NCBI GenBank assembly: GCA_017849585.1
Contig: JAFIGT010000032.1
Coordinates: 84,027-148,026 of the forward strand
Length of the DNA stretch: 64,000 bases
Direction of reading: 5' to 3'
Source: Verrucomicrobium sp.
GTDB taxonomy: Bacteria > Verrucomicrobiota > Verrucomicrobiia > Methylacidiphilales > UBA1321
Shown: in pieces, positions 1 through 64,000 of the stretch
Layout of the letters: each line of letters starts with the position of its first letter
Position numbering within the stretch: position 1 is the stretch's first letter
Position numbers and translations under genes: made by a program
Notes under the pieces: generated by a model
Told to the model about the DNA's origin: nothing
What the model saw: only the letters and a program-made list of their open reading frames with translations
The model's database searches: none

Positions 1-1795
1 AGTCGCGGCAGTCGCCATTGATGCGGGGGTCATCGGTTTCCACCGTCGTAATGGCATTGGGCAGCGTGGCGGAAAGGTCGACATCATAGGGAATGATACC
101 GGTATTGCCGTCATAATATCCGGTGATGATGGGGGCTGCATCGATATTGTAGGCAGGGTCGAGATTGGTTTTTGGCAGTAAATACGCTTTCAGATAAAGA
201 CGCGAGGGGCGGGACGGCACGCTCCAGGGATAGCGCTGGGAGGGGTTGTAGGTAAACGGAACGGTCACGACGGCATAGCCGCCTGCAGGTAGTGAGGTCG
301 CTGGCAATCCGTTGATCTTGGTATTGGTGGTATCCAATCCCAAGGGAGTTCCAAGTTTGTTGTTGGAATCATACCACGAGATGTTCCAAATCACTTGCAC
401 CGCCAGGTTGCTTAAATCGTATGCGGCCAGTCCATAATTGCGCGGGAGATGAATCTCGAGAAAAATTTGGCCGTTGTAGCGAAACGGATCGGCAGGCACC
501 ACCGGGGCGGGATTTGGGTCAACGTAGGCACCCATTTCTGTAATATGGACTTGTCGTGAATGACTCGAAAGATCTGTCGAACTATCCCACCAACTCCGGT
601 AGAAGTTGCCGCTGGAATCCAGCATGCCCGTGAGACGTTGCACCATGGACTCGGTCGATTCCTTGGCGCGCACGTAATCAATAATATGAATGGCCAGTTG
701 TGTTGCGAGATACTGCCTGGCTTGAGTCGGATTGGGATAGCTGGCCGTATCGAAAAACTTGGAGCCAAAGCTGCTGCCGGATGGACCTACGGGCCAATCG
801 GTGCGTGCCAGATAATCGGCGACAAGTTTGACCGCCTGGGGCAATTTCGTATACAGGTCAATATTATCCAGCAGCCCCGGGTCGCCAGTATCTGGTTGCT
901 TGAGGATATCAATAAAAGGTTTTCCGCCTGCTAACTTTTGACGCGTGGTGAGCACGATGCGCGGCGCGCCCCAATACGTTTGCTCCGGGTCATGGCTCCA
1001 ATAGGTGGTAGTGAAACGATTGGTGTTAACGGCGGTCAAAAAATTGGAATCATTTGCGGTGTTGGCGGCACGCACTTCGGACGGTGAATTGAAAAATCGT
1101 GTGCCTTGCACAAAGGCGTGAATTTGATCGGCAATGGCAGGATTGGCCGAGATTCCATCTAGTGCTGCCAGATCGATGTTATCCGGCGAGAGGGTTTGAG
1201 TTTTGGTGCTGTCCCGTTTGTAGGCGGTGTTCCAGTTGACACGACTGGATTCGGGATCAACCCAAAAACCGTAACGACCGACGATGGGATTGGAATTGCT
1301 GAGAGCGAGTGACGTGGTGGTATCGAGAGCGCCATTTTGCCGGACATAGATCCATTTCACTTTCATGGCCACATTCGCCGGATTCACGATCCGGTAACCT
1401 TGGGAAGTAAAGCTGGCGAGATTCAAATTGGGATCATCTGCCTGGGTTCCGAGGCCGGAATTCAGAGGGACACTGATGCTGAGCGTTTTCGAGGTGGTAG
1501 AGGTGGAGGCATAACCCTGACCCGGTTGGACGGCCCAGGCATAATTGGTGCTGCCACAGAGCGTCCGCAAAAGGGAGGCCGCGTGGTTGACGCCCTGATC
1601 CTCGAACATGGCGGCTTTGGCGTGATCCAAAAAATAGCGGGCCGACGTTCGATCGGTGCGCATGCCGACTGCGAGTGCCACGGCGATAATGGCCATGAGC
1701 GAAAGCAGTACCAATGTCAGCACGAGAGCGGCTCCCTGCGTTGTGGCAGGGGGGCGTCTCCCGGATGACAGATAGTGTGCAGGCGGTTGTGGCAT
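1..1795 (-). CDS. Verru_Chthon cassette protein A-like / GspK-like large minor pseudopilin; 3' end runs off the left edge
   Basis: Absent from the ORF track because no stop codon lies in the window. Manual reverse translation from the ATG at 1795-1793 stays open to base 1 (about 598 codons). The N-terminus MPQPPAHYLSSGRRPPATTQGAALVLTLVLLSLMAIIAVALAVGMRTD has a GspK-style hydrophobic segment. It is the last gene after three prepilin-type genes. Confidence 0.6.
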   Translation of the reverse strand, partial: MPQPPAHYLSSGRRPPATTQGAALVLTLVLLSLMAIIAVALAVGMRTDRTSARYFLDHAKAAMFEDQGVNHAASLLRTLCGSTNYAWAVQPGQGYASTSTTSKTLSISVPLNSGLGTQADDPNLNLASFTSQGYRIVNPANVAMKVKWIYVRQNGALDTTTSLALSNSNPIVGRYGFWVDPESSRVNWNTAYKRDSTKTQTLSPDNIDLAALDGISANPAIADQIHAFVQGTRFFNSPSEVRAANTANDSNFLTAVNTNRFTTTYWSHDPEQTYWGAPRIVLTTRQKLAGGKPFIDILKQPDTGDPGLLDNIDLYTKLPQAVKLVADYLARTDWPVGPSGSSFGSKFFDTASYPNPTQARQYLATQLAIHIIDYVRAKESTESMVQRLTGMLDSSGNFYRSWWDSSTDLSSHSRQVHITEMGAYVDPNPAPVVPADPFRYNGQIFLEIHLPRNYGLAAYDLSNLAVQVIWNISWYDSNNKLGTPLGLDTTNTKINGLPATSLPAGGYAVVTVPFTYNPSQRYPWSVPSRPSRLYLKAYLLPKTNLDPAYNIDAAPIITGYYDGNTGIIPYDVDLSATLPNAITTVETDDPRINGDCRD

Positions 1796-1807
1796 GGGTG
1801 AGTTGTT

Positions 1808-2647
1808 TCAATCAGATCGTTTAAACATGATCCGCGTCGTATATAGGCGGGCATCTTCCCGGATGGCCTGCGGGAGATTGGAAATGAAATTATTCGGACC
1901 GCTGGCATAAAGCGCGGTGATCGGGGTGGTGTCGGTGATGCGCTTGGCTGCGGTGGGGCTGACGAAGGCGATGGATACAACGGCGGCGTTGGGCAGACGC
2001 TGTGCGACGCGGGAATCAAATGGCGTGGGCAATGTCAGTGGATTTCCAGAAGCATCCGAAGCTTCAAACGAAATCCACAGGCCGATGATATTTTCAGCCA
2101 GCATGCCCTTGTAGTTGGCGGCCTGAAGCCCCGGAGCATTCGCTCCAATGAGCGTATCGGAAATCCACGCAGAGGGCTGGGTGTAGATTTGATAACTTTG
2201 CAGATCGGTGGGAGGGACATAATAGCGGCATAATTTCCCTTTGGGATTCGAGGCATTGGACCGATCCCACATCACGAAATAGCCCACAATGGCGATCTCG
2301 CTATGACTCGTTTCCGTGGCGATGGAAGATTGCCAGAAAACGGAATCGGGATTGCGGTACGCCGAGGAAACGCCAGGCGGATTTTGTGCGAATTGCAGGC
2401 TGAGTTGATTCGTGGGGCTGACCGGAAGGACGGCACCCTGAAGATCGCGGCTCATCATGTGACTGACGGCGCGTAGCGTTTGCAGCGTTTCGGTTTGCGC
2501 TCGGCCACGAGTCAATAATCGGGTCGATTGCCCAACGAGGCTGACGAGGATCAATACCAAAAACGCAAGGACGGCGATCGCCGCGAGCACCTCCACAAGC
2601 GTGAAAGCATGACGTAAGCGGTTAGTGGAGATTGGCGACAGTTGCAT
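1808..2647 (-). CDS. prepilin-type N-terminal cleavage/methylation domain protein (Verru_Chthon cassette protein C-like, GspJ-like)
   Basis: 279-aa ORF. The N-terminus RHAFTLVEVLAAIAVLAFLVLILVSLV matches the GFxxxE-type prepilin motif plus hydrophobic helix. A 12-nt gap separates it from the downstream A-like gene. Confidence 0.65.
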   Translation of the reverse strand: MQLSPISTNRLRHAFTLVEVLAAIAVLAFLVLILVSLVGQSTRLLTRGRAQTETLQTLRAVSHMMSRDLQGAVLPVSPTNQLSLQFAQNPPGVSSAYRNPDSVFWQSSIATETSHSEIAIVGYFVMWDRSNASNPKGKLCRYYVPPTDLQSYQIYTQPSAWISDTLIGANAPGLQAANYKGMLAENIIGLWISFEASDASGNPLTLPTPFDSRVAQRLPNAAVVSIAFVSPTAAKRITDTTPITALYASGPNNFISNLPQAIREDARLYTTRIMFKRSD

Positions 2648-3056
2648 TGAGAATGCGGGTTTGAAAATTGGTGGGTGCGCTGGCTGGCCACTGGAAACTC
2701 ATTTGGACCGAGGTCAAATTCGTGAGCATCGGATTGCCGATCACCGTTGACGAACAACTGGCGACGCAGCGAAAGAGGGCGGCCGAGGAAGAGGGGAGGG
2801 AATTACCCTCGGAGTCGAAGTAGTACGAGTAACTGCTGTTTGTCAGGAGATGAAACGGTTTTTGTGTGAGATCGGCCAGAACATGGCGACTCATTCCAGC
2901 AATGGCCGTCTCCTGTTTGGCGGTGAGTCCGGCATTGAAACTGATGGTGAGCAGGGCGAGAAGCGAAACGAGGGCAAAGCTCGTGATTCCCAAGGCCATG
3001 ATGACTTCAACCAGGCTGAATGATGACGTGACGCCCGGTTTCCGAAAGGAATTCAT
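2622..3056 (-). CDS. prepilin-type N-terminal cleavage/methylation domain protein (Verru_Chthon cassette protein B-like, GspI-like)
   Basis: 144-aa ORF with the SSFSLVEVIMALGITSFALVSLLALL prepilin motif. It overlaps the next gene by 26 nt. Confidence 0.65.
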   Translation of the reverse strand: MNSFRKPGVTSSFSLVEVIMALGITSFALVSLLALLTISFNAGLTAKQETAIAGMSRHVLADLTQKPFHLLTNSSYSYYFDSEGNSLPSSSAALFRCVASCSSTVIGNPMLTNLTSVQMSFQWPASAPTNFQTRILNATVANLH

Positions 3057-3061
3057 AAGGC

Positions 3062-3715
3062 TTACGGCCGTTCGACGATGGCCCGCCCGGTGGAGGGATT
3101 AATCAAGATATTGTAGTAATTGGGTGTCCCCTGATTCAGGTAAACCATTTGACCATTATTCACGGTCCCCTCTACAAGTTTGATGTTGGGGAAGGTATTG
3201 GAAAGTGCGCCAGCGAGTTGACTATTGGGAAGAAAAACGAGCGTTTTGATTGTTCCGGGTTGAACCGATTTTCCGGCGATCTTGGCGATGGAAGGAAGAG
3301 GCGAGACAGTTGGCCACGAGGCGCTATTGGAAGAGTTGAAATCGAAAGCAATACCGGTGGCCAGAAATTTCCACGGAGTCAATTGAGTCCAGTTTGCTGA
3401 GGTCGGGGCGGTACCGTCGTTAGGCAAAGCGAATTGATAAAGGGCAAAGGCCTGCTGGCCGTCGGTCGTCTGGGCCAGCACCAAAGCCGTTGCAGAATTT
3501 TTGCCAAAGGCATTTTGCTGCGCGAGAACAGCCAAATCTGCGATCGCATTTCCTTCCACCGCGAGGCGGTTATTGGTGCCCTTGAACATAGGAAGGAAGC
3601 TGACGGTCATAATAGTGACGATGCAGATAACAACGAGTAATTCGATTAAGCTGAAGCCTTGAGTGGCGTTTGCTTTCGACCTCAACCAAACGATGCGTCC
3701 ATGATATAGAGCCAT
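3062..3715 (-). CDS. prepilin-type N-terminal cleavage/methylation domain protein (Verru_Chthon cassette protein D-like, GspH-like)
   Basis: 217-aa ORF with the QGFSLIELLVVICIVTIMTVSFLP prepilin motif. It is the first gene of the four-gene minus-strand cassette. Confidence 0.65.
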   Translation of the reverse strand: MALYHGRIVWLRSKANATQGFSLIELLVVICIVTIMTVSFLPMFKGTNNRLAVEGNAIADLAVLAQQNAFGKNSATALVLAQTTDGQQAFALYQFALPNDGTAPTSANWTQLTPWKFLATGIAFDFNSSNSASWPTVSPLPSIAKIAGKSVQPGTIKTLVFLPNSQLAGALSNTFPNIKLVEGTVNNGQMVYLNQGTPNYYNILINPSTGRAIVERP

Positions 3716-3775
3716 AATGGTTTCCGGGATGAATGAACACTACTCTCGCTATTTATGCGGCGCAAATGAGGAGAA

Positions 3776-3791
3776 AGTTAACCCGTTAACT
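3776..3791. promoter_or_regulatory. perfect 7-2-7 palindrome AGTTAAC-CC-GTTAACT (TTAAC-N2-GTTAA operator-like site)
   Basis: Read directly. It lies in the divergent intergenic region between the cassette D gene (start 3715) and the PEP-CTERM gene (start 3928). A degenerate second copy, TTAACGGCTTAA, sits at 3868-3879. Confidence 0.4.
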
Positions 3792-3927
3792 GCCGAGCCG
3801 GTACGGAGTGTGTGACGAAAGAAATGCGGGCCCGCCATTTGGATTTTCTGAGCAGTAGGGGATTGAGTTAACGGCTTAACCATCAAGCCGTTTGTAAGGC
3901 GATAGCTCGCAAGAGTATTTGTAGCGT

Positions 3928-4770
3928 ATGAATCAACGACATCTATTGCGACGTCAGTGTCTGGCAAATTGTGACGGGCGAGCTTTGCGCTTGGCCTGCA
4001 TCCTGTGTGTGGTGTTGTTTCAAACGGCGGTAGCGCAGGTCGTGCTGCCTTATTCAACTACTTTCCCTGATAGCTCCGGTTGGACGACGAGCAATCAAGG
4101 GACGCCTGCGTCCTGGTCGGTGGTGGGGGGTGGTTATGAGGCGGTGACGGGACAGTCCACCTTCTTTTCTTTTACGGCTAATAATTCCTCCGTGGCGGTG
4201 AGTGGTCTTGGCGCGGCGCTTCCGACGAACAGCTTCGTCGTTAGTACTCATTTCACGATTACATCGGGCACGAATGACTGGCTCTTTGTTGGCTTGGGTG
4301 CGCTCGGGAATACGTCCAGCTTTTTTGGTGCTGGTTCGTCTTATCAGGCGCGGATCCGGAATAATGGCGCCATTCAAATCTTTGCCATGAGTGGTTTCGG
4401 TGCCACCACTCTGGCGACAGGTGCATTCAGCACTCTCTCGATAGGGACTTCTTATGAACTGCAATTAACCGGGAATTATGATTCATCCGGAAACCTGACG
4501 CTTGCCTTCTCGGTGGTGGATTCAGCCCATTCGCTAACGGCGACGACGGTCACAGCCAACATTGCGAGTGCCTCTGTATTTACAGGGAATAATTTTGGAC
4601 TGACTTCCGAAATTACAAATTCGTCCAACAATCCGGCGGCAACCTTCACGACTGTATTTAGCGACTATTCGGTGGCACTTGTACCGGAGCCGGGTACCTA
4701 TGCGCTTGTCCTGATAGGGACCGGTTTGATTGTCTGGGCAATGCATCGTCGCAAGCCAAGTCTTTGCTAA
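3928..4770 (+). CDS. PEP-CTERM-anchored secreted protein (LamG/concanavalin-like by composition)
   Basis: Has an N-terminal signal-like segment. The C-terminus VPEPGTYALVLIGTGLIVWAMHRRK shows PEP motif, TM helix and basic tail. Confidence 0.8.
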   Translation: MNQRHLLRRQCLANCDGRALRLACILCVVLFQTAVAQVVLPYSTTFPDSSGWTTSNQGTPASWSVVGGGYEAVTGQSTFFSFTANNSSVAVSGLGAALPTNSFVVSTHFTITSGTNDWLFVGLGALGNTSSFFGAGSSYQARIRNNGAIQIFAMSGFGATTLATGAFSTLSIGTSYELQLTGNYDSSGNLTLAFSVVDSAHSLTATTVTANIASASVFTGNNFGLTSEITNSSNNPAATFTTVFSDYSVALVPEPGTYALVLIGTGLIVWAMHRRKPSLC

Positions 4771-4906
4771 AGCGTGAGAGTGGTGGGAGCGTCGCGTGTG
4801 ATTCAACGCGGCGCAGGGTGATGGGACCGTTGTTTTCACGGTCGTCTTTTGTGGCGAAAACACGACGGCTGGGGCCTCAGTCGTCAGATCAAATCGGACG
4901 AAACTC

Positions 4907-7900
4907 ATGGAAAAAAATTGTAGCCGATCTTTTTTTGTAGCTTTAGTCGTCATTACTATTTTTGCTTTTATTGGGGGTGGCTTGAAGGCAGCCCTTTTGA
5001 ATGGTGATGTGGGAGGTCGGCCCGGCATGGCATTGTATAAGCCCGGAGAGGCCGTTCCATTGATCTTCACGGCCACTGGCGCTGCGGGTACTACACTGAG
5101 TGTTACAATTCGCGATGTGAGCGGCGCGGTTGTGCTGACCAATCAATACAATGTTACGAGCGCGAACTGGACTACCACGATTAGCGGCTACAATGCGAAG
5201 TTGGGATTCTATCGCGTGTCGGCTCAATTGTCTGATGGGACAACGATTGCATCGGTAGGGTCGCGCGCTCCGCTGCCCGCGGGCACGCCTTCCTTTCTTA
5301 CCTACTGCATTGTTCCAGACCCGGCGCAACGTCCTGCTCTCAACGAGGATCAGTCTTTCTTTGGAATGCAGGGTGGATTTCTTCCGAGCGTTGGCACCGA
5401 AATTTTTGCCTTCCTTGGAGTTCGTTGGGTTCCGGATGGCAGTTGGAGTTGGCATGCCCTTTCGCCGAATTATGCCTCGCCTTATAATGGATCAAGTAAT
5501 CCTGCGGTCTTTGGTTCCTGGGCTTCGAATGGCGCGGGTGGAGCGTGGACACTCTATAGTATTCCCAATATGACCAAGGATGGGAGGCCCTATGGGGGCG
5601 CTCCGGATGTCTATAAATCGGGCACGTTTGCCTACAACACCGGTGCCTTGAACTCGACCTATTATTCCGATTGGCAGACATTCACACGGCGAGTCGTCCA
5701 ATACTGGCCGACAGTATACCCCTCGCGGACGAAGAAGTATTATGAGATCACCTGGGAACCGATTATTCCCTGGGGTTATAACGGCACGGCTGCGGATTTC
5801 GTCACGCTCTATCAACTGGCCTACAATTCCATGAAAGCGCAGGATGCGAATGCGAAGGTAATGGGGCCATGCATGCATATGGAAGCCAGTTCCAATCTTT
5901 CCGCGCAATATGCCTTCTTTGACGCGGGCTTGGGGAATTATTTGGATGTTTATTCGGCGCATCCCTACATGGAACAGGATTTGGTGACGGGTACCGACTC
6001 TTTCACCGATCCCGAACGGGCGGGACAGCCGGCGCATCTTCAAACGATGAAGCGACGGCTCAAGGTGTATAAAGGCGGAGTGGAAATTCCCATGATCGGC
6101 ACAGAGCAGGGCTATCGTACTCGCCAGAATATGGATAAGGAATTGCATCAAGCACGACGATTGATCCGGTCCAATCTCATCATGCTGGGCGAGGGGTGGA
6201 AAATCAATACGGCCTTCTATTTCGCGGATTATCCCAATACGGATAATATCGATGGAAACAGTTATTGGGACTGGGGATTTTTCTATAATCTCGACACGAC
6301 CTCCTATGGAGGTTATGGCCCCGGCAAGGTTTCACCCAAACCGGTGGTCGCAGCCTATGCGGCCATGACATTCCTGGTGGAAGGTCGCAAGGCAGTCAAT
6401 ACGGTCAATTGGCTGGGTGATACCACGCGGGGGTATGTCTATGAAAGCTACTCTAATCCCACGGACGAAATGTTGGTGCTGTGGGACTTTGCCAGCACAC
6501 GATCAATTACCATCAACACCGGAGCGGCATCGGTGGACGTATACGACTGGATGGGAAACAAGCAAACGTTGACGACGAGTGGCGGGAATCTGACGGTGAC
6601 CATTTCCAATCAACCTCTCTATATCAAGGGTGTCTCGGCGAATCTTTGGGGGAGCGGTCGAACGCTCGTCAATATTGCCGAGCACGCCACTGTCACCACA
6701 TCGGGGAATTTGAGTGCCAGCACTTCGGGCTCCTTGGCTGTGGATGGGGATAGCCAATCCTACGAGAGCCGCTGGGTGTCGACATCCGATTCCAATGCCA
6801 AGTGGCTCCAGATCAATCTGGGGGGCACATATACAATCAGCGGCGTGAGATTCTGGACTGGGCAGTATCAGGAGGGATGGCGGGCGAATCTCTACCAACT
6901 TCCGTTGTCTTCATATCGCATCCAGCGATGGACGGGCAGCGCTTGGTCGGACCTTGTCACGCGAAGCAGCAATACCAAGGCGGTTGTAGAAGAAAGCTTT
7001 ACTCCTATTTCCACCTCTCAAGTGCGTCTTTATGTCGATGCAGGGATCATGGCTCAGGTGGCGCTTTACGAATTTCAGGTGTTATCTGGCAGCGCGGGAG
7101 CGAATCTGGCCACGGGACGACCCATTGTGTCGTCCTCGTTTTATACCGATCCCTATAATGGAACCGTCTACCCGGCTTCCTATGCCGTGGATGGCAGCAT
7201 CGGGACGCGATGGTCGAGTCAGTTTACGAACAACGAATGGATCTATGTGGACTTGGGGAATGACTATAACATCAGCGATGTGAAATTGAACTGGGCTCCG
7301 GGCGGGCATGGAGCCAATTATCAAATTCAAGTCAGCTCAAATGCCACCACTTGGTCTACAGTTCAATCGGTAACGGGTAATACGAGTTCCGGCGTGTTGG
7401 ATTATCCGGTTAGCGGGACAGGCCGTTACGTGCGTATTTTGGGAACCCAGATGGGATCGTACTATGGCTATTCGCTCTGGGAAATTCAGGTGTATGGCAC
7501 GCCGACGGCGACGAATCTTTCAGCGGGTCGTCCCGTCACGGCCTCCTCTTTCTATACCGATCCCTATACACTGGTCACATATCCGGCCTCGTATGCAGTG
7601 GATGGCAACGGCGGAACGCGGTGGTCGAGTCAGTTTACGAATAGCGAATGGATCTCGATTGATCTGGGCTCCATCCGTACCATCAACGACATCAAGCTGA
7701 ATTGGGCGGCGGGAGCGCATGGGACGAATTACCAACTGCAGGTCAGCAACGACGGGGCCTCCTGGAATTCCATCCAGACGGTGACAGGTAATACGAGTTC
7801 TGGCGTGTTGGATTACCCGGTGGCGACGTCGGGCCGTTACGTGCGCATGGTCGGTACGCAAATGGGATCGTACTACGGCTATTCGCTCTGGGAGTTTCAG

Positions 7901-7915
7901 GTGTTTGGCAATTAG
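4907..7915 (+). CDS. secreted glycoside hydrolase-like TIM-barrel protein (clan GH-A-like) with three C-terminal F5/8 type C (discoidin/CBM32-like) domains
   Basis: 1002 aa with a signal/TM segment at the N-terminus. Candidate acid/base motif ITWEP and nucleophile motif IGTEQG. Three discoidin-like modules (AVDG..TRWSS...W..VDLG), the last two near-identical. Confidence 0.75.
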   Translation: MEKNCSRSFFVALVVITIFAFIGGGLKAALLNGDVGGRPGMALYKPGEAVPLIFTATGAAGTTLSVTIRDVSGAVVLTNQYNVTSANWTTTISGYNAKLGFYRVSAQLSDGTTIASVGSRAPLPAGTPSFLTYCIVPDPAQRPALNEDQSFFGMQGGFLPSVGTEIFAFLGVRWVPDGSWSWHALSPNYASPYNGSSNPAVFGSWASNGAGGAWTLYSIPNMTKDGRPYGGAPDVYKSGTFAYNTGALNSTYYSDWQTFTRRVVQYWPTVYPSRTKKYYEITWEPIIPWGYNGTAADFVTLYQLAYNSMKAQDANAKVMGPCMHMEASSNLSAQYAFFDAGLGNYLDVYSAHPYMEQDLVTGTDSFTDPERAGQPAHLQTMKRRLKVYKGGVEIPMIGTEQGYRTRQNMDKELHQARRLIRSNLIMLGEGWKINTAFYFADYPNTDNIDGNSYWDWGFFYNLDTTSYGGYGPGKVSPKPVVAAYAAMTFLVEGRKAVNTVNWLGDTTRGYVYESYSNPTDEMLVLWDFASTRSITINTGAASVDVYDWMGNKQTLTTSGGNLTVTISNQPLYIKGVSANLWGSGRTLVNIAEHATVTTSGNLSASTSGSLAVDGDSQSYESRWVSTSDSNAKWLQINLGGTYTISGVRFWTGQYQEGWRANLYQLPLSSYRIQRWTGSAWSDLVTRSSNTKAVVEESFTPISTSQVRLYVDAGIMAQVALYEFQVLSGSAGANLATGRPIVSSSFYTDPYNGTVYPASYAVDGSIGTRWSSQFTNNEWIYVDLGNDYNISDVKLNWAPGGHGANYQIQVSSNATTWSTVQSVTGNTSSGVLDYPVSGTGRYVRILGTQMGSYYGYSLWEIQVYGTPTATNLSAGRPVTASSFYTDPYTLVTYPASYAVDGNGGTRWSSQFTNSEWISIDLGSIRTINDIKLNWAAGAHGTNYQLQVSNDGASWNSIQTVTGNTSSGVLDYPVATSGRYVRMVGTQMGSYYGYSLWEFQVFGN
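7090..7912 (+). repeat. tandem duplication of about 410 bp x2 encoding two F5/8 type C domains
   Basis: Units at about 7093-7500 and 7504-7912 align base for base over long stretches (e.g. ggtggtcgagtcagtttacgaa, ggtaatacgagttc.ggcgtgttggattacccgg, atgggatcgtacta.ggctattcgctctggga). Confidence 0.85.
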
Positions 7916-7951
7916 TGCGGAGCGGGAGAGGTCATTTGTTGGAACTGATTT

Positions 7952-7980
7952 TTGACACCTTCGGGTAGTGACGTTATAAT
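7952..7980 (+). promoter_or_regulatory. consensus sigma70-type promoter TTGACA-N17-TATAAT
   Basis: TTGACA at 7952-7957 and TATAAT at 7975-7980, with an exact 17-nt spacer. It lies 17 nt upstream of the ATG at 7997 of the LacI gene. Confidence 0.55.
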
Positions 7981-7996
7981 GGACCAGCGCAACGCA

Positions 7997-9127
7997 ATGG
8001 CATCTCCCACCATCAAAAGCATCGCCGAGGCGGCGAACGTATCGGTTGCGACCGTCTCGCTCGCCCTGCGCAACCATCCCCGTATCTCTCGCGAGACCGT
8101 CGAACGGATTCATGAGATCGCCCGCAGTCAGGGCTATCGACCCAATCCACTGGTCACTGCCCTGATGACCCATGTGCGGGCTACTGCTCCGACCCGCAAT
8201 GAGGCCGTCGCCACGCTCGGCTTTATCAACGCTTATCCGGAGAAAGATCCGCTGAAGGTATCTCCGAGTTTTGCCCTGAATTTCCAAGGGGCGAGGGATC
8301 GTGCCGAGCAAATGGGATATCGGCTTGATACGTTCTGGGCCAAGGAGGCTAGCATGACGGCGCGCCGCCTGACCAACATTCTGCAGGCGCGCGGAATTTA
8401 CGGAATTCTCGTGGGACCGCTCCCCCACAGCAAGGGGCATCTCTCACTCCTATGGCCTCAATTTTCCGCGAGTTCCATTGGCTACTCCATGTGGCGGCCG
8501 CATCTGCACCGCGCGGTGTCGCATCATGCGCACGCCATGTCGCTGGCCTTGCGTAAGCTGAATCGTCTGGGCTACCGGCGCATCGGCTTGGCGATGTCGC
8601 CGAATTTCAATGAGCGCGTGGATCACCACTGGCTGGCGAACTATCTCTTCTATCAATTCTATATCAAGGAAAAGGACCGCATTCCGCCGCTTATAGATGA
8701 AACCAACAATATGCAGAATTTTCCGCGCTGGTTTAAACAGCACCAACCGGATGCCGTGATCAGCGCCCACATCAGTGGATATGAGTGGCTCGTCAAGCTC
8801 AAGGTCAGCATTCCCGATGAAGTGGGTTTTGCGCACTTGGACCTTGACCCACACCAAGTGGACTTATCCGGAATCAACCAGCGCCCCGATCTGATTGGGG
8901 CGGCGGCGATGGATTTATTGATCAATCAGATGAACCGCAACGAGCGTGGTATCCCCGTCGATCCCAAGCTCCTCCTGATTGAGTCCATCTGGGTGAATGG
9001 TGCGACGACCCGGAAACCGATGATCGGTCCTGATGGGGAAGCGGAGGATCTCAGGTGGCGATCGGAGCGGGAATTACAGCGCAAGCAACGGGTGAAACCG
9101 AAGCGCGCCCGAAAGCCAGACCTCTAA
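7997..9127 (+). CDS. LacI family transcriptional regulator
   Basis: HTH region TIKSIAEAANVSVATVSLALRNHPRISRETVERIHEIARSQGYRPNP followed by a periplasmic-binding-protein-like effector domain. The ORF track starts at 7952 (TTG). The ATG at 7997 is preferred because the consensus promoter overlaps the earlier starts. Confidence 0.85.
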   Translation: MASPTIKSIAEAANVSVATVSLALRNHPRISRETVERIHEIARSQGYRPNPLVTALMTHVRATAPTRNEAVATLGFINAYPEKDPLKVSPSFALNFQGARDRAEQMGYRLDTFWAKEASMTARRLTNILQARGIYGILVGPLPHSKGHLSLLWPQFSASSIGYSMWRPHLHRAVSHHAHAMSLALRKLNRLGYRRIGLAMSPNFNERVDHHWLANYLFYQFYIKEKDRIPPLIDETNNMQNFPRWFKQHQPDAVISAHISGYEWLVKLKVSIPDEVGFAHLDLDPHQVDLSGINQRPDLIGAAAMDLLINQMNRNERGIPVDPKLLLIESIWVNGATTRKPMIGPDGEAEDLRWRSERELQRKQRVKPKRARKPDL

Positions 9128-10473
9128 ATCAGCTCGAGCTTGATGACTGTATCGATTGGATCGGGTAGATCTGGTCCCGGAAGATTCACAAATGCATCAT
9201 CATCATTAGTGCCCGCATTCCAGGGGCGCTTCATGTCGATCTCTGATCCATCGCTGAGCAATCGTGCGCGGCGTACTTTCTTGCCGAGACCGATGAGGGG
9301 GATTGCCCCGACTGGCTTTTCGAAAAGATGGGCGTAAAGCACATTGCCCCTTTGGGTGTAGCGGCCCCAGTCGGGTTTGGGGAAATCAGAAACACCGCAT
9401 CCATAAATGCTCTCGGAATTATCTTTCATCCATTTGCCGATGGCTTCCAGTCGTTCGGCGGACGCTCCGGGAATTTTTCCTTTGGCATCGGGGCCTACGT
9501 TGAGCAGGAGGTTGCCTCCCTTGGAGACGCTTTCCACAAGCATGCGTACGATCTGTGTCGTGGATTTATAATTGCGATCATCGCGCATGTAACCCCAATG
9601 ATCGTTCATGGTGATGCAGGCTTCCCAGACGAGGGGATTGCCATGGGAATCAGTGACGCCTTCGGCGGGAATGATTTGTTCGGGGGAGGTGAAGTCACCG
9701 AAGCCCGTTTCCTGGTGGCAGGGATCCTCATGACCGCAGGTGAGGCGGTTGTCGATGATGATGTCCGGGTGCAGGCGGCGAATGGAATTAACCAACTCTG
9801 TGGCCTTCCACGTTTCGCCGGACATATTCCGGTAGCTGAAGTCGAACCAGATGATGTCGATCTTCCCGTAGTTTTTTAGCAGCTCATCGACCTGTCCGTG
9901 GAAGTAGGTGAGATAGTCGTCGAAATGGCGCGGGGCTGCCTTGGCGGTGGCGTTGTCCTGCAGCGGATGCATGTGGTCGATCGGATATCCCGGGTGGTTC
10001 CAATCGATCAATGAGTAGTAAAATCCCACCTTCAAGCCTTCGGCCCGGAAGGCGTCGACATACTCGCGAATCAAATCGCGCTTGGCAGGCGAGCAGGTTG
10101 ATTTAAAGGTGGTCAGCTTGCTATCGAAGAGGCAGAAGCCGTCGTGATGCTTGGCCGTCATGACCACGTAACGTTGTCCTGCCGTCTTGGCCAGGGCGGC
10201 CCATTCGCGGGGATTGTAGGCGGTGGGATTGAACTCGTCGAAATAGCGATGGTAATCCGTGTCCTCGTAGCGCTCCAGTAATCGCACCCACTCCCCGCGC
10301 GACGGAATGGCATAGAGGCCCCAGTGGATGAACAGGCCAAAACGTGCGTCCACAAACCATTCGCATCTTTTTTTCGATTGGTTCAAGACGGCGCGCGGTT
10401 TCCGTTTCGTTTCGGTGGTGGTGATGACGTTTCCATTTTCCAGCATAGAGTTTTCCTTTTGTCTGGTTGACAT
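9124..10473 (-). CDS. alpha-L-fucosidase (GH29)
   Basis: Hallmark GH29 motifs FGLFIHWGLYAIPSRGEW and TAKHHDGFCLFDS, in a 449-aa protein. Confidence 0.9.
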   Translation of the reverse strand: MSTRQKENSMLENGNVITTTETKRKPRAVLNQSKKRCEWFVDARFGLFIHWGLYAIPSRGEWVRLLERYEDTDYHRYFDEFNPTAYNPREWAALAKTAGQRYVVMTAKHHDGFCLFDSKLTTFKSTCSPAKRDLIREYVDAFRAEGLKVGFYYSLIDWNHPGYPIDHMHPLQDNATAKAAPRHFDDYLTYFHGQVDELLKNYGKIDIIWFDFSYRNMSGETWKATELVNSIRRLHPDIIIDNRLTCGHEDPCHQETGFGDFTSPEQIIPAEGVTDSHGNPLVWEACITMNDHWGYMRDDRNYKSTTQIVRMLVESVSKGGNLLLNVGPDAKGKIPGASAERLEAIGKWMKDNSESIYGCGVSDFPKPDWGRYTQRGNVLYAHLFEKPVGAIPLIGLGKKVRRARLLSDGSEIDMKRPWNAGTNDDDAFVNLPGPDLPDPIDTVIKLELI

Positions 10474-10476
10474 GTC

Positions 10477-11223
10477 TTAGGGAGCCGGGACCGCTTTCAT
10501 CGCCAGTAGCTCAATATTTCCAATTTGGAATGGACGTGCAGCGCCGGTCGAACTGAAGGCGATGATGTTCAGCCGTTGCATTGTTCCGGCGCTTCCAAAA
10601 GAGGTGAGCGGCTGGTTCTCGACAAGTTTATTGGCGGGGTTGGCCAGATCGAAGATGGTGACCTTGGCTGTCGCACCCTGACTCGTGACGAGCAGGTTGG
10701 TGATTTCCACTTGATACCAGACATTGGGCTGCCAGCGCGCATCGATCCATTTGTACTTCGGGTCTCCCCAAAAAGCGCCGCCTTGGGAAATGCCGATTTT
10801 GTTATCTCCCGATCCTTCTGATTCACCGCCGTCAAAGCGAATGCAGCAGCCATTGATGCCGCCTGCCTCCAGCAGATTGGCTTGCACAGCCGCCCATGAA
10901 TCATCACCAATAAAGCGAATCTTGAATCGGAAAATGCGGGGCTCCTGGCTCGGTACGATGACTTCGCGATCGGTCAAAGTCCGATGATTGGAGCCTTTGG
11001 AGGTGGCCTCGAAAGCTCCGCCATCGGCCCCCAGATTGCTGAGCGTCCACGTGTCCTCATCCTCACTGGCATGAGTCCATTGTGGCAGTGTGGTGAGCAG
11101 CGCGCCTTCTGAAATGTTCGCAAAGGTTTCCTTAACGTCATCAGCGCACAAGGGGGCGATTGCTGTCAGCAGAATTAGGGAACTGCAAGCCAGTGTCAGT
11201 CGCGACTGGGATAAATCGTTCAT
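10477..11223 (-). CDS. secreted LamG-like protein; ends ...AVPAP at the position where paralog-type proteins carry a PEP-CTERM anchor
   Basis: Signal peptide MNDLSQSRLTLACSSLILLTAIAPLCADD, taken from the ATG at 11223 (the track ORF starts at a TTG at 11265). A 3-nt gap to the fucosidase gene suggests an operon. Confidence 0.6.
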   Translation of the reverse strand: MNDLSQSRLTLACSSLILLTAIAPLCADDVKETFANISEGALLTTLPQWTHASEDEDTWTLSNLGADGGAFEATSKGSNHRTLTDREVIVPSQEPRIFRFKIRFIGDDSWAAVQANLLEAGGINGCCIRFDGGESEGSGDNKIGISQGGAFWGDPKYKWIDARWQPNVWYQVEITNLLVTSQGATAKVTIFDLANPANKLVENQPLTSFGSAGTMQRLNIIAFSSTGAARPFQIGNIELLAMKAVPAP

Positions 11224-11275
11224 AACGATAGGGAGATTCTGACTCCCCCACGCGACGCAGGCCAAGGCTGGCGTC

Positions 11276-11291
11276 GGTTATCTCGTTAACC
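11276..11291. promoter_or_regulatory. TTAAC-N2-GTTAA-type palindrome GGTTATC-TC-GTTAACC (1 mismatch)
   Basis: Read directly, about 55 nt upstream of the 11223 start of the secreted-protein/fucosidase operon. Confidence 0.35.
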
Positions 11292-11298
11292 TCATCGT

Positions 11299-12549
11299 TT
11301 AAGAGCGCATTAGTCTCTCATAGAGTCGGAGGTATTTCTGCGTCTGCTGTTCCAAGGAAAAGGACTGCTCCACTTTTTGACGGCATCGTACGGACAGATT
11401 GGCGGTGTCGGCCTTGCGTAACACCCAGTGGACTCCGCGGGCGAGGTCTTCCGCTGCATAGCAGCGGGCGCGATAACCATTTTCCAGATGATCAACGATA
11501 TCCTTCATGCCTGTGGCATCAAAGCACACGACAGGTGTGCCACAGGCCATGGACTCAATAGGCACCTTGGCGCACGCATCTTCCAGAGAAGGAGCCACCG
11601 TCACGTCGGCGGCCGCGTATACGAGGCGAAGTTTGGCGTCGTCAAAAATCGTTCCGAGATAACGAACCGAGACCTGTGGCGGAAAAATCAGTGGCGATTC
11701 GGAGGCGCCGAAAACAAGAAGTTCAATATCCGTCATTGGATACTCTCGAACCAGGTGCTCAATCATTGGTTGAAGATGGTGAAATCCTTTTCGTGCATCG
11801 GTGGTGGAGTATAAGGCTCCGTACAAAATAAGTATTTTATGAGGAGATAGGCCGAGACGTTGACGCGCCTCGGTTTTGTCGCAGGGAGAAAATTCCTCGA
11901 GTGGGAGACCGTTGTGAATTACTTCGACTTCGCGGGAAGAGAAGAGTTGGCTTGCCCTGGCCTGTTCCGCCATCCACCGACTAACCGCCACGAGTTGAAT
12001 TGGAACGTCGCGCCAGGATTTTTCCTTCCGTTGCCATAGTTCTCGTGTGATGTCATTTTCTTGGTCTGATCGCAGAATGGGGCAATGTCCGCATTGATTC
12101 TGATACCGCCCGCAGCCTTCCGAATAGTGGCAACCGCCGGTGAATGGCCACATATCCCGAAGTGTCCATACGATCTTTCCACGCAGTTGAGGAATTTCTT
12201 CTGGCATCAGAAAACCGCCAGCGACCCAGTGGAGATTGATAATATCCGCTTCCAGACGATTGATCGCTTCGACCACCATTCCTGGGGCAAAGGATGCTGG
12301 AGAGAAATACACGGCCTCGTGCTTTGGATAGCGAGCCAATCGCTGGTCATCGAGTTTGGTGCGGGTCCGAATGGCTTCCTGCCAATTCAGCTCTGCGGGA
12401 CATATTGCGACCGAATCGTCCCGGCTGCGCTTATCCGAAACGAACATCCACGAATCGGCTCCCATCTCGCGCATGGCGCGGTGAATCCAGTAGGCTCCCC
12501 GCGAGGCACCGCCGGCGATATCCAGAGTGCTCACATGGAGGATTTTCAT
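11299..12549 (-). CDS. glycosyltransferase family 4 (GT-B fold)
   Basis: N-terminus MKILHVSTLDIAGGASRGAY, a Cys-rich insert GGCHYSEGCGRYQNQCGHCP, and the C-terminal EDACAKVPIESMACGTPVV...E..GY motif typical of GT4. Confidence 0.85.
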   Translation of the reverse strand: MKILHVSTLDIAGGASRGAYWIHRAMREMGADSWMFVSDKRSRDDSVAICPAELNWQEAIRTRTKLDDQRLARYPKHEAVYFSPASFAPGMVVEAINRLEADIINLHWVAGGFLMPEEIPQLRGKIVWTLRDMWPFTGGCHYSEGCGRYQNQCGHCPILRSDQENDITRELWQRKEKSWRDVPIQLVAVSRWMAEQARASQLFSSREVEVIHNGLPLEEFSPCDKTEARQRLGLSPHKILILYGALYSTTDARKGFHHLQPMIEHLVREYPMTDIELLVFGASESPLIFPPQVSVRYLGTIFDDAKLRLVYAAADVTVAPSLEDACAKVPIESMACGTPVVCFDATGMKDIVDHLENGYRARCYAAEDLARGVHWVLRKADTANLSVRCRQKVEQSFSLEQQTQKYLRLYERLMRS

Positions 12550-12753
12550 GAGTAATAGGTCGCGAATGCGATTCCTATTGTCCAGTCATAGTCTTGCCGG
12601 TGCGTCCCAAGCAAGTTCATTTTGCGACGTTCGATCCCCCCAAGAGCCTATTCACGATCTTTTCGGAGAGGCGCTGAGAGCGGGAGAGGGCGCCTTGCCT
12701 TCTTCCCTCTCTGATCCCAGCGCCGCCCCGAAAAGATTGTGGATAGGTTCTCA

Positions 12754-12779
12754 GATGCCATGACTGTCATCATGGCATC
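12754..12779. promoter_or_regulatory. 10-bp perfect inverted repeat GATGCCATGA-N6-TCATGGCATC
   Basis: Read directly in the leader region of the sodium:solute symporter gene. Confidence 0.35.
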
Positions 12780-12791
12780 CAACTCGACTCG

Positions 12792-12805
12792 GTTAACGAG
12801 TTGAC
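12792..12805. promoter_or_regulatory. TTAAC-N2-GTTAA-type palindrome GTTAAC-GA-GTTGAC (1 mismatch)
   Basis: Read directly, about 40 nt upstream of the ATG at 12844. Confidence 0.35.
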
Positions 12806-12843
12806 TATGGGGTGCGTTGCAACCGGGATCTCTCTGCGGCGAA

Positions 12844-14883
12844 ATGTCCTCACACCCGCTGACGGATTACACAATGGCTTGGATCGATTGGCTTCTCATC
12901 ATTTTCCCACTCATGCTCATTCTCGGGATTGGGCTTTATACGCGCCAATACATGAGGAGCGTTGCTGATTTTCTATCAGGTGGACGTCTTGCCGGTCGTT
13001 ATCTTTTGGCGGTCGCCCGAGGGGAAATGCAGGCTGGAGCCGTGGTGTTCGTCGCCTCGTTCGAACTGATATCCAACTCTGGATTTTCAATGGGCTGGTG
13101 GAGCTGGATTCAGTTTCCCGTGTGGTTCCTTGTGGCCATTTCTGGATTTGTGATTTATCGTTATCGCGAAACCCGCGCGATGACGCTCGCGCAATTTTTT
13201 GAGATTCGTTATAGCCGCTCGTTCCGCGTTTTTACCGGCATCCTGGGGTTCGGCGCGGGCATCGTCAATTTTGGCATCATTCCCGCTGTGGGCGCTCGCT
13301 TTATCGCCTACTTTCTGGGATTTCCACCGACCATCACGGTGTTCTCATTCACGCTTCCAACTTACATTCCGGTGATGGGAGGATTATTGTCGATCACGCT
13401 AATCCTCACGTTATCCGGAGGCTTGATCACCAATGTGATTACCAACTGCGTGGAGGGGATTCTGTCACAAATCCTCTATGTGGTGATTATCATCGGATTG
13501 CTCCAAATGTTTACCTGGCCGGAAATGAATGCGGTTCTGTCCGATCGTCCGGCAGGGCAATCCATGTTGAACCCGTTTGATTCCATGGGGCTAAAAGACT
13601 TCAACCTCTGGTATGTCCTGATGAGTATGTTTGTGGCCGTCTATGGCACGATGGCCTGGCAGAACCAGAGTTCTTATAATTCAGCTGCGCTTACGGCGCA
13701 CGAATCCCGTATGGGCGGCATCCTTAGTTCCTGGCGGGAGATGGGAAAGGGCGCGGTGATGACGCTTCTGGGTGTCTGTGCATTGACCTATCTGAGTCAT
13801 CCCCATTATGCCATGCAATCGGTTGAACTGCAGCGCGAACTCTCCCAGATTGCCGATCCGCAGATTCAGCGGCAGATGGAAGTTCCCGTTGCGCTTTCAC
13901 ACATGCTGCCGATGGGGTTGAAAGGCGCTCTTTGTATTATTCTATTGATGGGAATTTTCGGTGGCGATTCCACCCATCTTCTTTCCTGGGGCGGACTCTT
14001 CATTCAGGATGTGATCATGCCGTTGCGGAAGAAAACCTACACTCCCGAACAGCATATCTGGTTGTTACGCATCTCGATCATGGGAGTCGCGTTTTTTGCC
14101 TTTCTTTTCGGCAGTCTGTTTCATCAGACCGAGTATATCTTTATGTGGTGGCAGGTCACGCAGGGGCTCTATATTGGGGGCGCTGGGGCGGCCATCATCG
14201 GTGGCCTCTATTGGAAAAAAGGAACCACGGCCGGAGCGTGGTCCGCCTTGCTCGCTGGCTCCACTCTTTCTGTGGGAGGAATCATCGCGCGCCAGATTTA
14301 TGGCGACCAGTTTCCGATGAACGGCATGCAAATCGCGTTCGCTGCCACTCTGACGGCTATCACGCTCTACGTAATCGTATCACTGCTCACCCATCGGGAG
14401 GATTTTAATATGGATCGCATGCTGCACCGCGGGAAGTATGCGGCGTTGATTTCCACACATGAGGAAGAGGTTCTGCCGACAACCAAAGGTCATGTTTCAT
14501 GGGGGCGGTTGATTGGTTTTGACGAGAATTTTTCGCGCGGTGATAAATGGATTGCAGGAAGTCTTTTTGGCTGGGGCGTACTCTGGTTTGTGGTGTTTTT
14601 GATCGGTACGATCTGGAATCTTGTGGTTCCCTGGCCCGAGGCGATCTGGTCCCAATTCTGGCACGTGGTGGGAATCGGAATCCCTATCTTTGTTTCCTTG
14701 GTCACCGCCGTCTGGTTTACGTGGGGAGGTATTCACGACATGCGGGACCTCTTCCGTAGGTTACGTGCGCAAAAGATTGATCCGTTGGACAATGGTTCCG
14801 TGTGCAATCACCAGAATCTGGATGAGCGTCGCGTGCTGGCGGAATCTGGCGAACTGGGGGGGAGTCCAGCGAAAGGAAAGTGA
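12844..14883 (+). CDS. sodium:solute symporter (SSF) family transporter
   Basis: Multi-pass membrane protein with SSF-like N-terminal helices and the motif RSVADFLSGGRLAG. The track ORF begins at a TTG at 12817; ATGs occur at 12844 and 12874. Confidence 0.85.
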   Translation: MSSHPLTDYTMAWIDWLLIIFPLMLILGIGLYTRQYMRSVADFLSGGRLAGRYLLAVARGEMQAGAVVFVASFELISNSGFSMGWWSWIQFPVWFLVAISGFVIYRYRETRAMTLAQFFEIRYSRSFRVFTGILGFGAGIVNFGIIPAVGARFIAYFLGFPPTITVFSFTLPTYIPVMGGLLSITLILTLSGGLITNVITNCVEGILSQILYVVIIIGLLQMFTWPEMNAVLSDRPAGQSMLNPFDSMGLKDFNLWYVLMSMFVAVYGTMAWQNQSSYNSAALTAHESRMGGILSSWREMGKGAVMTLLGVCALTYLSHPHYAMQSVELQRELSQIADPQIQRQMEVPVALSHMLPMGLKGALCIILLMGIFGGDSTHLLSWGGLFIQDVIMPLRKKTYTPEQHIWLLRISIMGVAFFAFLFGSLFHQTEYIFMWWQVTQGLYIGGAGAAIIGGLYWKKGTTAGAWSALLAGSTLSVGGIIARQIYGDQFPMNGMQIAFAATLTAITLYVIVSLLTHREDFNMDRMLHRGKYAALISTHEEEVLPTTKGHVSWGRLIGFDENFSRGDKWIAGSLFGWGVLWFVVFLIGTIWNLVVPWPEAIWSQFWHVVGIGIPIFVSLVTAVWFTWGGIHDMRDLFRRLRAQKIDPLDNGSVCNHQNLDERRVLAESGELGGSPAKGK

Positions 14884-14892
14884 TCGGCACCC

Positions 14893-14924
14893 GCGCGTCC
14901 GCGAAACCATTCTCGCGGACGCGC
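14893..14924. terminator. 12-bp perfect GC-rich hairpin between convergent genes (candidate bidirectional terminator, no U-tract)
   Basis: GCGCGTCCGCGA-aaccattc-TCGCGGACGCGC, lying between the SSS stop (14883) and the trpB2 stop (14938). Confidence 0.5.
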
Positions 14925-14937
14925 CGTGTACAGGTTC

Positions 14938-16308
14938 TTACTTCTGTGCCGGTATTGGCGGCAAGCCGGCAAGAGCCATGGCGATTTCTTCCTCCGGATG
15001 AGCGTAATCGATCAGGTTTCCCGCAAAGTAATCGATGTAGGCTGGCATGTCGAAATGGCCGTGTCCGGAGAGATTGAAAAGAATCGTCTCGCTTTTGCCG
15101 GACTCCTTGCAGCGTAGTGCTTCCCGGATCGCTCCGGCAACCGCGTGGTTCGCCTCCGGTGCTGGCACGATTCCTTCTGCCCGGGCGAATTGGACGCCGG
15201 CGGCGAATGCTTCCAGCTGGGGCACTCCAATGGCTTCGGCCAAGCCTTGTTCCACTACGTGGCTGACCAAGGGGGCCATGCCATGGTAGCGCAATCCGCC
15301 GGAGTGAAATCCGCGTGGCATGAAGGTACTGCCGAGCGTGTGCATTTTCACCAGTGGCGTGAGGTGGGCAGTGTCGCCGAAGTCGTAAGCGTATTTGCCA
15401 CGGGTTAAACTCGGGCAAGCATCGGGCTCGACGGCCAGTGCACGGAGCTTGCGACCGCCCTGCAATTGACGTCCAATAAAGGGAAAGACCATACCCGCGA
15501 AATTCGATCCGCCGCCCGTGCAGGCGACCACAACATCGGGTTCGTCCCCGGCCAGTTCCATTTGCTTGATGGCCTCCATGCCGATGACGGTTTGATGCAG
15601 TAGAACGTGGTTCAGCACGCTGCCGAGCGCGTATTTGGAATCGGGATGCTGGGTGGCTTCTTCGACGGCTTCTGAAATTGCGATGCCGAGCGAACCGTTG
15701 CTATTGGGGTCTTGCGCGAGAATCTCACGACCTGCGGCGGTTTGGTCGCTCGGGCTGGCGGTGACCTTGGCACCGTAGGTTTGCATGAGGGCGCGGCGAT
15801 ATGGCTTCTGGTTGTAGCTGACTTTGACCATGTAGACTTCGCACGCCAGATTGAACATATTACAGGCAAGGGCGAGCGAAGAACCCCATTGCCCGGCACC
15901 CGTTTCGGTGATGAGCAGTTTCACTCCGGCCGCCTTGTTGTAGTAAGCTTGGGCGATGGCCGAATTCAGTTTGTGCGAACCAGCGGGGCTGACGCCTTCG
16001 TTTTTGTAGTAAATCCTTGCTGGCGTATCGAGCGCCTTCTCCAGCCGCCGGGCGCGGTAGAGCGGAGAGGGGCGCCATTGTTTGTAGATCTCGCGCACTT
16101 CGCCGGGGATTGGAATATCGCGTTCGGTGGAGACTTCCTGAGCGATGATGGCGTCTGTGAAAATCGGCGCGAGATCAGCAGGCCCAATAGGCTCGAACGT
16201 ACCCGGATGCAGAACTGTAGGTGGCGGTGTCTTAAGATCGGCTGCAATGTTGTACCAAGTGTGAGGAATCTCCTTCTCGGAGAGTAAAAACTTAATGGAA
16301 TCGTTCAT
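14938..16308 (-). CDS. trpB: TrpB-like PLP-dependent enzyme (tryptophan synthase beta chain 2 type)
   Basis: 456 aa. The N-terminus KEIPHTWYNIAADL is typical of the TrpB2 clade, with a PLP-binding region HKLNSA and a GGGSN loop. Confidence 0.85.
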   Translation of the reverse strand: MNDSIKFLLSEKEIPHTWYNIAADLKTPPPTVLHPGTFEPIGPADLAPIFTDAIIAQEVSTERDIPIPGEVREIYKQWRPSPLYRARRLEKALDTPARIYYKNEGVSPAGSHKLNSAIAQAYYNKAAGVKLLITETGAGQWGSSLALACNMFNLACEVYMVKVSYNQKPYRRALMQTYGAKVTASPSDQTAAGREILAQDPNSNGSLGIAISEAVEEATQHPDSKYALGSVLNHVLLHQTVIGMEAIKQMELAGDEPDVVVACTGGGSNFAGMVFPFIGRQLQGGRKLRALAVEPDACPSLTRGKYAYDFGDTAHLTPLVKMHTLGSTFMPRGFHSGGLRYHGMAPLVSHVVEQGLAEAIGVPQLEAFAAGVQFARAEGIVPAPEANHAVAGAIREALRCKESGKSETILFNLSGHGHFDMPAYIDYFAGNLIDYAHPEEEIAMALAGLPPIPAQK

Positions 16309-16533
16309 CGTAATGTAGCTTATCTAATGGACTAAGGCGACAACGTCAAACTGGATGTGAAAGGGAAGTCGAACCGGGAACACTCAAAAGCCGTGTATGG
16401 AATAACGGATTGGCGCGGAAACCGGTATATTCCTGTGCAATTCAACATGGATCATTGCTGTTCCATTCCGATTCATAATGGACTGGGCAACAGAGGCTCA
16501 TGCGAAATAAAGGTGGAAAAGCTTCTCACACAA

Positions 16534-19500
16534 ATGGTACGACGTTTCTACTCTCCCTTCATAAGTCTTTGTACCCTTACTTGCTTCGCTCTGGTTTTAT
16601 CCGCAGCTGAAACACCCGCTGTTCGCGCTTTCGGAACGGAGAAGTTGGCCAACCCTCAAGGATGGAATATCCATAATGGCTGCCGATTGACTCCGGCTGC
16701 ATCCGGACAACTGGCGAGCTTGGAATTTCCTACGGGAAAATGGACGGCATTGATCGGAACACTTCCCTTGGACAAAAAGATGAAGGGATCCTTCCTTCTA
16801 CGTTTGCGGTGTCGATGGGTAAGTGACATAGCCAACCTGAAATCCAGCAGCGTCGGTCTTCTGTTTTTGGACGCGGATACGAAAACGATCAAGGAAGCGG
16901 GTGTGAGCAAGCACATCCTGGCCAAGTCGGAATGGCAGGATCTGAAGGTTGAAGCGCTCATCCCTGCTGAGGCCGTCGCCGTGCGGTTTGATATTGCCAG
17001 CCACGGCGGAGGTACCCTTGAAATCGAGGCCTACGAACTGGATTGGACCGGGATGGATCTTTCCGAGGCGGCGATCAAAGGAGTGGTATTACCTTGGCTC
17101 ACGATCCCAGGCGGTCAGGAAAAGCTTTCGATGGAGTCGGGAGGAGCTCAGGCTGAATTTTGTAACGTTGAGCCATTTTCTTTCGATTCCCCGGGGTGGG
17201 CAAAACGGCCTGTCTATAAACTCGCTGTGATGAGTGCGAACAAAACACCCATTAATGAGGTGGCCGCCAACTTTCAATTGTGTTGGTCGATGGATGCGCT
17301 GTATGTCCGTTTCCGAGCGCAGGACCGCTTCCTGAACTTTAAACAGGAGTCTCGTTATGAACGGGACTGCTTCGAATTTTTTCTCATGCCATCGGGGCGC
17401 GTTGCCACCGGCAATGGTATCATTGGCAAGGAACAATACACTGTATCGCGTTCGATGAATGGTGAGACCAGTGCCAATGCGACCGCCATCACTCGCTTGG
17501 TGAAAGAGGGTTGGGAAGCCATTTTGAAAGTTCCACTTCGCAATGAATCTCGCCGGATCACTCCGTTTAATGGTCTGACCCTGACCTTCAATGCCGGATA
17601 TCACGACGCCAATACGCTTGCTCAGGAACATTGGCTCAGCTTCTCATCGAAGGACCAGTCGAATGAATCCTGGCGTAACCCAGATCTCTATGTTCCTCTC
17701 GTCTTCCAAACGGATGAAACGATGGCGTATCGTCCGTTATGGTTGGGGGATGTGGCCGAATACAATGTAGAGCCTCAATTTCCGGGACGTTTCAATCTCG
17801 TATACAACTCAGCCGCCAAAGAAAATTTTTCCACTTGGATGCGTCCGGGAGATGGAAAGTTCGAGGTGATGAGTGAAAAGGGCAATCCGGGCTTTCGCAT
17901 TCAATTTGCCGAGGATGCCAAGCAATCGGCTGCCTATGCCCTGTCGCCATTCAATGTGCTGCCGGGGGAAGTCATTATCATGGAAATGGAAGTTCGCAGC
18001 AGTACGGGAACATCGGCCAACTTGCCTCGTGCGCAATTCGTATCGCAGTCGAGTTGGCAGATTGTGGAGGCAAAAATGACTCCGTCATCGGTCACGGAAC
18101 TGCAATGGATTCCCTGCACCTATACCTTGCAGATTCCGGACCGGTTTAGGAACAACATTCGAAACGGTCGGATATTGCTTCAATATAAGGCACAGCCCGG
18201 CCGAACCATTGAGGCGCGGAATATTCGTGTGACGCGACGAACTCCTGTCGATTTTGATGCGCTCATAGCGGTGCCGGGGCTCTTCTCTCATTTCTGGAGT
18301 GGAGACAGGATCAGCCTTCAGTTCAAATGGGCGTCTGGAGTGGCGGTCAAGACGAAGATCAGGGCGGAAGTGAGAGATTATTTTAGCGGGGCCACCGTGC
18401 TATCGCAGGAGTGGTCAAAGGACGTGGGCGTGGGAGAGAGTAACCTGTCATGGGAGATCTCTTCGCTGCCAAATGGCTTTTTCAATGTTCTGCTAAAGAT
18501 CAGAAATGCGGACGGAAAATTTTTAGCCGATCGCGAGCTCTATATCAGCAAGGGAACGAAAGCCGATCGAATCAGTCCCTTTAGCGGTCTCTTTTTTGAT
18601 TCCAATCTTTCGCTACCCGCGCCGCTCAAGAGCACCGAATCCATCGCTCTATTACGAAATCTCGGAGTGGGAATGGTCAACTGGCTCAATCTCCATCTCG
18701 TCGACGGGAAGGGACGGGATTTGCCGGGGGATCCCCTGGAGATAGTTCGGGCCTTCAAGCAGGCCGGATTTATCACTGGGGCGATTGTCGAGCGGGGCAG
18801 TTATTCGATCAACCGGGAATGGCAACCGGGAGACATGTCGGCTCTCTACGAAAAGACATTTCTTCAAACTAAAGGGCTGATCGACTTCTGGAACTTTGCC
18901 AATGAGCCGAACTTGCCGATGGGTTGGAACCCCTCACCAGACGGTCGGGAATGGGCGATCTTTTACCGTGGATTCTATAATGCGCTCAAACGCCACTCCC
19001 CGGAAGCCAAGCCAATTTTAGGGTGCTTCAATCAAATTCCGGAAAATTACATTCGCGCGGCTGCCGGACAAAATCAAAATAGCTTTGCCGACGGAGTGGT
19101 GGGGCTGCACCTCTATGGACTGGAAGTGAATGGGGAAGGATTCAAGCATTTGTTGCAGGGGCGGAGTCAGATCGAACAGCTATACCCGGGATGGGATGCC
19201 TGGGATACCGAGTCAGGCCTAGTCTTTCATAACTATCGGAGCATTCTCGATCTACAGTCCAAGAAAATGCCGATACTCCTCAATGCCGGATTCTCGCGAA
19301 GCTTCTTCTATCTCGACACGGACATGGTCTTCCCCTGTGGCGATTCGACGCCACTGCTGCCGATGGAGAGCTTCAAGAATAGTTTCTATATGGACTGCAT
19401 GCCTGTGGGGCGGGTCACTCTCGCGGAAGGAAAGATTCATCTCTATCTCTTTCAACGCAAGGATGGCTCGGGGATGGCCGTCTTTTGGAATGCGAGTTCG

Positions 19501-20886
19501 GATGAAGTCGCAGTGGAATTGCCATTGCAATCGGAGGCGGAGTTATTGGATGTGTTTGGTAATCGAATTGCGATGCCGAACGACGGAAAAAAACGACTTG
19601 TCCTTAAGGATCAGTTGATACGTTACGCGCGCGGAGTTAACCTTGCCTCGCTTCAACGCGATTCCTCATTTATCGCCAGCTTCAAATCGAGTCAGAGGAC
19701 TCCCGCGACAGATCGTGGCTATGCAACGACGACCTATCTGTCTCTTCCGGAGGTGACCAGGGCCTTTGATCGCGAAGTTGCGATTGGTCAGCCCGCTGTT
19801 CTTTCGGTGAGTTTGCATAATGAAGGCAAGAATACACGATTCGTGAAATTGGGCGGGAGCGGCCCCGAGGGATTGAAAATCTCTATTAGGGAAACAGCTG
19901 TTTCGCTGAAGCCCATGGAATCGCGCCACATTCACGTGGAATTGATAGCGGATCGAAATCTCAGCATGCAGCCCTTTCGGTTAACGGGAACTCTGGAGGA
20001 TGGGAGCAAGCTTTTGCCGCTGGTATTTACCGTGAAGACGGCGCCGGCGATCGATGCGACGGGTTATACACGCTCAATTGAATTGCGGAACAATTCCAGT
20101 GATGTCTCCGAGATTGAAGTAGTGGCTACGAAGAACGGTTATCTCTTCAAGCCGGATATTCTCAAGCAACGTCTTCAGTCCTCGACATCGGTGAATGCTC
20201 CCATTGCCATTTCCTTGCAAGGCAAAGGAAATGAATTCAATCGCCCCATTCACTATGATCTGCATGTGAGATGGCCGGGTGGTGGCTATACGAAGGATGC
20301 CACGGCCATTCTTTTCAATCCGCAAAAGCTGGAAAATGAATCTTCCGGTTTCGATCAACTCTCGTACTCTGTCCTGCCTGAAGTTCGTAGCATGGAAAAA
20401 TTTCAAGCGGACTATGACCTTTTCTGGGTGCCGGAAGGCTTGCGGATTCTGGCGCGGGTCGAGGATGCGACGCCAGTCCAGGATCGGGAGAATGGCGATT
20501 TGAAAAACGGTGGTGATTGCTTGCTGGTAGCGTTCGATCGAGCCGCTACCGGAGAGAAACCCGGTGTGGGCTATCTGGAATGTGGCTTTGCGTTTGGCCG
20601 TCAATCGACGCAGTCCTACTCATGGGATGGAAATTATGGGCTGGAAACAGCGAAACCATTTACTGCGGCAATTCGACGTATCCATCGGGATGCGAAATAC
20701 ATTTATTATGACGTTGTTATCCCGGAGAAGCTTCTTTTCCCTGCAGGAACCGGCGAATCCGTAGGCATGTCGATGGCTTTCATCAATCGTGGATCGGATG
20801 GAAAATCCCAGCGAATTGAATTGGGGCGGGGTATTCTGCCGGAACGCGATCCGTCCAAGATGGGGCTGCTTCTGAGACGCAAATAA
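16534..20886 (+). CDS. very large secreted multi-domain glycoside hydrolase-like protein (clan GH-A-like core flanked by CBM-like and two CBM9-like modules)
   Basis: Signal peptide begins at MVRRFYSPFISLCTLTCFALVLSAAE (ATG 16534; the track ORF starts upstream at 16357). CBM9-like signatures WSMDALYVRF...CFEFFLMP and LRILARVED...GDCLLVAFD. Core motifs FWNFANEPNL and WDTESG. Confidence 0.7.
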   Translation: MVRRFYSPFISLCTLTCFALVLSAAETPAVRAFGTEKLANPQGWNIHNGCRLTPAASGQLASLEFPTGKWTALIGTLPLDKKMKGSFLLRLRCRWVSDIANLKSSSVGLLFLDADTKTIKEAGVSKHILAKSEWQDLKVEALIPAEAVAVRFDIASHGGGTLEIEAYELDWTGMDLSEAAIKGVVLPWLTIPGGQEKLSMESGGAQAEFCNVEPFSFDSPGWAKRPVYKLAVMSANKTPINEVAANFQLCWSMDALYVRFRAQDRFLNFKQESRYERDCFEFFLMPSGRVATGNGIIGKEQYTVSRSMNGETSANATAITRLVKEGWEAILKVPLRNESRRITPFNGLTLTFNAGYHDANTLAQEHWLSFSSKDQSNESWRNPDLYVPLVFQTDETMAYRPLWLGDVAEYNVEPQFPGRFNLVYNSAAKENFSTWMRPGDGKFEVMSEKGNPGFRIQFAEDAKQSAAYALSPFNVLPGEVIIMEMEVRSSTGTSANLPRAQFVSQSSWQIVEAKMTPSSVTELQWIPCTYTLQIPDRFRNNIRNGRILLQYKAQPGRTIEARNIRVTRRTPVDFDALIAVPGLFSHFWSGDRISLQFKWASGVAVKTKIRAEVRDYFSGATVLSQEWSKDVGVGESNLSWEISSLPNGFFNVLLKIRNADGKFLADRELYISKGTKADRISPFSGLFFDSNLSLPAPLKSTESIALLRNLGVGMVNWLNLHLVDGKGRDLPGDPLEIVRAFKQAGFITGAIVERGSYSINREWQPGDMSALYEKTFLQTKGLIDFWNFANEPNLPMGWNPSPDGREWAIFYRGFYNALKRHSPEAKPILGCFNQIPENYIRAAAGQNQNSFADGVVGLHLYGLEVNGEGFKHLLQGRSQIEQLYPGWDAWDTESGLVFHNYRSILDLQSKKMPILLNAGFSRSFFYLDTDMVFPCGDSTPLLPMESFKNSFYMDCMPVGRVTLAEGKIHLYLFQRKDGSGMAVFWNASSDEVAVELPLQSEAELLDVFGNRIAMPNDGKKRLVLKDQLIRYARGVNLASLQRDSSFIASFKSSQRTPATDRGYATTTYLSLPEVTRAFDREVAIGQPAVLSVSLHNEGKNTRFVKLGGSGPEGLKISIRETAVSLKPMESRHIHVELIADRNLSMQPFRLTGTLEDGSKLLPLVFTVKTAPAIDATGYTRSIELRNNSSDVSEIEVVATKNGYLFKPDILKQRLQSSTSVNAPIAISLQGKGNEFNRPIHYDLHVRWPGGGYTKDATAILFNPQKLENESSGFDQLSYSVLPEVRSMEKFQADYDLFWVPEGLRILARVEDATPVQDRENGDLKNGGDCLLVAFDRAATGEKPGVGYLECGFAFGRQSTQSYSWDGNYGLETAKPFTAAIRRIHRDAKYIYYDVVIPEKLLFPAGTGESVGMSMAFINRGSDGKSQRIELGRGILPERDPSKMGLLLRRK

Positions 20887-20970
20887 TCAAGAAAGTCGAT
20901 TTGAGACAAATCAAAAACCGTGAATGGCATAACCTCATTGTTTTGTAATTGGTACCCTGAAGAAGTGCGG

Positions 20971-22584
20971 ATGACTTCATTCAATTGTGCGTCCATTATG
21001 AATCGCTTGATTATTACGGGATTATTTTCGTTGGGACTTATCTCGCCTAATCTTTCGGCGAGTGAACCGTTATCGCCTGGTGCAGAAATTTTTTCTTATA
21101 CCTTCAAGAATCCCACCCTTCCGGAATGGAGTAAGGATTGTTCGGAATCGATCGGGCGTTACACCGTGACGAATGGCAGGCTAGTCGTGGAAATCCCGCC
21201 CGAAGCGTTGGGTGCGAGTGAGAAGTTGACGATCCCGCTTCCGCTGGAAAAGCTTTCACGAGGGGGCTTTGTATATGTCTCCGCCACGATTCAAGGAGAG
21301 AATATCTCCAAGATTCCACCGCTGAAACCATGGAACGGAGTTAAACTGGGAGCACGAGTGCGGCGTGCGCAAGGTCCCGACGAATATCCGCAGGCGAAGA
21401 TCACGGAGAGTAATTTCGGACCGAAACAAATCGGAACGCTGCTGACATTGCCTCCCGATGTGGTGGCGGTGGATCTGATCCTCGGGCTTGAAAATGTCTC
21501 GGGCAAGGTCTCCTTCTCCAACCTGCGTGCCCAGATTGTTGAGGATTCTTCCCTGAGCGCAAAGACGGGGCCGGTTGATTCCGCATTCAAGCCTCATTAC
21601 TTGCCGCGACTGCGCGGTGTCACAGTTCGGCCCAATCCCATTTACCCCGATCCGCTGAGTGCCGATTCACTTCGCTTTTTGGCGAAGGAGTGGAAGGTGA
21701 ATGTGATCCGCTGGCCGATTGCCGAGAATGGGGCGATTTCCTATCCGCAGGGACTCGATACGCCCAATCTGGACCAAGTACTCGAAACGGAATTGGCACG
21801 GCTGGATGCGCTGCTGCCACTCTGCCGGAAACTGGGTGTCTCGGTCGTACTGAATCTTCAAACCTTGTCCTACGGATTATTTTCCAGTGTGGAGAATCAG
21901 GATCGACTGGCCGCTATGTGGGAGAAAATCGCGGCCCGTTATAAAAATGAACCGGCCGTCTGGGCCTATGATATTGCCAATGAACCCAAGCAGGATAATT
22001 GGCAGCCAGGAGTGCGACTGTGGAATGATCTGGCCTCTCGAATCTGTCGCGCCATTCGCAAGGTGGATCCTGAAAAGCCTCTCATTGTGGAGTGCATCCT
22101 TTTGGGACAACCAGAAGGCATGGCCTATTTACGACCCGTGCCGGTGCCTCGGGTGATTTATAGCGCGCACATGTATCATCCCTTGGTCTATACGCATCAG
22201 CGGGCAGGTTCAGAAAAAGGGGCAATTTTTACCTATCCCGGAACAGTGGAAGGTCGATACTGGGATAAGGCCCAACTGGAACAGGCGTTGGCGCCGGTGA
22301 TTGAATTTCAGAAGAAATATAATGTGCCGATTTTTATAGGTGAGTTCAGCGCGATTCGCTGGGCGCCCGGAGCCGAGCGTTATCTTTCGGATTGTATCGA
22401 GATTTTCGAAAAATACGGATGGGACTGGTGCTACCATGGATTCCGCTCCTGGCAGGGCTGGAGTGTGGAGTACGGAACTGGTTGGAATGATTCTGCTCCA
22501 GCTGCGACTTTGACCGATCGGGAGAAGGTATTGCGTTCCTGGTTTGCCAAGAATTACAAGCCGGAATGGGCGGAACAGAAATAA
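20971..22584 (+). CDS. glycoside hydrolase family 5 (cellulase/mannanase-type)
   Basis: WAYDIANEP (acid/base) and IFIGEFSAIRW (nucleophile) motifs. Signal peptide follows the ATG at 20971. Confidence 0.85.
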   Translation: MTSFNCASIMNRLIITGLFSLGLISPNLSASEPLSPGAEIFSYTFKNPTLPEWSKDCSESIGRYTVTNGRLVVEIPPEALGASEKLTIPLPLEKLSRGGFVYVSATIQGENISKIPPLKPWNGVKLGARVRRAQGPDEYPQAKITESNFGPKQIGTLLTLPPDVVAVDLILGLENVSGKVSFSNLRAQIVEDSSLSAKTGPVDSAFKPHYLPRLRGVTVRPNPIYPDPLSADSLRFLAKEWKVNVIRWPIAENGAISYPQGLDTPNLDQVLETELARLDALLPLCRKLGVSVVLNLQTLSYGLFSSVENQDRLAAMWEKIAARYKNEPAVWAYDIANEPKQDNWQPGVRLWNDLASRICRAIRKVDPEKPLIVECILLGQPEGMAYLRPVPVPRVIYSAHMYHPLVYTHQRAGSEKGAIFTYPGTVEGRYWDKAQLEQALAPVIEFQKKYNVPIFIGEFSAIRWAPGAERYLSDCIEIFEKYGWDWCYHGFRSWQGWSVEYGTGWNDSAPAATLTDREKVLRSWFAKNYKPEWAEQK

Positions 22585-22592
22585 AGCGTCGA

Positions 22593-23321
22593 ATGCACTC
22601 ATTCCTCCAGAAATCAGTCGCGGGCAGGCAACGGGATCCTCTCTTCCTGTCGCGGGGCTTTACGTTGGTCGAGATGTTTGTCGTGCTGTCGATTGTGGCG
22701 GTGATGGCGAGCTTGCTGCTGATGGGGTTCGGTCGGGCCATGCAACTCTCCAAGAGTGCGAAAAGCACTGCCAATTTGCGCGCCATTGCGACCTCCATCA
22801 ATCTCTACGTCGGAGACAATCAAGGGCGCTATCCCTATCTTTGCGATAACACTACTGGCGGTGATTATGCCGGTACGAGTTATCAGGGGAATTATTGGTC
22901 CGATCTGATTCGACCCTACCTGCCGCCGAATCAATCCTACGTCAATTACTCGGGCCAGAAGTTCAATCAGTGTCCCACACTGATTGATCCCTTCTTGAAA
23001 AACGGACAACACCATACTATTTGCGATTATGGTGGCAGTACGGAAGTCTTCCGCTTTCCCTGGTTGAATGCGGCTATGCGCGCCGCCACGGTGTCACGTC
23101 CCAGTCAGGTTGTGATGGTGGTGACTGCGGGAACAAATTTGCGCGCAACGTGGTATCTGGATGTTTCGAGTTACGTCAATAGCTACGCCAACAAAACCAA
23201 CGATGTGAATGATCGTGGCACGGGGGAAATTCTCTGCGTCTTTATCGACGGTCATACGGAGGCAATTCCTACGGCGGAGTTTGTGGAGAACCGCCGGACA
23301 CTTTTGTTGATGAATCCCTGA
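22593..23321 (+). CDS. prepilin-type N-terminal cleavage/methylation domain protein (DUF1559/H-X9-DG-related, H not conserved)
   Basis: SRGFTLVEMFVVLSIVAVMASLLLMGF prepilin motif and a C-terminal ...ILCVFIDGHTEAIP. It sits 8 nt after GH5 and 8 nt before the SGNH gene. Confidence 0.8.
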   Translation: MHSFLQKSVAGRQRDPLFLSRGFTLVEMFVVLSIVAVMASLLLMGFGRAMQLSKSAKSTANLRAIATSINLYVGDNQGRYPYLCDNTTGGDYAGTSYQGNYWSDLIRPYLPPNQSYVNYSGQKFNQCPTLIDPFLKNGQHHTICDYGGSTEVFRFPWLNAAMRAATVSRPSQVVMVVTAGTNLRATWYLDVSSYVNSYANKTNDVNDRGTGEILCVFIDGHTEAIPTAEFVENRRTLLLMNP

Positions 23322-23329
23322 AAAAGAGA

Positions 23330-24079
23330 ATGCCTACCATGCTCCGTCCTGTCCGTAGCCTGCCTCTGGCCCTTGCCCTTTCGATCGGATGGGGGAGCAC
23401 CCTTCACGCGGAGACGGTCAACTGGCCGCTCGAGACACCACCGGCCGGAGTTAATCCAGCGGCTTATCCTGTGCCACGGAATGATTGGATGGTGCGATTC
23501 ACGGATAATCTCAAGCAGGCTCAGGGCGGAAATATCGATCTCCTGTTTCAGGGCGACTCCATTACGCACGGATGGAAAAGTTTGGGAGCGGCCGTCTGGA
23601 AGGAGCGCTATGAAAATCGCAACGTGGCTTCGTTTGGTATCAGTAGCGATCGCACACAAAACGTCTTGTGGCGGATGCAGCATGGCGAATTGGACGGAAT
23701 CTCTCCGAAGCTATTGGTGCTCATGATCGGCACGAATAATCTAGGTGACTCCGCGCCGCAGATTGCCGAAGGCATTACTGCGATCGTTCGTGAAGTTCAG
23801 AAGCGCTGTCCCCGGACGCATATCTTGCTGTTGGGAATTTTTCCGCGAGGTGCCAGTCCCACCGATGGACAGCGCGTGAAAATCGCGGAAATCAACAAAC
23901 TCATCGAACCGCTCGGTCGCGAACCAAGTGTGACCTATCTCGATATTGGAGAAAAGTTTTTGGCTCCGGATGGCACGTTGTCCAAGGAGATCATGCCCGA
24001 TTTGCTTCACCCTTCGCTGGCTGGTTATCGTATCTGGGCCGATGCGATCCAGCCCGTTGTGGACCAGTATTGTCGATAG
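23330..24079 (+). CDS. SGNH/GDSL hydrolase (esterase)
   Basis: Signal peptide. Block I FQGDSITHGW, block III MIGTNN, block V DLLHPSLAGYRIWA. Confidence 0.85.
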   Translation: MPTMLRPVRSLPLALALSIGWGSTLHAETVNWPLETPPAGVNPAAYPVPRNDWMVRFTDNLKQAQGGNIDLLFQGDSITHGWKSLGAAVWKERYENRNVASFGISSDRTQNVLWRMQHGELDGISPKLLVLMIGTNNLGDSAPQIAEGITAIVREVQKRCPRTHILLLGIFPRGASPTDGQRVKIAEINKLIEPLGREPSVTYLDIGEKFLAPDGTLSKEIMPDLLHPSLAGYRIWADAIQPVVDQYCR

Positions 24080-24090
24080 ATCGCCACCGC

Positions 24091-26472
24091 TTACTTGCTC
24101 GTGAGGGGTTTCAACGTGCCGTATTGCGCCGGGTCTTTGCTCCGGGAAATTCCCGCGGCCCACTCCAGACATTCCGCGCGTCCCTTGCCGTCGTTGTTAT
24201 TGATCACCAAGGCAGCGTGCAGCGGTTTTCCGGCGTCGTAAATGAGCGGGTAAAGTTCTGACCATGGAATACGGATTTGATAGCGGGTGATCTCGCCGTC
24301 GCGCACGATATGGGTTTCCACAAATTTGGCCGCGCTGCCGGAGGGCGACCACATCGCGGGAATATTACCATGAGGTTCGGCGGCGAGAATTTTCCACGCG
24401 ACCGGTCCCTGTTCGGTCAGCGCGAAGACAAATTCAGTATTGCCGCCCGCCAGACCGGAGTTTTCGCAATCCAGCGCGATCTGCACGCTGTCGCCACTCC
24501 ACCATGCGGATGATTCTTTTTGGACGTGCACGGGGTCGATGACTTCCACCACGACATCCAGACCTTGAGGTGTGCTGGCCAGAGCCGCTTTGGCGGCGAG
24601 TGATGGATTGGGATGTTCGTTTGTTAGGGAGAGCCGATGCCAGTCCTTCGTAATCCACTGGGCGCTGGGTACTAGGGCTGGGGTCTTGACCGTATCGAAG
24701 AGCTTCAGGCTGGACAGGGTGCCGGTGGGTGCAGGGCGCGATTGACGCTCGGCCTGACGTGGCGAGATGAGTTTGTCGGCGGGCGACGCGGCATCCAGTT
24801 TGGCGAGGTTGGGTTGGGAGAGATAATAGAGTTTTCCCGGCTCGAGTTTTTCGGTGGCATCGAGGCTGCGCGCCCGCCCCTCCCAGTCTGTCAGGCGCGA
24901 CTGAGGTGTGGCGAACTCTTTGACGAGATCAGCCGCGAGAGGTTCTTTCTCGCTCCAGAAAGCGAGGAGTGAACCTTGAGCGGTGGTCAACTCCACCGCG
25001 ATGGAATGGGGCGATAAGGCGATCTCTTTTTTGAACGCGGCCTGCCGTCCCGAGGTAATCAGGAAATTGGAGAGAATTACGGCGGGAAGACGCGGTTCGG
25101 TCTGTGGCCGTTTACGAAAAAGACCGGAGCTGTGAACGAACCATTTATTCTGGATGCAGAAATCGAGCGTCTCCCGTTCGACGAGATTTTTGATTTCAAA
25201 AAGAATAGTGCGCGTCATGCCTTGCTTCAACTGATGCATCAGGTCACGCATCATGCGAAAGGAGAGTGCTTCTTCGCTGAGGACGGGACCGCTTTGCAGG
25301 TTGCCCTGCAAGACAGCATGCCATTCGGAATTGAATGCGGGTTTGGGACCGGCCTTCCAGCGCTTCTCAATGTCGCGGAATTTTTCCTGTGGGCTATTCC
25401 AGGAGCCGTGCAGGGAGAGTCCATCGAAATAGCTCGCGCCGCCCAGAGATAAAATCCGGTCATAGAACGTATGGTAAAAGGAATTGGCTCCCAAGCCGCC
25501 GATCCACACTTCGCTGTTTGGCTGATTTTTCTTTATGGTCTCGTAGCCCGACTTGAGCATCTGGAAATAATTTTCCGGGGTATCGAGCCAGAAACAACTG
25601 CCTCCCGGCATGGCCGGTTCGTTGCCAATCTCCCACAGTCGAATGCGGTCGTTGTAGCGGTGGAGGAGCGCGTCGAGAAAGCGGGTCCAGTCTTGCATGT
25701 CGACTGGTGCGTATGCGGTGGCGGCATCCACGCAGATATTAATCGTGCCTGCTTTTTCCGGATGGGGTGAGGCCCAGTAGGGCGTGCCATAAATCTGGGC
25801 ATAAATCTGAAAGCCGGCGGCGGTATACATATCCACCAGACGATCGAATCCCACCCAGTTATATATTCCTTTCGTGCTCTCGATCACTTCATCCTTCACC
25901 ATCCCGCAACCGTCGGGTCCCCAATGGGCGGTCAGGCGCACGAGGTTAAAACCGACCAATTGCGCGAGCATCAAATCCTCGGGGTTGCTGGAGTAGGTGG
26001 CGAAACCGAATTGGTGGGCCGCTGCGGATGGAAATTCGTTATTGGGCAAGACGGCGATGCCGCGCCGTGAGTGGTGAAACTCCTTCGTCGCTCCGTTGGG
26101 CGCGCGAAACCAGAAGGAACGCTGGAGGGGTTGCTTTTTCCCTTCTTTATTCTCCGCGAAGAATTCCACTTCGTAGTAACCGGTTTCCGAAGGGGTCCAG
26201 GACCAGCCCACGTTCCATTGATCTCGCGGGAGGGAGATGACGGCGATTTCCTTGCCGCTGCTGTTTGTGACGACGCCCTTGATCGAATCGGTCCCCGAAT
26301 CCGGCGGGTTTCCGGTCATCCGGTAGCGAACGGTCTCGCCGAATTTCCACCAACTGATGGGGCGATCCGGTTCCATGGAAGTGTCGGCGCAGAACCCCCG
26401 ATTCAGCACGAAGCCGATGACGAGCCAAAGCCAGACTCGTTGCAGTCTCAAATTGCAGAAGACGAAAGCCAT
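24091..26472 (-). CDS. secreted glycoside hydrolase-like protein (clan GH-A-like) with C-terminal CBM9-like module
   Basis: Signal peptide. Motifs LWEIGNEPAMPG and FNSEWH. The C-terminal GLDVVVEVIDP...GDSVQIALD pattern is CBM9-like. Confidence 0.7.
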   Translation of the reverse strand: MAFVFCNLRLQRVWLWLVIGFVLNRGFCADTSMEPDRPISWWKFGETVRYRMTGNPPDSGTDSIKGVVTNSSGKEIAVISLPRDQWNVGWSWTPSETGYYEVEFFAENKEGKKQPLQRSFWFRAPNGATKEFHHSRRGIAVLPNNEFPSAAAHQFGFATYSSNPEDLMLAQLVGFNLVRLTAHWGPDGCGMVKDEVIESTKGIYNWVGFDRLVDMYTAAGFQIYAQIYGTPYWASPHPEKAGTINICVDAATAYAPVDMQDWTRFLDALLHRYNDRIRLWEIGNEPAMPGGSCFWLDTPENYFQMLKSGYETIKKNQPNSEVWIGGLGANSFYHTFYDRILSLGGASYFDGLSLHGSWNSPQEKFRDIEKRWKAGPKPAFNSEWHAVLQGNLQSGPVLSEEALSFRMMRDLMHQLKQGMTRTILFEIKNLVERETLDFCIQNKWFVHSSGLFRKRPQTEPRLPAVILSNFLITSGRQAAFKKEIALSPHSIAVELTTAQGSLLAFWSEKEPLAADLVKEFATPQSRLTDWEGRARSLDATEKLEPGKLYYLSQPNLAKLDAASPADKLISPRQAERQSRPAPTGTLSSLKLFDTVKTPALVPSAQWITKDWHRLSLTNEHPNPSLAAKAALASTPQGLDVVVEVIDPVHVQKESSAWWSGDSVQIALDCENSGLAGGNTEFVFALTEQGPVAWKILAAEPHGNIPAMWSPSGSAAKFVETHIVRDGEITRYQIRIPWSELYPLIYDAGKPLHAALVINNNDGKGRAECLEWAAGISRSKDPAQYGTLKPLTSK

Positions 26473-26503
26473 GCGATCACTTTAACAAAAGCTCCAATGA
26501 GTG

Positions 26504-26597
26504 GTTAGGCTTCGGGATGATTTTGGCTAGGCTGATTTCGATCCGCGGGAATTGCGTCGAATTCGGGTAAATGAAAAGCGCAATAGAGCCTAACGGC
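26504..26597. promoter_or_regulatory. divergent control region with AGCCTAAC boxes in both orientations around a central GAATTCG
   Basis: gttaggct at 26504-26511 and gctaggctgatt at 26526-26537 (minus orientation, towards the GH gene). gaattcg at 26559-26565 and agcctaac at 26587-26594 (plus orientation, towards 26640). Confidence 0.45.
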
Positions 26598-26639
26598 GGA
26601 ATCGCGCTTGGGGTAAGTTGGAAGCTGCGGATTCCTCCT

Positions 26640-27350
26640 ATGAAAAAGAATTCTGTTTTCTGTTGGTCGGTTAAGATGATTTTTCTCTGGGCTCTTTTGA
26701 GCGCTCCGGCTCTCCATGCCGAGTCAGTTATCTATCAGGAGACGTTTGGCAATAGCGGTTCCGCCAACTATACGGTCGATAACAAAGCCCATGTGCTCAC
26801 CGATTGGCAGGTGGTTTGGGGACGCGCAGGCACCAAGGGAAATTCCACGCGAGCGATTATTTCCAATGGAGGTTCCAAGCCGGATACGGCGGTGAATATT
26901 GGCACCTCCCATGCCTCCACGAGCGAAAGCAATGGGCTGGTTTATACGGATGCTCCCACTCATTCTTATTTCTTTTTTACGTCGGCCGAAACGGGTGGTG
27001 CAATCGATCTGGACTTGTCGCAGGGATTGACCTTTGGCTGGTACCAAAGGAATAACAGGCCCGATGATGGTTTTCGCGTGGCGGTGCAGATCGATGGTGT
27101 CTGGTATGTGACAAAGGCACTCTTCTCCTCACCTGCCAATGTCTGGTCGCATCAGAGTTTCACCTTTACTCCTTCCGCGGCGAGTTGGTGTCTTCTCGAT
27201 TTTGTGTCCGGCCGTTCACTGGTTCCGGGGGGAATCCCCACGACGGATCTTCCGGCGGGCCGGATGACGGGATTCGGTCTTTTCACGGAAGCGATCACGG
27301 GGGAGACGCGGCGATTCGATACGTTTAGTGTCAGTGTGAGCGGGCGATAA
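26640..27350 (+). CDS. secreted protein, family X paralog 1 (no PEP-CTERM anchor)
   Basis: Signal peptide MKKNSVFCWSVKMIFLWALLSAPALHA. Shares VIY.ETFGNSG, TDWQV, NG(L/V).YTD, YFFFT, (F/S)WYQRNN..DGFRVAVQ(I/V)DG.WYVT and ITGFGL with the ORFs at 30630 and 32466. It ends FSVSVSGR*. Confidence 0.7.
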   Translation: MKKNSVFCWSVKMIFLWALLSAPALHAESVIYQETFGNSGSANYTVDNKAHVLTDWQVVWGRAGTKGNSTRAIISNGGSKPDTAVNIGTSHASTSESNGLVYTDAPTHSYFFFTSAETGGAIDLDLSQGLTFGWYQRNNRPDDGFRVAVQIDGVWYVTKALFSSPANVWSHQSFTFTPSAASWCLLDFVSGRSLVPGGIPTTDLPAGRMTGFGLFTEAITGETRRFDTFSVSVSGR

Positions 27351-27430
27351 AATAAATAGCGTCGACAATGCGCTACAATCATCAACCGTCTCTGTTGGGT
27401 GTCGCGGTGGGTGTTGGCTGGTGTGGCGAC

Positions 27431-27556
27431 GAATTTGAAATTTGAGATCGGAGATTTCGCAAGGGTGCAGTTGGGGCATGACTCCAGTTTTACCACGGAA
27501 TGCGAGACGAGCGTTTGCGTTAGGTGAGCTAGGTTTGCTGCGTGTGCGATATTTTT
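27431..27556. repeat. intergenic repeat element, copy A (about 125 bp)
   Basis: Carries gaatttgaaatttgagatcggagatttc...gagcgtttgcgttaggtgagctaggtttgctgcgtgtgcgatattttt. It matches 55536-55645 along its length, and 53016-53050 over the first part. It overlaps the stop codon of the 27555 gene. Confidence 0.7.
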
Positions 27557-30377
27557 AAGGGCGCACGGTCAGTGCCTCGCGTTTTGAAGCGCGAACGGCA
27601 TGCCGTCGGTCCGTGGGGAGGGGCAATTCGACTCGCAAGCGCGAAGGACCGAGAACATAAGTTTTCTCTATGATTCCGTCAGGGCTCGGGAGAAACGCCT
27701 GCCACTCCGGTGCGCTTAGGTCGAGCTGGCCTTCCATTCCCGGCGGTAACTGCACTTCCATGAATCCGGTTTTGTGTTTCGCGGTGGGCATTTGCCAGCT
27801 TACCCGAATGGCTCCGCGTAAGGTGGGGACAGTGCCGGAGGCTTGTGTCATCTCGGGATATAAAGGCCGAGGTGCTACGCGCACGGATCGATAGCCGGGC
27901 TGCGCCGGAGTTACTCCGAGCGCCATGGCTCCGGAGAGATAAAGTGGTGACGAGGCCCATCCGTGACAGGGCGATTTGGTGCGCTCGTGGTATTCGCCTG
28001 GGATGGGGCCGGGATGACGGTGACCGAGGCAGGTCGCACCCGCTTCCATTTGATGCTGATAGGTATCGTGAATCCATTTTCCGAATTTCGGAAAATCGGG
28101 ATGCCTGCACAGAATTTCTGCTGCCCAATGAAAGCTTGGTTCTCCGAGGGTCCAGAGGTCTCGCCGGGGCATTGGGGAGAGCAGGCGCTCGATCAGGTTA
28201 CCTTTTTCCCGCTCGTTCCACAGACCGAGATCGTAGGCCAAAATCTGGGCATGCTGCGAAAAAGTGGTGTTGGGCCGACCTTCCGTGAGGCCGTCCAGAA
28301 TGAGCCGCTGCTGCGGATCGTTGAAGCGTGGATGGGACAAGGCTTCGAGGCATTGCGAGGCTTCTTCACGCAGGGAGGCTTCTTCCTTGCGGCCCAGCGC
28401 ACCGGCGGACTGCGCCAGTAGGCTGACGGCGCGGCGATAGATCGCATTTAGGACGAAGGATTCGCCATTCAGATCGATTTTAGCCCAGTCGACGATGCGC
28501 CATTCCGGTGGATTGAGAAGAGTGCCGCACTTTGTTTTGAACTGCTGGTAATAGCGGTGGGTTTTCAGACAGGCATCGAAAAGGGAGTTTAGAAAATCGA
28601 GGTCACCTGTGTAGAGATAGTATTCCCACGTTCCCATCCAGAATTGCCAGGTCCAGACCGGTAGATTGAATGTGGCGTATGACGGGACCACCGACGGCAG
28701 GCGTCCCGCCTCGTCCACGCTGCGCGCATACAGCTCCCATGTGTAGCGCAAGGGTTGCGGGCTGAAGAGTGAGTAGAAGTAATTGCGGCCGATCCAATGC
28801 GTATCGCCGAGCCAGGCGCAGAATTCACGGAAGGAATCGGAGGAGACCACATCGGTGCGCGAATAGCGGATTGTCTCGCGCGCGGCATCCCAGATGCGAT
28901 TCCATTCGGGATCATTGCAGCGAAATGTGCCCAACTGCTCGCGTTCCGGCAACGGAGCCAACACTTCGGTGACTGAGATTGTCTCGATCTGGCATTCTCC
29001 ATTGGTCGAGAGAAAAAGATAGCGGGCACCGCGCGGCGTAAACAGATTTTGGAAGGACGCTTTCCCGGCGGGTAATCGCACGCGATCCCAATTGAAGACT
29101 TGGGGCGTGCCTTCTTCTGTCGTCTCGTGGCCATAGCCGATTTCCACCTGGGTGGGTTGCGCTGTGGTGAAATGGATCTGATAATGACCGTAACGAAAAC
29201 GGCCCAAATCGAGAATGAGCCCCTCTTGGTGCAGCCACTGACCGCGTGTGAAATTTTTCGGACGCGGATACGGAATGAAATCGCGGAACGAATGCCACGC
29301 ATAAAGGCAATCTGTGCCCACTTGTTTCAGAGGAACGGGAGGTGTGACCGGTGTGAAGCTCCACCTCGCCATCGTCTCGGCGGGGAGTCCGCGGAACTGG
29401 TCAAAGGCCCGTTCCAATCCACGCTCTCCAGTTTTCTGCGCTTGCAGGGCAAAGGGAAGTCCATCGCGGGTGCCAATCAAAACATGTTCGGCATCGCAGG
29501 TGATCAGACGAACTCCGGCCCGCAAATCGGAGCCGCGACAGTGGAATGCGTCCTCTGCCGCATGATGGCCGCAGGGAAATATTTTGCTGATATGGCCGGG
29601 TGCTGTTTCGAGAATGGCGCCCACTCCGCGAATGCCGATGGTGACTTTGGTTTCCGGGTGAATATCGGGAGAAGAGAAGGTCATTTCGACCAGCTGATCG
29701 GCTCCGTCGGAAGGCACGGCAAAAAGCGGGCCGGAGCTTTCGGGCAACGATGGGAAGGCGCCGAGCACGGCGATATCCCGGGAGAGGAAGAGTTCGGTGT
29801 CTTGCAAAGGAGGCACGGGATTCGCAGTCAAGGCGCGGCGCTCCTTTGCCACCGGTTGGGCTGGAGTCCACTCCGACTCTTCGTGCGATGTGATGCGGGT
29901 CCACTCCAGCAGGCTCTCTGTGAGCGGAGATTGATCTTCCAGACAGCCGAGATGCATGTTTACGCGTGGTGAAAAAGGATGGAATCCGGTTTCGCAAGAG
30001 ACTCTCCATTCGGGATTTCTCGTCGACAGATCCATTTCACCGACTGCTCCCTCGAGGCCGAAAACTGGCTCCCCCCGCAGATAACCAAAAGTGTCCACAT
30101 AGAGGTGGCGGACGAGAGCGCACAGAGTGTTCTCCCCGTTGCGCAGCGCGCCGGCCAGATCGTGACGATTCACGGGCAGCGTGTCTGCTAAGTGACGGCC
30201 CGGTCCGCGACCTACCTCGACGCCATTGAGGAAGAGGAGATAATTCGCGTCGGCGGTCACTTCCACGGGAAGGGCGTGGAGCGTGCCGTGAAATTCGAAG
30301 CGGAGACGAAAGCGGGATAGTTCTTGCAGGCGTGAGCCGCGTTGGAGTAAAGGCGATTGAATCAGTTGCATGAGCAT
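27555..30377 (-). CDS. alpha-L-rhamnosidase-related (GH78-like) six-hairpin glycosidase
   Basis: 940 aa. An N-terminal beta-sandwich pattern (LRFEFHG...ANYLLFLNGVEVGRGP) and a C-terminal CHGWASSPLYL motif resemble GH78 family members. No signal peptide is evident. Confidence 0.6.
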   Translation of the reverse strand: MLMQLIQSPLLQRGSRLQELSRFRLRFEFHGTLHALPVEVTADANYLLFLNGVEVGRGPGRHLADTLPVNRHDLAGALRNGENTLCALVRHLYVDTFGYLRGEPVFGLEGAVGEMDLSTRNPEWRVSCETGFHPFSPRVNMHLGCLEDQSPLTESLLEWTRITSHEESEWTPAQPVAKERRALTANPVPPLQDTELFLSRDIAVLGAFPSLPESSGPLFAVPSDGADQLVEMTFSSPDIHPETKVTIGIRGVGAILETAPGHISKIFPCGHHAAEDAFHCRGSDLRAGVRLITCDAEHVLIGTRDGLPFALQAQKTGERGLERAFDQFRGLPAETMARWSFTPVTPPVPLKQVGTDCLYAWHSFRDFIPYPRPKNFTRGQWLHQEGLILDLGRFRYGHYQIHFTTAQPTQVEIGYGHETTEEGTPQVFNWDRVRLPAGKASFQNLFTPRGARYLFLSTNGECQIETISVTEVLAPLPEREQLGTFRCNDPEWNRIWDAARETIRYSRTDVVSSDSFREFCAWLGDTHWIGRNYFYSLFSPQPLRYTWELYARSVDEAGRLPSVVPSYATFNLPVWTWQFWMGTWEYYLYTGDLDFLNSLFDACLKTHRYYQQFKTKCGTLLNPPEWRIVDWAKIDLNGESFVLNAIYRRAVSLLAQSAGALGRKEEASLREEASQCLEALSHPRFNDPQQRLILDGLTEGRPNTTFSQHAQILAYDLGLWNEREKGNLIERLLSPMPRRDLWTLGEPSFHWAAEILCRHPDFPKFGKWIHDTYQHQMEAGATCLGHRHPGPIPGEYHERTKSPCHGWASSPLYLSGAMALGVTPAQPGYRSVRVAPRPLYPEMTQASGTVPTLRGAIRVSWQMPTAKHKTGFMEVQLPPGMEGQLDLSAPEWQAFLPSPDGIIEKTYVLGPSRLRVELPLPTDRRHAVRASKREALTVRP

Positions 30378-30543
30378 GGTGGGAAAGTGGTGAAAAAGCG
30401 TATTTCGCTTTTTGTCGAGAGTATCAAGAAAGCGCGGGACCCATTAGGCCGGTCCAAGTTTTTAACTAGGACTGGTTCGATATTCGAACTGGGTGTCACA
30501 AAATCGCAGGACGCGGATAAGCAATCACAAAAAGGCCAATGTC

Positions 30544-30582
30544 GAATTGGTCCAAATGAAAAGCGCGAATCAGCCTAACCGC
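30544..30582 (+). promoter_or_regulatory. GAATTGG-N16-GAATCAGCCTAACCGC conserved upstream element
   Basis: Aligns with 26559-26597 and with the reverse complement of 33311-33348. It ends about 50 nt upstream of the ATG at 30630. Confidence 0.45.
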
Positions 30583-30629
30583 GTTCACCGAATTCTGGTT
30601 GGATTGGGCCATCACCCAAAACACACCCT

Positions 30630-31424
30630 ATGGAACAAAAGCCTCTTCTTTCGATCATCGGGCAGCTCGGTCTTCTCGGTTTCATGCTCCTGGCCATGCC
30701 CGCTCACGCGCAGACGGTCATTTATCGCGAGACTTTTGGAAATAGCGGTACGACGAATTATCTCCTGAATAATACGACCTATCTGGCCACCGACTGGCAG
30801 GTCTACTATTCGGCGAGCGGGACGAATGGGATGTTGATTCGGGCTGTGGCCTCCAATGCGGCTTCATCTCCGACCAATCTGGACAATGTCGGCACCGGGT
30901 ACACGACGCCCAGCCAGACAAACGGCGTGCTTTATACCGATCAACCCACGGATCCGTATTTCTTTTTTACCACCGGTCATACAGGGAACCTGATCAATGT
31001 CGCGCAGAACCCGGATCTTTCGTTTTCCTGGTATCAGCGGAACAATTCCGCGTCGGATGGATTTCGCGTGGCGGTGCAGGTGGATGGGAGTTGGTATGTC
31101 ACAAGTCAGCTGTTCACATCGACTGCCTCGGTCTGGACGCTGAAAACTTTCGCGTTTACGAACGATGCAGCCGATTGGTGCACGCTGAATTTTACTCCGG
31201 GAACGACTATGAGCGTTGGCAATGTGCTCGGAGCCGATCTTTCATCGAATAATATCACCGGGTTTGGACTGTACTCCGATGTGCGCGGGGCTGGAGGAAG
31301 CAATCGGCTGGATACGTTTACGCTCAGTGTTCCAGAAAGCCGAAGCGCGGTCTTGCTGCTGGGGAGTGTGGTTGGTCTGCTGGCGTGTCAACGCGTGCGC
31401 CGCCGTGCCAGCGTCACGGCGTAA
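30630..31424 (+). CDS. secreted protein, family X paralog 2, with degenerate PEP-CTERM anchor
   Basis: Signal peptide, then the family X conserved blocks. The C-terminus VPESRSAVLLLGSVVGLLACQRVRRR is a PEP-like motif plus TM helix plus Arg tail. Confidence 0.8.
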   Translation: MEQKPLLSIIGQLGLLGFMLLAMPAHAQTVIYRETFGNSGTTNYLLNNTTYLATDWQVYYSASGTNGMLIRAVASNAASSPTNLDNVGTGYTTPSQTNGVLYTDQPTDPYFFFTTGHTGNLINVAQNPDLSFSWYQRNNSASDGFRVAVQVDGSWYVTSQLFTSTASVWTLKTFAFTNDAADWCTLNFTPGTTMSVGNVLGADLSSNNITGFGLYSDVRGAGGSNRLDTFTLSVPESRSAVLLLGSVVGLLACQRVRRRASVTA

Positions 31425-31436
31425 GGCGGGTCGGGC

Positions 31437-32339
31437 CTATTGTTTGGCGGGGCGGAATCGAGCGCGGTATTCCGTGGCGGAAATGCCGAAGTGCGAGCGG
31501 AAGCGTCGGGCGAAATGGTTGGGATCGGCCCAGCCCACTTCGACGGCAATCTCGGAAATGGTCTTATCGGTACGCAGGAGCAGGCGCGAGGCTTGTTCGG
31601 CTCGGACCTGAGTCAGGTAGGTCATGGGCGGGAAGCCCAGGGTCTTGCGGAATAGTCGTCCGAGGTAGGACACATCAATATTGAGTTTTTTGGCCAGGCC
31701 GGAGGAGGTCCATTCGCCGCCGATATCTTCCGCGAGCAGGCACATGGCGCGCTTCACGGCGGAATGAACCGGTTCGCGATCGGATTGCGTTTCGATCTTA
31801 TCCCGGGGAACGGCTTCCGCGAGAGTGACCAGGATGAGAATAAGGTGGCCGATGCGATAGGGACGCGAGCCCGGTGTTTCGACTTCTCCCAAGGCGACGA
31901 GTTCTTTGAGGTGGTGAATGCAGCGGCGCAGCGTATCGGGCTCGAGATGCAGGCGGAAGGTGCCGGTGGGATCATCCGGCGATTGGCGCCAGAGCAGGAA
32001 ATTCAGGGCGGGTTCATCCAGCATCCAGAGCAGTTCGCGACGCAGGAGCGAGGTGCCAAAACAGCAGACGTAGGCGTTGACGTGACTGTTGTTGATGCCC
32101 GCATGCCACGCGCCGGGGCGTAGAAAGACGGCGTCTCCCTTGTTGAAGGAACTTTTGCCATGCGATATCTGTTGCTCGCCGTGCCCCTGGGCGCAGAGCT
32201 GAATTTCCATGAAGTCATGCGCATGGCGCATTTCGTTGCCCTGGCGGTCGGGGAAATGCAGGGCGACGATGGGGACGTGAACGGCGGGAAACGATTCTGT
32301 CCAGCACAGTGTGGGAATATCCGAGGAAGTGTCGTTCAT
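31437..32339 (-). CDS. AraC family transcriptional regulator (cupin sensor + HTH)
   Basis: The C-terminal TISEIAVEVGWADPNHFARRFRSHFGISATEYR is a canonical AraC HTH. Confidence 0.9.
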   Translation of the reverse strand: MNDTSSDIPTLCWTESFPAVHVPIVALHFPDRQGNEMRHAHDFMEIQLCAQGHGEQQISHGKSSFNKGDAVFLRPGAWHAGINNSHVNAYVCCFGTSLLRRELLWMLDEPALNFLLWRQSPDDPTGTFRLHLEPDTLRRCIHHLKELVALGEVETPGSRPYRIGHLILILVTLAEAVPRDKIETQSDREPVHSAVKRAMCLLAEDIGGEWTSSGLAKKLNIDVSYLGRLFRKTLGFPPMTYLTQVRAEQASRLLLRTDKTISEIAVEVGWADPNHFARRFRSHFGISATEYRARFRPAKQ

Positions 32340-32465
32340 GGCTGGCGGATTTCTGGACAGGTGGCCGACTCAATCGAGGTTGCCACAGCCGCATCAAAAC
32401 TGTCCAGTTCCCTTTGTACCAACGGCAGGGGAAGAACGATTCCTGAGATTTAAATGAAAAAGGTT

Positions 32466-33293
32466 TTAGCGGCGGCAACAGCGCGGGAGCCGAAGGCTCA
32501 AGAGGAGGCCAAAAACGGAAACGAGAAGGACTGTGGAGGGTTCCGGGACGGAGCTGATGATCGAGAAATTATCAAAGCGGACGTAGCTTGTGTTGGGATC
32601 GACATAGACGCCAAATCCAGTGATGTTCCCGGTCGGTAGCGTGCCGGTGAGGGACGTTGAATCCACGCCGAGAGTGGAACCGGCGGTGAAGTTCAACAGG
32701 CTCCATTGGGTGGCGTCATTGGTGAAGGTCCACGTTTTTTCCGCCAAGGAGGTCGAGCCCGACGCGGGAGTGGTGAAGAGGGTGTTGGTCACATACCAGT
32801 TTCCTGCCACCTGAACAGTGAGGCGTAATCCATCGGTTGCGTTGGCGTCGCCTTGGAACCAGGAGAAGGTCAATCCCTGCGTCGGATCAATGTCGATCAG
32901 GTTGCCCGCGTGGCCGGTGGTCATGAAGAGCCAGTTGATGTTCATGCTGTCGGTGAAGGCGACGCCATTGGTCTGCGATGTTTCCGTGTATCCCGTGCCG
33001 ATATTGGGCAGCCCTCCGGCACCGGTGGAATTCGCCACGTTGGAGATCACTGACCGCGCGGCGCTGCCATTGATGGCGGTGGTGGTGGAGTAGACTTTCC
33101 AATCGGTGTGAATATTGGTGCTATCGGTCAGATAGGTGTTGCTGCCCTTGGCGTTGCCGAAAGTCTCCCGGTAAATGACTGTGCTGGCGGCGGCAGGCAG
33201 TGGGATCAAGAGCGACCCGGCGAGGAGAATTCCTGCCGACAGAAGGGGGGAGGAGAAGTAGTTCATGGAGGCTGAAGGGCTACGGTTATTCAA
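32466..33293 (-). CDS. secreted protein, family X paralog 3, PEP-CTERM-anchored
   Basis: Family X blocks, then the C-terminus VPEPSTVLLVSVFGLLLSLRLPRCCRR. An alternative start at the ATG at 33266 (MNYFSSPLL...) gives a cleaner signal peptide. Confidence 0.8.
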   Translation of the reverse strand: MNNRSPSASMNYFSSPLLSAGILLAGSLLIPLPAAASTVIYRETFGNAKGSNTYLTDSTNIHTDWKVYSTTTAINGSAARSVISNVANSTGAGGLPNIGTGYTETSQTNGVAFTDSMNINWLFMTTGHAGNLIDIDPTQGLTFSWFQGDANATDGLRLTVQVAGNWYVTNTLFTTPASGSTSLAEKTWTFTNDATQWSLLNFTAGSTLGVDSTSLTGTLPTGNITGFGVYVDPNTSYVRFDNFSIISSVPEPSTVLLVSVFGLLLSLRLPRCCRR

Positions 33294-33310
33294 CCACGGA
33301 CTGTCGAAAG

Positions 33311-33348
33311 CCGTTAGGCTGATTCGTGTCTTTGCGTGGGTCGAATTC
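33311..33348 (-). promoter_or_regulatory. GAATTCG-N16-GAATCAGCCTAACGGC conserved upstream element (minus orientation)
   Basis: The reverse complement reads gaattcgacccacgcaaagacacgaatcagcctaacgg. It lies upstream of the 33293/33266 start. Confidence 0.45.
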
Positions 33349-33372
33349 GACTTCTTTCGATCAGAGGCGGCG

Positions 33373-34527
33373 TCAAAGGTTCAACGCCTTGTCGAGGGGG
33401 AAGGGTTCCCCTTGCCACGCTTTGAGAGAGGTCCATTTTTGATCGGGCTCAGACCAAAAAGGAGCGGACGGTGGCAATCCCAAAGGCAGGAGAACGGTGG
33501 AGCAAAGATAGAGACTGCCTGTCGAAATGTAGCATTCTCCAACGGAGGGTTGAGCGCCACAAAAACCAATGCGCAGCCAGCCTTGGTGGTCGAAAGTGCC
33601 GGGAAATTCGAGCGTGCGGCGCATGACGGCGGTCAGTGCGCAACGGACCTGAGCCGACGGTAAGGTCGGAGGCAGTTGTTGCTGGAGAGCGAGTTGGGCG
33701 AGACTGTGAAACGCCCCGCAACGATAGGCGAGTGATCGTCCCAGCGGGGGATAGGTGCCTTCGGGCGAAATCAAGCGTTCCAGAATTTCCGTGTGGCGTT
33801 GGGCGCGGAGACGAAGCGTGGCTTCAAGTTCGCGAAATTCCGGTTGGTGCGAGACGATATCGAGCAGCATCGGTTGAATGACGAAGCTGTTGTAGTAGTC
33901 GGCATGCAACTGGGGGCCATCGCCATAAAGACCGTCGCCGAGGTACCATTGCTCGTGCTGGCGCAGGGCGTAATCGACGCGCAGGGCGTCCCAATCGGTT
34001 TCACCAAAATGACGCAGGGCGGTTTCAATCATGGCGCTGAAGAGCAGCCAGTTGTTGAAGCTGGGGCGAATGGATCGCACCTGCTTCAACGCTTGAATCA
34101 GGCGAGATTGAACGCGAGCGGGCAGGGGTGTCCACAGGGTCTTGGGGGCACGCAGGAGTGCCTGTGCGAGAAAGGCGGCATCAACCAGTGGTTGCCGTCC
34201 TTTGGTGAAATTCAGGAAGTCGGGGGAGGCGGGATCGGTTGCCTGAGCGAGCGATTGATGGGTCAGTTGACGCCATGGCCGAGATGCGGGTTCATCCAGT
34301 TCCAGCCAAGGGGCCAGCCCCGTGAGCAGGCGGGCGAACGCTTCCAGATGGGTGTTTTCCTCCGCGTGTGTGGAGGGATCTTTTTCGACGGGCATCTGCT
34401 GGCGCAGAGTTCCGGCGGCCAGATTGTGGAGAATCGGACGCGCCAGTTTTTCGGCGGTGAGAATCCAATAGTCGCGGGTGGAGGTGGGCATGGTGGTGGG
34501 TGGGATTTGGTCGCCTGAAAATAGCAC
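33373..34527 (-). CDS. DUF2264-like protein
   Basis: 384 aa. The patterns YW..TAEKLARP, NNWLLFSAMIE, WYLGDGLYGDG, YYNSF and GRSLAYRCGAF resemble DUF2264 as recalled. GTG start at 34527, alternative ATG at 34491. Confidence 0.5.
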   Translation of the reverse strand: MLFSGDQIPPTTMPTSTRDYWILTAEKLARPILHNLAAGTLRQQMPVEKDPSTHAEENTHLEAFARLLTGLAPWLELDEPASRPWRQLTHQSLAQATDPASPDFLNFTKGRQPLVDAAFLAQALLRAPKTLWTPLPARVQSRLIQALKQVRSIRPSFNNWLLFSAMIETALRHFGETDWDALRVDYALRQHEQWYLGDGLYGDGPQLHADYYNSFVIQPMLLDIVSHQPEFRELEATLRLRAQRHTEILERLISPEGTYPPLGRSLAYRCGAFHSLAQLALQQQLPPTLPSAQVRCALTAVMRRTLEFPGTFDHQGWLRIGFCGAQPSVGECYISTGSLYLCSTVLLPLGLPPSAPFWSEPDQKWTSLKAWQGEPFPLDKALNL

Positions 34528-34673
34528 GGGGCAGATTGTAGGCGTTAGGCTGCTTTCGTCCCGCGAATGGGTTCGTTTTGAAGCCGGATGCTCAAATTCC
34601 CATAGTGCTTGCGCAATTCGACTAAGCGTTGCGCGTTTGGTTCGCAGGTGGTTCGGGTTATTTTAAAAGGATC

Positions 34674-36338
34674 ATGCCTGCCAGTCATCTTTACTATTAC
34701 CGTCACCGCGCGCCCTTGCCTCAGCCTCCGACTATTACTGCGGATGTTTGCATATATGGGGGTACCTCCTTGGGTGTCATTGCTGCCGTGGAATTGAAGA
34801 GTCTGGGTTATCGAGTCGTGGTGGTCGAATTTGGGCGGCATCTTGGCGGCCTGAGTTCCGGCGGTTTGGGTGCCACGGATATTGGTAACAAGCAGGCTAT
34901 CGGTGGTCGGTCCCGGCAGTTTTATCGTGATTTGGGTGAATACTATGGGCGTCCGGAGAGTTGGGTGTTTGAGCCTCATGTAGCGGAAGCGCTGTTCAAT
35001 CGTTACATGGCGGAAGCCGATGTGCCCACTTACTTCGAAGAGGCGCTGGCTTCGGTGACCAAGGAGGGGAATCGGATCACGCAAATCGTCATGGAGAACG
35101 GGACGATATTTCGCGCGAAATACTTTGTGGATGCCACTTACGAAGGGGATTTGATGGCGCGCGCGGGCGTGTCCTTCCATGTCGGTCGGGAAAGTAATGA
35201 GGTCTACAAGGAAACCTATAACGGCGTTCATTTTGGTCATCCCAATCACAACTTCAATTGCCATGTCGATCCTTACAAAATGGAGGGCGTGCCCGCCAGC
35301 GGGTTGCTGCACGGTCTGTCGGGGGAAGATCCTGGCCGGCAGGGGGAGGGTGATCATCGGGTCCAGGCTTATAATTTTCGCGTCTGTCTGACGGATCAGG
35401 ATGAGAATCGTTTGCTGTTCCCTTGCCCGGAGCACTATGACCCGGAGCGGTATACCTTGCTTGCGCGTTATTTGAAAAAGGGATACTGGGACGCGCTCAA
35501 TCTTACGATACGCATGCCCAATGGAAAGACCGACACGAATAACTACGGCGGCTTTTCGTCGGATCACATCGGAGGCAATTATCAATGGCCGGACGGCGAC
35601 TACCTCACGCGCGAGGCGATCTTTCAGGATCATGTGTCGTACAATCTCGGGATGTATTATTTCCTGGCGAATGATCCTTCGGTGCCACGATCGATCCGCG
35701 ATGAGGTGAATTGCTGGGGATTACCCAAGGATGAGTTCGTGGAGACGCAAGGCTGGAGTCATCAACTGTACATCCGTGAAGGCCGCCGCATGCTATCCGA
35801 TTACGTCATGACGGAGCATAACGTGGTGGGACGGGAGTATGTCTCCGACTCGATCGGTCTGGCGGCTTATGGCATGGATTCCCATTCCTGCCAGCGGGTT
35901 GTCTTGGGAGGACGCGCCTATAATGAGGGTAACGTCGAGATTCATGGTTTCCGCCCGTACCCGATTGCCTACCGTTCCATTTGTCCTCGCGAACACGAGT
36001 GTGCCAATCTTTTGGTGCCGTGGTGCCTTTCCTCCTCGCATATCGCCTTTGGGTCGATCCGCATGGAGCCGGTGGGGATGGTGCTTGGCCAGTCGGCGGC
36101 CCAGGCGACGGCTCTTGCGTTGAAGGAGGCGTGCCCAGTACAAAAAATTTCCGTTCCGACGTTGCAAAAAAATTTGCGCCATGCCGGACAAATTCTCGAT
36201 CCAGTCCAGGTGGCGTTGCCGAAAATGCAGGTCATTGAGACGGATAGCATCCGTTCTTACAATAAAAGGCCGTCCTTGAAATCTCGCGGGGCTCGCCCGG
36301 TTTTATCTTTGAGCCAGGCGGAAAAACTGGAGACGTGA
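34674..36338 (+). CDS. FAD-dependent oxidoreductase (PF12831-like, CAZyme-cluster associated)
   Basis: Dinucleotide-binding motif DVCIYGGTSLGVIAAVELKSLGYRVVVVEFGRHLGGLSSGGLG. No signal peptide. Confidence 0.8.
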   Translation: MPASHLYYYRHRAPLPQPPTITADVCIYGGTSLGVIAAVELKSLGYRVVVVEFGRHLGGLSSGGLGATDIGNKQAIGGRSRQFYRDLGEYYGRPESWVFEPHVAEALFNRYMAEADVPTYFEEALASVTKEGNRITQIVMENGTIFRAKYFVDATYEGDLMARAGVSFHVGRESNEVYKETYNGVHFGHPNHNFNCHVDPYKMEGVPASGLLHGLSGEDPGRQGEGDHRVQAYNFRVCLTDQDENRLLFPCPEHYDPERYTLLARYLKKGYWDALNLTIRMPNGKTDTNNYGGFSSDHIGGNYQWPDGDYLTREAIFQDHVSYNLGMYYFLANDPSVPRSIRDEVNCWGLPKDEFVETQGWSHQLYIREGRRMLSDYVMTEHNVVGREYVSDSIGLAAYGMDSHSCQRVVLGGRAYNEGNVEIHGFRPYPIAYRSICPREHECANLLVPWCLSSSHIAFGSIRMEPVGMVLGQSAAQATALALKEACPVQKISVPTLQKNLRHAGQILDPVQVALPKMQVIETDSIRSYNKRPSLKSRGARPVLSLSQAEKLET

Positions 36339-37183
36339 CGAAAGCCCAGTTCATAGGCGAGTTCCTTGACTTGTTTGTTTTGGGAGTAGAGAGCAAGTTG
36401 TGCCTGACGCAGGCGTCTGCGGTCCAGATAGTGTTTGGTCGTCGCGCCCAGGTGATGGGCAAAAAGTCTTTCCAGCTGGCTGCGACTCAGGCCAACCTGC
36501 CGGGCCAGCAGGGTATTGGTATAGCGTTGATTGAGGGGCCAGCCGTTGAGCAGGTCCAGGGCGAGCGTCATCCGTTGATCTTCGAAATGGCGCAAATGCG
36601 GGGTGAGTCCCTCGGACGTCAAACAGTGGTACATGGTTTGCATCCAGTTCATCAGGGCTTGTTCAATTTGAAAATAATGAGGCAGGCTCAGTGGCGTGCA
36701 GGCAAAGCTGATGTCGTTGAAAGAGCGGTGGCTAACCCGACATACCATGCGCTGCAGCTTTTCGGCGCAGCGTCGTAGCTCGGGGTATTTGGTCTCCTTG
36801 AAGGTGACGCTCAAACCTTGATCAAACAGTTGCTGGCCGTCCGGCCATTCCGCATGGTAGCGGAGGGAGAGGATCTCCGTATTCGGGGAGAAATTTTGCG
36901 TGCGTGCGATTGGCTTGGGGAAGAGCCATTGTCCCGGTCCCGCGCTGACGCGGCAACCCTCGATGGTCACTTGGGCGTTTCCTTTGAGCACGAGCCAGGC
37001 CGTTGAACCAAGGGGGTCGGGACGGTAGCCCTCGCCGTGGGGCACGATAGGTCCACGATAAAGCCAGATGAGGGAGGTTAATAATTGACACCACAATCGG
37101 GGTGTTCCCGGCGATGGATTAGGATGTTCTGCCGCCGTTACCATGACGTGAAGTATGAGGGCCAATTCGAGTCGAGATGTCAA
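36257..37183 (-). CDS. AraC family transcriptional regulator
   Basis: C-terminal HTH KELAYELGFRHVSSFSAWLKDKTGRAPRDFK. Its 3' end overlaps the convergent FAD oxidoreductase gene by 82 nt. Confidence 0.85.
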   Translation of the reverse strand: MTSRLELALILHVMVTAAEHPNPSPGTPRLWCQLLTSLIWLYRGPIVPHGEGYRPDPLGSTAWLVLKGNAQVTIEGCRVSAGPGQWLFPKPIARTQNFSPNTEILSLRYHAEWPDGQQLFDQGLSVTFKETKYPELRRCAEKLQRMVCRVSHRSFNDISFACTPLSLPHYFQIEQALMNWMQTMYHCLTSEGLTPHLRHFEDQRMTLALDLLNGWPLNQRYTNTLLARQVGLSRSQLERLFAHHLGATTKHYLDRRRLRQAQLALYSQNKQVKELAYELGFRHVSSFSAWLKDKTGRAPRDFKDGLLL

Positions 37184-37243
37184 TCTCGCACAGTGGCACC
37201 GACTCTGGAAAGTCGATGGGCGGGACGCGAGGGCGTCGTCCTT

Positions 37244-38077
37244 TCAGTAATAGAGGCGGCCGGTATCGGTGTGAAAAACGTCGAGGCCGCTGTCCTGGGG
37301 GGACATTGTCTTGACGCTGCCGTCGACCATGAGGACGTTGACGCGACCCTCGTGCATGTCGTAGCCCACGTAGCGACTGGATGTGCGGGTTTCGTTCAGG
37401 GTGCTGACGGCGGGACCGGCGCTGCCGGGATAGGGGATTCCATCGGTGAGCAGCAAGGTGTTGGAGGGGTCTTGAAATTGCGCGAGGCGATATTGAATGG
37501 CGGTGGCCGGGTAGTTGATCCTGTTGCGCAGGATGTAGCCATTGCAGACGTAGCTTGTGGCGAACCCGTTGCTGACCCGTGGGCTTTTCTGGGTGTTCCG
37601 GGCGATGAAGGCGGGGCAATAGTAGTTGGCTGGTGCGGTCTTGTAGTCGGCGGGTTGCAGTTTTTTTCCCGCGTAGGGCAGGAGTACATCCTCCCAGGAT
37701 AATCCGGTTGTTCCATCGCTGGCCCATTGGTGGCGCACGGGCAGCATATTATCATTATCCTGTGCGTAGAGGGCGTCCGCGGCGATACCGTCGATTTCCT
37801 TCACCACCGCGGCACTGCCGACGGTGCGCCGATGAAGAAACCTTCCGTCGAGCGGGTGCTTTCCGATAAGGCTGGCATCCTTTTGTTTCTGCGCAATGAA
37901 GTGAAACCGGGAAAGAATCTGTTTGCGATGGTCGTCACGGATAAAAGTCTGGAGCCGCTGGCCGCCGAGAAGGAGGAAAAGCTGGAGCTCCTTTTTCGTT
38001 TGGGGAAAGGCAGCTATCTGGATGGGTTTCAGAATCTGGGCTTGATCTCGCGAGTGGGAACGATTGTTCCCGATCAA
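37244..38077 (-). CDS. H-X9-DG domain protein lacking the prepilin N-terminus (probable 5'-truncated remnant)
   Basis: The C-terminus DMHEGRVNVLMVDGSVKTM is an exact H-X9-DG motif. The region VKEIDGIAADALYAQDNDNMLP aligns to the post-helix region of the intact paralogs. No GFTL.E motif or hydrophobic helix lies upstream, and the TTG-initiated first 70-80 codons look non-native. The first in-frame ATG is at 37747. Confidence 0.5.
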   Translation of the reverse strand: MIGNNRSHSRDQAQILKPIQIAAFPQTKKELQLFLLLGGQRLQTFIRDDHRKQILSRFHFIAQKQKDASLIGKHPLDGRFLHRRTVGSAAVVKEIDGIAADALYAQDNDNMLPVRHQWASDGTTGLSWEDVLLPYAGKKLQPADYKTAPANYYCPAFIARNTQKSPRVSNGFATSYVCNGYILRNRINYPATAIQYRLAQFQDPSNTLLLTDGIPYPGSAGPAVSTLNETRTSSRYVGYDMHEGRVNVLMVDGSVKTMSPQDSGLDVFHTDTGRLYY

Positions 38078-38757
38078 CCGGTCAAAACTCAGGTGCCCTA
38101 TACCGCACTGCTGGTTGATGACCGATTCAGCGGTCCGCTACCCGCTAGTGTATTGCGGCAAGTTCCCTGTGGCGATGATCCCATCCGGTCTCTCGCGCAG
38201 CATGGCTACCTGTCTAACACTGTGGCGGATCAAGCGGCGCTAGGTATATTTGCGAGCGATCAGGGGCAAATGAAACTCGATACCCGAAAGGGTTCCTTCG
38301 AAATTGTAACGGAGATGGCTGAGGGATTCTCCGGTCAGGGTGGGCTTTCCTGGGCAGGGCAAATGGCCAAGATGACGAATGGGAAAGATACGCCACCTTC
38401 TTTCTCGGGGCCATGGATGGCCGTTCACTGGAGAAAAGTGGTCGACTGTTGTTGCTCTACCTGACGGACGTGCTGGCGGAGGGAACCCAGTTTGGAAATG
38501 CGGAAAGAACGCTCTACGTGAATCACGGACGGTTGCCGCACTTGATCCGGGCGGATCAGGGTACAATCATGATCAAGAATGGCGATTTTCAGAATACAGA
38601 AGTCTGGGCCGTTGATCTAGCAGGCCGTCGAATTCGCAAGATCGAAACTCACCGGCAGGACAGTGGCACTACTTTTACCGTGGCGACAACAACGGCCTGT
38701 GTCTATGAGATCCTGCGGACGCCATCCACGCAGGCAGGTAATGGCCCGGGCAAATAG
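37830..38757 (+). pseudogene. 5'-truncated, frameshifted C-terminal fragment of an unidentified (glycosidase-associated?) protein
   Basis: Protein-like translation runs in one frame (part of track ORF 37727..38464) up to ...AGQMAKMTNGKDTPPSF. It continues in a second frame (ORF 38413..38757: ...LEKSGRLLLLYLTDVLAEG...VWAVDLAGRRIRKIE...). The second frame is open only from 38323, so the frameshift lies within about 38323-38464. There is no start codon or signal peptide. Confidence 0.45.
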
Positions 38758-38784
38758 GCTCTTTGTGGTGCCGCGGCGGGTGCC

Positions 38785-40413
38785 TCATTTCTGGAGCGGG
38801 GTGGGATTTGTCGCGTCTAGGGTCGTGAATGGCGCAGTGGGCAGATTTTCTATATTATAGAGATTGGCTCGCGGGAATGCGCGCCACCCATAGCGTATAG
38901 CCGTTGGCTTGGCGACGGCGTCGCTCCAGACCAGTACGGAATGGTTCTCACTGATTTGAGCGGTGGCGGGAACAAAATGTCCGTCGCCAGCCGCGATTTC
39001 AAATCCCTCGACATGATCGAGCGGTGCTTCTGGTGGGACATTGAGGCGAGGGGAGGGGGCGCTGCCGATTTTCAAACCGCTGCCAACATGATCGAACAGG
39101 ACACGGATTTTGTTTTTCTCCACCTGCAGAGAGCGATAGCAGGGGCCCGTATAAACGAGTTTTTCGCCATAGACCAGGTGCCGTGCGACGAGAGCTGCGC
39201 GATATCCGACATCCTGTTTGTTCCTGGGGTGGACATCCTTTTCTTCGCCAAGATCGATTGTTACAGCCATGCCGGTATTGGGCAGCGAAAGATTTTTCCG
39301 TTGCGAGTCGCGCAGATAGACCCAGCTCTCGTGAGGACCGAAACCGGGCAATTGCACGATAATGAACGGGAAGTCGCCCTGATTCCACTTGAGCCGCCAA
39401 TCTTGAATCAGGGTGGAGAGGAGTGTGGCGTAGAGTCGCGCCGTCGATTCTTTGCCTGCATTCTGTTCGCCCTGATACCAGACGACGCCTTTCATGGCGG
39501 AGGAAAAGAGTGGCGCGAGCATGCCATTGTAGAGGACCGTGGGCAGATGCTGGTCCTCATCCGGCGCGAGTGGTTTTTTGGGAGCCGGAGGCGGTGGAGG
39601 GACTGTAGTTGAAGGGGAGCTTGTTTCGCCCGACTTTACCTCTTCAGCTCCATATTGCGCTTTCCATGAGTCGTACTTTTTTTGCCAGTCGGGAAGAATT
39701 TTTTGCGTGTACTCGGCCTTGAGCTGGGGAAGACGATCTCGGGTCTGTTTGAAACGGTCGGCGTAGGCAGTGAGCGCCGGATTGGATTCCAATGCCTCCA
39801 GACTGGTCCACGTTTCGCCAGGCGAACCGCCCCAGGCGGCGTTGACGAGGCCGACCGGAATTTTTTCTGCTTCGTGAATCTCGCGGCCGAAAAAATAAGC
39901 CACGGCGGAAAAACCGCGCACGGTGGCCGGTGTGCAGACGAGCCATTCGCCATCGCAGTCTTTCTGTGGGGTGAAGGCAATTTTCTTTTTGACGTCGAAC
40001 AATCGTATCTGCGGATAGTTCGCCTTGGGAATGGCTTCTACCGCGTTGTGTGCGCGGTTCATGCGGAAATCCATATTTGATTGTCCGGAACAAATCCAGA
40101 CATCACCGACGAGCAGGTCGCGAACAATCAGCGTGTTTTTTCCGCGCACGGTCATTTCCTGCGGAGTGGAATCCGCTTTCAATGGTTTTAGTTGCACAGA
40201 CCATTGGCCGGACGCATCAGCGGTTGTGCTCACTTCCTGGTCGGACAGGGTGAGGGTGACTTCTTCGCCGGGATCAGCCTGCCCCCAGATTGGTAATCGC
40301 TGGCCTTGCTGCAAGACGGCGTGATCACCGAGAATGGCGGGTAGTTTTACGTCGGCTCGGATGGAAGCAAGCCCAAGGAGCATCCAGAGGACAACGGCAA
40401 GACGAGAAATCAT
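38785..40413 (-). CDS. sialate O-acetylesterase-like carbohydrate esterase (SASA family)
   Basis: Signal peptide. Hallmark motif VWICSGQSNMDF. 542 aa. Confidence 0.85.
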   Translation of the reverse strand: MISRLAVVLWMLLGLASIRADVKLPAILGDHAVLQQGQRLPIWGQADPGEEVTLTLSDQEVSTTADASGQWSVQLKPLKADSTPQEMTVRGKNTLIVRDLLVGDVWICSGQSNMDFRMNRAHNAVEAIPKANYPQIRLFDVKKKIAFTPQKDCDGEWLVCTPATVRGFSAVAYFFGREIHEAEKIPVGLVNAAWGGSPGETWTSLEALESNPALTAYADRFKQTRDRLPQLKAEYTQKILPDWQKKYDSWKAQYGAEEVKSGETSSPSTTVPPPPPAPKKPLAPDEDQHLPTVLYNGMLAPLFSSAMKGVVWYQGEQNAGKESTARLYATLLSTLIQDWRLKWNQGDFPFIIVQLPGFGPHESWVYLRDSQRKNLSLPNTGMAVTIDLGEEKDVHPRNKQDVGYRAALVARHLVYGEKLVYTGPCYRSLQVEKNKIRVLFDHVGSGLKIGSAPSPRLNVPPEAPLDHVEGFEIAAGDGHFVPATAQISENHSVLVWSDAVAKPTAIRYGWRAFPRANLYNIENLPTAPFTTLDATNPTPLQK

Positions 40414-40438
40414 AAAGGCAGCGGGGAGGCGTTGGAGT

Positions 40439-41830
40439 TCAACTAGGCTTGGATTGCTCCGGCACTAGTCGAAGGGCATTCCACGGGACGTCTTGGGGAA
40501 GCACTCCTTGGCGAGCGGCGAAGGCGGCGCAACGGCCTGCGGCTTCGCCCATGGCGACGGCATTTCCGGTGACGCGGTAGCTGGAGTGGGCCAGGAAGTC
40601 GCCGCTGATGCAGCGTCCGGCCATGAGCAGTCCGTTCACATCTTTCGCGATGAGCGAGCGCAGCGGGATGTCATACGCCTGGGTCTTGATCCGGTTTTCC
40701 CGTTCGTAATCGCGGGATTTTTTGGGATCGATGGAATGGACGTCGATTCCAAAAGTGGTGGTGCATACCGCGTCCTGATGGCGGCGACCCGCGATCATAT
40801 CTTCGCTGGTGACGGTGTAGAGTCCATGGATGCGTCGACCTTCCCGAATACCAATCTGTGAGCCGGTGGCGACCAGGCGCAGGCCTTTCCAAGGTTCGCC
40901 GAGTCCGGCCAAAGCCCGAACGAGCTTGCGCACCTCCTGCCGGGCGTGAAGGGTGGCGCGTGTGACGTCATCGGCGTTGGTGGCCAGAGCATTGTACTCG
41001 TGATTGGCCATGAGGGCGTACAGGTCTTCGCGGATGTGAAAAAGCGTTGGCGCGGCATAGGAAGGGGTGACGCCGGCGCGTTGGAATTCCGCAAGCAAGC
41101 GCGCCTTGGCTTCTTTGTTGCCACCGGCTCCGATGAACGGTCGTATCGTTTCGGGCAACACGCCGTAAACGAGCGCGACCAAACTCATGGGTTGCACGGC
41201 ACCGGTTTCCGGATGGCCCATGTCAAACCTGCAGCCAGCTAGGGCAGCGAGATCGCCATCGCCCGTTGCATCGACGAACGTGGCGGCACGCCACGCCTCG
41301 CGTCCGGATTTGGACTCGGTGACAATCGTCTCCAGCTTGCGGGCGTTATTGGCGTAGGCGGCGCACACTTCCGTGTGCAGCCGGATGTCCACTTTGGCGC
41401 TAAGGCAAAGTTCCTCCAGAATCGCCTTCATCGATTCCGGATCGTAAGCGAAGCTGCCGCCCTGCTGGCGCAATGCGCCCTCTTTTTGCAGGATCATTCG
41501 CAGTTCGGACATGATTCCGGTTTTGTTGGCGGAATCAATCACCCAACTCAGGCAACCGCTGGTCCACACTCCACCGAGACAACCGGCCCGCTCAATGAGT
41601 TTTACTTTCGCACCGGCTCGCGCGGCAGCCAGCGCGGCGGCGAAACCTGCGGGGCCTCCGCCCGCCACGATCACATCATAGGTACCGCAGACCGGAATGT
41701 GGCGTGCTGGTTCCGGCAGTTGTGACGGTGCGATGTCTCCTGCTGCCAGCAGGGTAGTGGGCAAAGTGCCTGTCACGGCGGCACTGATTCCCATTTTGAG
41801 CGCTTCGCGTCGAGTATAGGGGGTTGGCAT
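40439..41830 (-). CDS. Tat-exported FAD-dependent oxidoreductase (PF12831-like)
   Basis: Twin-arginine-like leader MPTPYTRREALKMGISAAVTG, then YDVIVAGGGPAGFAAALAAARAGAKVKLIERAGCLGG. The start at 41830 removes the overlap with the upstream gene. Confidence 0.8.
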   Translation of the reverse strand: MPTPYTRREALKMGISAAVTGTLPTTLLAAGDIAPSQLPEPARHIPVCGTYDVIVAGGGPAGFAAALAAARAGAKVKLIERAGCLGGVWTSGCLSWVIDSANKTGIMSELRMILQKEGALRQQGGSFAYDPESMKAILEELCLSAKVDIRLHTEVCAAYANNARKLETIVTESKSGREAWRAATFVDATGDGDLAALAGCRFDMGHPETGAVQPMSLVALVYGVLPETIRPFIGAGGNKEAKARLLAEFQRAGVTPSYAAPTLFHIREDLYALMANHEYNALATNADDVTRATLHARQEVRKLVRALAGLGEPWKGLRLVATGSQIGIREGRRIHGLYTVTSEDMIAGRRHQDAVCTTTFGIDVHSIDPKKSRDYERENRIKTQAYDIPLRSLIAKDVNGLLMAGRCISGDFLAHSSYRVTGNAVAMGEAAGRCAAFAARQGVLPQDVPWNALRLVPEQSKPS

Positions 41831-41886
41831 GGGTGAAATCGGTTGGTTTTTTGTGGGCCAATCGGAGCTATCTGGAGTGGGGCGAA

Positions 41887-43065
41887 TCAGGGTAAGACGC
41901 AGGCCGAGGGGATTGCGCCGTGCCACTCTTCGGCCAGAAGTGTACGATGGTCATAGCATCGGTTCAATGCTTCCTGCAAACCCGGAACAAAACACCGGGG
42001 AGCATCGCCTGAATCGTCCACTTCAATACAGGCGGAGGGGAAATCATGAATCGGAAAGCCAGCGTCATGCATTTGATTCACGCATCGAGTGTGTGCGCTG
42101 GCGGCGTCGATTCCACAGAGAGGCGAAGCACCTGTGCGCGCAGAATTCACCGCCTGCCATAGTTTCCGGCAGGGCTCGTCCTCGGGGGAGCCGTAGGAAA
42201 TTTTTTCGCCCGAGCGGAGTGTGGCGACAATGCTCTTTCGTTCGGCCGAATAGTCGATTACTGCCTGTTCAAACTCGTAGCGGAAACGGGGGTCTTGCCT
42301 GTCCGCGGTCACATGGGACGCGAGAAACTGCAATTCCACGCCCGATTGTGTCCGCAAGCGCAGCGCCGCGGTTTCGAAGCTTTCAATCGGATTGACTCGC
42401 CACAGCTCCGCCTCGGAGACAGTGGCGGCGGCACTCTGCCCGATGGACGGTCCCAGAAGGTAAAGCATGTTGTGGAGATAATGAGCCATGGCGTTGTTCA
42501 CGGGGCTGTCGAGAAGTCGTTCGCCCGTTTTGGTTCGCAAGCGCCCCGCCCAGTCATTGCGGCGATAATAGCGGTCGCCGCGCGGCCAGCAGATCAATGT
42601 CTGGAATTGACGCGGGCAACCGAAGCGTCCGGCCAGGACATCGCTTTTGAGTTTTTGAATGGCCGGGCTAAAGGACCATTGATAGCCGATCGTCACTTGC
42701 TTTCCCGAAAGCGTCTCCGCGGCTTTCATCTGCTCGATCTGTTCAAGACTGGTGCAGAGTGGTTTTTCGCACAGGACATGAGAACCGTGGGCGAGGGCCA
42801 GACAGGTCTGTGCGCAATGGAAATGAATGGGGGAAGAAATGATGAGCAGGTCGCACGCAGCCGTCGCATAGAATTCCTCCAGTCGCGAAAAGGTGGGAAT
42901 GCCACGCGATACAATCTCCGGCCATTGGGGGCAATGTTTCGGAAAGGGTTCGATGATGGCGACGAGTCGGCAGTTCCGCGCTTCGGCCTCCGCAAGCAGG
43001 GTCGTGAGATAGCGTTCGCCATAACCACCCGCGCCGCACAGGGCGATGGACAGGGGCGGCATCAT
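41887..43065 (-). CDS. Gfo/Idh/MocA family oxidoreductase
   Basis: N-terminal Rossmann motif IALCGAGGYGERY and the EKPLC motif. Confidence 0.85.
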   Translation of the reverse strand: MMPPLSIALCGAGGYGERYLTTLLAEAEARNCRLVAIIEPFPKHCPQWPEIVSRGIPTFSRLEEFYATAACDLLIISSPIHFHCAQTCLALAHGSHVLCEKPLCTSLEQIEQMKAAETLSGKQVTIGYQWSFSPAIQKLKSDVLAGRFGCPRQFQTLICWPRGDRYYRRNDWAGRLRTKTGERLLDSPVNNAMAHYLHNMLYLLGPSIGQSAAATVSEAELWRVNPIESFETAALRLRTQSGVELQFLASHVTADRQDPRFRYEFEQAVIDYSAERKSIVATLRSGEKISYGSPEDEPCRKLWQAVNSARTGASPLCGIDAASAHTRCVNQMHDAGFPIHDFPSACIEVDDSGDAPRCFVPGLQEALNRCYDHRTLLAEEWHGAIPSACVLP

Positions 43066-43143
43066 CGGCCCGCGCCCTCCTGCCGCGCAATGGATATCAG
43101 AGGAGTCGGGTACATAATCGTCTTTCAGCGGATCGAGTACGGT

Positions 43144-44031
43144 TTACTGCGAGGAACGGGATTTCCAGCTCCGGCGGAAGCAGAGGCTCAGCGCGAAGGC
43201 CGCGGCCAGCATGAGAAGATTTGTGGAGGGTTCGGGTACGATGGTTCCGGGTGCCAGCGAGAGCACGCTGACGCCATTTACGGTGTCTCCCAGTGAATTC
43301 CAGACGCCGAAATTATCATACCAAGTGGTCAGGGATAAATTGTTGCCGAGAGTGCTCAGCGATTCGCCGATACCAAATCCGGTGATAAATCCGGTCGCAG
43401 AGCCTCCCGTTCCCAATTGTGCAATGCTGGTGGTGGTGCCATCGGACCAATAGGTGGCCACGGTATCGGTGGCCAGGCTGGTGCTGGCGGCATCGCCCAG
43501 CGTGATGTTCGATCCGGTTCGGTTGATAACGATGGTGAAATGATATGTCTTGGACAGGGCGATGCTGGAGGAGTTGATGGTGTTGCCATAGCGTCCCGTG
43601 GAAGTGCGGGCTTCATTCGGCGCGGTGTCCATGACCCCCGTATTCCAGAGATCAAAACCCACCACGAGCGCTCCGGCTCCAGCGGCAAGGGAGGCGATGT
43701 TGCTTTGAAAAACACGGATACTGGCGCTGGCCGCCGCACCGGTGGTATTTGTGCCGGAAGTATAGAGGGCATTCCCGTGCAGGTTGGTATAGGTTGGCGA
43801 GGCGGCGCGCACGTCTATGGCCACAGAGGTTAAATTGTTGGAAGAGGTGGACGTGAAGGTATCGGTGGCTCCTGTGCTGTTCACTAACAAAGCGGCGGAA
43901 CCGCTGCTGGTATCATAGGACTCGAAGTCCGCGTTCCAGATCAGCGCGGCGCGCAGGAAGGTGGTTCCCATGAGAAGAAGGAGAGTGGATGTCGTCAGAA
44001 TCCAGCGAGTCCGGGAGTGATCGGTTTTCAT
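43144..44031 (-). CDS. secreted protein, family Y paralog 1, PEP-CTERM-anchored
   Basis: Signal peptide from MKTDHSRTRWILTTSTLLLLMGTTFLRAA. The C-terminus VPEPSTNLLMLAAAFALSLCFRR. Shares LIWNADFE, NRTG, TGFGIG, WYDNFGVW and VNGVSVLSLAPGT blocks with ORF 47928. Confidence 0.8.
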   Translation of the reverse strand: MKTDHSRTRWILTTSTLLLLMGTTFLRAALIWNADFESYDTSSGSAALLVNSTGATDTFTSTSSNNLTSVAIDVRAASPTYTNLHGNALYTSGTNTTGAAASASIRVFQSNIASLAAGAGALVVGFDLWNTGVMDTAPNEARTSTGRYGNTINSSSIALSKTYHFTIVINRTGSNITLGDAASTSLATDTVATYWSDGTTTSIAQLGTGGSATGFITGFGIGESLSTLGNNLSLTTWYDNFGVWNSLGDTVNGVSVLSLAPGTIVPEPSTNLLMLAAAFALSLCFRRSWKSRSSQ

Positions 44032-44076
44032 GAGTTCACATTGCTCTATTCGAAATAGAGAGGCAATTGTGAGGCT

Positions 44077-44092
44077 TTTTAACTCGTTAAAA
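44077..44092. promoter_or_regulatory. perfect 7-2-7 palindrome TTTTAAC-TC-GTTAAAA (candidate LacI operator)
   Basis: Read directly, about 46 nt upstream of the 44031 start and immediately downstream of the LacI gene. Confidence 0.5.
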
Positions 44093-44136
44093 TTGGAGGC
44101 CGCCACGCGGCTTGCATGGAATGGGCGAGGGCCGTG

Positions 44137-45177
44137 TTACTTCCGGACCCGGGGGATCTGCCGGATGGTGGTGCCGGGGTTGAAATCGCTGCCGATCATG
44201 GTGATTCGCGATTCTTCCTCCTCGCAGCGGATGTTACCCTCGACAAGGCTGGCCAGGATTTCGACGGCCGCTCCTCCCAGGCGATGGGTATTCTGGTGCA
44301 TGCCGCTCAGGGGGTCATTGCGCTGACAGTCGAGATGGAGGAAGCCGAGTTGATCCGGAATGCGGCGGCCCAGAGCTTGCGTCCATTTCCAGACATCGAG
44401 CGTGACACCGATAATCACCTCCGGCCGGGTCCGGCGATACCACTTTTCGTAAGCGGCCTGACTCCATGCCGCCGGGGTGAAAATCACGATTTCGGCGCGG
44501 GGAAAACGCCGCTGTGCGGTCGTTACGCCCGCCATCCAGAGATGATTGACCCGTTCAATGTCGGTATCGCGGATGACGATGCCGATTCGTTCGTAGCCGT
44601 GCTCGAGGGCGCGTTGAATAGCCTGCTCCATCGTCTGGACATGGTGATTGCATACGCGCGGCACGGTGGGAGCGTCCAGCGTGTAACCGAGGGCAACGAT
44701 GCTGAAGCCACTGATATCGATTTCGAGCGAGCGCTTTTCGATAGGTAGTGGGGGGACAATGATGCCGGCAATACCCCGGGCTTTCAGGACGGCGGTGAAA
44801 CGGGCGGGGTCCTTGGCATAATCGCCCATCCAGAAATGTTCGATATTATAGCCCAGTTCCTGTCCGCGTGCGGTGGCGCCCCGTATGTACTCCGGGTAAG
44901 AATGCCAGGTCTTCCAAATGTCTCGCGTCTTGTATTGGGTGACAAAGGCAAGGGTGGCGCGATAGGTCGGGCCGCGGCCCTGCCGCACGCTGGTCATGAG
45001 GGCGCGCACCATGGGATTGGGGGTATAGCCGAGTTCTTTGGCCAGTCCCTGGATTTTGATCCGGGTAAGCTGGGCGACCTTGGAGGAGTTGCGCAGCGCC
45101 ATGGAGACCAGGGCTCGGGTGACACCGGCGTGGTCGGCGATGGTTTGCAGGGTGACGCGCTGGTGGGGATCGCTCAT
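44137..45177 (-). CDS. LacI family transcriptional regulator
   Basis: HTH region TLQTIADHAGVTRALVSMALRNSSKVAQLTRIKIQGLAKELGYTPNP. Paralogous to the 7997 gene (shared GY.PNP.V.ALMT.VR). Confidence 0.9.
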   Translation of the reverse strand: MSDPHQRVTLQTIADHAGVTRALVSMALRNSSKVAQLTRIKIQGLAKELGYTPNPMVRALMTSVRQGRGPTYRATLAFVTQYKTRDIWKTWHSYPEYIRGATARGQELGYNIEHFWMGDYAKDPARFTAVLKARGIAGIIVPPLPIEKRSLEIDISGFSIVALGYTLDAPTVPRVCNHHVQTMEQAIQRALEHGYERIGIVIRDTDIERVNHLWMAGVTTAQRRFPRAEIVIFTPAAWSQAAYEKWYRRTRPEVIIGVTLDVWKWTQALGRRIPDQLGFLHLDCQRNDPLSGMHQNTHRLGGAAVEILASLVEGNIRCEEEESRITMIGSDFNPGTTIRQIPRVRK

Positions 45178-45269
45178 GGGCGTTTAAATGTCATTTACAA
45201 GCTTTCAAGGGAAGTGAGCTTGCCGATAAGGTTATCATACACTACGCGGAAGTCGGGACGAAAGGAGAA

Positions 45270-45283
45270 TTTAACGAGTTAAA
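45270..45283. promoter_or_regulatory. perfect 6-2-6 palindrome TTTAAC-GA-GTTAAA (candidate LacI operator)
   Basis: Read directly in the divergent region between the LacI gene (start 45177) and the pseudopilin-like gene (45335). Confidence 0.5.
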
Positions 45284-45334
45284 GCAGCGCCCGATTGCCT
45301 GACTTTGGGGATGCCATTACCTTCATCAAGACAC

Positions 45335-45997
45335 ATGAATTCACCAGCCCTCAACATCCGGCGTGGCGGCTTTACCCTTATGGAATTAATGGTTGTCGTG
45401 GCCATTATAGCGGTGTTGGTGGCGCTTCTCATGCCGGGCATGGCGAAGATGTCGAGGAACGCGCAGGGCAGTCATATAGCGTCGCAGATGCGCCAGCTCG
45501 GCCAGGCGGTCTTCAGCTATGCCGGGGAACATGACGGGCAACTGCCGGGGCCACTTTGGGATGGACAGGGTTTCCGCTACAAAGCCACCCACCCTGAAGC
45601 GCTGATGACACATCTCGGTTCGTATCTGGGGGTGCAAAATGTGGATGCCAATTGGAGAATTGCCGATCAGCTGATGACTCCGCCGCAGCGCGCATTCTGG
45701 CATAAGATCAATAACGATTCCGCTGCATTCCTGAAAATCACCGTATCGGGAAGCGTCATCCCATTCGGTTACTCGTCCGGAGCTACGGTCACGACCTCGA
45801 TGCGCCTTCAGTCGCTGGTCACCCCCAGCGAAACGTACATGTTCCGCGAGGCCGATCAAAAGGCATCCTGGGTTTCGATCAGTAGTGGTTATTATCGGCA
45901 ATGCCCGCCCGCGCCACTTCACGGCGACTATCGGTACATATCCTATTTTGACGGGAGTATCCGTCCGGTTGCAGTCAAAGAAAGCGACCGGCAGTAA
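45335..45997 (+). CDS. prepilin-type N-terminal cleavage/methylation domain protein with H-X9-DG C-terminus
   Basis: RGGFTLMELMVVVAIIAVLVALLMPG prepilin motif. The C-terminal LHGDYRYISYFDGSIRP is an exact H-X9-DG. Confidence 0.8.
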   Translation: MNSPALNIRRGGFTLMELMVVVAIIAVLVALLMPGMAKMSRNAQGSHIASQMRQLGQAVFSYAGEHDGQLPGPLWDGQGFRYKATHPEALMTHLGSYLGVQNVDANWRIADQLMTPPQRAFWHKINNDSAAFLKITVSGSVIPFGYSSGATVTTSMRLQSLVTPSETYMFREADQKASWVSISSGYYRQCPPAPLHGDYRYISYFDGSIRPVAVKESDRQ

Positions 45998-46008
45998 TTT
46001 TAATTTTC

Positions 46009-47910
46009 ATGAATACTCCCGTTATCGTGCGACTGGTCCGCTTCATCGCGATTTCATTTCTATCCGCCGCCGCAACCGCGCAGGCCACTCTCTGGCATGT
46101 GGACCTGAAAGGGCCGAACGGTGACGGGAAAAGTGCGGAAACGGCGCTGACGTCCATCCAGCGGGCGGTCGATCTGGCAGAGCCGGGAGATACGGTGCTC
46201 ATTCGTCCGGGGATTTATTATGAGAATGTGATTCTGAAGCGGGGCGGCACGGCGAAGGCACCGTTGCGCCTGATGGCGGACGCAGTGGAGCGGGATCGGG
46301 TGATTCTCAGTGGCGCGGCGCGTGCAATCCGTGAGGGAAAGGTGGCTTGGGAGTTGGTCGACAAAGACTCGGGACTTTATCGCATTCCCTTTCTCTACCG
46401 ACCCACGCGCGTCTTGGCCTCAGGGGTGGATTTGCAGCCGTATCCGTCGTTGGCGGACCTTAAGGCATTCCGCTTTCTGGCGGACAATTATCCGGGCAAT
46501 TCCCACGGTTTCGCCTGGGATCCGGAATCGAAAAATCTCTACGTCCGTCTACGCGCGGATGGCCGGTATGGGGCGACCAATCCCAATGCCGCCGTCATGG
46601 CTGTATCGGGACCGCCAGCGGGGGGGAAGTGGGGTAATGAGATTACGGCTGATGAGAATTGGAATCTGGCGCTTCGATTTGCCGAGGAGGCCCATGTCAT
46701 CATCGATGGGCTGACCTTTGAGACGCCCGGTTATGCCGGTATTTACACGGAGGCAGGAGAACTGACGGTTCGCAATTGCTACTTCATCGGTTGCCGTTAC
46801 GGCGTGGCGGGGAAGGAGCCGGGCCGCGGTGGGAAGGGGCTTATCGACCGCGTTACGGTGGAGAATTGTTACTATACGCAATACCCGGCATTTACCGACG
46901 TGGAGGACATCGTCGCGAAATATAAGGCAGAACAATACACCAAGTCCGAGTGGTGGCAGAAAATCATGCATTGGCAGCGCAAGGGTGGGCTTCCGCCCAA
47001 AAGCGGAGGAGTGGGCCGCGCCTTTAATTATGAAACAGGGCTGACCCGCGGCATGGGAGCGGGCTGGATCGTGCGCTACAATTATCTGTATGACGTGTTT
47101 GAGGGATTCAGCGCGGGCTCGACGTCATCGAGCCAGGGCGCGGAAATCTATGGCAACCGACTGGAGCGGATTTGCGACAATGCGGTGGAAACGGAAAATC
47201 ATTCGCGGGATCTGCGCTTCCACAACAATTTGATCATCGATGCGTTCGAACCCATTTCCTGGCAACCCATCGATGGACCGCCGATGCCCGGTCCCGCATA
47301 CATCTACGATAATATCGTGCTCCAAACACCGGCCGTGTCTGCGATGTGGGAGGTGGCGGGTAATAGCGGTGGTATTTTCAAAATGGGAATTCAGAACAGA
47401 AGTGGAGTTGGTGAAGTGGCGGAAAGCCAGGTGCCGGGTGGCTTCTGGGTGACGCACAACACGATCCTCGTCACCCGCGGCAGAGTCTTCACGCTCTTGA
47501 CTGCGCCTACCTCTTCGTATGGTCAATTCTACTTTGCCAACAATGTCTTCCTGACGCGCGGCATTGCCGGGGCAAACAGCATGAACGACAAGGGGAGGGG
47601 AATCTATTTCGACGGCAATCTGCTGGCTCCCTCCGCGATGCCGACCCTGCCCCAGGAATCGTATTTGCAGCGCGCCGCTCTCGTAGCGGGGCCTCATGGC
47701 AAAGTGTTCGACGATCCATCGGTGGTGACGGTCGCAGCGGATGGTCACGTAACGATGAAGGAGATGGAGGCGTTGAACGTCGGGATTACTACGCGAACGG
47801 TCTCCTGGAACGGACTGAATATCGAATTTCCCGCCCTCATGCCGCTGCGGACGGTCGTGGGGGCAGTCCCTTTCGATAACAGCCGAGTGGGGCCGCAGCC
47901 CAGAAAATAA
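46009..47910 (+). CDS. secreted right-handed parallel beta-helix protein (pectate-lyase-fold; possible polysaccharide lyase/hydrolase)
   Basis: Signal peptide. N-terminal cap pattern SIQRAVDLAEPGDTVLIRPGIYYENV, and repeated N/G-rich beta-helix turns. Confidence 0.7.
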   Translation: MNTPVIVRLVRFIAISFLSAAATAQATLWHVDLKGPNGDGKSAETALTSIQRAVDLAEPGDTVLIRPGIYYENVILKRGGTAKAPLRLMADAVERDRVILSGAARAIREGKVAWELVDKDSGLYRIPFLYRPTRVLASGVDLQPYPSLADLKAFRFLADNYPGNSHGFAWDPESKNLYVRLRADGRYGATNPNAAVMAVSGPPAGGKWGNEITADENWNLALRFAEEAHVIIDGLTFETPGYAGIYTEAGELTVRNCYFIGCRYGVAGKEPGRGGKGLIDRVTVENCYYTQYPAFTDVEDIVAKYKAEQYTKSEWWQKIMHWQRKGGLPPKSGGVGRAFNYETGLTRGMGAGWIVRYNYLYDVFEGFSAGSTSSSQGAEIYGNRLERICDNAVETENHSRDLRFHNNLIIDAFEPISWQPIDGPPMPGPAYIYDNIVLQTPAVSAMWEVAGNSGGIFKMGIQNRSGVGEVAESQVPGGFWVTHNTILVTRGRVFTLLTAPTSSYGQFYFANNVFLTRGIAGANSMNDKGRGIYFDGNLLAPSAMPTLPQESYLQRAALVAGPHGKVFDDPSVVTVAADGHVTMKEMEALNVGITTRTVSWNGLNIEFPALMPLRTVVGAVPFDNSRVGPQPRK

Positions 47911-47927
47911 GAACAAAAAGGAAACGC

Positions 47928-48725
47928 ATGAGTCGCCTAAATTCTCAGTGGTGCCGGATCGCGTATGGGAGTTGGCTGCTGGCGCTTGCCAGTCCTTCAC
48001 AGGCGGAACTGGTTTGGAAAGCCGACTTCGAAGATCCGGCGAAACATTCCGCGACTACACTCGTCGAGGCAGGTGGTCAGAATAATACGTTCACCACGAT
48101 CAAGCCCGGTGGATTCATGACGGTGAGCGAATACAAGGTGGTTGTGGGAGGAACCGCTCCGAAATTTATGAAGGGCGGCGTCCTATATGTGGAGGCGGTC
48201 AACAGCGGGGGCGAAACGGGGCTGGGTGCGGTGCGGTTGACGCAAGCTTCGCTGGCTCGCTTTATGCCGGGGAGTGTTGTCGTTTTGAGCTATGATTTGT
48301 ACTACACCGCAGAGCAGGCGTTCAGTATCGGTGTCGAAGTGAGGACGAGTCGGGAGCAGCGGCTTGGGAATACTCTTTATATTCCCAACCTGCCCAAAGG
48401 TGTTCCCTTACGCATGACGGTGGTGGTGAATCGCGGGGGTGACCCGGTGACCCTTCCGGGAGATTTGGGCGTGCTCGAAGCGAACCGCATGGCCACTTAT
48501 TATTACGATGGTAGCCAGTTCAGCCGGGCTGAAACTTCTGACGTCATTTCCTTTAAGGAGGGGATGACGGGATTCACCATCGGCCTCAGTTTGAGCAAGC
48601 TCAAGCCCGGCGGCATGCTGGCGGTCTGGTACGATCATTTCGGCATCTGGACGCAGGCATCCGATCTGGTAGATGGCGTCAGTGTATTAAAATTATCTCC
48701 CGGCACAGGGATTCCCCAAGTATGA
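47928..48725 (+). CDS. secreted protein, family Y paralog 2 (no PEP-CTERM anchor)
   Basis: Signal peptide plus the family Y blocks (LVWKADFE, NRGG, TGFTIG, WYDHFGIW, VDGVSVLKLSPGT). It ends GIPQV*, where paralog 1 has VPEPST. Confidence 0.7.
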   Translation: MSRLNSQWCRIAYGSWLLALASPSQAELVWKADFEDPAKHSATTLVEAGGQNNTFTTIKPGGFMTVSEYKVVVGGTAPKFMKGGVLYVEAVNSGGETGLGAVRLTQASLARFMPGSVVVLSYDLYYTAEQAFSIGVEVRTSREQRLGNTLYIPNLPKGVPLRMTVVVNRGGDPVTLPGDLGVLEANRMATYYYDGSQFSRAETSDVISFKEGMTGFTIGLSLSKLKPGGMLAVWYDHFGIWTQASDLVDGVSVLKLSPGTGIPQV

Positions 48726-50170
48726 GCACCACTCTTGCAAATAAACCGACCGAGCCGTCCACCAAATCGTGGACGGCCGGGACGCTGACCTATTCCATGG
48801 GAGGGATTGTCGCCCTGTTTTTCTGGTTATTGGTTGGCGATTTCGCGTGGTCGATGCGCGAGAAGTCGGTCGGCCCAATGGCTCAGTGGTACCTGCATCA
48901 TTTGATGGTGCCGAATTTTATTTTGGGATTGCTGATCAGTTCACTGCCAGCGGTCATCCAGATTTTTGTTGGTCCTTTCATCAGCGTCAAATCGGATCGC
49001 ACACGGAGCAAATGGGGCCGGCGTATTCCCTTTCTATTTATCACGACGCCAATGGCGGCGCTCGGCATGGTGGGCTTGGGCCTGACGCCGCTCGTGGCGA
49101 AATGGCTTCACCAGACTTTCATGGCTTCCTCGGCAGCGGGCGCGGGAATCGGATCTTTTTTCGCAAATGAGATGATTATCTCGGTGATTTGTTTCGGTAT
49201 TTTCTGGACGTTGTTTGAAGTGGCGGTCATCGCCGGAAAACCGGTTTTCGACGGGCTGATCAACGATGTCGTTCCGCAGGCTCTGCTGGGGCGCTTTTAC
49301 GGACTGTTCCGCGCGGTGATGCTGATCGATGGCATGGTGTTCAATTTTTGGGTCATGGGATATGTGCCCACGCATTTTACGCTGATCATGGTGTCGGTGG
49401 GGGTGTTCTACGGTGTGGCCTTTTTCTGGGTCTGTCTGAAGGTGAAAGAGGGCGAGTACCCGGCGCTTCCTCCGGTTCCCGAGAAAGCCGGTGTTGCCGG
49501 TAACCTGCTCGGTGCGGCGGCAACCTACTGTCGGGAATGTTTCTCTCATCCCTATTATCTGTCTGTTTTCGTCATGATGATGGCGGCAGCGGTTTGTTTT
49601 GGACCAATCAATACCTTTGCGATTCCGTTTGCCGGGCATGTTGGTGTTGATATGAAAACCTACGGACAGGCGGTGGCCTGCACCTATCTAGTTTCCCTGA
49701 GTCTGGCTTACTTTTTGGGCTGGATGGCCGATCGGTTTCATCCCTTGCGCCTGTGCATCGGGGTGTTGATTGGGTACGTTGCGGTGACGGCTTGGGGCAG
49801 TTTTTACGCGCGGAGCGCGACGACTTTTCTCATCGCGTGGATCATGCACGGGCTTTTATCGGGTTGTTATTTCACGTGTGCGGCATCACTCGGACAGAGG
49901 TTGTTTCCGCGCGAGAAATTTGCGCAGTATGCCTCGGCGGCGGCCCTGTTTAGCGCCGGAGCGAACATTTTTCTCGCGCCAACAATGGGCTCGATCATCG
50001 ATCTGTCCGGCAATACCTATCGCTACACTTTTGCGGGGTCCTGCCTCCTGGCCATCATCGCCCTCGTGGCGGCTTGTCTCGTCTATGGCCGATTCCGGAA
50101 GCTGGGTGGCCCGGCTCATTACGTCGCCCCGGATTACAGGGAGGGGCGTAAATCCGCGCCGACGAGCTAA
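48722..50170 (+). CDS. MFS transporter
   Basis: About 12 predicted TM helices and a loop 2-3 motif SDRTRSKWGRRIPF. Its start overlaps the upstream stop (ATGA). Confidence 0.85.
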   Translation: MSTTLANKPTEPSTKSWTAGTLTYSMGGIVALFFWLLVGDFAWSMREKSVGPMAQWYLHHLMVPNFILGLLISSLPAVIQIFVGPFISVKSDRTRSKWGRRIPFLFITTPMAALGMVGLGLTPLVAKWLHQTFMASSAAGAGIGSFFANEMIISVICFGIFWTLFEVAVIAGKPVFDGLINDVVPQALLGRFYGLFRAVMLIDGMVFNFWVMGYVPTHFTLIMVSVGVFYGVAFFWVCLKVKEGEYPALPPVPEKAGVAGNLLGAAATYCRECFSHPYYLSVFVMMMAAAVCFGPINTFAIPFAGHVGVDMKTYGQAVACTYLVSLSLAYFLGWMADRFHPLRLCIGVLIGYVAVTAWGSFYARSATTFLIAWIMHGLLSGCYFTCAASLGQRLFPREKFAQYASAAALFSAGANIFLAPTMGSIIDLSGNTYRYTFAGSCLLAIIALVAACLVYGRFRKLGGPAHYVAPDYREGRKSAPTS

Positions 50171-50370
50171 GACGTCGAAGGTCATAAGCCATCCGAGCTG
50201 CCCTCGGTATGATCGGATTTCTGTTCTGCAACAGATTTTCTGCAAATAACTTATAACTATACGAGGTCTTGCCGAGATCAAGATTCAGCCCTGCCTAAAG
50301 TTTTGCCGACAAGATGCCGTTGACTACACAAGAGTCGGCTGATTCAAGCCAGACTCAGCCTTAACCAGGA

Positions 50371-50922
50371 ATGGAGAACCGCATGAACCGAGTCGACGTC
50401 CCCAATCGCAAGAACGAAAAGCTGATCCTCAAAAAGTCCGACATGAACGCCGTCAACCTCGCCCTCTCCTTGGCCGACAAAGGCACCGGCAACCTCTTCC
50501 CCCCTTACGAATCCTACCGCTACATCCTCAACGGCTCCCTCACCGGCATTTCCCTCTTCAGCGTCTGGAAAGGCCAGACACCCGTCCTCGCCTCGTTCAT
50601 CACCTGGTCGGACGAAGGGCTCGAAAAGCTGCGCCCCGCTGTCTCCAAAGTGTACCAGCGCATGGTCGGCCCCATTCGTATCGAAGCGGAAACCGAGTTG
50701 GTCGACATCGAACTCCCCCAGAGCCTGCCACAAGTCGTCTCCATTCCCTGTGAGGACTTCAACAGTCTCGACGAAGAAGAACGCAAATTCATTCTCGAGT
50801 TTGAACAAACCATGGCTTGGGCCATCCTCGTCGAACGCCGTTGCCTGGATGCCAACCGCACCAGTGGCAGCCTCGACCTCGAAGACGCCACCACAGAAGC
50901 CCTTGCCGGAAGCTGCGCCTAA
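50371..50922 (+). CDS. hypothetical acidic cytoplasmic protein
   Basis: 183-aa ORF with strongly C-ending codons. The antisense 226-aa ORF is G/E/V/A/F-rich shadow. No family recognised. Confidence 0.5.
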   Translation: MENRMNRVDVPNRKNEKLILKKSDMNAVNLALSLADKGTGNLFPPYESYRYILNGSLTGISLFSVWKGQTPVLASFITWSDEGLEKLRPAVSKVYQRMVGPIRIEAETELVDIELPQSLPQVVSIPCEDFNSLDEEERKFILEFEQTMAWAILVERRCLDANRTSGSLDLEDATTEALAGSCA

Positions 50923-51031
50923 AACGGCCCTTCCGACCCCTCGACAGAAAGCCGCACAACAGGCTTTCCAATTTAAAAGATCGCCACTAGCCTGCCACTC
51001 GTGCACCATCTCCATGCTGCACAAGGCAATC

Positions 51032-51105
51032 CGGAGCGTAGCTCAGCTTGGTAGAGCACTTGGTTTGGGACCAAGACGTCGCAGGTTCAAATCCTGTCGC
51101 TCCGA
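51032..51105 (+). tRNA. tRNA-Pro (anticodon TGG)
   Basis: Manual cloverleaf. Acceptor CGGAGCG/CGCTCCG, D arm GCTC-AGCTTGGTA-GAGC, anticodon arm CTTGG-TTTGGGA-CCAAG and T arm GCAGG-TTCAAAT-CCTGT. No encoded CCA. Confidence 0.9.
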
Positions 51106-51148
51106 TTCCCGGAAAAACCTTTCCGGTATTTGCCACCTGTCCCTTTCC

Positions 51149-51233
51149 GCCCGAGTGATGGAATGGCAGACATACAGGACTTAAAATCCTGAGGTTCGAA
51201 AGGACCGTGCGGGTTCGACCCCCGCCTCGGGCA
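51149..51233 (+). tRNA. tRNA-Leu (anticodon TAA)
   Basis: Manual cloverleaf. Acceptor GCCCGAG/CTCGGGC, anticodon arm CAGGA-CTTAAAA-TCCTG, a long variable arm and T arm GCGGG-TTCGACC-CCCGC. Confidence 0.9.
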
Positions 51234-51349
51234 CTCTGTAAAATTTGACCGTTCACCGGCACCAAGAAAACGGACTGGCTCTTTGATGCCGGTCAAGGGA
51301 ACGCGGCCGGCGGTCGCGTAGGAGTAATCAAACCAGATCCTGCAGGCGC

Positions 51350-51829
51350 TTAGGATTCTTCCGCGATGGTCTGGAAGATATCGCGGAGTTCGTCGGCTTT
51401 GGAGGCGAGCTTGCGGTATTTGGGGTCAAGGGCGATGGCGCGCTTGAGGGACTTGCGGGCGTTGTCGACGTTGCCCATCTTGGCTTCGAGGCGGGACATC
51501 TGATAGTGGTGGACGGCCTTGGTGCGCAGGGAGGAGGGGGCCTGCAGGAGGACATCCTTGGCTTCCTGGGTGCGGCCGAGCTTGTGGAGGCAGCGGGAGG
51601 CGTCGAGAAAGCCGCGCTCGGAGGAGGGGAAAAGGTGGCAGACGTTGCGGGCGATGACGAGGGCTTCGAGCCATTGCTTGCGGGCCATGTGAATGGCGGT
51701 GCGCAGCTCCATGAATTCACGGTTGAAGCGGTGGCTGAACGGAACCGGCTCGATTTCCGAGAGGGCTTCATCTGGCAAGCCGAGGTAGAGATAACCTCGA
51801 GCTGCATCCATGCAACGTTCCGGGCTCAT
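51350..51829 (-). CDS. tetratricopeptide (TPR) repeat protein
   Basis: 159 aa with TPR-like helical pairs (e.g. YQMSRLEAKMGNVDNARKSLKRAIALDPKY). Confidence 0.65.
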   Translation of the reverse strand: MSPERCMDAARGYLYLGLPDEALSEIEPVPFSHRFNREFMELRTAIHMARKQWLEALVIARNVCHLFPSSERGFLDASRCLHKLGRTQEAKDVLLQAPSSLRTKAVHHYQMSRLEAKMGNVDNARKSLKRAIALDPKYRKLASKADELRDIFQTIAEES

Positions 51830-52045
51830 TTTTTAATCTATGCTCCTTTCGAGATAGAACTTTTCTATATCTAACACAACTCTTTTTTAGGTGAATGTAA
51901 ACGGGTTTTTTAAGATTTCTTCATTTATTATAGCACCTCTCATACCAAGTGCAAAAGTTGCCCGGTTGAGAGGGGGGAAACGCTTGTTTTTGACTTTATT
52001 TTGGAACGGGTGAACCTTGTTTGACGCGAACTGGGCAAAATCTGC

Positions 52046-53023
52046 ATGGCTTGGAAAATCACTCTCTCTAATGGAATTCATTTGCCGCAGGTGGCGTTGC
52101 ATTGCGATGCGCGACGGCGGGTGGATCTGTCCTTCATTTCGCATGCGCATTTTGACCACATTGGTTCGCATCGTCATGTGGTGTGTACAGAAGGAACCAG
52201 TCGTTTGTTGCAGGGACGATTGAAGGGCGAGCGCGAGGAAACGGTGTTGGCGTTTGAGCAAACGCACACGTTGGCGAACGGGGCGGAGGTGAAGTTGTTT
52301 GCGGCGGGGCATGTGCTGGGCTCAGCGCAGTTGTGGGTGCGCCATGAGGAGGAGAGTTTGTTGTACACGGGCGATTTCAAGTTGCGTCCGGGGCTGACGG
52401 CGGAGCGATGCGCGACGCCGCGTGCGGATGTGTTGATTATGGAGACGACATTTGGCTTGCCGCGCTATGTGATGCCGCCGACGGAAGAAGTGGCGGCGTC
52501 GATGGTGGCGTTCTGTCGCGCGGCGTTGGCGGAAGGCGTGACGCCGGTGTTGTGGGCGTACTCGCTGGGGAAGAGTCAGGAGGTGCTGGCGTTGCTGGCG
52601 GAAGCGGAGTTGCCGGTGATGATGCACGCGGCGTCGGTGGCGATGACACGAGTGTATGAATCGCTCGGGATGACGTTTCCGGCATACCGGGAATTTGACG
52701 CGGCGGATGTGGCGGGTCACGTGGTGATTGGTCCGCCGCAGGGCGCGTGGCTGGAGGGCGTGGCGAAACGGCGCACGGCGATGGTGTCGGGTTGGGCATT
52801 GGATTCGGGGGCGATTTATCGTTATGGCTGCGACGCGGCGTTTGCGTTATCGGATCACGCGGATTTTCCGGATCTGTTGAAGTTCGTGGAGGCGGTGCAG
52901 CCGAAGCGGGTGTATACGGTGCACGGTTTTGCGCGGGAGTTCGCGGCGACGTTGCGGGCGCGGGGTGTGGAGGCGTGGGCGCTCGGGATGGAGAATCAGT
53001 TGGAGTTGGGGCTGGGAATTTGA
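52046..53023 (+). CDS. MBL-fold/beta-CASP-like exonuclease (ligase-associated DNA damage response exonuclease type)
   Basis: HxHxDH-type motif ISHAHFDH, later GHVLGSA, ETTFG, SDHAD and TVHG motifs. 325 aa, typical of the small ligase-associated exonuclease family. Confidence 0.7.
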   Translation: MAWKITLSNGIHLPQVALHCDARRRVDLSFISHAHFDHIGSHRHVVCTEGTSRLLQGRLKGEREETVLAFEQTHTLANGAEVKLFAAGHVLGSAQLWVRHEEESLLYTGDFKLRPGLTAERCATPRADVLIMETTFGLPRYVMPPTEEVAASMVAFCRAALAEGVTPVLWAYSLGKSQEVLALLAEAELPVMMHAASVAMTRVYESLGMTFPAYREFDAADVAGHVVIGPPQGAWLEGVAKRRTAMVSGWALDSGAIYRYGCDAAFALSDHADFPDLLKFVEAVQPKRVYTVHGFAREFAATLRARGVEAWALGMENQLELGLGI

Positions 53024-53050
53024 AATTTCAGATTTGAGATTTCAAAGGGG
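53016..53050. repeat. intergenic repeat element, copy B (5' part only)
   Basis: gaatttgaaatttcagatttgagatttcaaagggg matches the start of copy A (27431-). It overlaps the TGA stop of the 52046 gene and is followed by short GC hairpins (GGCAC-GAC-GTGCC, CCCTC...GAGGG). Confidence 0.6.
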
Positions 53051-53130
53051 CACACACCCCGGCACGACGTGCCATCCCTCTTTATCGAGGGGATTTCAGC
53101 CGACGGGAGTCATCGATACTGAGGCCGGCT

Positions 53131-53655
53131 TTAAAGCAACCCGCGCTTGCGGAAGTCGTCGAAGTTCTGGCCGCTGGAGGATTGGATGAGGTCGACCATG
53201 AATTTGATCAGGCAGACTTCCCAGCCATCGTCGATGCCGGTGAGGACGGCGGAGAGGGGATCGCTTTTGGCGGTGACGTCGATCTTTACCTTGTCGGTGA
53301 TTTCGGCGAGGGAGAGGTGAGCCTCGTAGGAGCGGATGTCGGCCTTGCGGAAGCGGAAGCCATACTTGAGGAAGGCGAGCTTCTGGCTGTTCATGCTGAG
53401 GAAGTCGGCGAATTCCTGGGCGCGTTCGCCGAAGCCTTCGAGCATGAGGCGGGAGAAGTGTTCGGGCGACATGATCTCGGGCCGCTCGGCGTGGATCTGG
53501 CCTTCGCGGACGCGGGTGAGGTTGATCGCGTCCATGTCCTCGGTGATGAGGTAGTAGTTGATCAACGACGTGCCGAAGGTGGCGAGGCGCTGCCGGGGCG
53601 GCAGGATAACGTGCGTGTTCTCGATCGCGTAATTGATGTCGTCGGGCGTGAGCAT
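53131..53655 (-). CDS. conserved hypothetical protein
   Basis: 174-aa ORF with native-looking composition. No family recognised. Confidence 0.55.
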   Translation of the reverse strand: MLTPDDINYAIENTHVILPPRQRLATFGTSLINYYLITEDMDAINLTRVREGQIHAERPEIMSPEHFSRLMLEGFGERAQEFADFLSMNSQKLAFLKYGFRFRKADIRSYEAHLSLAEITDKVKIDVTAKSDPLSAVLTGIDDGWEVCLIKFMVDLIQSSSGQNFDDFRKRGLL

Positions 53656-53668
53656 GGCGCGGGAAAAA

Positions 53669-53703
53669 GTACAGGTTCTAAGTTCTAGGTACTAGGTAAG
53701 GAA
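53669..53703. repeat. tandem heptamer block (GTACAG GTTCTAA GTTCTAG GTACTAG GTAAGGA)
   Basis: Read directly. Related to the block at 55656-55690 and preceded by the same ggaaaaagtac context. Confidence 0.6.
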
Positions 53704-53722
53704 CCGGGAGGCAAGGCGCGGT

Positions 53723-55093
53723 CTAAATAAACTTTCCGGGGTTGAGGAGGCGGTGGGGGTCGAGGGCAAGTTTGACGGTGCGATGGAGGGCTCGCAATTC
53801 GGGCGAGGCGGCTTTTTTCCACCAGCGCAATTTGGCGAGGCCGATGCCGTGTTCGCCGGTGATGGCACCCTTCCACGCGATGACCTGGGTGAAGAGTTCA
53901 TCGAGCGCGCGATGCATTTTCGGTTTCACGCCGGGCTGGGTGAGGTCGACCATGATGTTGACGTGGATATTGCCATCTCCCGCGTGGCCGAAGCTGGCGA
54001 CGGCGAGGCCGTACTTTTTTTGCAACTTGGCGGCGAAGGCGAAGAGATCGACCAGTTTGCCGCGCGGGACGGTGATGTCCTCGTTGAGCTTGGTAAGGCC
54101 GGTGGCCTTCAGCGACATCGAGAAGCCGCGGCGCAGGTCCCAGATTTTTTCCGCATCGCGCGGCGTAAGGGCGGAGCGGATTTGCAGCCCACCGGCGCGA
54201 CGAATGATCGCGAGCAGTTGCTTCGCTTCCGAACGGACCGAGGCGGGCTGACCGTCAATCTCGACAATGAGGCAGGCCGCGCCCGGCGGGACGAGTTCGC
54301 CGCCGAGATGCTTGCGCGCGGCGCGCAGGGTGAATTGATCCGCCACTTCGAGCGCGGAGGGGAGGAAGCCGTTCGCGAGGATCGCCTGCACGGCGGCGGC
54401 GGCTTGAGGCGCGGTGCGGAATCCGGCGGAGAAGACGGCGCGGGCGCGCGGGAGCGGGAGTAAGCGCACGGTGATTTCCGTGACGAGACCGAGGAGTCCC
54501 TCGGAGCCGACGAACATACCGACCAGGTCGAGACCGGACTTGTTCTTGTGCGTGCGGCCGCCGACGCGCACGAGCGTGCCGTCCGCGAGGGCGACTTGCA
54601 GACCGAGGATGTAATGGCGCGTGACGCCGTACTTCACGCAGCGCGGGCCGCCCGCGTTCGTGGCGACGTTGCCGCCGATGAAGCAGTCCTTCAGGCTGGC
54701 GGGATCGGGTGGATAGAAGAGGCCGACTTTTTCCACGGCCGTTTGCAGGTGGCCGGTGATCACGCCCGGTTGCACGACGGCGACGCCATCGGGCTGGTTG
54801 ATCTCGAGAATGCGGTTCATCTTCTCAAACGAGACGACGATGCCGCCGTGTTCGGGCACGCAACCGCCGACGTAGCCCTTGCCTGCGCCGCGCGCCGTGA
54901 CGGGAATTTTGTGGCGGGTGGCGAACTTGAGGAGCTTCGCGACGTCCTCGGCTTTGCGCGGGAAGAAGACCGCATCGGGCTGGTGCGAGGCGAACCATGA
55001 GTCGCTGGAATAGGCGGCGAGGGTTTTCTCATCGGTGCGTAGTTGCGGGCCGGGGAAAGTGCGTTTGAGAGAGGCGAGCCAGGGGGTGGTCAT
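53723..55093 (-). CDS. glcD: FAD-linked oxidase (GlcD / D-lactate dehydrogenase family)
   Basis: 456 aa. FAD_binding_4 pattern PVTARGAGKGYVGG followed by the C-terminal GEHGIGLAK motif. Confidence 0.85.
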   Translation of the reverse strand: MTTPWLASLKRTFPGPQLRTDEKTLAAYSSDSWFASHQPDAVFFPRKAEDVAKLLKFATRHKIPVTARGAGKGYVGGCVPEHGGIVVSFEKMNRILEINQPDGVAVVQPGVITGHLQTAVEKVGLFYPPDPASLKDCFIGGNVATNAGGPRCVKYGVTRHYILGLQVALADGTLVRVGGRTHKNKSGLDLVGMFVGSEGLLGLVTEITVRLLPLPRARAVFSAGFRTAPQAAAAVQAILANGFLPSALEVADQFTLRAARKHLGGELVPPGAACLIVEIDGQPASVRSEAKQLLAIIRRAGGLQIRSALTPRDAEKIWDLRRGFSMSLKATGLTKLNEDITVPRGKLVDLFAFAAKLQKKYGLAVASFGHAGDGNIHVNIMVDLTQPGVKPKMHRALDELFTQVIAWKGAITGEHGIGLAKLRWWKKAASPELRALHRTVKLALDPHRLLNPGKFI

Positions 55094-55377
55094 AGCGTTT
55101 TCTTTTTTCGTTCGCGAATATGCAAGGCGTTGTAGCCATACCAGATGACGGTAAACAACCCGGCGAAGTTGATAGTGGTGCTAATTAGCCCGCGATAAAA
55201 AGGCGAATCAGTTTCTAAATGAGCTATAAGATTTCGAGTGATGCCAATACAAATGCCCCCAGAAAGTGCCGTCAGGATAACTCCATAAAAAGCCCACAGC
55301 CAAGGATTCTTATTGTCCCGCTTGGCGTGATAAGCAAACCAGATAGGAATGACGATAATCCAAATCATAGAGGGCAA
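55090..55377 (-). CDS. small three-TM membrane protein (hypothetical)
   Basis: 95-aa ORF (TTG at 55377, first ATG at 55368). Its stop overlaps the glcD-like start (ATGA). Visibly AT-richer codons than its neighbours. Confidence 0.4.
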   Translation of the reverse strand: MPSMIWIIVIPIWFAYHAKRDNKNPWLWAFYGVILTALSGGICIGITRNLIAHLETDSPFYRGLISTTINFAGLFTVIWYGYNALHIRERKKKTL

Positions 55378-55535
55378 TCCGATGTTACGGGGTCGCTCGC
55401 GGGGCGTAAATAAGAGAGTGAAAGGGCGCGGGGTGAAAAAAACGAGATCGCAGCTCCGAACCGCTCCGGACGTCGACAGTTTTTCGAAGGCGTTGATTCC
55501 GTGCGGTGCGGGTGAGGGGAGGCAATCCCACCTGG

Positions 55536-55645
55536 GAGATGGGAAATTTCAGGGCATGGGTTGGGCGCATGGAGCCATTTAAGCACAGATTTTCCCGGAG
55601 CGTTTGCGTTAGATGGGCTATATGGGCTACGTGTGCGATATTTTT
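55536..55645. repeat. intergenic repeat element, copy C
   Basis: gagatgggaaatttcagggcatgggttgggcgcatgg...gagcgtttgcgttagatgggctatatgggctacgtgtgcgatattttt aligns to copy A. Confidence 0.7.
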
Positions 55646-55655
55646 GCCGCAGGGC

Positions 55656-55690
55656 GGCAGGAAAAGTACGAAGTACGGAGTTCTAGGTAC
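55656..55690. repeat. tandem heptamer block (GTACGAA GTACGGA GTTCTAG GTACTAA GTAGGAA)
   Basis: Read directly. Five GT-initiated 7-mers. Confidence 0.6.
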
Positions 55691-55799
55691 TAAGTAGGAA
55701 GGCTGCGACGATCGGGAATTCTCGTTGCCAGCGACACCAGAGGTCCAGATCGGGCGTCAGCTTTACTGGGTGCAGGGCTCAGTCCTGCCGTCACGCTGG

Positions 55800-56558
55800 C
55801 TAGGAGCAGATCAGGCGGATGGCTCCGGCGGCGGCGGTGAGGAGGAGGAGCCATTCGAAGACTTTTTGCGGGACGAGGTGGATGACGGCCTTGCCGACGC
55901 CGATGCCGATGACGACGAACGGGGCAAGCAGGGCGACGAGGGCCATGGAGGTGAAGTTAATTAAGCCGAGGTGGGCGCTGAAGGGGATCTTGGTGACGTT
56001 GACGATGAGGAAGAACCAGGCGGCGGTGCCGATGAGTTCGTACTTGGGCAGGTTGACGGCGAGGAAGTAGAGGCTCATGACGGGACCGGCCGCGTTGGCC
56101 ATCATGGTGGAGGCTCCGCCGAGTCCGCCCATGGAGTAGCCGAAGAAGTGGGTGTGGGCGAGGCGGTTGACCGTGGCTTCGTTGAAGAACTGGCGCGACC
56201 ACTGGAGCAGGGTCAGGCCAAGGATGATCCAGCCCATGACATGTTTGAAATTTTGGTCCGGAATGGCATTCATTGCGAGGTAGCCCATACCGATACCTAC
56301 TAGGGCAGGTGCCAATAAATGCCGGATGTAACGCCATTGCGCATGGTGCCGATAGGCGTGGACGGCAAAGAGGTCGCCGACAATAAGGAGGGGGAGGACG
56401 ACACCAGTGGATTCGCGCGCGGGGAGTACTTCGGCCATGAAGAGGACGGTCAACATACCGAATCCTCCCAGCCCGGCCTTGGCCAGACCGATGCACAAAG
56501 CCGCCAGTGCGGCGAGAAGCCAAGCGTAGGACAGGAGTTCGGGATACCAGTGCATCAC
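55800..56558 (-). CDS. sulfite exporter TauE/SafE (TSUP) family membrane protein
   Basis: 252 aa, 7-8 TM helices, with repeated GLGGFG/GGLGGAST glycine motifs typical of TauE/SafE. Confidence 0.85.
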   Translation of the reverse strand: MMHWYPELLSYAWLLAALAALCIGLAKAGLGGFGMLTVLFMAEVLPARESTGVVLPLLIVGDLFAVHAYRHHAQWRYIRHLLAPALVGIGMGYLAMNAIPDQNFKHVMGWIILGLTLLQWSRQFFNEATVNRLAHTHFFGYSMGGLGGASTMMANAAGPVMSLYFLAVNLPKYELIGTAAWFFLIVNVTKIPFSAHLGLINFTSMALVALLAPFVVIGIGVGKAVIHLVPQKVFEWLLLLTAAAGAIRLICS

Positions 56559-56717
56559 ATTAGTTTAGAGATGTTTATGAAAAGGAACACGATGTTGAAG
56601 ATTGACAACATTTTTACGCATGGCTAGGTGATTCGTTCGTAAGTAGATATAAGGCACACTAAAGTGGTCCAAAATATTACAGCAATAGTAAGAAGAATTT
56701 GTCTTCGTGGGAAGAGG

Positions 56718-57716
56718 ATGCGATGTGTCGCGATCCTTCCGGGCGTGCTTTTGCTGGGGAGCGCGAATGGCACCCAAGCGCAGGTCGCGGGCCGGGTGGA
56801 GCGCATGCAGCAGTTCAACCAGCAGCAGGTGGATTCACGGATTCAGACCGCGACGGATGCCTCGAACGAACTGGCGCCGGAATTGTACGATGGGGAATCG
56901 TCCGATGTGGGGCCGCAGTTTATTGTCCGCTCCAAGCCGCGACGCAAGTGGGTGGAAGCGACGGTGGACAGCCAGTATTACTACACGTCGAACATGCTGC
57001 TGACCGAGCAGAACCCGATTGATACCACGATTTTGGTGAACACGGTGCAGGTGGCGGTTGCACCGACGCCGTTCGACATGGGCGGGGGGCAGTTCGCGCC
57101 GCGCGTGGGCTTCCGCTACCAGTGGTACAACTACGGGTTGGATAACACGACGAACCAGTTAAACAATTTCGATTTCGACGTGGAGACGCTGTTCACGGAT
57201 CTGCGTTATCGTTTCAAGGATAACTGGTACGTGGCGGCGGGGTTCGAATGGAACCGACTGCTGTCGCATGAGGGACCGACGGCGGATTACACGGAGTTTT
57301 ACAAGGAGTACAACCCGAGCTGGACGATCGGGAAATTCTTCCCGATCTCCGACTCGATGTTTTTCTCGGCGGAGTATCAAGGCATCTATCACCTGACGGT
57401 GGTCGATCCGCTCCCGGCGCAAAATATCAACGATCGCATCGATCACGGCATGCGGCTTTCCTTCACGCAGGAGTTGATTCCGAACCTGTACCTGCAGCCC
57501 TATTTTCGCTTCCTGTACACGGATTACGTGAACGTGAACGGCAGTCGCAACGATTACCTGTTCTCGGTGGGGACGGCGTTTTCCTATGCGCTGACGCAGT
57601 GGGCGTCGGTGCGCACGTTCGTGAGCTACGATGTGAAGGAATCGGATGATCCGTCGTTCGCGGATTATACCAACGTCAACGCGGGTTGCGGTGTGACGTT
57701 GAATGTGAGTTTCTAG
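56718..57716 (+). CDS. outer-membrane beta-barrel protein (putative porin-like)
   Basis: Signal peptide MRCVAILPGVLLLGSANGTQAQ, preceded by gaagagg. Alternating aromatic beta-strand pattern and a C-terminal ...GVTLNVSF. Confidence 0.7.
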   Translation: MRCVAILPGVLLLGSANGTQAQVAGRVERMQQFNQQQVDSRIQTATDASNELAPELYDGESSDVGPQFIVRSKPRRKWVEATVDSQYYYTSNMLLTEQNPIDTTILVNTVQVAVAPTPFDMGGGQFAPRVGFRYQWYNYGLDNTTNQLNNFDFDVETLFTDLRYRFKDNWYVAAGFEWNRLLSHEGPTADYTEFYKEYNPSWTIGKFFPISDSMFFSAEYQGIYHLTVVDPLPAQNINDRIDHGMRLSFTQELIPNLYLQPYFRFLYTDYVNVNGSRNDYLFSVGTAFSYALTQWASVRTFVSYDVKESDDPSFADYTNVNAGCGVTLNVSF

Positions 57717-57731
57717 CCAGCGTGACGCTGG
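57717..57731. terminator. short hairpin CCAGCG-TGA-CGCTGG immediately after the stop codon
   Basis: Read directly, between convergent genes. No U-tract. Confidence 0.3.
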
Positions 57732-57836
57732 ACCCTGTAATGCTTCGCCACGGGTGGGTGTTAGGGTGACGAATGTAAAACGGAAACGCCTTAGTTGTTC
57801 ATTTCCACGTCCCAAACTTTCTTTCTCTCAACGACA

Positions 57837-58379
57837 TTATTCCCGCACCAAGTGAATCTGGGTGAGGCCACAGGCAAAGGGTTTCACGCTCACGGTGCGG
57901 AGTGGTTTGTCCGGCGTGGAGGGGCTGAAGAGGGGGATGCCCGCGCCGAGGATGATGGGGGCGTAGGTGATGCGGTATTCGTTGATGAGGCCGTCGCGCT
58001 GAAACGTGCCCGCAACGGCTCCACCGCCGACAAGCCAGAGGCGGCGGCAACCGCGTTGGGCGGCTTCTTCGAGGATCTGCCGGGCGGTGGCTTGGGTGAA
58101 AAGAATGTCGGGCGAGAGGGCGGGCAAGGTGCGGGAGGTGAGAACCCAGCACGGTTTTCCGGGATGCGGCCAGGTGCCGTGTTTGAGGAGGAACTCGCAG
58201 GTTTTGCTGCCCATGACGAGGCTGTCGACAGTCTGCTCGAAGGCGGGGAAATCCTGTGCGACTTCGGGGTCCTTATCGTAGCAGGTGAGCCAGTCGAGGC
58301 CGCCCTCGGGCGTGGCGATGAAACCGTCGAGACTGGCGGCGACGTAGTAGACGACGGTGGGCAGCGCGGGGTTGTCCAT
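57837..58379 (-). CDS. dihydrofolate reductase family protein (RibD C-terminal domain)
   Basis: VVYYVAASLDGFIATPEGGLDW and LVGGGAVAGTF...INEYRITYAPIILGAGIPLF motifs. ATG at 58379 preferred over the track start at 58487. Confidence 0.8.
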   Translation of the reverse strand: MDNPALPTVVYYVAASLDGFIATPEGGLDWLTCYDKDPEVAQDFPAFEQTVDSLVMGSKTCEFLLKHGTWPHPGKPCWVLTSRTLPALSPDILFTQATARQILEEAAQRGCRRLWLVGGGAVAGTFQRDGLINEYRITYAPIILGAGIPLFSPSTPDKPLRTVSVKPFACGLTQIHLVRE

Positions 58380-58515
58380 GGCGGCAGGAAACGTAATCAG
58401 GATTGCGTCAGTTGCAAGTGGTATTACGGGAATGGAGGTTCTTTCGACAACAATATTGGGTGGAGGGCTCAGCCATGCCTTGCGCATGGAACCTGCTCTG
58501 CGGTATGCTCATCTT

Positions 58516-61116
58516 ATGACTGTCGCCTCCACTGCTGCCAAGGTCCGGCTGGAAACGGATGAGCATCCGTTGAGTGGTGGCACGGTCGATGAGTGGGCCA
58601 GCAGTCATCCCGGAGTCAAGGCGGTCTGCCAACGCCTGCGTGAAACGATGGGGGCGCTGTCGCCGGAAGCGCTGGGCCGGTTGACGCGCACGGCGCAGGA
58701 CTTGATGCGCGATCAGGGCATTACTTTTCACATCAATGACAAGCGGGCCGGCGGTGAGCGCATTTTGCCGTTCGATCTGCTGCCGCTGACGGTGGCGGCG
58801 GAGGAATGGGCGGATCTGGAGCAGGGCTTGATCAATCGCGCGCGCGCGTGGAATGCGTTCCTCAATGATATTTACACGGGGCAGGATATTCTAAAGGCGG
58901 GGCTCGTGCCGTACGAGGTGGTGTATTCCGATCCGCATTTCCGCCGCGAGTGTGTGGGCGTGAAGGTGACGCAGGATGTGCATTTGCATGTCTCCGCGAC
59001 GGATTTGATCCGTAACGAGGACGGGCGTTGGATCGTGATGGAGGATCAGATTTCCAATCCGACCGGAGCGGGCTACGCGTTGCAGAACCGGCGCATTCTC
59101 AGCCAGGTGACGCCGCAGTTCATGGAAGACGTGCCGCTGACGCCGATTTACCACTACCCGTCGCAGTTGCTGGAGACGTTGCAGGCGGCGGCGCCGGGCG
59201 GCAGCAGCGTGGCGAAGGTGGTGCTGCTTTCGCCGGGGATTTATCACGAGGCCTATTATGATCACGCGGCACTGGCGCGGCAGATGGGAATTCCGCTGGT
59301 GCAGTCGGGCGATTTGATTGTGCTCGACAGCGAGGTCTATCTGAAAACGATCAGCGGCCTCGATCGCGTGAATGTGATCTATCGCCGCATCGACGGTTCG
59401 TATGTCGACCCGGTCACCAATCGCGGCGATGGCCGGTTCGGCATTCCGGGATTGCTCTCGTGCGTGCGGCAGGGGACGGTCACTGTGGCGAATTCACTCG
59501 GTTCCGGGCTGGCGGATAATCGCGCGCTGGCGGCGTATCTGCCGCAGATGACGGAATTTTATCTCGGGACGAAACACATGCTCCCGGCGGTGCCGACGTT
59601 GAATTTCCGCGACATCGACATGCGGGAATTCGTTTTCGACAACTGGCAGAAGCATGTCTTCAAGACGCTTTCCACGCGGGGTCCGGCGAGCGTGTGGCTT
59701 GGGGAGCAGCTTGATGATCGGCAGTGGGGCGAGTTGAAAAAACGGATCGAGGCGAAGCCCGGTGAGTTCATCGCGCAACCGCTGATTCGCTTTTCGACCG
59801 TGCCGACATGGACCGAGGAGGGCTTGCGCGGACGGCATGTGAGCATGCGGGCGTTTGTGTTGAACGGCGCGACCGGGGCGACGGCGACGTCGTGTGTGCT
59901 GACGCGCATGGCGTTGAAGGAGGGTTCGCTGATCGTGGCGTCGGCCTCCGGCGGCGGGAGCAAGGATACGTGGATTTTGCGCGACAGCAAACGGGAGTGG
60001 CATGCGGCTCCTTCGGGGCCGGGCGTGCGCCAGCGGCAGAACCGGTTGCGGCTCGGCAGTCGCACGGCGGACGCGTTGTTCTGGATCGGTCGCTACGCCG
60101 AACGGGCGGAGGCGACGGTGCGCATCCTGCGCGTGTTGCAGCAGATTCGCGCGGAGGATAACGATAATCCGAAGGCGTGGCATCCGTTGTGGGAAGCGCT
60201 GGCGGCGGCGACGGGACATCCGACGAGTTTCTTCAAGAAGGCAACGTTCCAGAAGGAGAAGACGACGACGCTGGCGGATTACATTTTGCTGGATCAGGAA
60301 AATTATGCGTCGGTGATTTCATGCCTGAATTCATGCCGGCAGAACGCGCAGCAGATTCGCGAGGCGTTGCCGCCGGAAGTGTGGACGGTGATCAACCGGC
60401 TGCATTTGCAATTTTCGATGACGGTGAAGGAGCGGTCCTCTGCCACGGTGGAGGAGTCGCTGCGTGAGATGACGCTGCATAGCGAGGTGTTGACGGCGCT
60501 GGATGAACTTTCCGGCAGCGTGGAGAAGCACATGGTGCATGACGATGCGTGGAATTTCTGGCGCATCGGCCGCTTCATGGAGTCGGGTGTATTCACGCTG
60601 TTGACGATGAAGCAGGTGTTCCTGAAGCGCAACGACGAGCGGCAGCCGGCGTCCTCGCTGACGGAGGATATCAATCTCGATGCGCTGTTGCGCATGCTGG
60701 CGGGACAGTACGCGTACCGCAGCTATTACAAGTCGCGCCCGGTGGCGTCGCAGGTGGCGTTGCTGCTGTTGCAGGATGAGCGGTTCCCGCGCTCGCTGTT
60801 GTTTTCCTTGCAGGAGATGGTGCGTTCGCTGCGGCAGATTTTCGGCGAGCGCGCCACGCCGCTGGCGGAGACGCCGATTCGCTACGCACAACATCTGGCG
60901 AGCGACCTGGCCTACGCGGACATCGCTCCCTATTTTTCACCCGCGTTCAGCGAGGTGGAGGAGCCGAATCCTGATGCGTTGCCTCGGGCGCGGACGAAGC
61001 AATTTGCGGAGTGGCTGGATACGCTGACGCAGCGACTGCTGCATTTCAATTCCCTCATCGCGGATCATTACCTGAACCATCAGGCGGCGACGCCGCCGCA
61101 GGCGGAGCTGGATTAA
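58516..61116 (+). CDS. fusion protein: circularly permuted type-2 ATP-grasp domain + alpha-E domain
   Basis: N-terminal half: GITFHINDKRAGGERILPFDLLPL, PGIYHEAYYDHAALARQMGIPLVQSGDL, VNVIYRRIDGSYVDP. C-terminal half: RLGSRTADALFWIGRYAERAEATVRILRV (the alpha-E signature). ATG at 58516. Confidence 0.85.
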   Translation: MTVASTAAKVRLETDEHPLSGGTVDEWASSHPGVKAVCQRLRETMGALSPEALGRLTRTAQDLMRDQGITFHINDKRAGGERILPFDLLPLTVAAEEWADLEQGLINRARAWNAFLNDIYTGQDILKAGLVPYEVVYSDPHFRRECVGVKVTQDVHLHVSATDLIRNEDGRWIVMEDQISNPTGAGYALQNRRILSQVTPQFMEDVPLTPIYHYPSQLLETLQAAAPGGSSVAKVVLLSPGIYHEAYYDHAALARQMGIPLVQSGDLIVLDSEVYLKTISGLDRVNVIYRRIDGSYVDPVTNRGDGRFGIPGLLSCVRQGTVTVANSLGSGLADNRALAAYLPQMTEFYLGTKHMLPAVPTLNFRDIDMREFVFDNWQKHVFKTLSTRGPASVWLGEQLDDRQWGELKKRIEAKPGEFIAQPLIRFSTVPTWTEEGLRGRHVSMRAFVLNGATGATATSCVLTRMALKEGSLIVASASGGGSKDTWILRDSKREWHAAPSGPGVRQRQNRLRLGSRTADALFWIGRYAERAEATVRILRVLQQIRAEDNDNPKAWHPLWEALAAATGHPTSFFKKATFQKEKTTTLADYILLDQENYASVISCLNSCRQNAQQIREALPPEVWTVINRLHLQFSMTVKERSSATVEESLREMTLHSEVLTALDELSGSVEKHMVHDDAWNFWRIGRFMESGVFTLLTMKQVFLKRNDERQPASSLTEDINLDALLRMLAGQYAYRSYYKSRPVASQVALLLLQDERFPRSLLFSLQEMVRSLRQIFGERATPLAETPIRYAQHLASDLAYADIAPYFSPAFSEVEEPNPDALPRARTKQFAEWLDTLTQRLLHFNSLIADHYLNHQAATPPQAELD

Positions 61117-61131
61117 TCGCGACCATCGAGT

Positions 61132-62124
61132 ATGCACTTTCAAATCGTTCACACGACTGAGTACGACTACTCCGCCCCGGCGGTGGAGTCTTACACCGAA
61201 CTGCGGGTGCGTCCGCGCAATACGCTGAAGCAGGTAGTGGTAAGTCACGCGACCGAGGTAAATCCGCAGGTGCCGCTGGAGACGTACACGGATTACTATG
61301 GCAATTTTGTCGAGGCGATGTCGGTGCCGTTTCGGCATCGCAGCCTGACTGTGACGTCGCGCAGCACGGTGGAGACGCGGTTGTTGCCGGATGGTTTCAG
61401 CGGGCTGGATTTGACGGTGAGCGAGGCGGTGCGCCTCTGCTGGCCGCGACGGATGGAGCTCTATGATTTCCTGATGCCGTCGGAGCATGTGCCGCTGTCG
61501 CCGGCGGTGGAAGGTCTGGCGGCGAAGCTGCTGCCGTCGTCCGCGCCGTTTGTGGAGACGGTGCTGGGCTTGAACCAGTATTTGTTCAAGACATTCAAAT
61601 ACGAATCAGGCGTGACAGATATCAGTACGCCGATCGATCATGTCATCGAAACGCGGCAAGGCGTTTGCCAGGATTTTGCGCATGTGATGATCGCGCTGTT
61701 TCGTGCGGCGGGCTTGCCTGCGCGTTATGTGAGTGGGTACATCGAGACCGACGCGGCCGCGCAACGCAGTGAGCGCCGCAACGGCGCAGCGGGCTTGTTG
61801 CCGGGCTTTGATGAGGACGCGGAGGAGGAGGCGAAGCTGATCGGCGCGACGGCCAGCCACGCATGGGTGGAGGTCTATTGCCCGAACGGTCACTGGATCG
61901 GGCTCGATCCGACCAACAACATTTTGGAGAGCGAACGCCATGTGCAGATTGGCGTGGGCCGGGATTACGCCGATGTGCCGCCGTTGCGGGGCGTGTACAA
62001 GGGCGCGCAGCAGCAGTTGCTCTCAGTGAAGGTGAGCGTGCGGCGTTCGACGGGCGATCCGAGATTGACGCAGGCGTTGTGGGCGTCGAACCAAGCCCCG
62101 GCGCAGAGCCAGTCGCAAGGGTGA
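61132..62124 (+). CDS. transglutaminase-like cysteine peptidase family protein (Bact_transglu_N + transglutaminase core)
   Basis: N-terminus MHFQIVHTTEYDYSAPAVESYTELRVRPR. Catalytic Cys context RQGVCQDFAHVMIALFRAAGLPARYVSGY, later HAWVEVY...DPTN. Confidence 0.9.
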   Translation: MHFQIVHTTEYDYSAPAVESYTELRVRPRNTLKQVVVSHATEVNPQVPLETYTDYYGNFVEAMSVPFRHRSLTVTSRSTVETRLLPDGFSGLDLTVSEAVRLCWPRRMELYDFLMPSEHVPLSPAVEGLAAKLLPSSAPFVETVLGLNQYLFKTFKYESGVTDISTPIDHVIETRQGVCQDFAHVMIALFRAAGLPARYVSGYIETDAAAQRSERRNGAAGLLPGFDEDAEEEAKLIGATASHAWVEVYCPNGHWIGLDPTNNILESERHVQIGVGRDYADVPPLRGVYKGAQQQLLSVKVSVRRSTGDPRLTQALWASNQAPAQSQSQG

Positions 62125-62177
62125 GGGGATGTGACGCTGGATTGACTCCCTCTTGGAAAGAAGGCACAATCACCCAC

Positions 62178-62789
62178 ATGCTCGTCAAAGCGTCAGCCCG
62201 GTATTTTATGCGCGCGCTGCTTTCTGCCGTGCTGCTGACGGCGACGTCCCTGATGGCGGAGGAGGGATTCTTTGACCCGACGAAAATGGCTCCCCCCGCC
62301 GACGCGAACAAATCTTTCTCCCTCGGACCGAACGCCGACAAAGGCAGTTCGGTGTTTGGTTCTGCCAATACCAGTTTCAACAAGAGCTTCGCGACCAAAG
62401 GCGCGGACGGGCTGTTTGGTCAATCGGCCGATGTGGGGGGGAAGGAATTTCTGCCGCCTTCGGTCACGATGGACAAGACCTATGCGGCGCGCAGCTATGC
62501 GTTGCCGGGGAATTTTACCGGTTACGACGAGAGCAAGCCGAATATCGCGTTGAAGGAGTCAGGGTTTTCGTCACAAAGCGCGCTCGGATACAATCGCATG
62601 ATTGAGATGCCGACCTACACTGGGCCAGAAGCGGACCGGATCAAGCAGGACATGGAGATGATCGACAAGACGTTGGGCAGCGCTAAGGACTTGCCAAACC
62701 GCAGCCTGACGGTGCAGGAGGTGCGGGACTTGCTCAATCACAATGCCAAGCCGGGGAAAGATCCGGCGGCGCCTGACGCGAAGAAATAG
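62178..62789 (+). CDS. secreted low-complexity hypothetical protein
   Basis: Signal peptide MLVKASARYFMRALLSAVLLTATSLMAEE. The upstream part of track ORF 61863.. overlaps the transglutaminase gene and is rejected. Confidence 0.5.
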   Translation: MLVKASARYFMRALLSAVLLTATSLMAEEGFFDPTKMAPPADANKSFSLGPNADKGSSVFGSANTSFNKSFATKGADGLFGQSADVGGKEFLPPSVTMDKTYAARSYALPGNFTGYDESKPNIALKESGFSSQSALGYNRMIEMPTYTGPEADRIKQDMEMIDKTLGSAKDLPNRSLTVQEVRDLLNHNAKPGKDPAAPDAKK

Positions 62790-62826
62790 CGCGCTTCGGT
62801 GAAGTGTTGGCACGCGGCATCGTCAT

Positions 62827-62845
62827 GGCGGGACACCGTCCCGCC
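62827..62845. terminator. 8-bp GC hairpin GGCGGGAC-ACC-GTCCCGCC between convergent genes
   Basis: Read directly. No U-tract. Confidence 0.4.
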
Positions 62846-62871
62846 CTACAGAAAATCCAGGCTGCTTCGAC

Positions 62872-63729
62872 TTATTCCGTGGCGCCGGTGGCCTTGATTG
62901 CGTCGATGACGGGGAGGTGATTGCCCGCGGTGGCGTGGGCGAGGGCGCTTTTGCCCGCCTTATCCTTGATCGAACCGTCGGCTCCGTTGTCGATGAGGAG
63001 TTTTACGATTTCAAGGTGACCTTTATCCGCAGCGACAATGAGCGCCGTCGCGCCGTCGCCATTGGCGGCGTTCACATTTGCGCCCGCGTCGATGCACGCT
63101 TTGACCGATTCCACATTGCCCGAAGCGGCAGCGAGGGTGATCGGGTAGTCATGCTTGGCGTCGAAGGCTTGATGGCTCACGCCAGAGTTGAACAAGGCGG
63201 CAACGACGGCCCCTTGACCCGCTTTCGCTGCGTAGTGGATGGCCTGTCCGCCCGACTTGTCTTTCATCTTGCAGTCGGCGCCTTTTTCGATGAGGAGCAG
63301 CGCGATTTCCGGTTGGTTCGATTGAATGGCGAGAATCAGGCTGGTGTTGCCATCGGCGGTTTTCGAGGACGGGTCCGCGCCCTTGCCGATCATGAGGACG
63401 GTCAGATCTTTATTGCCGCTGGCGACTACCATCTGGAGCGCACTCTTACCCTCGGGGCCGATGAAGTTCGGGTTGCCGCCCTTGGTCAACGCGTCGTTGA
63501 TGCCGTCCGGATTGTTGTCTTTGACCGCTTGCAGAAGCGCCTTGTTCAGGCCCGACTGGCGAGAATCGATTTCCGCCACGACTTTGTCTGTTTCCTGCCG
63601 CTTCGCTTCGCGTTTCGTGGCGGGTTTCTCGTCGCCGCCATCCCGCGTGCGGGTCGGCTTTTTGCAAGCGCCAAGCGCGAGCAGGGGAACGAGGGCGATG
63701 GTGAAAAGACGGAGGGAACGGATTTTCAT
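62872..63729 (-). CDS. ankyrin-repeat lipoprotein
   Basis: Lipobox LLALGAC. At least five ankyrin repeats (e.g. G.TALI.AA..GH.EIVKLLIDNGAD). Confidence 0.85.
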   Translation of the reverse strand: MKIRSLRLFTIALVPLLALGACKKPTRTRDGGDEKPATKREAKRQETDKVVAEIDSRQSGLNKALLQAVKDNNPDGINDALTKGGNPNFIGPEGKSALQMVVASGNKDLTVLMIGKGADPSSKTADGNTSLILAIQSNQPEIALLLIEKGADCKMKDKSGGQAIHYAAKAGQGAVVAALFNSGVSHQAFDAKHDYPITLAAASGNVESVKACIDAGANVNAANGDGATALIVAADKGHLEIVKLLIDNGADGSIKDKAGKSALAHATAGNHLPVIDAIKATGATE

Positions 63730-64000
63730 ACAATTTTAATTTTCGACAAATCTTCCTTGGGTTTGGGCCAGCTCATCTTCAAATCTTCCAGCGCTTCCAC
63801 CACGCGCTTGGCCACGAGATAATCGCGGTACCATTTGCGGTCGGCGGGCAATACGTGCCAACGGCAGGCGGGGGTGCTGCATTCGTTCAGCATGTCTTCG
63901 AAGGCCACTTGGTACTCGTCCCAATGGGCGCGTGTATCCAGGTCGCTCGCGCGGAATTCCCAGTTTTTGCGCGGGTCCTGCAACCGGTCACGCAAGCGTT
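63726..64000 (-). CDS. polyphosphate kinase 2 (PPK2) family protein, C-terminal part (5' end off the right edge)
   Basis: The pattern NWEFRASDLDTRAHWDEYQVAFEDMLNECSTPACRWHVLPADRKWYRDYLV matches the PPK2 C-terminal region. The frame is open to the window end. Its stop overlaps the ankyrin gene start (ATGA). Confidence 0.7.
   Translation of the reverse strand, partial: RLRDRLQDPRKNWEFRASDLDTRAHWDEYQVAFEDMLNECSTPACRWHVLPADRKWYRDYLVAKRVVEALEDLKMSWPKPKEDLSKIKIV

Follow-up and report, generated by a model that had tools for sequence, protein, structure and literature searches.

The window analysed here, a 64,000-nucleotide stretch of a Verrucomicrobium sp. contig, contains three genes for small secreted proteins, X1, X2 and X3, which lie among genes for carbohydrate-active enzymes (CAZymes) and a regulator. 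The genes concerned are the following.

20920..24079, + strand: GH5, prepilin-type (N_methyl, 251 aa) and GDSL esterase genes
22566-23321: the prepilin-type gene between GH5 and GDSL
24091..26472, - strand: secreted protein, 793 aa, CBM9-like domain at the C-terminus, divergent from X1
26640..27350, + strand: X1, 236 aa, secreted family member, start ATG 26640
27555..30377, - strand: GH78 alpha-L-rhamnosidase, 940 aa (Pfam Bac_rhamnosid6H and Bac_rhamnosid_C), divergent from X2
30630..31424, + strand: X2, 264 aa, signal peptide, predicted beta-sandwich body and variant sorting tail
31437..32339, - strand: AraC-family regulator (Pfam cupin and HTH_18), directly downstream of X3
32466..33266, - strand: X3, 266 aa counted from ATG 33266
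33373..34527, - strand: DUF2264 protein, 384 aa (Pfam E = 3e-115), upstream of X3 on the same strand
45305-45997: a further prepilin-type gene, after a LacI gene

The three paralogous ORFs of the original prediction are borne out at these places by their translations and by a family-profile search. Pairwise identity is 37-46% (X1-X2 44%, X1-X3 37%, X2-X3 ~45%), and a six-frame hmmsearch of the whole window with the family profile found only these three (E 1e-92 to 1e-105) and no fourth member, the next best match having E = 0.43. Among the sequence blocks said to be shared, VIY(Q/R)ETFGN, TDW(Q/K)V, NG..(Y/F)TD and (I/M)TGFG(L/V) are present in all three proteins, but YFFFT and WYQRNN are limited to X1 and X2, X3 having WLFMT and WFQGDAN instead. 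X3 is encoded on the minus strand, a correction to the earlier description, and its start is most likely ATG 33266 rather than TTG 33293, because its orthologs begin MKYLS or MKYFS. For X1 the evidence favours ATG 26640 as the start; the other candidate, ATG 26571, falls within the conserved upstream element described below.

A Pfam scan agrees that the X genes lie within a CAZyme cluster that also contains GH78 and AraC genes. The head-to-head arrangement with large glycosidases that had been proposed for all three holds for X1 and X2 but not for X3, which stands in tandem between the DUF2264 and AraC genes. No signal peptide is visible at the N-terminus of either the GH78 or the DUF2264 protein, and the ortholog of the 793-aa CBM9 protein in another genome (L001) has a weak GH42 match. 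The GH5, prepilin-type and GDSL genes are probably a further transcription unit of the same regulon as the X genes. The window showed no exosortase gene.

Family members consist of a Sec signal peptide, a body of ~200 residues and, usually, a PEP-CTERM signal. The signal peptides are in line with the earlier view that the X proteins are secreted. The body opens at the cleavage site with the strand VIYRETFG and closes with the strand R-x-D-T-F; Y32, R226 and D228 are nearly invariant across the family, and E34 is found in 86% of members. The C-terminal PEP-CTERM/exosortase sorting signal had been overlooked in the original prediction. The tail of X3 is canonical (VPEPS, a hydrophobic helix and RLPRCCRR, encoded at ~32469-32552), with a score of 13.3 bits against the Pfam PEP-CTERM model, under the cut-off of 20.7. 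In X2, VPES, which lacks the second Pro of PEP, is followed by a helix and RVRRR, and X1, with the signal peptide …ALHA/ESVIYQETF, ends in …FSVSVSGR and carries no anchor. PEP and tail are found in 104 of the 122 family members and a Pfam PEP-CTERM match in 82 of them; judged by sequence, this sorting signal defines the family, and X3 has it intact, X2 in a variant form, while X1 has lost it. Proteins with a PEP-CTERM signal are presumably processed by the exosortase system for display at the cell surface.

An exhaustive profile search returned 1,509 representatives (clusters at 50% identity) at E <= 1e-3 and 320 at the stricter E <= 1e-30; Verrucomicrobiota and Planctomycetota supply most of the family. 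The ~200-residue body has no match in Pfam, NCBIfam or PDB sequences, so that the earlier failure to recognise a named domain stands, and these searches led to no well-characterised domain of known function; the family is large but so far without a name, its body being a widespread domain without a model of its own. The domain also occurs as an internal module in proteins of 2,000-5,000 aa, between malectin/PKD and Ig-like domains, together with adhesin-type repeats (PATR, cadherin-like, Ig-like) and dockerin or T9SS tails, and there too no Pfam model covers it. No recognisable catalytic domain is fused to any member examined.

The local expansion suggested earlier is not a recent one, the paralogs being just 37-46% identical and orthologs of all three being present in Verrucomicrobia bacterium Tous-C9LFEB (L009), with two of the three in the third genome, L001. 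X1-X3 thus appear to be anciently diverged copies of one family. The X1 ortholog in Tous-C9LFEB is 84% identical (dN/dS 0.14), that of X2 89% (0.16) and that of X3 96% (0.05), as calculated at dS 0.34-0.58, and all three genes are under purifying selection (dN/dS 0.05-0.16). Local multiplication recurs elsewhere, as a tandem pair at locus L018 and a pair at L012.

The AF2 model of X2 (pLDDT 90.6, pTM 0.84) is all-beta with a C-terminal helix at residues 238-262, and the body is confidently predicted to be a beta-sandwich jelly roll whose N- and C-terminal strands are paired in one sheet. The best PDB matches in Foldseek are jelly-roll binding modules (CBM4-2, CBM11, CBM22, the CBM of a pectate lyase, a CBM-like GH50 domain, Cry toxin domain III, MAM and CIA30). 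The likeness to CBMs is weak (E ~1e-4 to 1e-3; TM ~0.4-0.54, the maximum normalised to the smaller partner), and on the predicted model it is one of fold class, not of homology. The jelly-roll fold is also used in toxins, phage fibres and protein-protein modules. The substrate-recognition role proposed earlier agrees with a predicted CBM-like fold, which gives no proof of it.

Upstream of the X genes lies a 38-bp element with the consensus TCGAAtt-N23-aGCCTAAc or, in a finer form, TCGAAtt-N10-AAAAgC-N8-GCCTAAy. All 15 specified bases of TCGAATT-N23-AGCCTAAC are matched upstream of X1, X2 and X3, and the window contains AGCCTAAC 5 times where 0.67 occurrences are expected, a count that 0 of 100 shuffles reached. 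The sites are listed below.

16369..16406, + strand: weak variant (…GGAATAAC) at the start listed for the 1509-aa CBM9 gene; PWM 12.5
20896..20933, + strand: weaker variant (…GGCATAAC) before the GH5 gene; PWM 21.2
26504..26541, - strand: faces the gene of the 793-aa CBM9 protein, 31 nt before its ATG; one mismatch; PWM 40.4; kept in Tous-C9LFEB
26557..26594, + strand: element of X1, ending 45 nt before the ATG; PWM 44.8; identical in Tous-C9LFEB
30443..30480, - strand: faces the GH78 gene, 65 nt before its ATG; PWM 41.2
30542..30579, + strand: element of X2, 50 nt before the ATG; PWM 49.6; kept in Tous-C9LFEB and L001
33313..33350, - strand: element of X3, 46 nt before ATG 33266; PWM 46.0; kept in Tous-C9LFEB

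The PWM finds five strong sites in the 64-kb window, all within this cluster and each oriented toward a gene. Orthologous sites of the GH78-facing element are present in L001 (8499-8536) and Tous-C9LFEB, where the GGCATAAC variant before GH5 is likewise kept (5865-5902), as is the GGAATAAC variant (1337-1374), ahead of ATG 1452; the true start of the 1509-aa CBM9 gene is probably downstream of the listed one. The stretch from motif to ATG is ~95% identical between genomes, whereas an indel is present in the spacer that separates two divergent motifs. A conserved upstream element for each X gene, as first described, is real in all three cases but not private to them, being also found facing the CBM9 and GH78 genes. 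It is shared with enzyme genes and is no promoter specific to the X genes; no canonical sigma-70 promoter was detected in the spacers carrying it. The sigma-54/PrsR-type element of proteobacterial PEP-CTERM genes is absent upstream of the X genes. The element thus appears to be a cluster-wide motif, common to X and enzyme genes, that marks one regulon.

The most likely candidate to bind the element is the AraC-family protein encoded next to X3, an assignment that is purely positional; an AraC gene is present in the cluster in all three genomes (this one, L001 and Tous-C9LFEB). AraC/XylS activator sites usually lie at about -35 to -73. A semi-conserved GgTT-GaAT/TAAGTT box that follows the element at ~20-25 nt may represent the real -10 and, if so, would put the element at about this position. 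The element could instead be a promoter read by an alternative sigma factor, of ECF type or otherwise non-canonical, which would fit its strict orientation, its closeness to start codons (31-65 nt) and the missing sigma-70 consensus; its TCGAAtt and cCTAAc blocks, moreover, loosely resemble ECF -35 and -10 boxes. We consider this unlikely, though it deserves some weight, as the outer blocks are 25-26 nt apart, too distant for a -35/-10 pair, the downstream box offers another -10, it is the AraC gene that is conserved in the cluster, and the window ORFs scanned included no sigma factor gene.

The family was also surveyed in ~16 independent contexts. The homologs do not keep specifically to GH78-like and AraC genes, the association that was to be checked, but are accompanied by CAZymes and sugar regulators that vary from locus to locus, and an association with CAZyme genes is thus usual in the survey. 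A GH/PL/CE gene (GH78, GH115, GH2, GH30, GH28, PL8 or SASA esterase) is the immediate neighbour in ~9/16 contexts, and ~10/16 have a LacI, GntR-PBP, AraC, IclR or two-component regulator no more than two genes away; sugar-sensing regulators (LacI, GntR-PBP, AraC) flank the homologs directly in most loci, sometimes 20 bp away. No recognisable CAZyme is among the genes scanned or listed in L011, L013, L017 and L018. The base rate of CAZyme adjacency is high, because these genomes are CAZyme-rich.

PEP-CTERM proteins, with signal features as defined by Haft et al. [quoted passage not shown] They too come in many copies per genome, have bodies without known homology and often form single-gene units with their own upstream region (PMC1569441). 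Unlike PEP-CTERM proteins in general, the X proteins have a specific, widespread domain as body, with the signal lost in X1 and of PES type in X2; the upstream element differs from the proteobacterial arrangement of motif-1 and sigma-54 -24/-12 and is shared with glycoside hydrolase genes, and the company is that of catabolic CAZyme loci with LacI/GntR/AraC regulators, not of exopolysaccharide synthesis genes. Jelly-roll CBMs (CBM4-2 of Rhodothermus marinus Xyn10A, CBM11, CBM22) and related galactose-binding-like domains (Cry toxin domain III, MAM, CIA30) are similar in predicted fold class and size and in the pairing of the terminal strands; glycoside hydrolase company and malectin neighbours in multidomain proteins are further common features. 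The X bodies differ by their lack of sequence similarity to Pfam CBMs and PDB chains and by TM-scores of only ~0.4-0.54, and an X protein is a standalone, anchor-bearing protein and not an enzyme module.

By analogy of role only, the X proteins resemble the surface glycan-binding proteins (SGBPs; SusE/SusF-like) of Bacteroidetes polysaccharide utilisation loci: in their proposed role they would be small non-catalytic surface beta-sandwich proteins, encoded in and co-regulated with substrate-specific CAZyme clusters, highly variable between loci and sometimes present in several copies. They differ in being PEP-CTERM/exosortase-anchored or unanchored rather than lipoproteins, in fold family and phylum, in the absence of a SusC/SusD pair among the window genes scanned, and in forming one homologous family over loci with different substrates. 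The prepilin-type (N_methyl/DUF1559) proteins of Planctomycetota/Verrucomicrobiota CAZyme loci are also small and exported; in the same genomes, and in this window too, their genes come after those of LacI-type regulators and before those of enzymes, and one such gene adjoins an X homolog in L014. Their sequences are unrelated, with an N-terminal pilin-like helix as against a C-terminal PEP-CTERM signal.

Could the X proteins be generic exosortase-sorted surface or matrix proteins (adhesins; EPS, floc or biofilm), without a specific glycan-recognition role, whose position merely reflects the CAZyme density of these genomes? The highly diverse PEP-CTERM class does correlate with exopolysaccharide production and biofilm or sediment niches (PMC1569441), the domain occurs alongside adhesin-type repeats in giant proteins, and several contexts have no adjacent CAZyme. 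We nevertheless think it distinctly unlikely: in this window the 38-bp element is common to the X genes and those for GH78 and the secreted CBM9 protein, which speaks for shared control with catabolic enzymes and not with exopolysaccharide synthesis, sugar-sensing regulators directly flank the homologs in most loci, and the proteobacterial sigma-54/PrsR-type element is absent.

Jelly rolls of about 200-250 residues are common among glycoside hydrolases and polysaccharide lyases, and a new catalytic beta-jelly-roll family acting on the polysaccharide of the cluster would be compatible with the size and all-beta fold of the X proteins, with the near-invariant Y32, R226 and D228 (and E34), and with standalone genes in CAZyme clusters. 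Such an activity seems very improbable to us, given that the structural neighbours are non-catalytic galactose-binding-like/CBM modules and not of GH16, GH11 or PL7 type, and that the conserved polar residues are on the first and last strands, where they may serve as a structural clasp or a metal site of the kind that these modules typically have. In giant surface proteins, besides, the domain is a single module amid malectin and Ig-like repeats, and its company of GH2, GH28, GH30, GH78, GH115 and PL8 fits binding better than one chemistry. There is equally little to be expected of cohesin-like tethers or scaffolds holding cluster enzymes or pseudopilin-like proteins at the surface. Beta-sandwiches do serve in recognition between proteins (the Foldseek matches include CIA30, MAM and toxin receptor-binding domains), dockerin domains occur in giant proteins with the X-type domain, and prepilin-type proteins are found in the same loci; however, no partner domain is common to the neighbouring enzymes scanned, the enzymes are entirely different from locus to locus, and X1-type members have no anchor.

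The reading we prefer, at a probability of about 0.5, is that X1-X3 are putative co-regulated, surface or secreted, non-catalytic glycan-binding accessory proteins; what we infer here is the binding of carbohydrate, the location at the surface and which regulator is at work. The X genes would be part of a polysaccharide-degradation cluster in which the AraC-type activator encoded beside X3 would bind a site overlapping the -35 region. The shared element suggests that the X, GH78 and CBM9-protein genes and, through weaker sites, those for GH5 and the 1509-aa CBM9 protein would be switched on together as a whole set. X3 and probably X2, with its PES variant, would be anchored at the cell surface and hold the substrate or its fragments there for the secreted enzymes of the cluster, while X1, having lost its anchor, would be released as a soluble protein and capture glycan for these enzymes in the surrounding or periplasmic space. 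The three copies may recognise different epitopes.

The products of three ORFs of the window, X1 (26571/26640-27350, +), X2 (30630-31424, +) and X3 (32466-33293, on the minus strand), align end to end, with identities of 44% (X1/X2), 37% (X1/X3) and about 45% (X2/X3). About 66 alignment columns are invariant in the three proteins, among them the blocks quoted in the original prediction, which are present in X1-X3 except that YFFFT and WYQRNN are limited to X1 and X2. A family profile searched against the six-frame ORFs of the window matches X1-X3 with E-values of 1e-92 to 1e-105, which confirms the three paralogs as real, and this six-frame hmmsearch of the window gave no further copies. X1 starts at ATG 26640, the upstream ATG 26571 falling within a conserved non-coding element; the start of X3 is most likely ATG 33266, judging by sequence comparison, because its orthologs begin at the same point.

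Genes of the cluster (window coordinates, strand, product)
16357-20886, +, 1509-aa CBM9 protein
20920-22584, +, GH5, signal peptide
22566-23321, +, prepilin-type protein
23330-24079, +, GDSL esterase, signal peptide
24091-26472, -, 793-aa CBM9 protein, signal peptide
26640-27350, +, X1, predicted signal peptide
27555-30377, -, GH78 rhamnosidase, no signal peptide seen
30630-31424, +, X2, predicted signal peptide
31437-32339, -, AraC
32466-33266, -, X3, predicted signal peptide
33373-34527, -, DUF2264, no signal peptide seen
36257-37183, -, second AraC

The gene set appears to be a polysaccharide utilisation cluster whose steps are partly outer (secreted) and partly inner (cytoplasmic). The N-termini of the 793-aa CBM9, GH5, GDSL and SASA proteins carry a signal peptide and those of the GH78 and DUF2264 proteins do not, which suggests extracellular cleavage followed by cytoplasmic trimming. 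DUF2264 may correspond to a CAZy beta-glucuronidase family; if so, a substrate with rhamnose and glucuronate would be indicated. No SusC/SusD-type family was detected among the window neighbours scanned.

X1-X3 recur, their order unchanged, on contig NEUU01000020 of "Verrucomicrobia bacterium Tous-C9LFEB" (locus L009, from a genome scan), and a more distant metagenomic contig (L001) holds X1-like and X2-like genes on either side of the orthologous GH78 gene. Amino-acid identity to the L009 ortholog is 84% for X1 (dN/dS 0.14), 89% for X2 (dN/dS 0.16) and 96% for X3 (dN/dS 0.05), with dS of the three pairs at 0.34-0.58. The conserved orthologs and the dN/dS values of 0.05-0.16 indicate that X1-X3 are old paralogs, each kept by purifying selection, rather than recently amplified genes. 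That the local expansion envisaged in the original prediction was recent is contradicted by the 37-46% identity of the paralogs and by the retention of their orthologs, and the idea of a recent tandem expansion was dropped.

Reading of the sequences suggests an N-terminal signal peptide in X1-X3: the N-termini are hydrophobic, with AxA-type ends LHA|E, AHA|Q and AAA|S and no lipobox Cys, and are directly followed by a near-invariant strand, V-I-Y-R/Q-E-T-F-G. Alignment with homologs revealed at the C-terminus of most members a PEP-CTERM sorting signal, which had been overlooked in the original prediction. X3 ends in VPEPS, the hydrophobic helix TVLLVSVFGLLLSL and RLPRCCRR; X2 in VPES, which lacks the second Pro, followed by AVLLLGSVVGLLAC-QRVRRR, with a helix modelled at residues 238-262; in the X2 orthologs VPES or VPEC leads into a helix and then RVRRR. 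X1, like its orthologs, ends directly past the last strand with no anchor and no PEP region, X1 lacking the transmembrane helix and basic cluster because it is truncated. PEP lies 13-38 residues from the C-terminus in 104 of 122 family members, with PES, PEA or PEC in several others, and 82 and 68 of the 122 match PF07589 and TIGR02595, respectively (E <= 0.01). X3 reaches 13.3 bits against the Pfam PEP-CTERM model, under its curated cut-off of 20.7; X1 and X2 match neither the Pfam nor the NCBIfam PEP-CTERM models. We would class X3 as a clear PEP-CTERM protein, X2 as a variant and X1 as a derived form without the anchor; the tails of X2 and X3 are probably exosortase sorting signals that lead to display at the surface. 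These sorting-signal features agree with the PEP-CTERM definition of Haft et al. 2006 (PMC1569441). No exosortase (EpsH/Xrt) gene was found among the window ORFs scanned.

The AlphaFold2 model of X2, built from a 122-sequence alignment (mean pLDDT 90.6, pTM 0.84), has 13 beta strands besides a signal helix and, at the C-terminus, a helix that matches the putative membrane anchor; it supersedes an earlier model from 18 sequences (pLDDT 81), the Foldseek picture being no sharper. Foldseek against the PDB returned distant matches only (E 1e-4 to 1e-3; TM about 0.4-0.55, and at most 0.54 when normalised by the smaller partner), namely Cry toxin domain III, CBM4-2, CBM11, CBM22, a pectate-lyase CBM, the CBM-like domain of GH50 agarases, MAM and CIA30. 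These matches are consistently ligand-binding, non-catalytic jelly-roll beta sandwiches, and the body of the X proteins is predicted to adopt such a beta-sandwich or jelly-roll fold as in CBMs. The BFVD viral library yielded generic jelly-rolls only (LamG, tail fibres, CBMs). Near-invariant positions are Y32, F36, W56, G99, T114, W155/Y156, W183, F212/G213, R226 and D228, and the Y-x-E of the first strand together with the R-x-D of the last may form a structural clasp or a metal site. The three paralogs may differ in specificity, because residues about 60-130 are the most variable part of the X proteins.

A word-indexed search recovered 18 relatives only, including a hypothetical protein of Tous-C9LFEB and one titled merely "PEP-CTERM sorting domain-containing protein". 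Exhaustive profile search gave 1,509 representatives at E <= 1e-3, 1,017 at E <= 1e-10 and 320 at E <= 1e-30, counted as 50%-identity clusters. That the body corresponds to no named domain, as the first reading had it, is borne out: no Pfam or NCBIfam model covers it in X1-X3 or in the 122 members (E <= 0.01). The NCBIfam matches of the 122 members are all weak and fall in PEP-CTERM-type families, among them PEP-CTERM protein families matched through the shared tail. The family profile had no match to any PDB sequence at E <= 10, and neither this search nor Pfam on the 122 members placed the family in an existing CBM sequence family. Named carriers are Verrucomicrobiota (including Chthoniobacterales), Planctomycetota (Pirellulales, Planctomycetaceae) and one Lysobacterales MAG; a family-alignment scan of genome contigs gave 6 loci. 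In literature on PEP-CTERM with CAZymes, PULs or Verrucomicrobia, and on DUF2264, we found no study of the family.

A typical member has 240-310 residues, and the majority are standalone proteins, not modules within a carbohydrate-active enzyme. The domain occurs two or three times in some members, and others reach a giant size of 2,000-5,000 residues; in three of these giants the domain lies between malectin or PKD and Ig-like domains, with a dockerin or T9SS tail at the end, and in others ahead of PATR or cadherin-like repeats. No Pfam model for the domain itself was found in the giants scanned, and six multidomain members scanned (partners malectin, Ig-like, PATR, dockerin and T9SS tail) contain no catalytic domain. 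Two further candidates for membership were rejected: a 242-aa gene in L001, and a PEP-CTERM protein at 3928-4770 (+; 280 aa, PF07589 E = 1e-6), to which hhalign aligned the last strand and sorting tail only. Shortly downstream of the latter, a different PEP-CTERM protein, come a 1002-aa protein bearing three F5/8 type C domains (4907-7915) and a LacI (7952-9127), so that a PEP-CTERM protein, a glycan-related gene and a regulator again occur together.

Non-orthologous homologs of the family in other genomes lie in varied surroundings.

Genomic contexts of homologs (X is the family member; P and L numbers are our labels for homologs and homolog loci)
P0010: GntR-PBP, X 20 bp downstream; AraC adjoining
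P0012: two GntR-PBP, X, GH115, AraC
P0013: divergent LacI, X, F5/8C protein, GH2
P0021: histidine kinase and response regulator, X, GH2
P0018: divergent cupin protein, X; GHL10 in the vicinity
P0011: GH2, GH30, X
P0040: GntR-PBP in the vicinity (short contig)
P0110 (L018): divergent LacI, then tandem X pair, 7085-7927 and 8001-8813
P0060: divergent GH28, X; then four GH29 and one GH95
P0085: X, SASA esterase
P0140: PL8, X; IclR; AraC in the vicinity
L012: divergent LacI, X (6577-7425), domain-bearing 1,732-aa protein (7736-12934)
L014 (Planctomycetaceae): X, then DUF1559 pseudopilin 4706-5776
L011, L013: a beta-helix protein aside, no obvious glycan link

A GH, PL or CE gene directly adjoins X in about 9 of 16 contexts, and a sugar-type regulator lies at most two genes away in about 10 of the 16 (the window cluster counted as one in both). 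Judged by eye, and in genomes that are CAZyme-rich, the association with CAZymes appears strong. Enzyme and regulator partners differ between loci, and the family is therefore not bound to GH78 or AraC; the proposed tie to both did not hold. The unannotated neighbour of P0110 is itself a family member (hhalign E = 2e-37), and with L018 and L012 the family is seen to be duplicated locally in unrelated lineages too.

Small prepilin-type (N_methyl) proteins are encoded at 45305-45997 (+), 22566-23321 (+), 1808-2647 (-) and 3062-3715 (-) of the window, and such proteins fill the slot of the X family in other CAZyme loci. The first follows a divergent LacI (44137-45177) and stands ahead of a beta-helix protein; the second sits between GH5 and GDSL. 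With prepilin-type and X proteins both beside enzymes, there appear to be two classes of small exported accessory protein. Five ORFs of 260-360 aa without Pfam match were also noted in the CAZyme-rich region, at 34545-35633 (-), 37244-38077 (-), 43144-44106 (-), 47928-48725 (+) and 10477-11265 (-); the first overlaps a long ORF on the opposite strand (34629-36338) and is possibly not a genuine gene. Unrelated to the X genes are a trio at 58357-62124 (+; circularly permuted ATP-grasp with Alpha-E domain, 919 aa, and transglutaminase-like protein, 330 aa) and an ankyrin-repeat protein at 62872-63729 (-). GC skew is positive in almost all 2-kb bins, its cumulative value climbing steadily over the 64 kb, and GC content rises from about 52-55% to about 60% at the right end.

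A 38-bp element, TCGAATT-N23-AGCCTAAC, is common to X1, X2 and X3, and its end lies 45-50 nt ahead of the start codon. Searching the 64 kb with a position weight matrix made from eight sites gave five strong sites only (score above 40), which precede X1, X2, X3, the 793-aa CBM9 gene and the GH78 gene; mononucleotide shuffles gave a mean of 0.46 matches at score 12 or above. Each site points toward its gene, and two divergent spacers therefore hold back-to-back copies. The upstream element that the original prediction assigned to each X gene is thus real, but it is shared with the CBM9 and GH78 genes. Weaker variants (…GGCATAAC, …GGAATAAC) stand ahead of the GH5 gene and the 1509-aa CBM9 gene; these are kept in L009, as are all the strong sites. 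Of the four elements in L001, those ahead of the X1-like, X2-like and GH78 genes are strong, and the one facing the 242-aa gene is weaker (24.8). At the loci of distant homologs the element is absent, and it is therefore a property of this cluster, not of the protein family.

Between the window and L009, the stretch from element to ATG has about 95% identity despite synonymous divergence (dS 0.34-0.58), and the spacer between the divergent elements of GH78 and X2 carries a large indel in the same comparison. The 45-50 nt stretches themselves (26595-26642, 30580-30632 and, on the minus strand, 33264-33312) are near invariant between the two and end C-rich (CCTCCTATG, CACCCTATG or GCCTCCATG), with no purine-rich Shine-Dalgarno, which suggests a constrained leader or unusual translation initiation. 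The weaker variants at 16369-16406 and 20896-20933 (+) run across the GTG codons listed as starts of the 1509-aa CBM9 and GH5 genes, whose true start codons are probably further downstream; in the listed GH5 ORF a signal-peptide-like sequence begins somewhere around Met17 to Met27.

The element-bearing spacers contain no sigma-70 consensus promoter. In proteobacterial PEP-CTERM genes, upstream motif 1 (…TTTACA) is followed by a spacer of about 63 nt and a -24 GG / -12 GC sigma-54 promoter (PMC1569441). Upstream of X1, X2 and X3, the interval between element and start codon contains no TGGCAC-N5-TTGCW match at up to three mismatches, and the 299 sigma-54 consensus matches in the window are at chance level (270 +/- 17). 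The sigma-54 -24/-12 being missing, the element is unlike that proteobacterial arrangement. A semi-conserved GgTT-GaAT/TAAGTT box lies 20-25 nt downstream of the element and could be the -10, in which case the element would stand at roughly -35 to -73. AraC/XylS-type activators usually bind at roughly these positions. The clusters of the window, L001 and L009 each retain an AraC gene, and we infer that an AraC-type regulator may be what binds the element.

X1-X3 would be co-regulated, exported accessory proteins of a polysaccharide-degradation cluster, two displayed at the surface and one soluble, with a body of the fold of non-catalytic binding modules. Their domain also behaves as an autonomous module beside malectin domains in large surface proteins, and in many different glycan loci it is found again where regulator and enzymes meet. 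The family, the anchor, the fold class and the regulon element are well supported; that the function is glycan binding or capture, the most economical reading, we put at roughly 0.5. A generic surface, adhesin or matrix role, to be set beside the sorting tail and the Ig-like or cadherin-like company of the giants on one side and the recurrent enzyme and regulator neighbours on the other, seems unlikely. A new catalytic family built on the jelly-roll is improbable, the structural matches being to non-catalytic modules, and a role in tethering proteins is equally so.

Compared with known jelly-roll CBMs, the X family has a similar fold but lies outside all existing sequence families and is not an enzyme module. 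The likeness to the SusE/F-type surface glycan-binding proteins of Bacteroidetes is in role only, since these have a lipoprotein anchor and a SusC/D neighbourhood, neither of which was seen in X1-X3 and the neighbours scanned. What is new is an unnamed, very large domain family, a different anchoring route and the accessory-protein slot of PVC CAZyme loci; in kind, the finding is not surprising. As a new CBM family it is a good candidate, and it may also serve to mark the degradation loci of Verrucomicrobiota. More doubtful is the wider proposal that the domain is a common exosortase-anchored glycan-capture component of Verrucomicrobiota and Planctomycetota loci, a counterpart of the SusD/SGBP layer that would found a new CBM family.

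Verrucomicrobiota and Planctomycetota rank among the major degraders of complex polysaccharides from plants and algae. To our knowledge, their degradation loci, unlike those of Bacteroidetes, have no defined marker genes, and we know of no substrate-capturing surface component in these phyla; the X family could supply both. Its promise lies in at least 1,500 clusters at 50% identity, unnamed, with a surface-sorting signal and a CBM-like fold, found repeatedly between a sugar-sensing regulator and enzymes. Should it bind no glycan, it would be another uncharacterised PEP-CTERM family and no more. Because X1 is naturally soluble, the family is a cheap target for a new carbohydrate-binding family, and the element common to five to seven transcription units offers a testable AraC-type regulon in an uncultured lineage. 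If the wider proposal is true, the domain beside a LacI, GntR or AraC regulator could delimit such loci in both phyla, and the 38-bp element would be the first operator to be defined for a verrucomicrobial polysaccharide utilisation locus.

Follow-up and report, generated by a model that had tools for sequence, protein, structure and literature searches.

How polysaccharide can be handled in Verrucomicrobiota without the well-known Sus machinery is the question raised by one locus of a freshwater Verrucomicrobium, for which it offers a compact test case. We analyzed this locus (positions 38785-50170) within a window of 64 kb, the whole stretch of DNA under study. The locus is likely to be a LacI-repressed polysaccharide-utilisation regulon of the class Opitutia (Verrucomicrobiota), which works without SusC/D and in which a pilin is an enzyme export or envelope partner. 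That glycans are catabolised under LacI control is well supported, while the substrate and the role of the pilin (capture, or enzyme export/display) are inferred.

Gene Content and Conservation of the Locus

Open reading frames and a domain search of the window showed nine genes, namely LacI and eight others arranged in two operons. Hits to Pfam and NCBIfam models bore out the domains that a first-pass annotation had given them. The LacI/GalR-family gene (44137-45177) is on the minus strand, and the left operon shares its direction. This operon begins with Y1 (43144-44031), followed by a Gfo/Idh/MocA oxidoreductase (41887-43065), an FAD-dependent oxidoreductase (40439-41830), and, as last gene, a SASA-type esterase (38785-40413). 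The right operon is on the plus strand, and consists of a prepilin-type gene (45335-45997), a right-handed beta-helix gene (46009-47910), Y2 (47928-48725), and an MFS transporter gene (48722-50170). The spacing first described for the right operon is correct, with gaps of 11 and 17 nt followed by an ATGA overlap; this overlap lies at 48722-48725, where the ATG of the transporter overlaps the Y2 stop. In agreement with the first description, the domain search of 38785-50170 found no domain of SusC/D, of a TonB-dependent receptor or of an ABC binding protein. Genes for secretion, pilus assembly, a prepilin peptidase or an exosortase were not found within the locus either.

These genes had been proposed to form one conserved unit, and this holds: the same nine genes occur with different flanks in a relative, Tous-C9LFEB, and rearranged sets occur in other genera. 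LacI, the beta-helix protein, a Y or LamG protein, SASA, Gfo/Idh/MocA and MFS proteins recur in changed order across Opitutales and Puniceicoccales, and the FAD oxidoreductase is a variable member. The narrower module of pilin, beta-helix, Y and MFS stood only in part, since the pilin/beta-helix pair is broad but the four-gene order was found only in the closest relative. Among the compared loci (numbered with the prefix L), the orthologous regulons L009 and L010 have no pilin gene, and a PEP-CTERM Laminin_G_3 protein takes the place of Y.

The Prepilin-Like Protein

The prepilin-type protein has 220 aa and scored above the cut-offs of PF07963 (29 bits) and TIGR02532 (27 bits). It carries a class III signal (RRG|GFTLMEL). 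Its H-X9-DG label was justified as a motif only (HGDYRYISYFDG): the motif is present, but neither of the curated models, TIGR04294 and PF07596, gives a score. The N-terminal cleavage/methylation domain is common to this pilin, the type II secretion pseudopilins (GspG-K) and the H-X9-DG/DUF1559 expansions of PVC bacteria, and the C-terminal H-X9-DG-like motif of the latter is also found on pilin-like proteins adjacent to beta-helix genes (16 of 16 aligned). However, the pilin scores 34.6 bits with the GspG equivalog model (cut-off 88.85 bits) and has no score with the H-X9-DG/DUF1559 models, and no assembly ATPase, platform or secretin gene is nearby. Orthologues in L007 and L008 are 37-43% identical and keep PLHG...YFDG; full-length relatives with 32-34% identity occur in unrelated contexts.

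We examined the neighbourhood of the beta-helix family in 32 loci, the set after 90% de-duplication. A gene with a prepilin signal and an H-X8-10-DG motif lies directly upstream on the same strand in 14 of them and directly downstream in 3 more, so that 17/32 have a directly adjoining pilin-like gene. In 659 kb of sequence, 22 of the 26 such genes were in slots adjacent to beta-helix genes; about 13% of the strand space falls in such slots. Thus, the prepilin-like gene is non-randomly paired with the beta-helix family, and the recurrence claimed at first is seen at many loci. Because the broadly conserved pair is pilin plus beta-helix, the pairing suggests export or display of the enzyme no less than capture. 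Because L009 and L010 have no pilin gene, the pilin is not essential to the pathway everywhere.

The first-pass annotation saw the prepilin-like protein and Y as the candidates for substrate capture. Such a device would replace SusC/D with a pilus-like fibre, retractable or static, to which the polymer binds and by which it passes the outer membrane. We regard this role as possible but rather doubtful. A TonB-dependent receptor, SusD and an ABC binding protein are all missing from the locus, and the pilin is predicted to be co-induced with the enzymes because its gene lies directly behind an operator. Pilin genes within operons of carbohydrate-active enzymes also recur in the window and in metagenomes, and mucin glycan uptake in Akkermansia needs loci encoding pilus-like proteins (PMC13174399, PMC12418764). 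However, the conserved partner of the pilin is an enzyme, not a transporter or a lectin-like protein, and the same regulon runs without it in L009 and L010. In addition, the domain search detected no carbohydrate-binding domain in the 220 residues, and no pilus machinery was seen nearby.

The Y Proteins

The paralogues Y1 and Y2 share 35% identity (E = 1e-38), and each has a signal peptide and a Y beta-sandwich. Y1 ends in a PEP-CTERM-like anchor, VPEPST...RR (VPEPSTNLLMLAAAFALSLCFRRSWKSR), which scored 13.9 bits with TIGR02595 (cut-off 16); Y2 has no anchor and ends just short of the position of this tail. Neither protein has a Pfam or NCBIfam match or a PDB sequence match. The family is small, with 59 representatives among 1.84 billion, and a PEP-CTERM tail is present on 31 of the 50 stand-alone representatives.

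A structure prediction and fold search of Y had been suggested as a check on a lectin-like function. The AF2 model of Y2 is all-beta (pLDDT 90.6), and its Foldseek matches are CBM27, CBM22, CBM16, legume lectins, calreticulin and MAM, with TM-scores of 0.3-0.4. Y modules also occur on carbohydrate-active enzymes. Protein P0004 is a Y-Y-beta-helix fusion whose beta-helix part is an orthologue of the enzyme of the window, with 51% identity over 619 residues, and other fusions are with GH123_N, GHL6 or DUF6259 proteins. The outcome is therefore a predicted lectin/CBM-like beta-sandwich, resembling these families at fold level only. Beta-sandwich CBMs and concanavalin-A-like lectins share the fold class, and likewise the tandem N-terminal position on enzymes; in contrast to them, Y is mostly stand-alone with a PEP-CTERM tail, and its likeness is limited to these low TM-scores, there being no match to them in Pfam, NCBIfam or PDB sequences.

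A catalytic role for the Y proteins, as jelly-roll enzymes of a PL7- or GH16-like kind instead of binding modules, is improbable. PL7 alginate lyases and GH131 are among the fold matches (E ~5e-4), and the family keeps four polar residues invariant (D123, N168, Y191 and D236). However, CBMs, lectins and MAM domains rank highest among the matches, the tandem N-terminal placement of Y on large enzymes is typical of CBMs, and L009 and L010 fill the Y slot with another non-catalytic ConA-like fold, Laminin_G_3.

The Beta-Helix Enzyme and Its Partners

The beta-helix protein matched PF13229 with 26.9 bits, and Pel9A-like was a weak match. A phmmer search of the PDB gave no significant sequence relation (best E = 0.05), and the 75 relatives found are all nameless or labelled DUF1565. 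The AF2 model is confident (pLDDT 92.5). The best Foldseek match was GH120 (3vst, E = 5e-13), followed by GH136, GH141, K1 capsule lyase, PL6 and PL9, and the mannuronan C5-epimerases AlgE4 and AlgE6 were among the neighbours. Because the nearest folds of the model are all carbohydrate-active enzymes, we predict that the protein is a secreted carbohydrate-active enzyme of an unclassified family, either a hydrolase or a lyase. It resembles GH120 (XylC), GH136, GH141 (BT_1002), PL6 and PL9, all of which act on glycans, in the right-handed parallel beta-helix, the N-terminal cap motif and the C-terminal beta-sandwich, but at TM-scores of at most 0.49, and its catalytic residues and mechanism are not assignable.

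The SASA esterase (PF03629, 83.7 bits) has PDB relatives 9ega, 9h4u and 7kmm (E = 1e-95 to 1e-103) named sialate O-acetylesterase or carbohydrate esterase. It would be a secreted carbohydrate O-acetylesterase, its N-terminal signal peptide having been read by eye, and SASA genes are also present in L007, L008, L009 and L010. For the FAD oxidoreductase (PF12831, E = 5e-100), initiation at Met33 in the long ORF yields MPTPYTRREALK with a twin-arginine motif (TRREALK), in agreement with a gene call of 463 aa, and suggests Tat export. Solved structures match it only over the FAD-binding N-terminus; PF12831 genes also lie by the beta-helix family in L015, L041, L043 and L052. The Gfo/Idh/MocA protein (PF01408, 65.2 bits; PF22725, 27.8 bits) has no signal peptide and is probably a cytoplasmic NAD(P) sugar oxidoreductase. 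Its best PDB relatives, among them inositol, scyllo-inositol and glycoside-3-dehydrogenases, reach just E = 1e-11, and orthologues (38-42% identity) are in the LacI loci L008, L009 and L010. The MFS transporter (PF07690, 53.1 bits; PF13347, 27.3 bits) is presumed to import breakdown products; L007 and L008 have MFS_2 transporters, and L021 has a 44% orthologue.

An association exists between PEP-CTERM/exosortase systems and the production of exopolysaccharide. This association, together with AlgE4 and AlgE6 among the fold neighbours, could suggest that the locus remodels the cell's own exopolysaccharide instead of feeding on foreign glycan, with PEP-CTERM proteins, epimerase- or lyase-like beta-helix enzymes and acetylesterases tailoring a secreted matrix. 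We consider this very unlikely. Genes for a glycosyltransferase, a flippase or a polymerase are absent from the locus, whereas a LacI regulator, an MFS of the importer type and a cytoplasmic sugar dehydrogenase are present. Its neighbouring genes are catabolic glycoside hydrolases, and the stronger beta-helix fold matches are exo- or endo-glycosidases and lyases.

The LacI Regulator and Its Proposed Operators

The LacI protein scored above the cut-offs of PF00356 (42.6 bits) and PF13377 (30.4 bits). The two palindromes noticed at first are present, TTTTAAC-TC-GTTAAAA at 44077-44092 and TTTAAC-GA-GTTAAA at 45270-45283, and are reverse complements of one another, centre included. Each had been placed in front of an operon. 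Both do lie about 50 nt upstream, and the left one can be placed more exactly: it comes after the stop codon of LacI and precedes the Y1 ATG by 46 nt. The right one falls in the promoter region from which LacI and the prepilin gene diverge, and precedes the ATG of the prepilin gene by 51 nt and that of LacI by 92 nt. Even with one mismatch allowed, the 14-mer TTTAACNNGTTAAA has only these two matches in the 64 kb (expected 0.03), one on each side of the LacI gene, and two or more matches were found in 0 of 100 shuffles. A sigma-70 promoter scan gave nothing above chance.

We compared intergenic sites that match the palindrome perfectly or with one mismatch. Both palindromes are invariant in L003 and L005, which is of little weight given that these intergenic regions are 96-98% identical overall. 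LacI orthologues with 51-57% identity occur in L007-L010, and the motif flanks each of them: at 8593 and 9752 in L007, where the pair brackets LacI as in the window and includes the equivalent position to the left operator, at 9917 and 15706 in L008, at 7641 and 7789 in L009, and at 6695, 7842 and 10137 in L010. The right operator is conserved in L007, L009 and L010. The palindrome is thus kept beside LacI orthologues in four further Opitutia genera (Geminisphaera, Ruficoccus, Cerasicoccus and Puniceicoccus), and L011, which has a GntR-type regulator instead of LacI, has no site. Because of this recurrence and this absence, we read TTTAAC-NN-GTTAAA as the putative LacI operator of a regulon conserved across two bacterial orders, as had been supposed. 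That the palindromes are instead a shared promoter element or the site of another factor is hardly credible: the central dinucleotide is G[A/G/T] toward the downstream gene at 11/11 sites, an asymmetry that could reflect a promoter feature, and L015 has an operator-like site with no LacI gene visible in the stretch examined, but the site has the form of a 7+2+7 inverted repeat and the size of a LacI operator, always lies by LacI orthologues in five genera, is missing where the regulator is GntR-type, and occurs just twice in a window holding many other operons.

Proposed Mechanism and Comparison with Known Systems

Judging from comparative genomics, LacI would bind TTTAAC-NN-GTTAAA about 50 nt ahead of the gene that opens each unit, with one site in its own divergent promoter region. 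As is usual in its family, it would silence the regulon until a breakdown product is imported and lifts the repression. After induction, the beta-helix glycanase would be exported. Y would be exported in two forms, PEP-CTERM-tethered and free, and may hold the polymer at the enzyme, while the esterase would remove O-acetyl groups and the Tat-exported flavoenzyme would work outside the cytoplasm. The MFS carrier would bring in oligo- or monosaccharides, and the cytoplasmic dehydrogenase would begin their oxidation. The prepilin-like protein may be a co-evolving partner of the beta-helix enzyme. Most likely, it is cleaved by a prepilin peptidase and joins a pseudopilus like that of type II secretion or type IV pili, which would export the enzyme or keep it at the envelope; second in likelihood is a role as a fibre that grabs the glycan. 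As to the substrate, our guess is an O-acetylated, probably uronate-containing heteropolysaccharide.

Sus-like loci of Bacteroidota have a SusC/SusD pair, SusE/F-type surface glycan-binding proteins and lipid anchors, and are regulated by a hybrid two-component system or an ECF sigma/anti-sigma pair. Like them, the present locus is one co-regulated cluster with secreted glycan-cleaving enzymes, an esterase, an importer and, as predicted here, non-catalytic beta-sandwich binding proteins at the cell surface. However, it has no SusC/SusD, its regulator is LacI, import is by MFS, the tether is PEP-CTERM instead of a lipid anchor, and a prepilin-like gene is in the operon.

In the LacI-regulated MFS/GPH carbohydrate systems of Proteobacteria and Firmicutes, divergent catabolic operons are preceded by a palindromic operator of about 14-16 bp. 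The LacI/GalR repressor, the operator size, the probable autoregulation and a cytoplasmic dehydrogenase step are shared with our locus, whereas the half-site TTTAAC, the non-symmetric centre and the uncharacterised partner families (Y, beta-helix and pilin-like protein) differ.

Akkermansia muciniphila MUL1/MUL2 acquire glycans through pilus-like proteins and periplasmic complexes without canonical SusC/D; MUL2 has an archaeal-type pilin, Amuc_1102, and a PilM-like protein, not embedded in an enzyme operon (PMC13174399, PMC12418764). The phylum, the lack of canonical SusC/D and a pilus-like protein are common to both, whereas our pilin has a bacterial class III signal, an H-X9-DG tail and a place by a specific enzyme.

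The 64-kb window as a whole is rich in carbohydrate-active enzymes, including GH78, GH5, GH29, CBM9 and GDSL esterases, and further pilin genes are embedded in such operons there, as they are in metagenomes.

Gene Content and Layout of the Locus

The open reading frame map of the locus (38785-50170) agreed with the gene layout proposed in the first-pass annotation. The minus strand carries a SASA-type esterase gene (38785-40413), a FAD oxidoreductase gene (40439-41830; PF12831, E = 5e-100), a Gfo/Idh/MocA oxidoreductase gene (41887-43065; PF01408/PF22725), Y1 (43144-44031) and the LacI gene (44137-45177). On the plus strand lie a prepilin-type gene (45335-45997), a beta-helix gene (46009-47910; PF13229), Y2 (47928-48725) and an MFS transporter gene (48722-50170; PF07690/PF13347). 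The 11-nt and 17-nt gaps described for the right operon were borne out, as was the ATGA in which the TGA of Y2 overlaps the ATG of the transporter gene.

Sec signal peptides were read by eye in the esterase, Y1, Y2 and the beta-helix protein, and the Gfo/Idh/MocA oxidoreductase has no signal peptide. For the FAD oxidoreductase, a GTG start extends the reading frame to 41926; the called start, Met33, gives MPTPYTRREALK, a twin-arginine signal. The matches of this flavoprotein to solved structures are limited to its FAD-binding N-terminus. For the Gfo/Idh/MocA protein, the closest solved structures, inositol and glycoside-3-dehydrogenases among them, match at no better than E = 1e-11; a sequence search of the PDB with the transporter gave no match. 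The esterase scored 83.7 bits with PF03629 (cut-off 24.8) and matched the PDB entries 9ega, 9h4u and 7kmm at about E = 1e-95 to 1e-103; judged from its sequence, it is predicted to be an SGNH-type enzyme of the SASA family, close to solved sialate-O-acetylesterase-like carbohydrate esterases.

It had also been claimed that nothing in the locus resembles a Sus-type uptake system, and our domain searches agree: SusC, SusD, TonB-dependent receptor and ABC binding-protein domains are absent from the locus. A domain search of the nine proteins detected no SusC/SusD pair, and the genes called in the related loci include none either.

Conservation of the Nine-Gene Module

Distant loci came from two sources: a scan with a Y alignment, in which each species was represented by a single genome, and look-ups of relatives of the beta-helix protein. 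The scan with a 7-sequence Y alignment returned 3 loci among 185,579 species genomes. The window itself belongs to a metagenome contig of 194 kb (ENA ERZ1749689). Of the relatives that have a name, the freshwater MAG "Verrucomicrobia bacterium Tous-C9LFEB" is closest, with a Y2 of 88% identity. This MAG has the same set and order of nine genes, with different neighbours at both ends, so the nine genes can be regarded as a unit. All nine genes are shared with the Tous-C9LFEB lineage, the only one that keeps the order of pilin, beta-helix, Y and MFS genes, and rearranged sets occur in four distant loci (L007-L010). The comparison suggests that the whole module has been relocated between the window and the Tous-C9LFEB lineage. 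In two loci of that lineage (L003, L004), the esterase gene is flanked by a metallo-beta-lactamase-fold gene and the transporter gene by an AMP-binding gene cluster; no mobile-element genes were seen.

Among the distant loci, that of Geminisphaera colitermitum TAV2 (Opitutales; L007) has SASA, MFS_2, beta-helix and pilin genes on the minus strand and LacI, Y and SASA genes on the plus strand. A Ruficoccus MAG (Puniceicoccales; L008) has MFS_2 on the minus strand, with Y, SASA, LacI, Gfo/Idh/MocA, beta-helix, Y, pilin and a PF14099 lyase on the plus strand. Identities to the window proteins in these two loci are 53% and 52% for LacI, 47% and 45% for the beta-helix protein, and 37% and 43% for the pilin. 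Cerasicoccus arenae (L009) and Puniceicoccus vermicola (L010) have LacI (57% and 51%, respectively), Gfo/Idh/MocA and beta-helix genes and a PEP-CTERM Laminin_G_3 protein, with SASA nearby and the pilin absent. The remaining distant locus (L011), in a 7.4-Mb genome, has a GntR-type regulator, a prepilin and a beta-helix gene.

The LacI Regulator and Its Predicted Operator

The LacI protein has the LacI-type helix-turn-helix (PF00356, 42.6 bits, cut-off 27) and the periplasmic-binding-protein-like effector domain (PF13377, 30.4 bits, cut-off 26.5) that define the LacI/GalR family. Its gene is bracketed by two palindromes, TTTTAACTCGTTAAAA at 44077-44092 and TTTAACGAGTTAAA at 45270-45283, a 7+2+7 inverted repeat that occurs twice in the window. 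A search of the 64 kb with TTTAACNNGTTAAA, allowing at most one mismatch, returned just these two sites (expected number 0.03), and no shuffled sequence gave two. The palindromes are reverse-complementary to each other, centre included, and both read TTTAAC-GA-GTTAAA when oriented toward the operon that they precede. About 10 nt beyond each site comes ATTGCCT; the distance to the ATG is 46 or 51 nt.

Because the LacI gene is co-directional with the left operon, the left palindrome lies between the LacI stop codon and Y1. The right one lies between the divergently transcribed LacI and pilin genes, at 92 nt from the ATG of LacI, which makes autoregulation through this site plausible. A terminator reading was rejected, the palindromes being AT-rich and upstream of genes, and they were also rejected as mobile-element ends, since the arms are just 7 nt and the sites lie inside the module, away from its borders. 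A scan for sigma-70 promoters and terminators gave counts at chance level.

Both sites are unchanged in the Tous-C9LFEB lineage, but the intergenic regions there are 96-98% identical throughout, so this invariance carries little weight. We then considered the distant loci. Perfect sites occur at 8593 and 9752 of the G. colitermitum locus, where they bracket LacI as in the window, and at 9917 (before Y) and 15706 (before the beta-helix gene) of the Ruficoccus locus. Sites are present at 7641 and 7789 in C. arenae, in the intergenic region between the Gfo/Idh/MocA and beta-helix genes, and at 6695, 7842 and 10137 in P. vermicola, all intergenic; the locus with the GntR-type regulator has none. 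In total, eleven sites were found across five genera, and every one of them adjoins a LacI orthologue or another member of the regulon. At 11/11 sites (44078 and 45270 in the window, and those of L007-L010), the central dinucleotide is G[A/G/T] when read toward the downstream gene, which indicates that the predicted operator is functionally asymmetric. From these sequence comparisons we conclude that this LacI lineage has TTTAAC-NN-GTTAAA as its predicted operator, and that the putative regulon spans two orders of the class Opitutia.

On a metagenome contig (L015), an operator-like sequence, TTTAACCCGTTAAA, at 13441-13454 has a GH39 gene on one side and two stand-alone Y genes on the other; the fetched stretch shows no LacI gene.

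Y Proteins Form a Family with a Predicted Lectin-Like Fold

Y1 and Y2 are 35% identical (E = 1e-38). By sequence, the Y family matches nothing in Pfam or NCBIfam, and nothing in the PDB, which was also searched with a Y profile. Y1 ends in VPEPSTNLLMLAAAFALSLCFRRSWKSR; it reads ...PGTIVPEPST where Y2 stops at ...PGTGIPQV, and the free Y2 looks like an anchored form after loss of the tail. Y1 scored 13.9 bits with TIGR02595, for which the cut-off is 16, and was not reported by PF07589; the pattern VPEPST-hydrophobic-RR is present. Another family member (P0026) scored 34.5 bits with the PEP-CTERM model.

A word-index search with Y2 recovered only itself and one 88% relative; an exhaustive search with a profile, run over 1.84 billion clusters, raised this to 59 representatives. 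Stand-alone proteins of at most 340 aa account for 50/59; a PEP-CTERM tail is present in 31 of these 50, and the other 19 stop just short of it. In the remaining 9/59, Y is the N-terminal module of a protein of 793-1445 aa. One such protein (P0004) has the architecture Y-Y-beta-helix; over 619 residues, its beta-helix part shares 51% identity with the window enzyme, its orthologue. P0004 fuses two products that neighbouring genes encode in the window locus. Two others (P0016, P0050) join Y to GH123_N/GHL6, and a further one (P0045) joins it to DUF6259. Y is thus tied both physically and genetically to the beta-helix enzyme.

The AlphaFold2 model of Y, built from a 45-sequence alignment, is an all-beta sandwich with a pLDDT of 90.6. 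Foldseek comparison with the PDB returned CBM27, CBM22, CBM16, another CBM, legume lectins, calreticulin and a MAM domain, with PL7 lyases lower in the list; probabilities are about 1.0, but TM-scores just 0.3-0.4. The "lectin-like" label of the first-pass annotation accords with these neighbours at the level of fold. Y shares with CBMs and ConA-like lectins both the beta-sandwich fold and the joining to carbohydrate-active catalytic domains. By sequence Y is a new family, its modelled fold is of the lectin/CBM type, and we infer that it binds carbohydrate.

Laminin_G_3 PEP-CTERM proteins of about 298 aa occupy the slot of Y after the beta-helix gene in C. arenae (9878-10774) and P. vermicola (10266-11159). 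We compared them with Y by profile-profile alignment, which matched the PEP-CTERM tail alone, and we therefore do not assign Y to the LamG family. It looks as if in these two loci the Laminin_G_3 protein, another ConA-like fold, has displaced Y.

The Beta-Helix Enzyme

We found 75 relatives of the beta-helix protein in Opitutia, Phycisphaerae and Planctomycetes, all unnamed or labelled DUF1565. Its model (pLDDT 92.5) is nearest in fold to GH120 XylC (E = 5e-13, TM-score 0.49), GH136 lacto-N-biosidases and GH141 BT_1002; further fold neighbours are PL6 lyases, PL9 Pel9A and a lyase of the Klebsiella K1 capsule. In sequence, the protein scored 26.9 bits with Beta_helix and matched Pel9A-like_beta_helix weakly. 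A phmmer search of the PDB gave no significant similarity to a solved structure (best E = 0.051, to the N-terminal cap alone), and sequence similarity did not place the protein in GH120, GH136, GH141, PL6 or PL9. The similarity of the modelled fold to known CAZy beta-helix families is real, and the protein is probably a glycan-cleaving enzyme, hydrolase or lyase, of an unclassified family.

A metagenome scan with the beta-helix alignment added 38 loci at 31-47% identity, several of them from human-gut metagenomes. Human-gut relatives at 34-45% identity occur in L030, L032, L033, L035, L042, L044 and L046, and several have a prepilin-like gene just upstream.

Pairing of the Prepilin-Like Gene with the Beta-Helix Gene

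The prepilin-type protein has a class III signal, RRG followed by GFTLMELMVVVAIIAVLVALL (read as RRG/GFTLMEL), and then a hydrophobic helix. It exceeded the cut-offs of PF07963 (29 bits; cut-off 21.2) and TIGR02532 (27 bits; cut-off 16.3). It is not a GspG/H/I/J equivalog: the scores were 34.6 against 88.85 bits for GspG and 32 against 80 for GspH, and these matches are confined to the N-terminal 50-75 residues. TIGR04294 and PF07596 gave no match even at E ≤ 10; more distant N-terminal relatives carry PF07596. The C-terminal H-x9-DG motif, HGDYRYISYFDG, is kept in the G. colitermitum and Ruficoccus orthologues. Full-length relatives are few, and those at 32-34% identity adjoin leuS and an OprB porin, or a GSDH-type dehydrogenase. 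No pilus assembly genes (prepilin peptidase, ATPase, platform, secretin) are present in 38785-50170.

We clustered the beta-helix genes at 90% identity, which gave 33 clusters, 32 of them with at least 900 nt of upstream sequence. A gene with a prepilin N-terminus and a C-terminal H-x8-10-DG motif lies directly upstream on the same strand in 14/32, and directly downstream in 3 more. Of 26 such prepilin-like genes in 659 kb, 22 fall in beta-helix-adjacent slots, and these slots cover roughly 13% of the strand space. All 16 aligned beta-helix-adjacent proteins share the architecture FTLIELL...Q...H-x9-(V/F)DGH. In the metagenome locus L015, prepilin, FAD_oxidored, beta-helix, esterase and GH39 genes, the operator-like site and two Y genes occur together, adjoined by the Y-Y-beta-helix fusion with another FAD_oxidored gene. 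The pairing across PVC lineages is statistically supported, and the adjacency identifies the enzyme as the conserved partner of the pilin-like gene.

Two roles of the pilin were weighed. Because its conserved neighbour is an enzyme and two orthologous regulons lack it, we tentatively favour an enzyme-linked role, in which it would serve export or display through a pseudopilus-type apparatus, and we hold this at somewhat below even odds. The same evidence places next, as a rather unlikely reading, a fibre for capture or uptake. The first-pass annotation had stated that this gene grammar has no assigned mechanism. We likewise found none for the pairing of the prepilin-like gene with the beta-helix gene in the literature searched, whose coverage is incomplete and does not prove absence. 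The nearest precedent is mucin uptake in Akkermansia, which is pilus-dependent (PMC13174399, PMC12418764).

A broader proposal that we regard as speculative and doubtful is that the greatly expanded H-X9-DG/DUF1559-type prepilin-like proteins of PVC bacteria are enzyme- or substrate-specific modules of a shared pilus- or pseudopilus-based machine. Each polysaccharide operon would bring its own pilin, and the machine would export or display the enzyme or reel in the glycan, as the PVC counterpart of SusC/D. This locus would be a minimal LacI-switchable example, with a novel PEP-CTERM-anchored Y lectin family.

Possible Function and Comparison with Known Systems

In lakes, oceans, soils and guts, Verrucomicrobiota and other PVC bacteria play a major part in degrading complex polysaccharides, and they have very large families of prepilin-like proteins. 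We know of no SusC/D in them, the system that explains glycan uptake in Bacteroidota.

Functionally, the locus is a polysaccharide-utilisation locus. LacI would repress both transcription units until bound by an imported product. The secreted beta-helix enzyme would cleave an external polymer with the help of anchored and free Y modules, the esterase would take off acetyl groups, and the Tat flavoenzyme may act in the periplasm. Products would be imported by the MFS transporter and then oxidised by the Gfo/Idh/MocA enzyme. The substrate can only be guessed: acetylesterases in all loci, together with the PF14099 lyase of the Ruficoccus locus and the GH39 and heparinase-II/III-like genes of L015, the latter three hinting at uronate-containing polymers, lead us to think of an acetylated, uronate-containing heteropolysaccharide.

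Unlike the Sus-type loci of Bacteroidota, which have adjacent SusC and SusD, this locus lacks the pair that we looked for, and it is therefore not a Sus-type locus. Its regulation follows the ordinary logic of LacI operons. What is new is the Y family, the unclassified beta-helix family, and the pairing of the latter with an H-X9-DG-type prepilin-like gene. The locus offers a defined predicted operator with its regulator, a lectin-like family tied to an enzyme by gene fusion, and an enzyme family that ranges from freshwater to the human gut and has a statistically solid pairing with a prepilin-like gene. The orthologous loci in G. colitermitum TAV2, C. arenae and P. vermicola make the pilin role, the substrate and the regulon testable.

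Other Glycan-Degrading Clusters in the Window

Outside the locus, the window abounds in glycan-degrading genes (GH78, GH5, GH29, CBM9, GDSL esterases) and also has AraC regulators; at two further sites, prepilin-like genes lie inside glycan-degrading clusters. The first (1808-10473) is a second LacI-centred cluster of like pattern and different families. It has three consecutive prepilin-like ORFs on the minus strand (1808-2698, 2622-3098 and 3062-3739), a PEP-CTERM protein (3928-4770; PF07589, 28.8 bits), a 1002-aa protein with three F5/8-type-C (galactose-binding-like) domains (4907-7915), a LacI paralogue with 33% identity (7952-9127) and a GH29 alpha-L-fucosidase (9124-10473). The second (16357-24079) has, in order, a 1509-aa CBM9 protein, a GH5 cellulase-family gene, a prepilin-like gene and a GDSL esterase; the prepilin-like gene (22566-23321) scored 18.4 bits with N_methyl, below the cut-off, and its product has the tail ...FIDGH.

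A second PF12831 FAD oxidoreductase, a 569-aa ORF at 34629-36338, is 25-29% identical to that of the locus. It adjoins AraC regulators and a PF10022 (BcGHD) gene, and lies upstream of a GH78 rhamnosidase.
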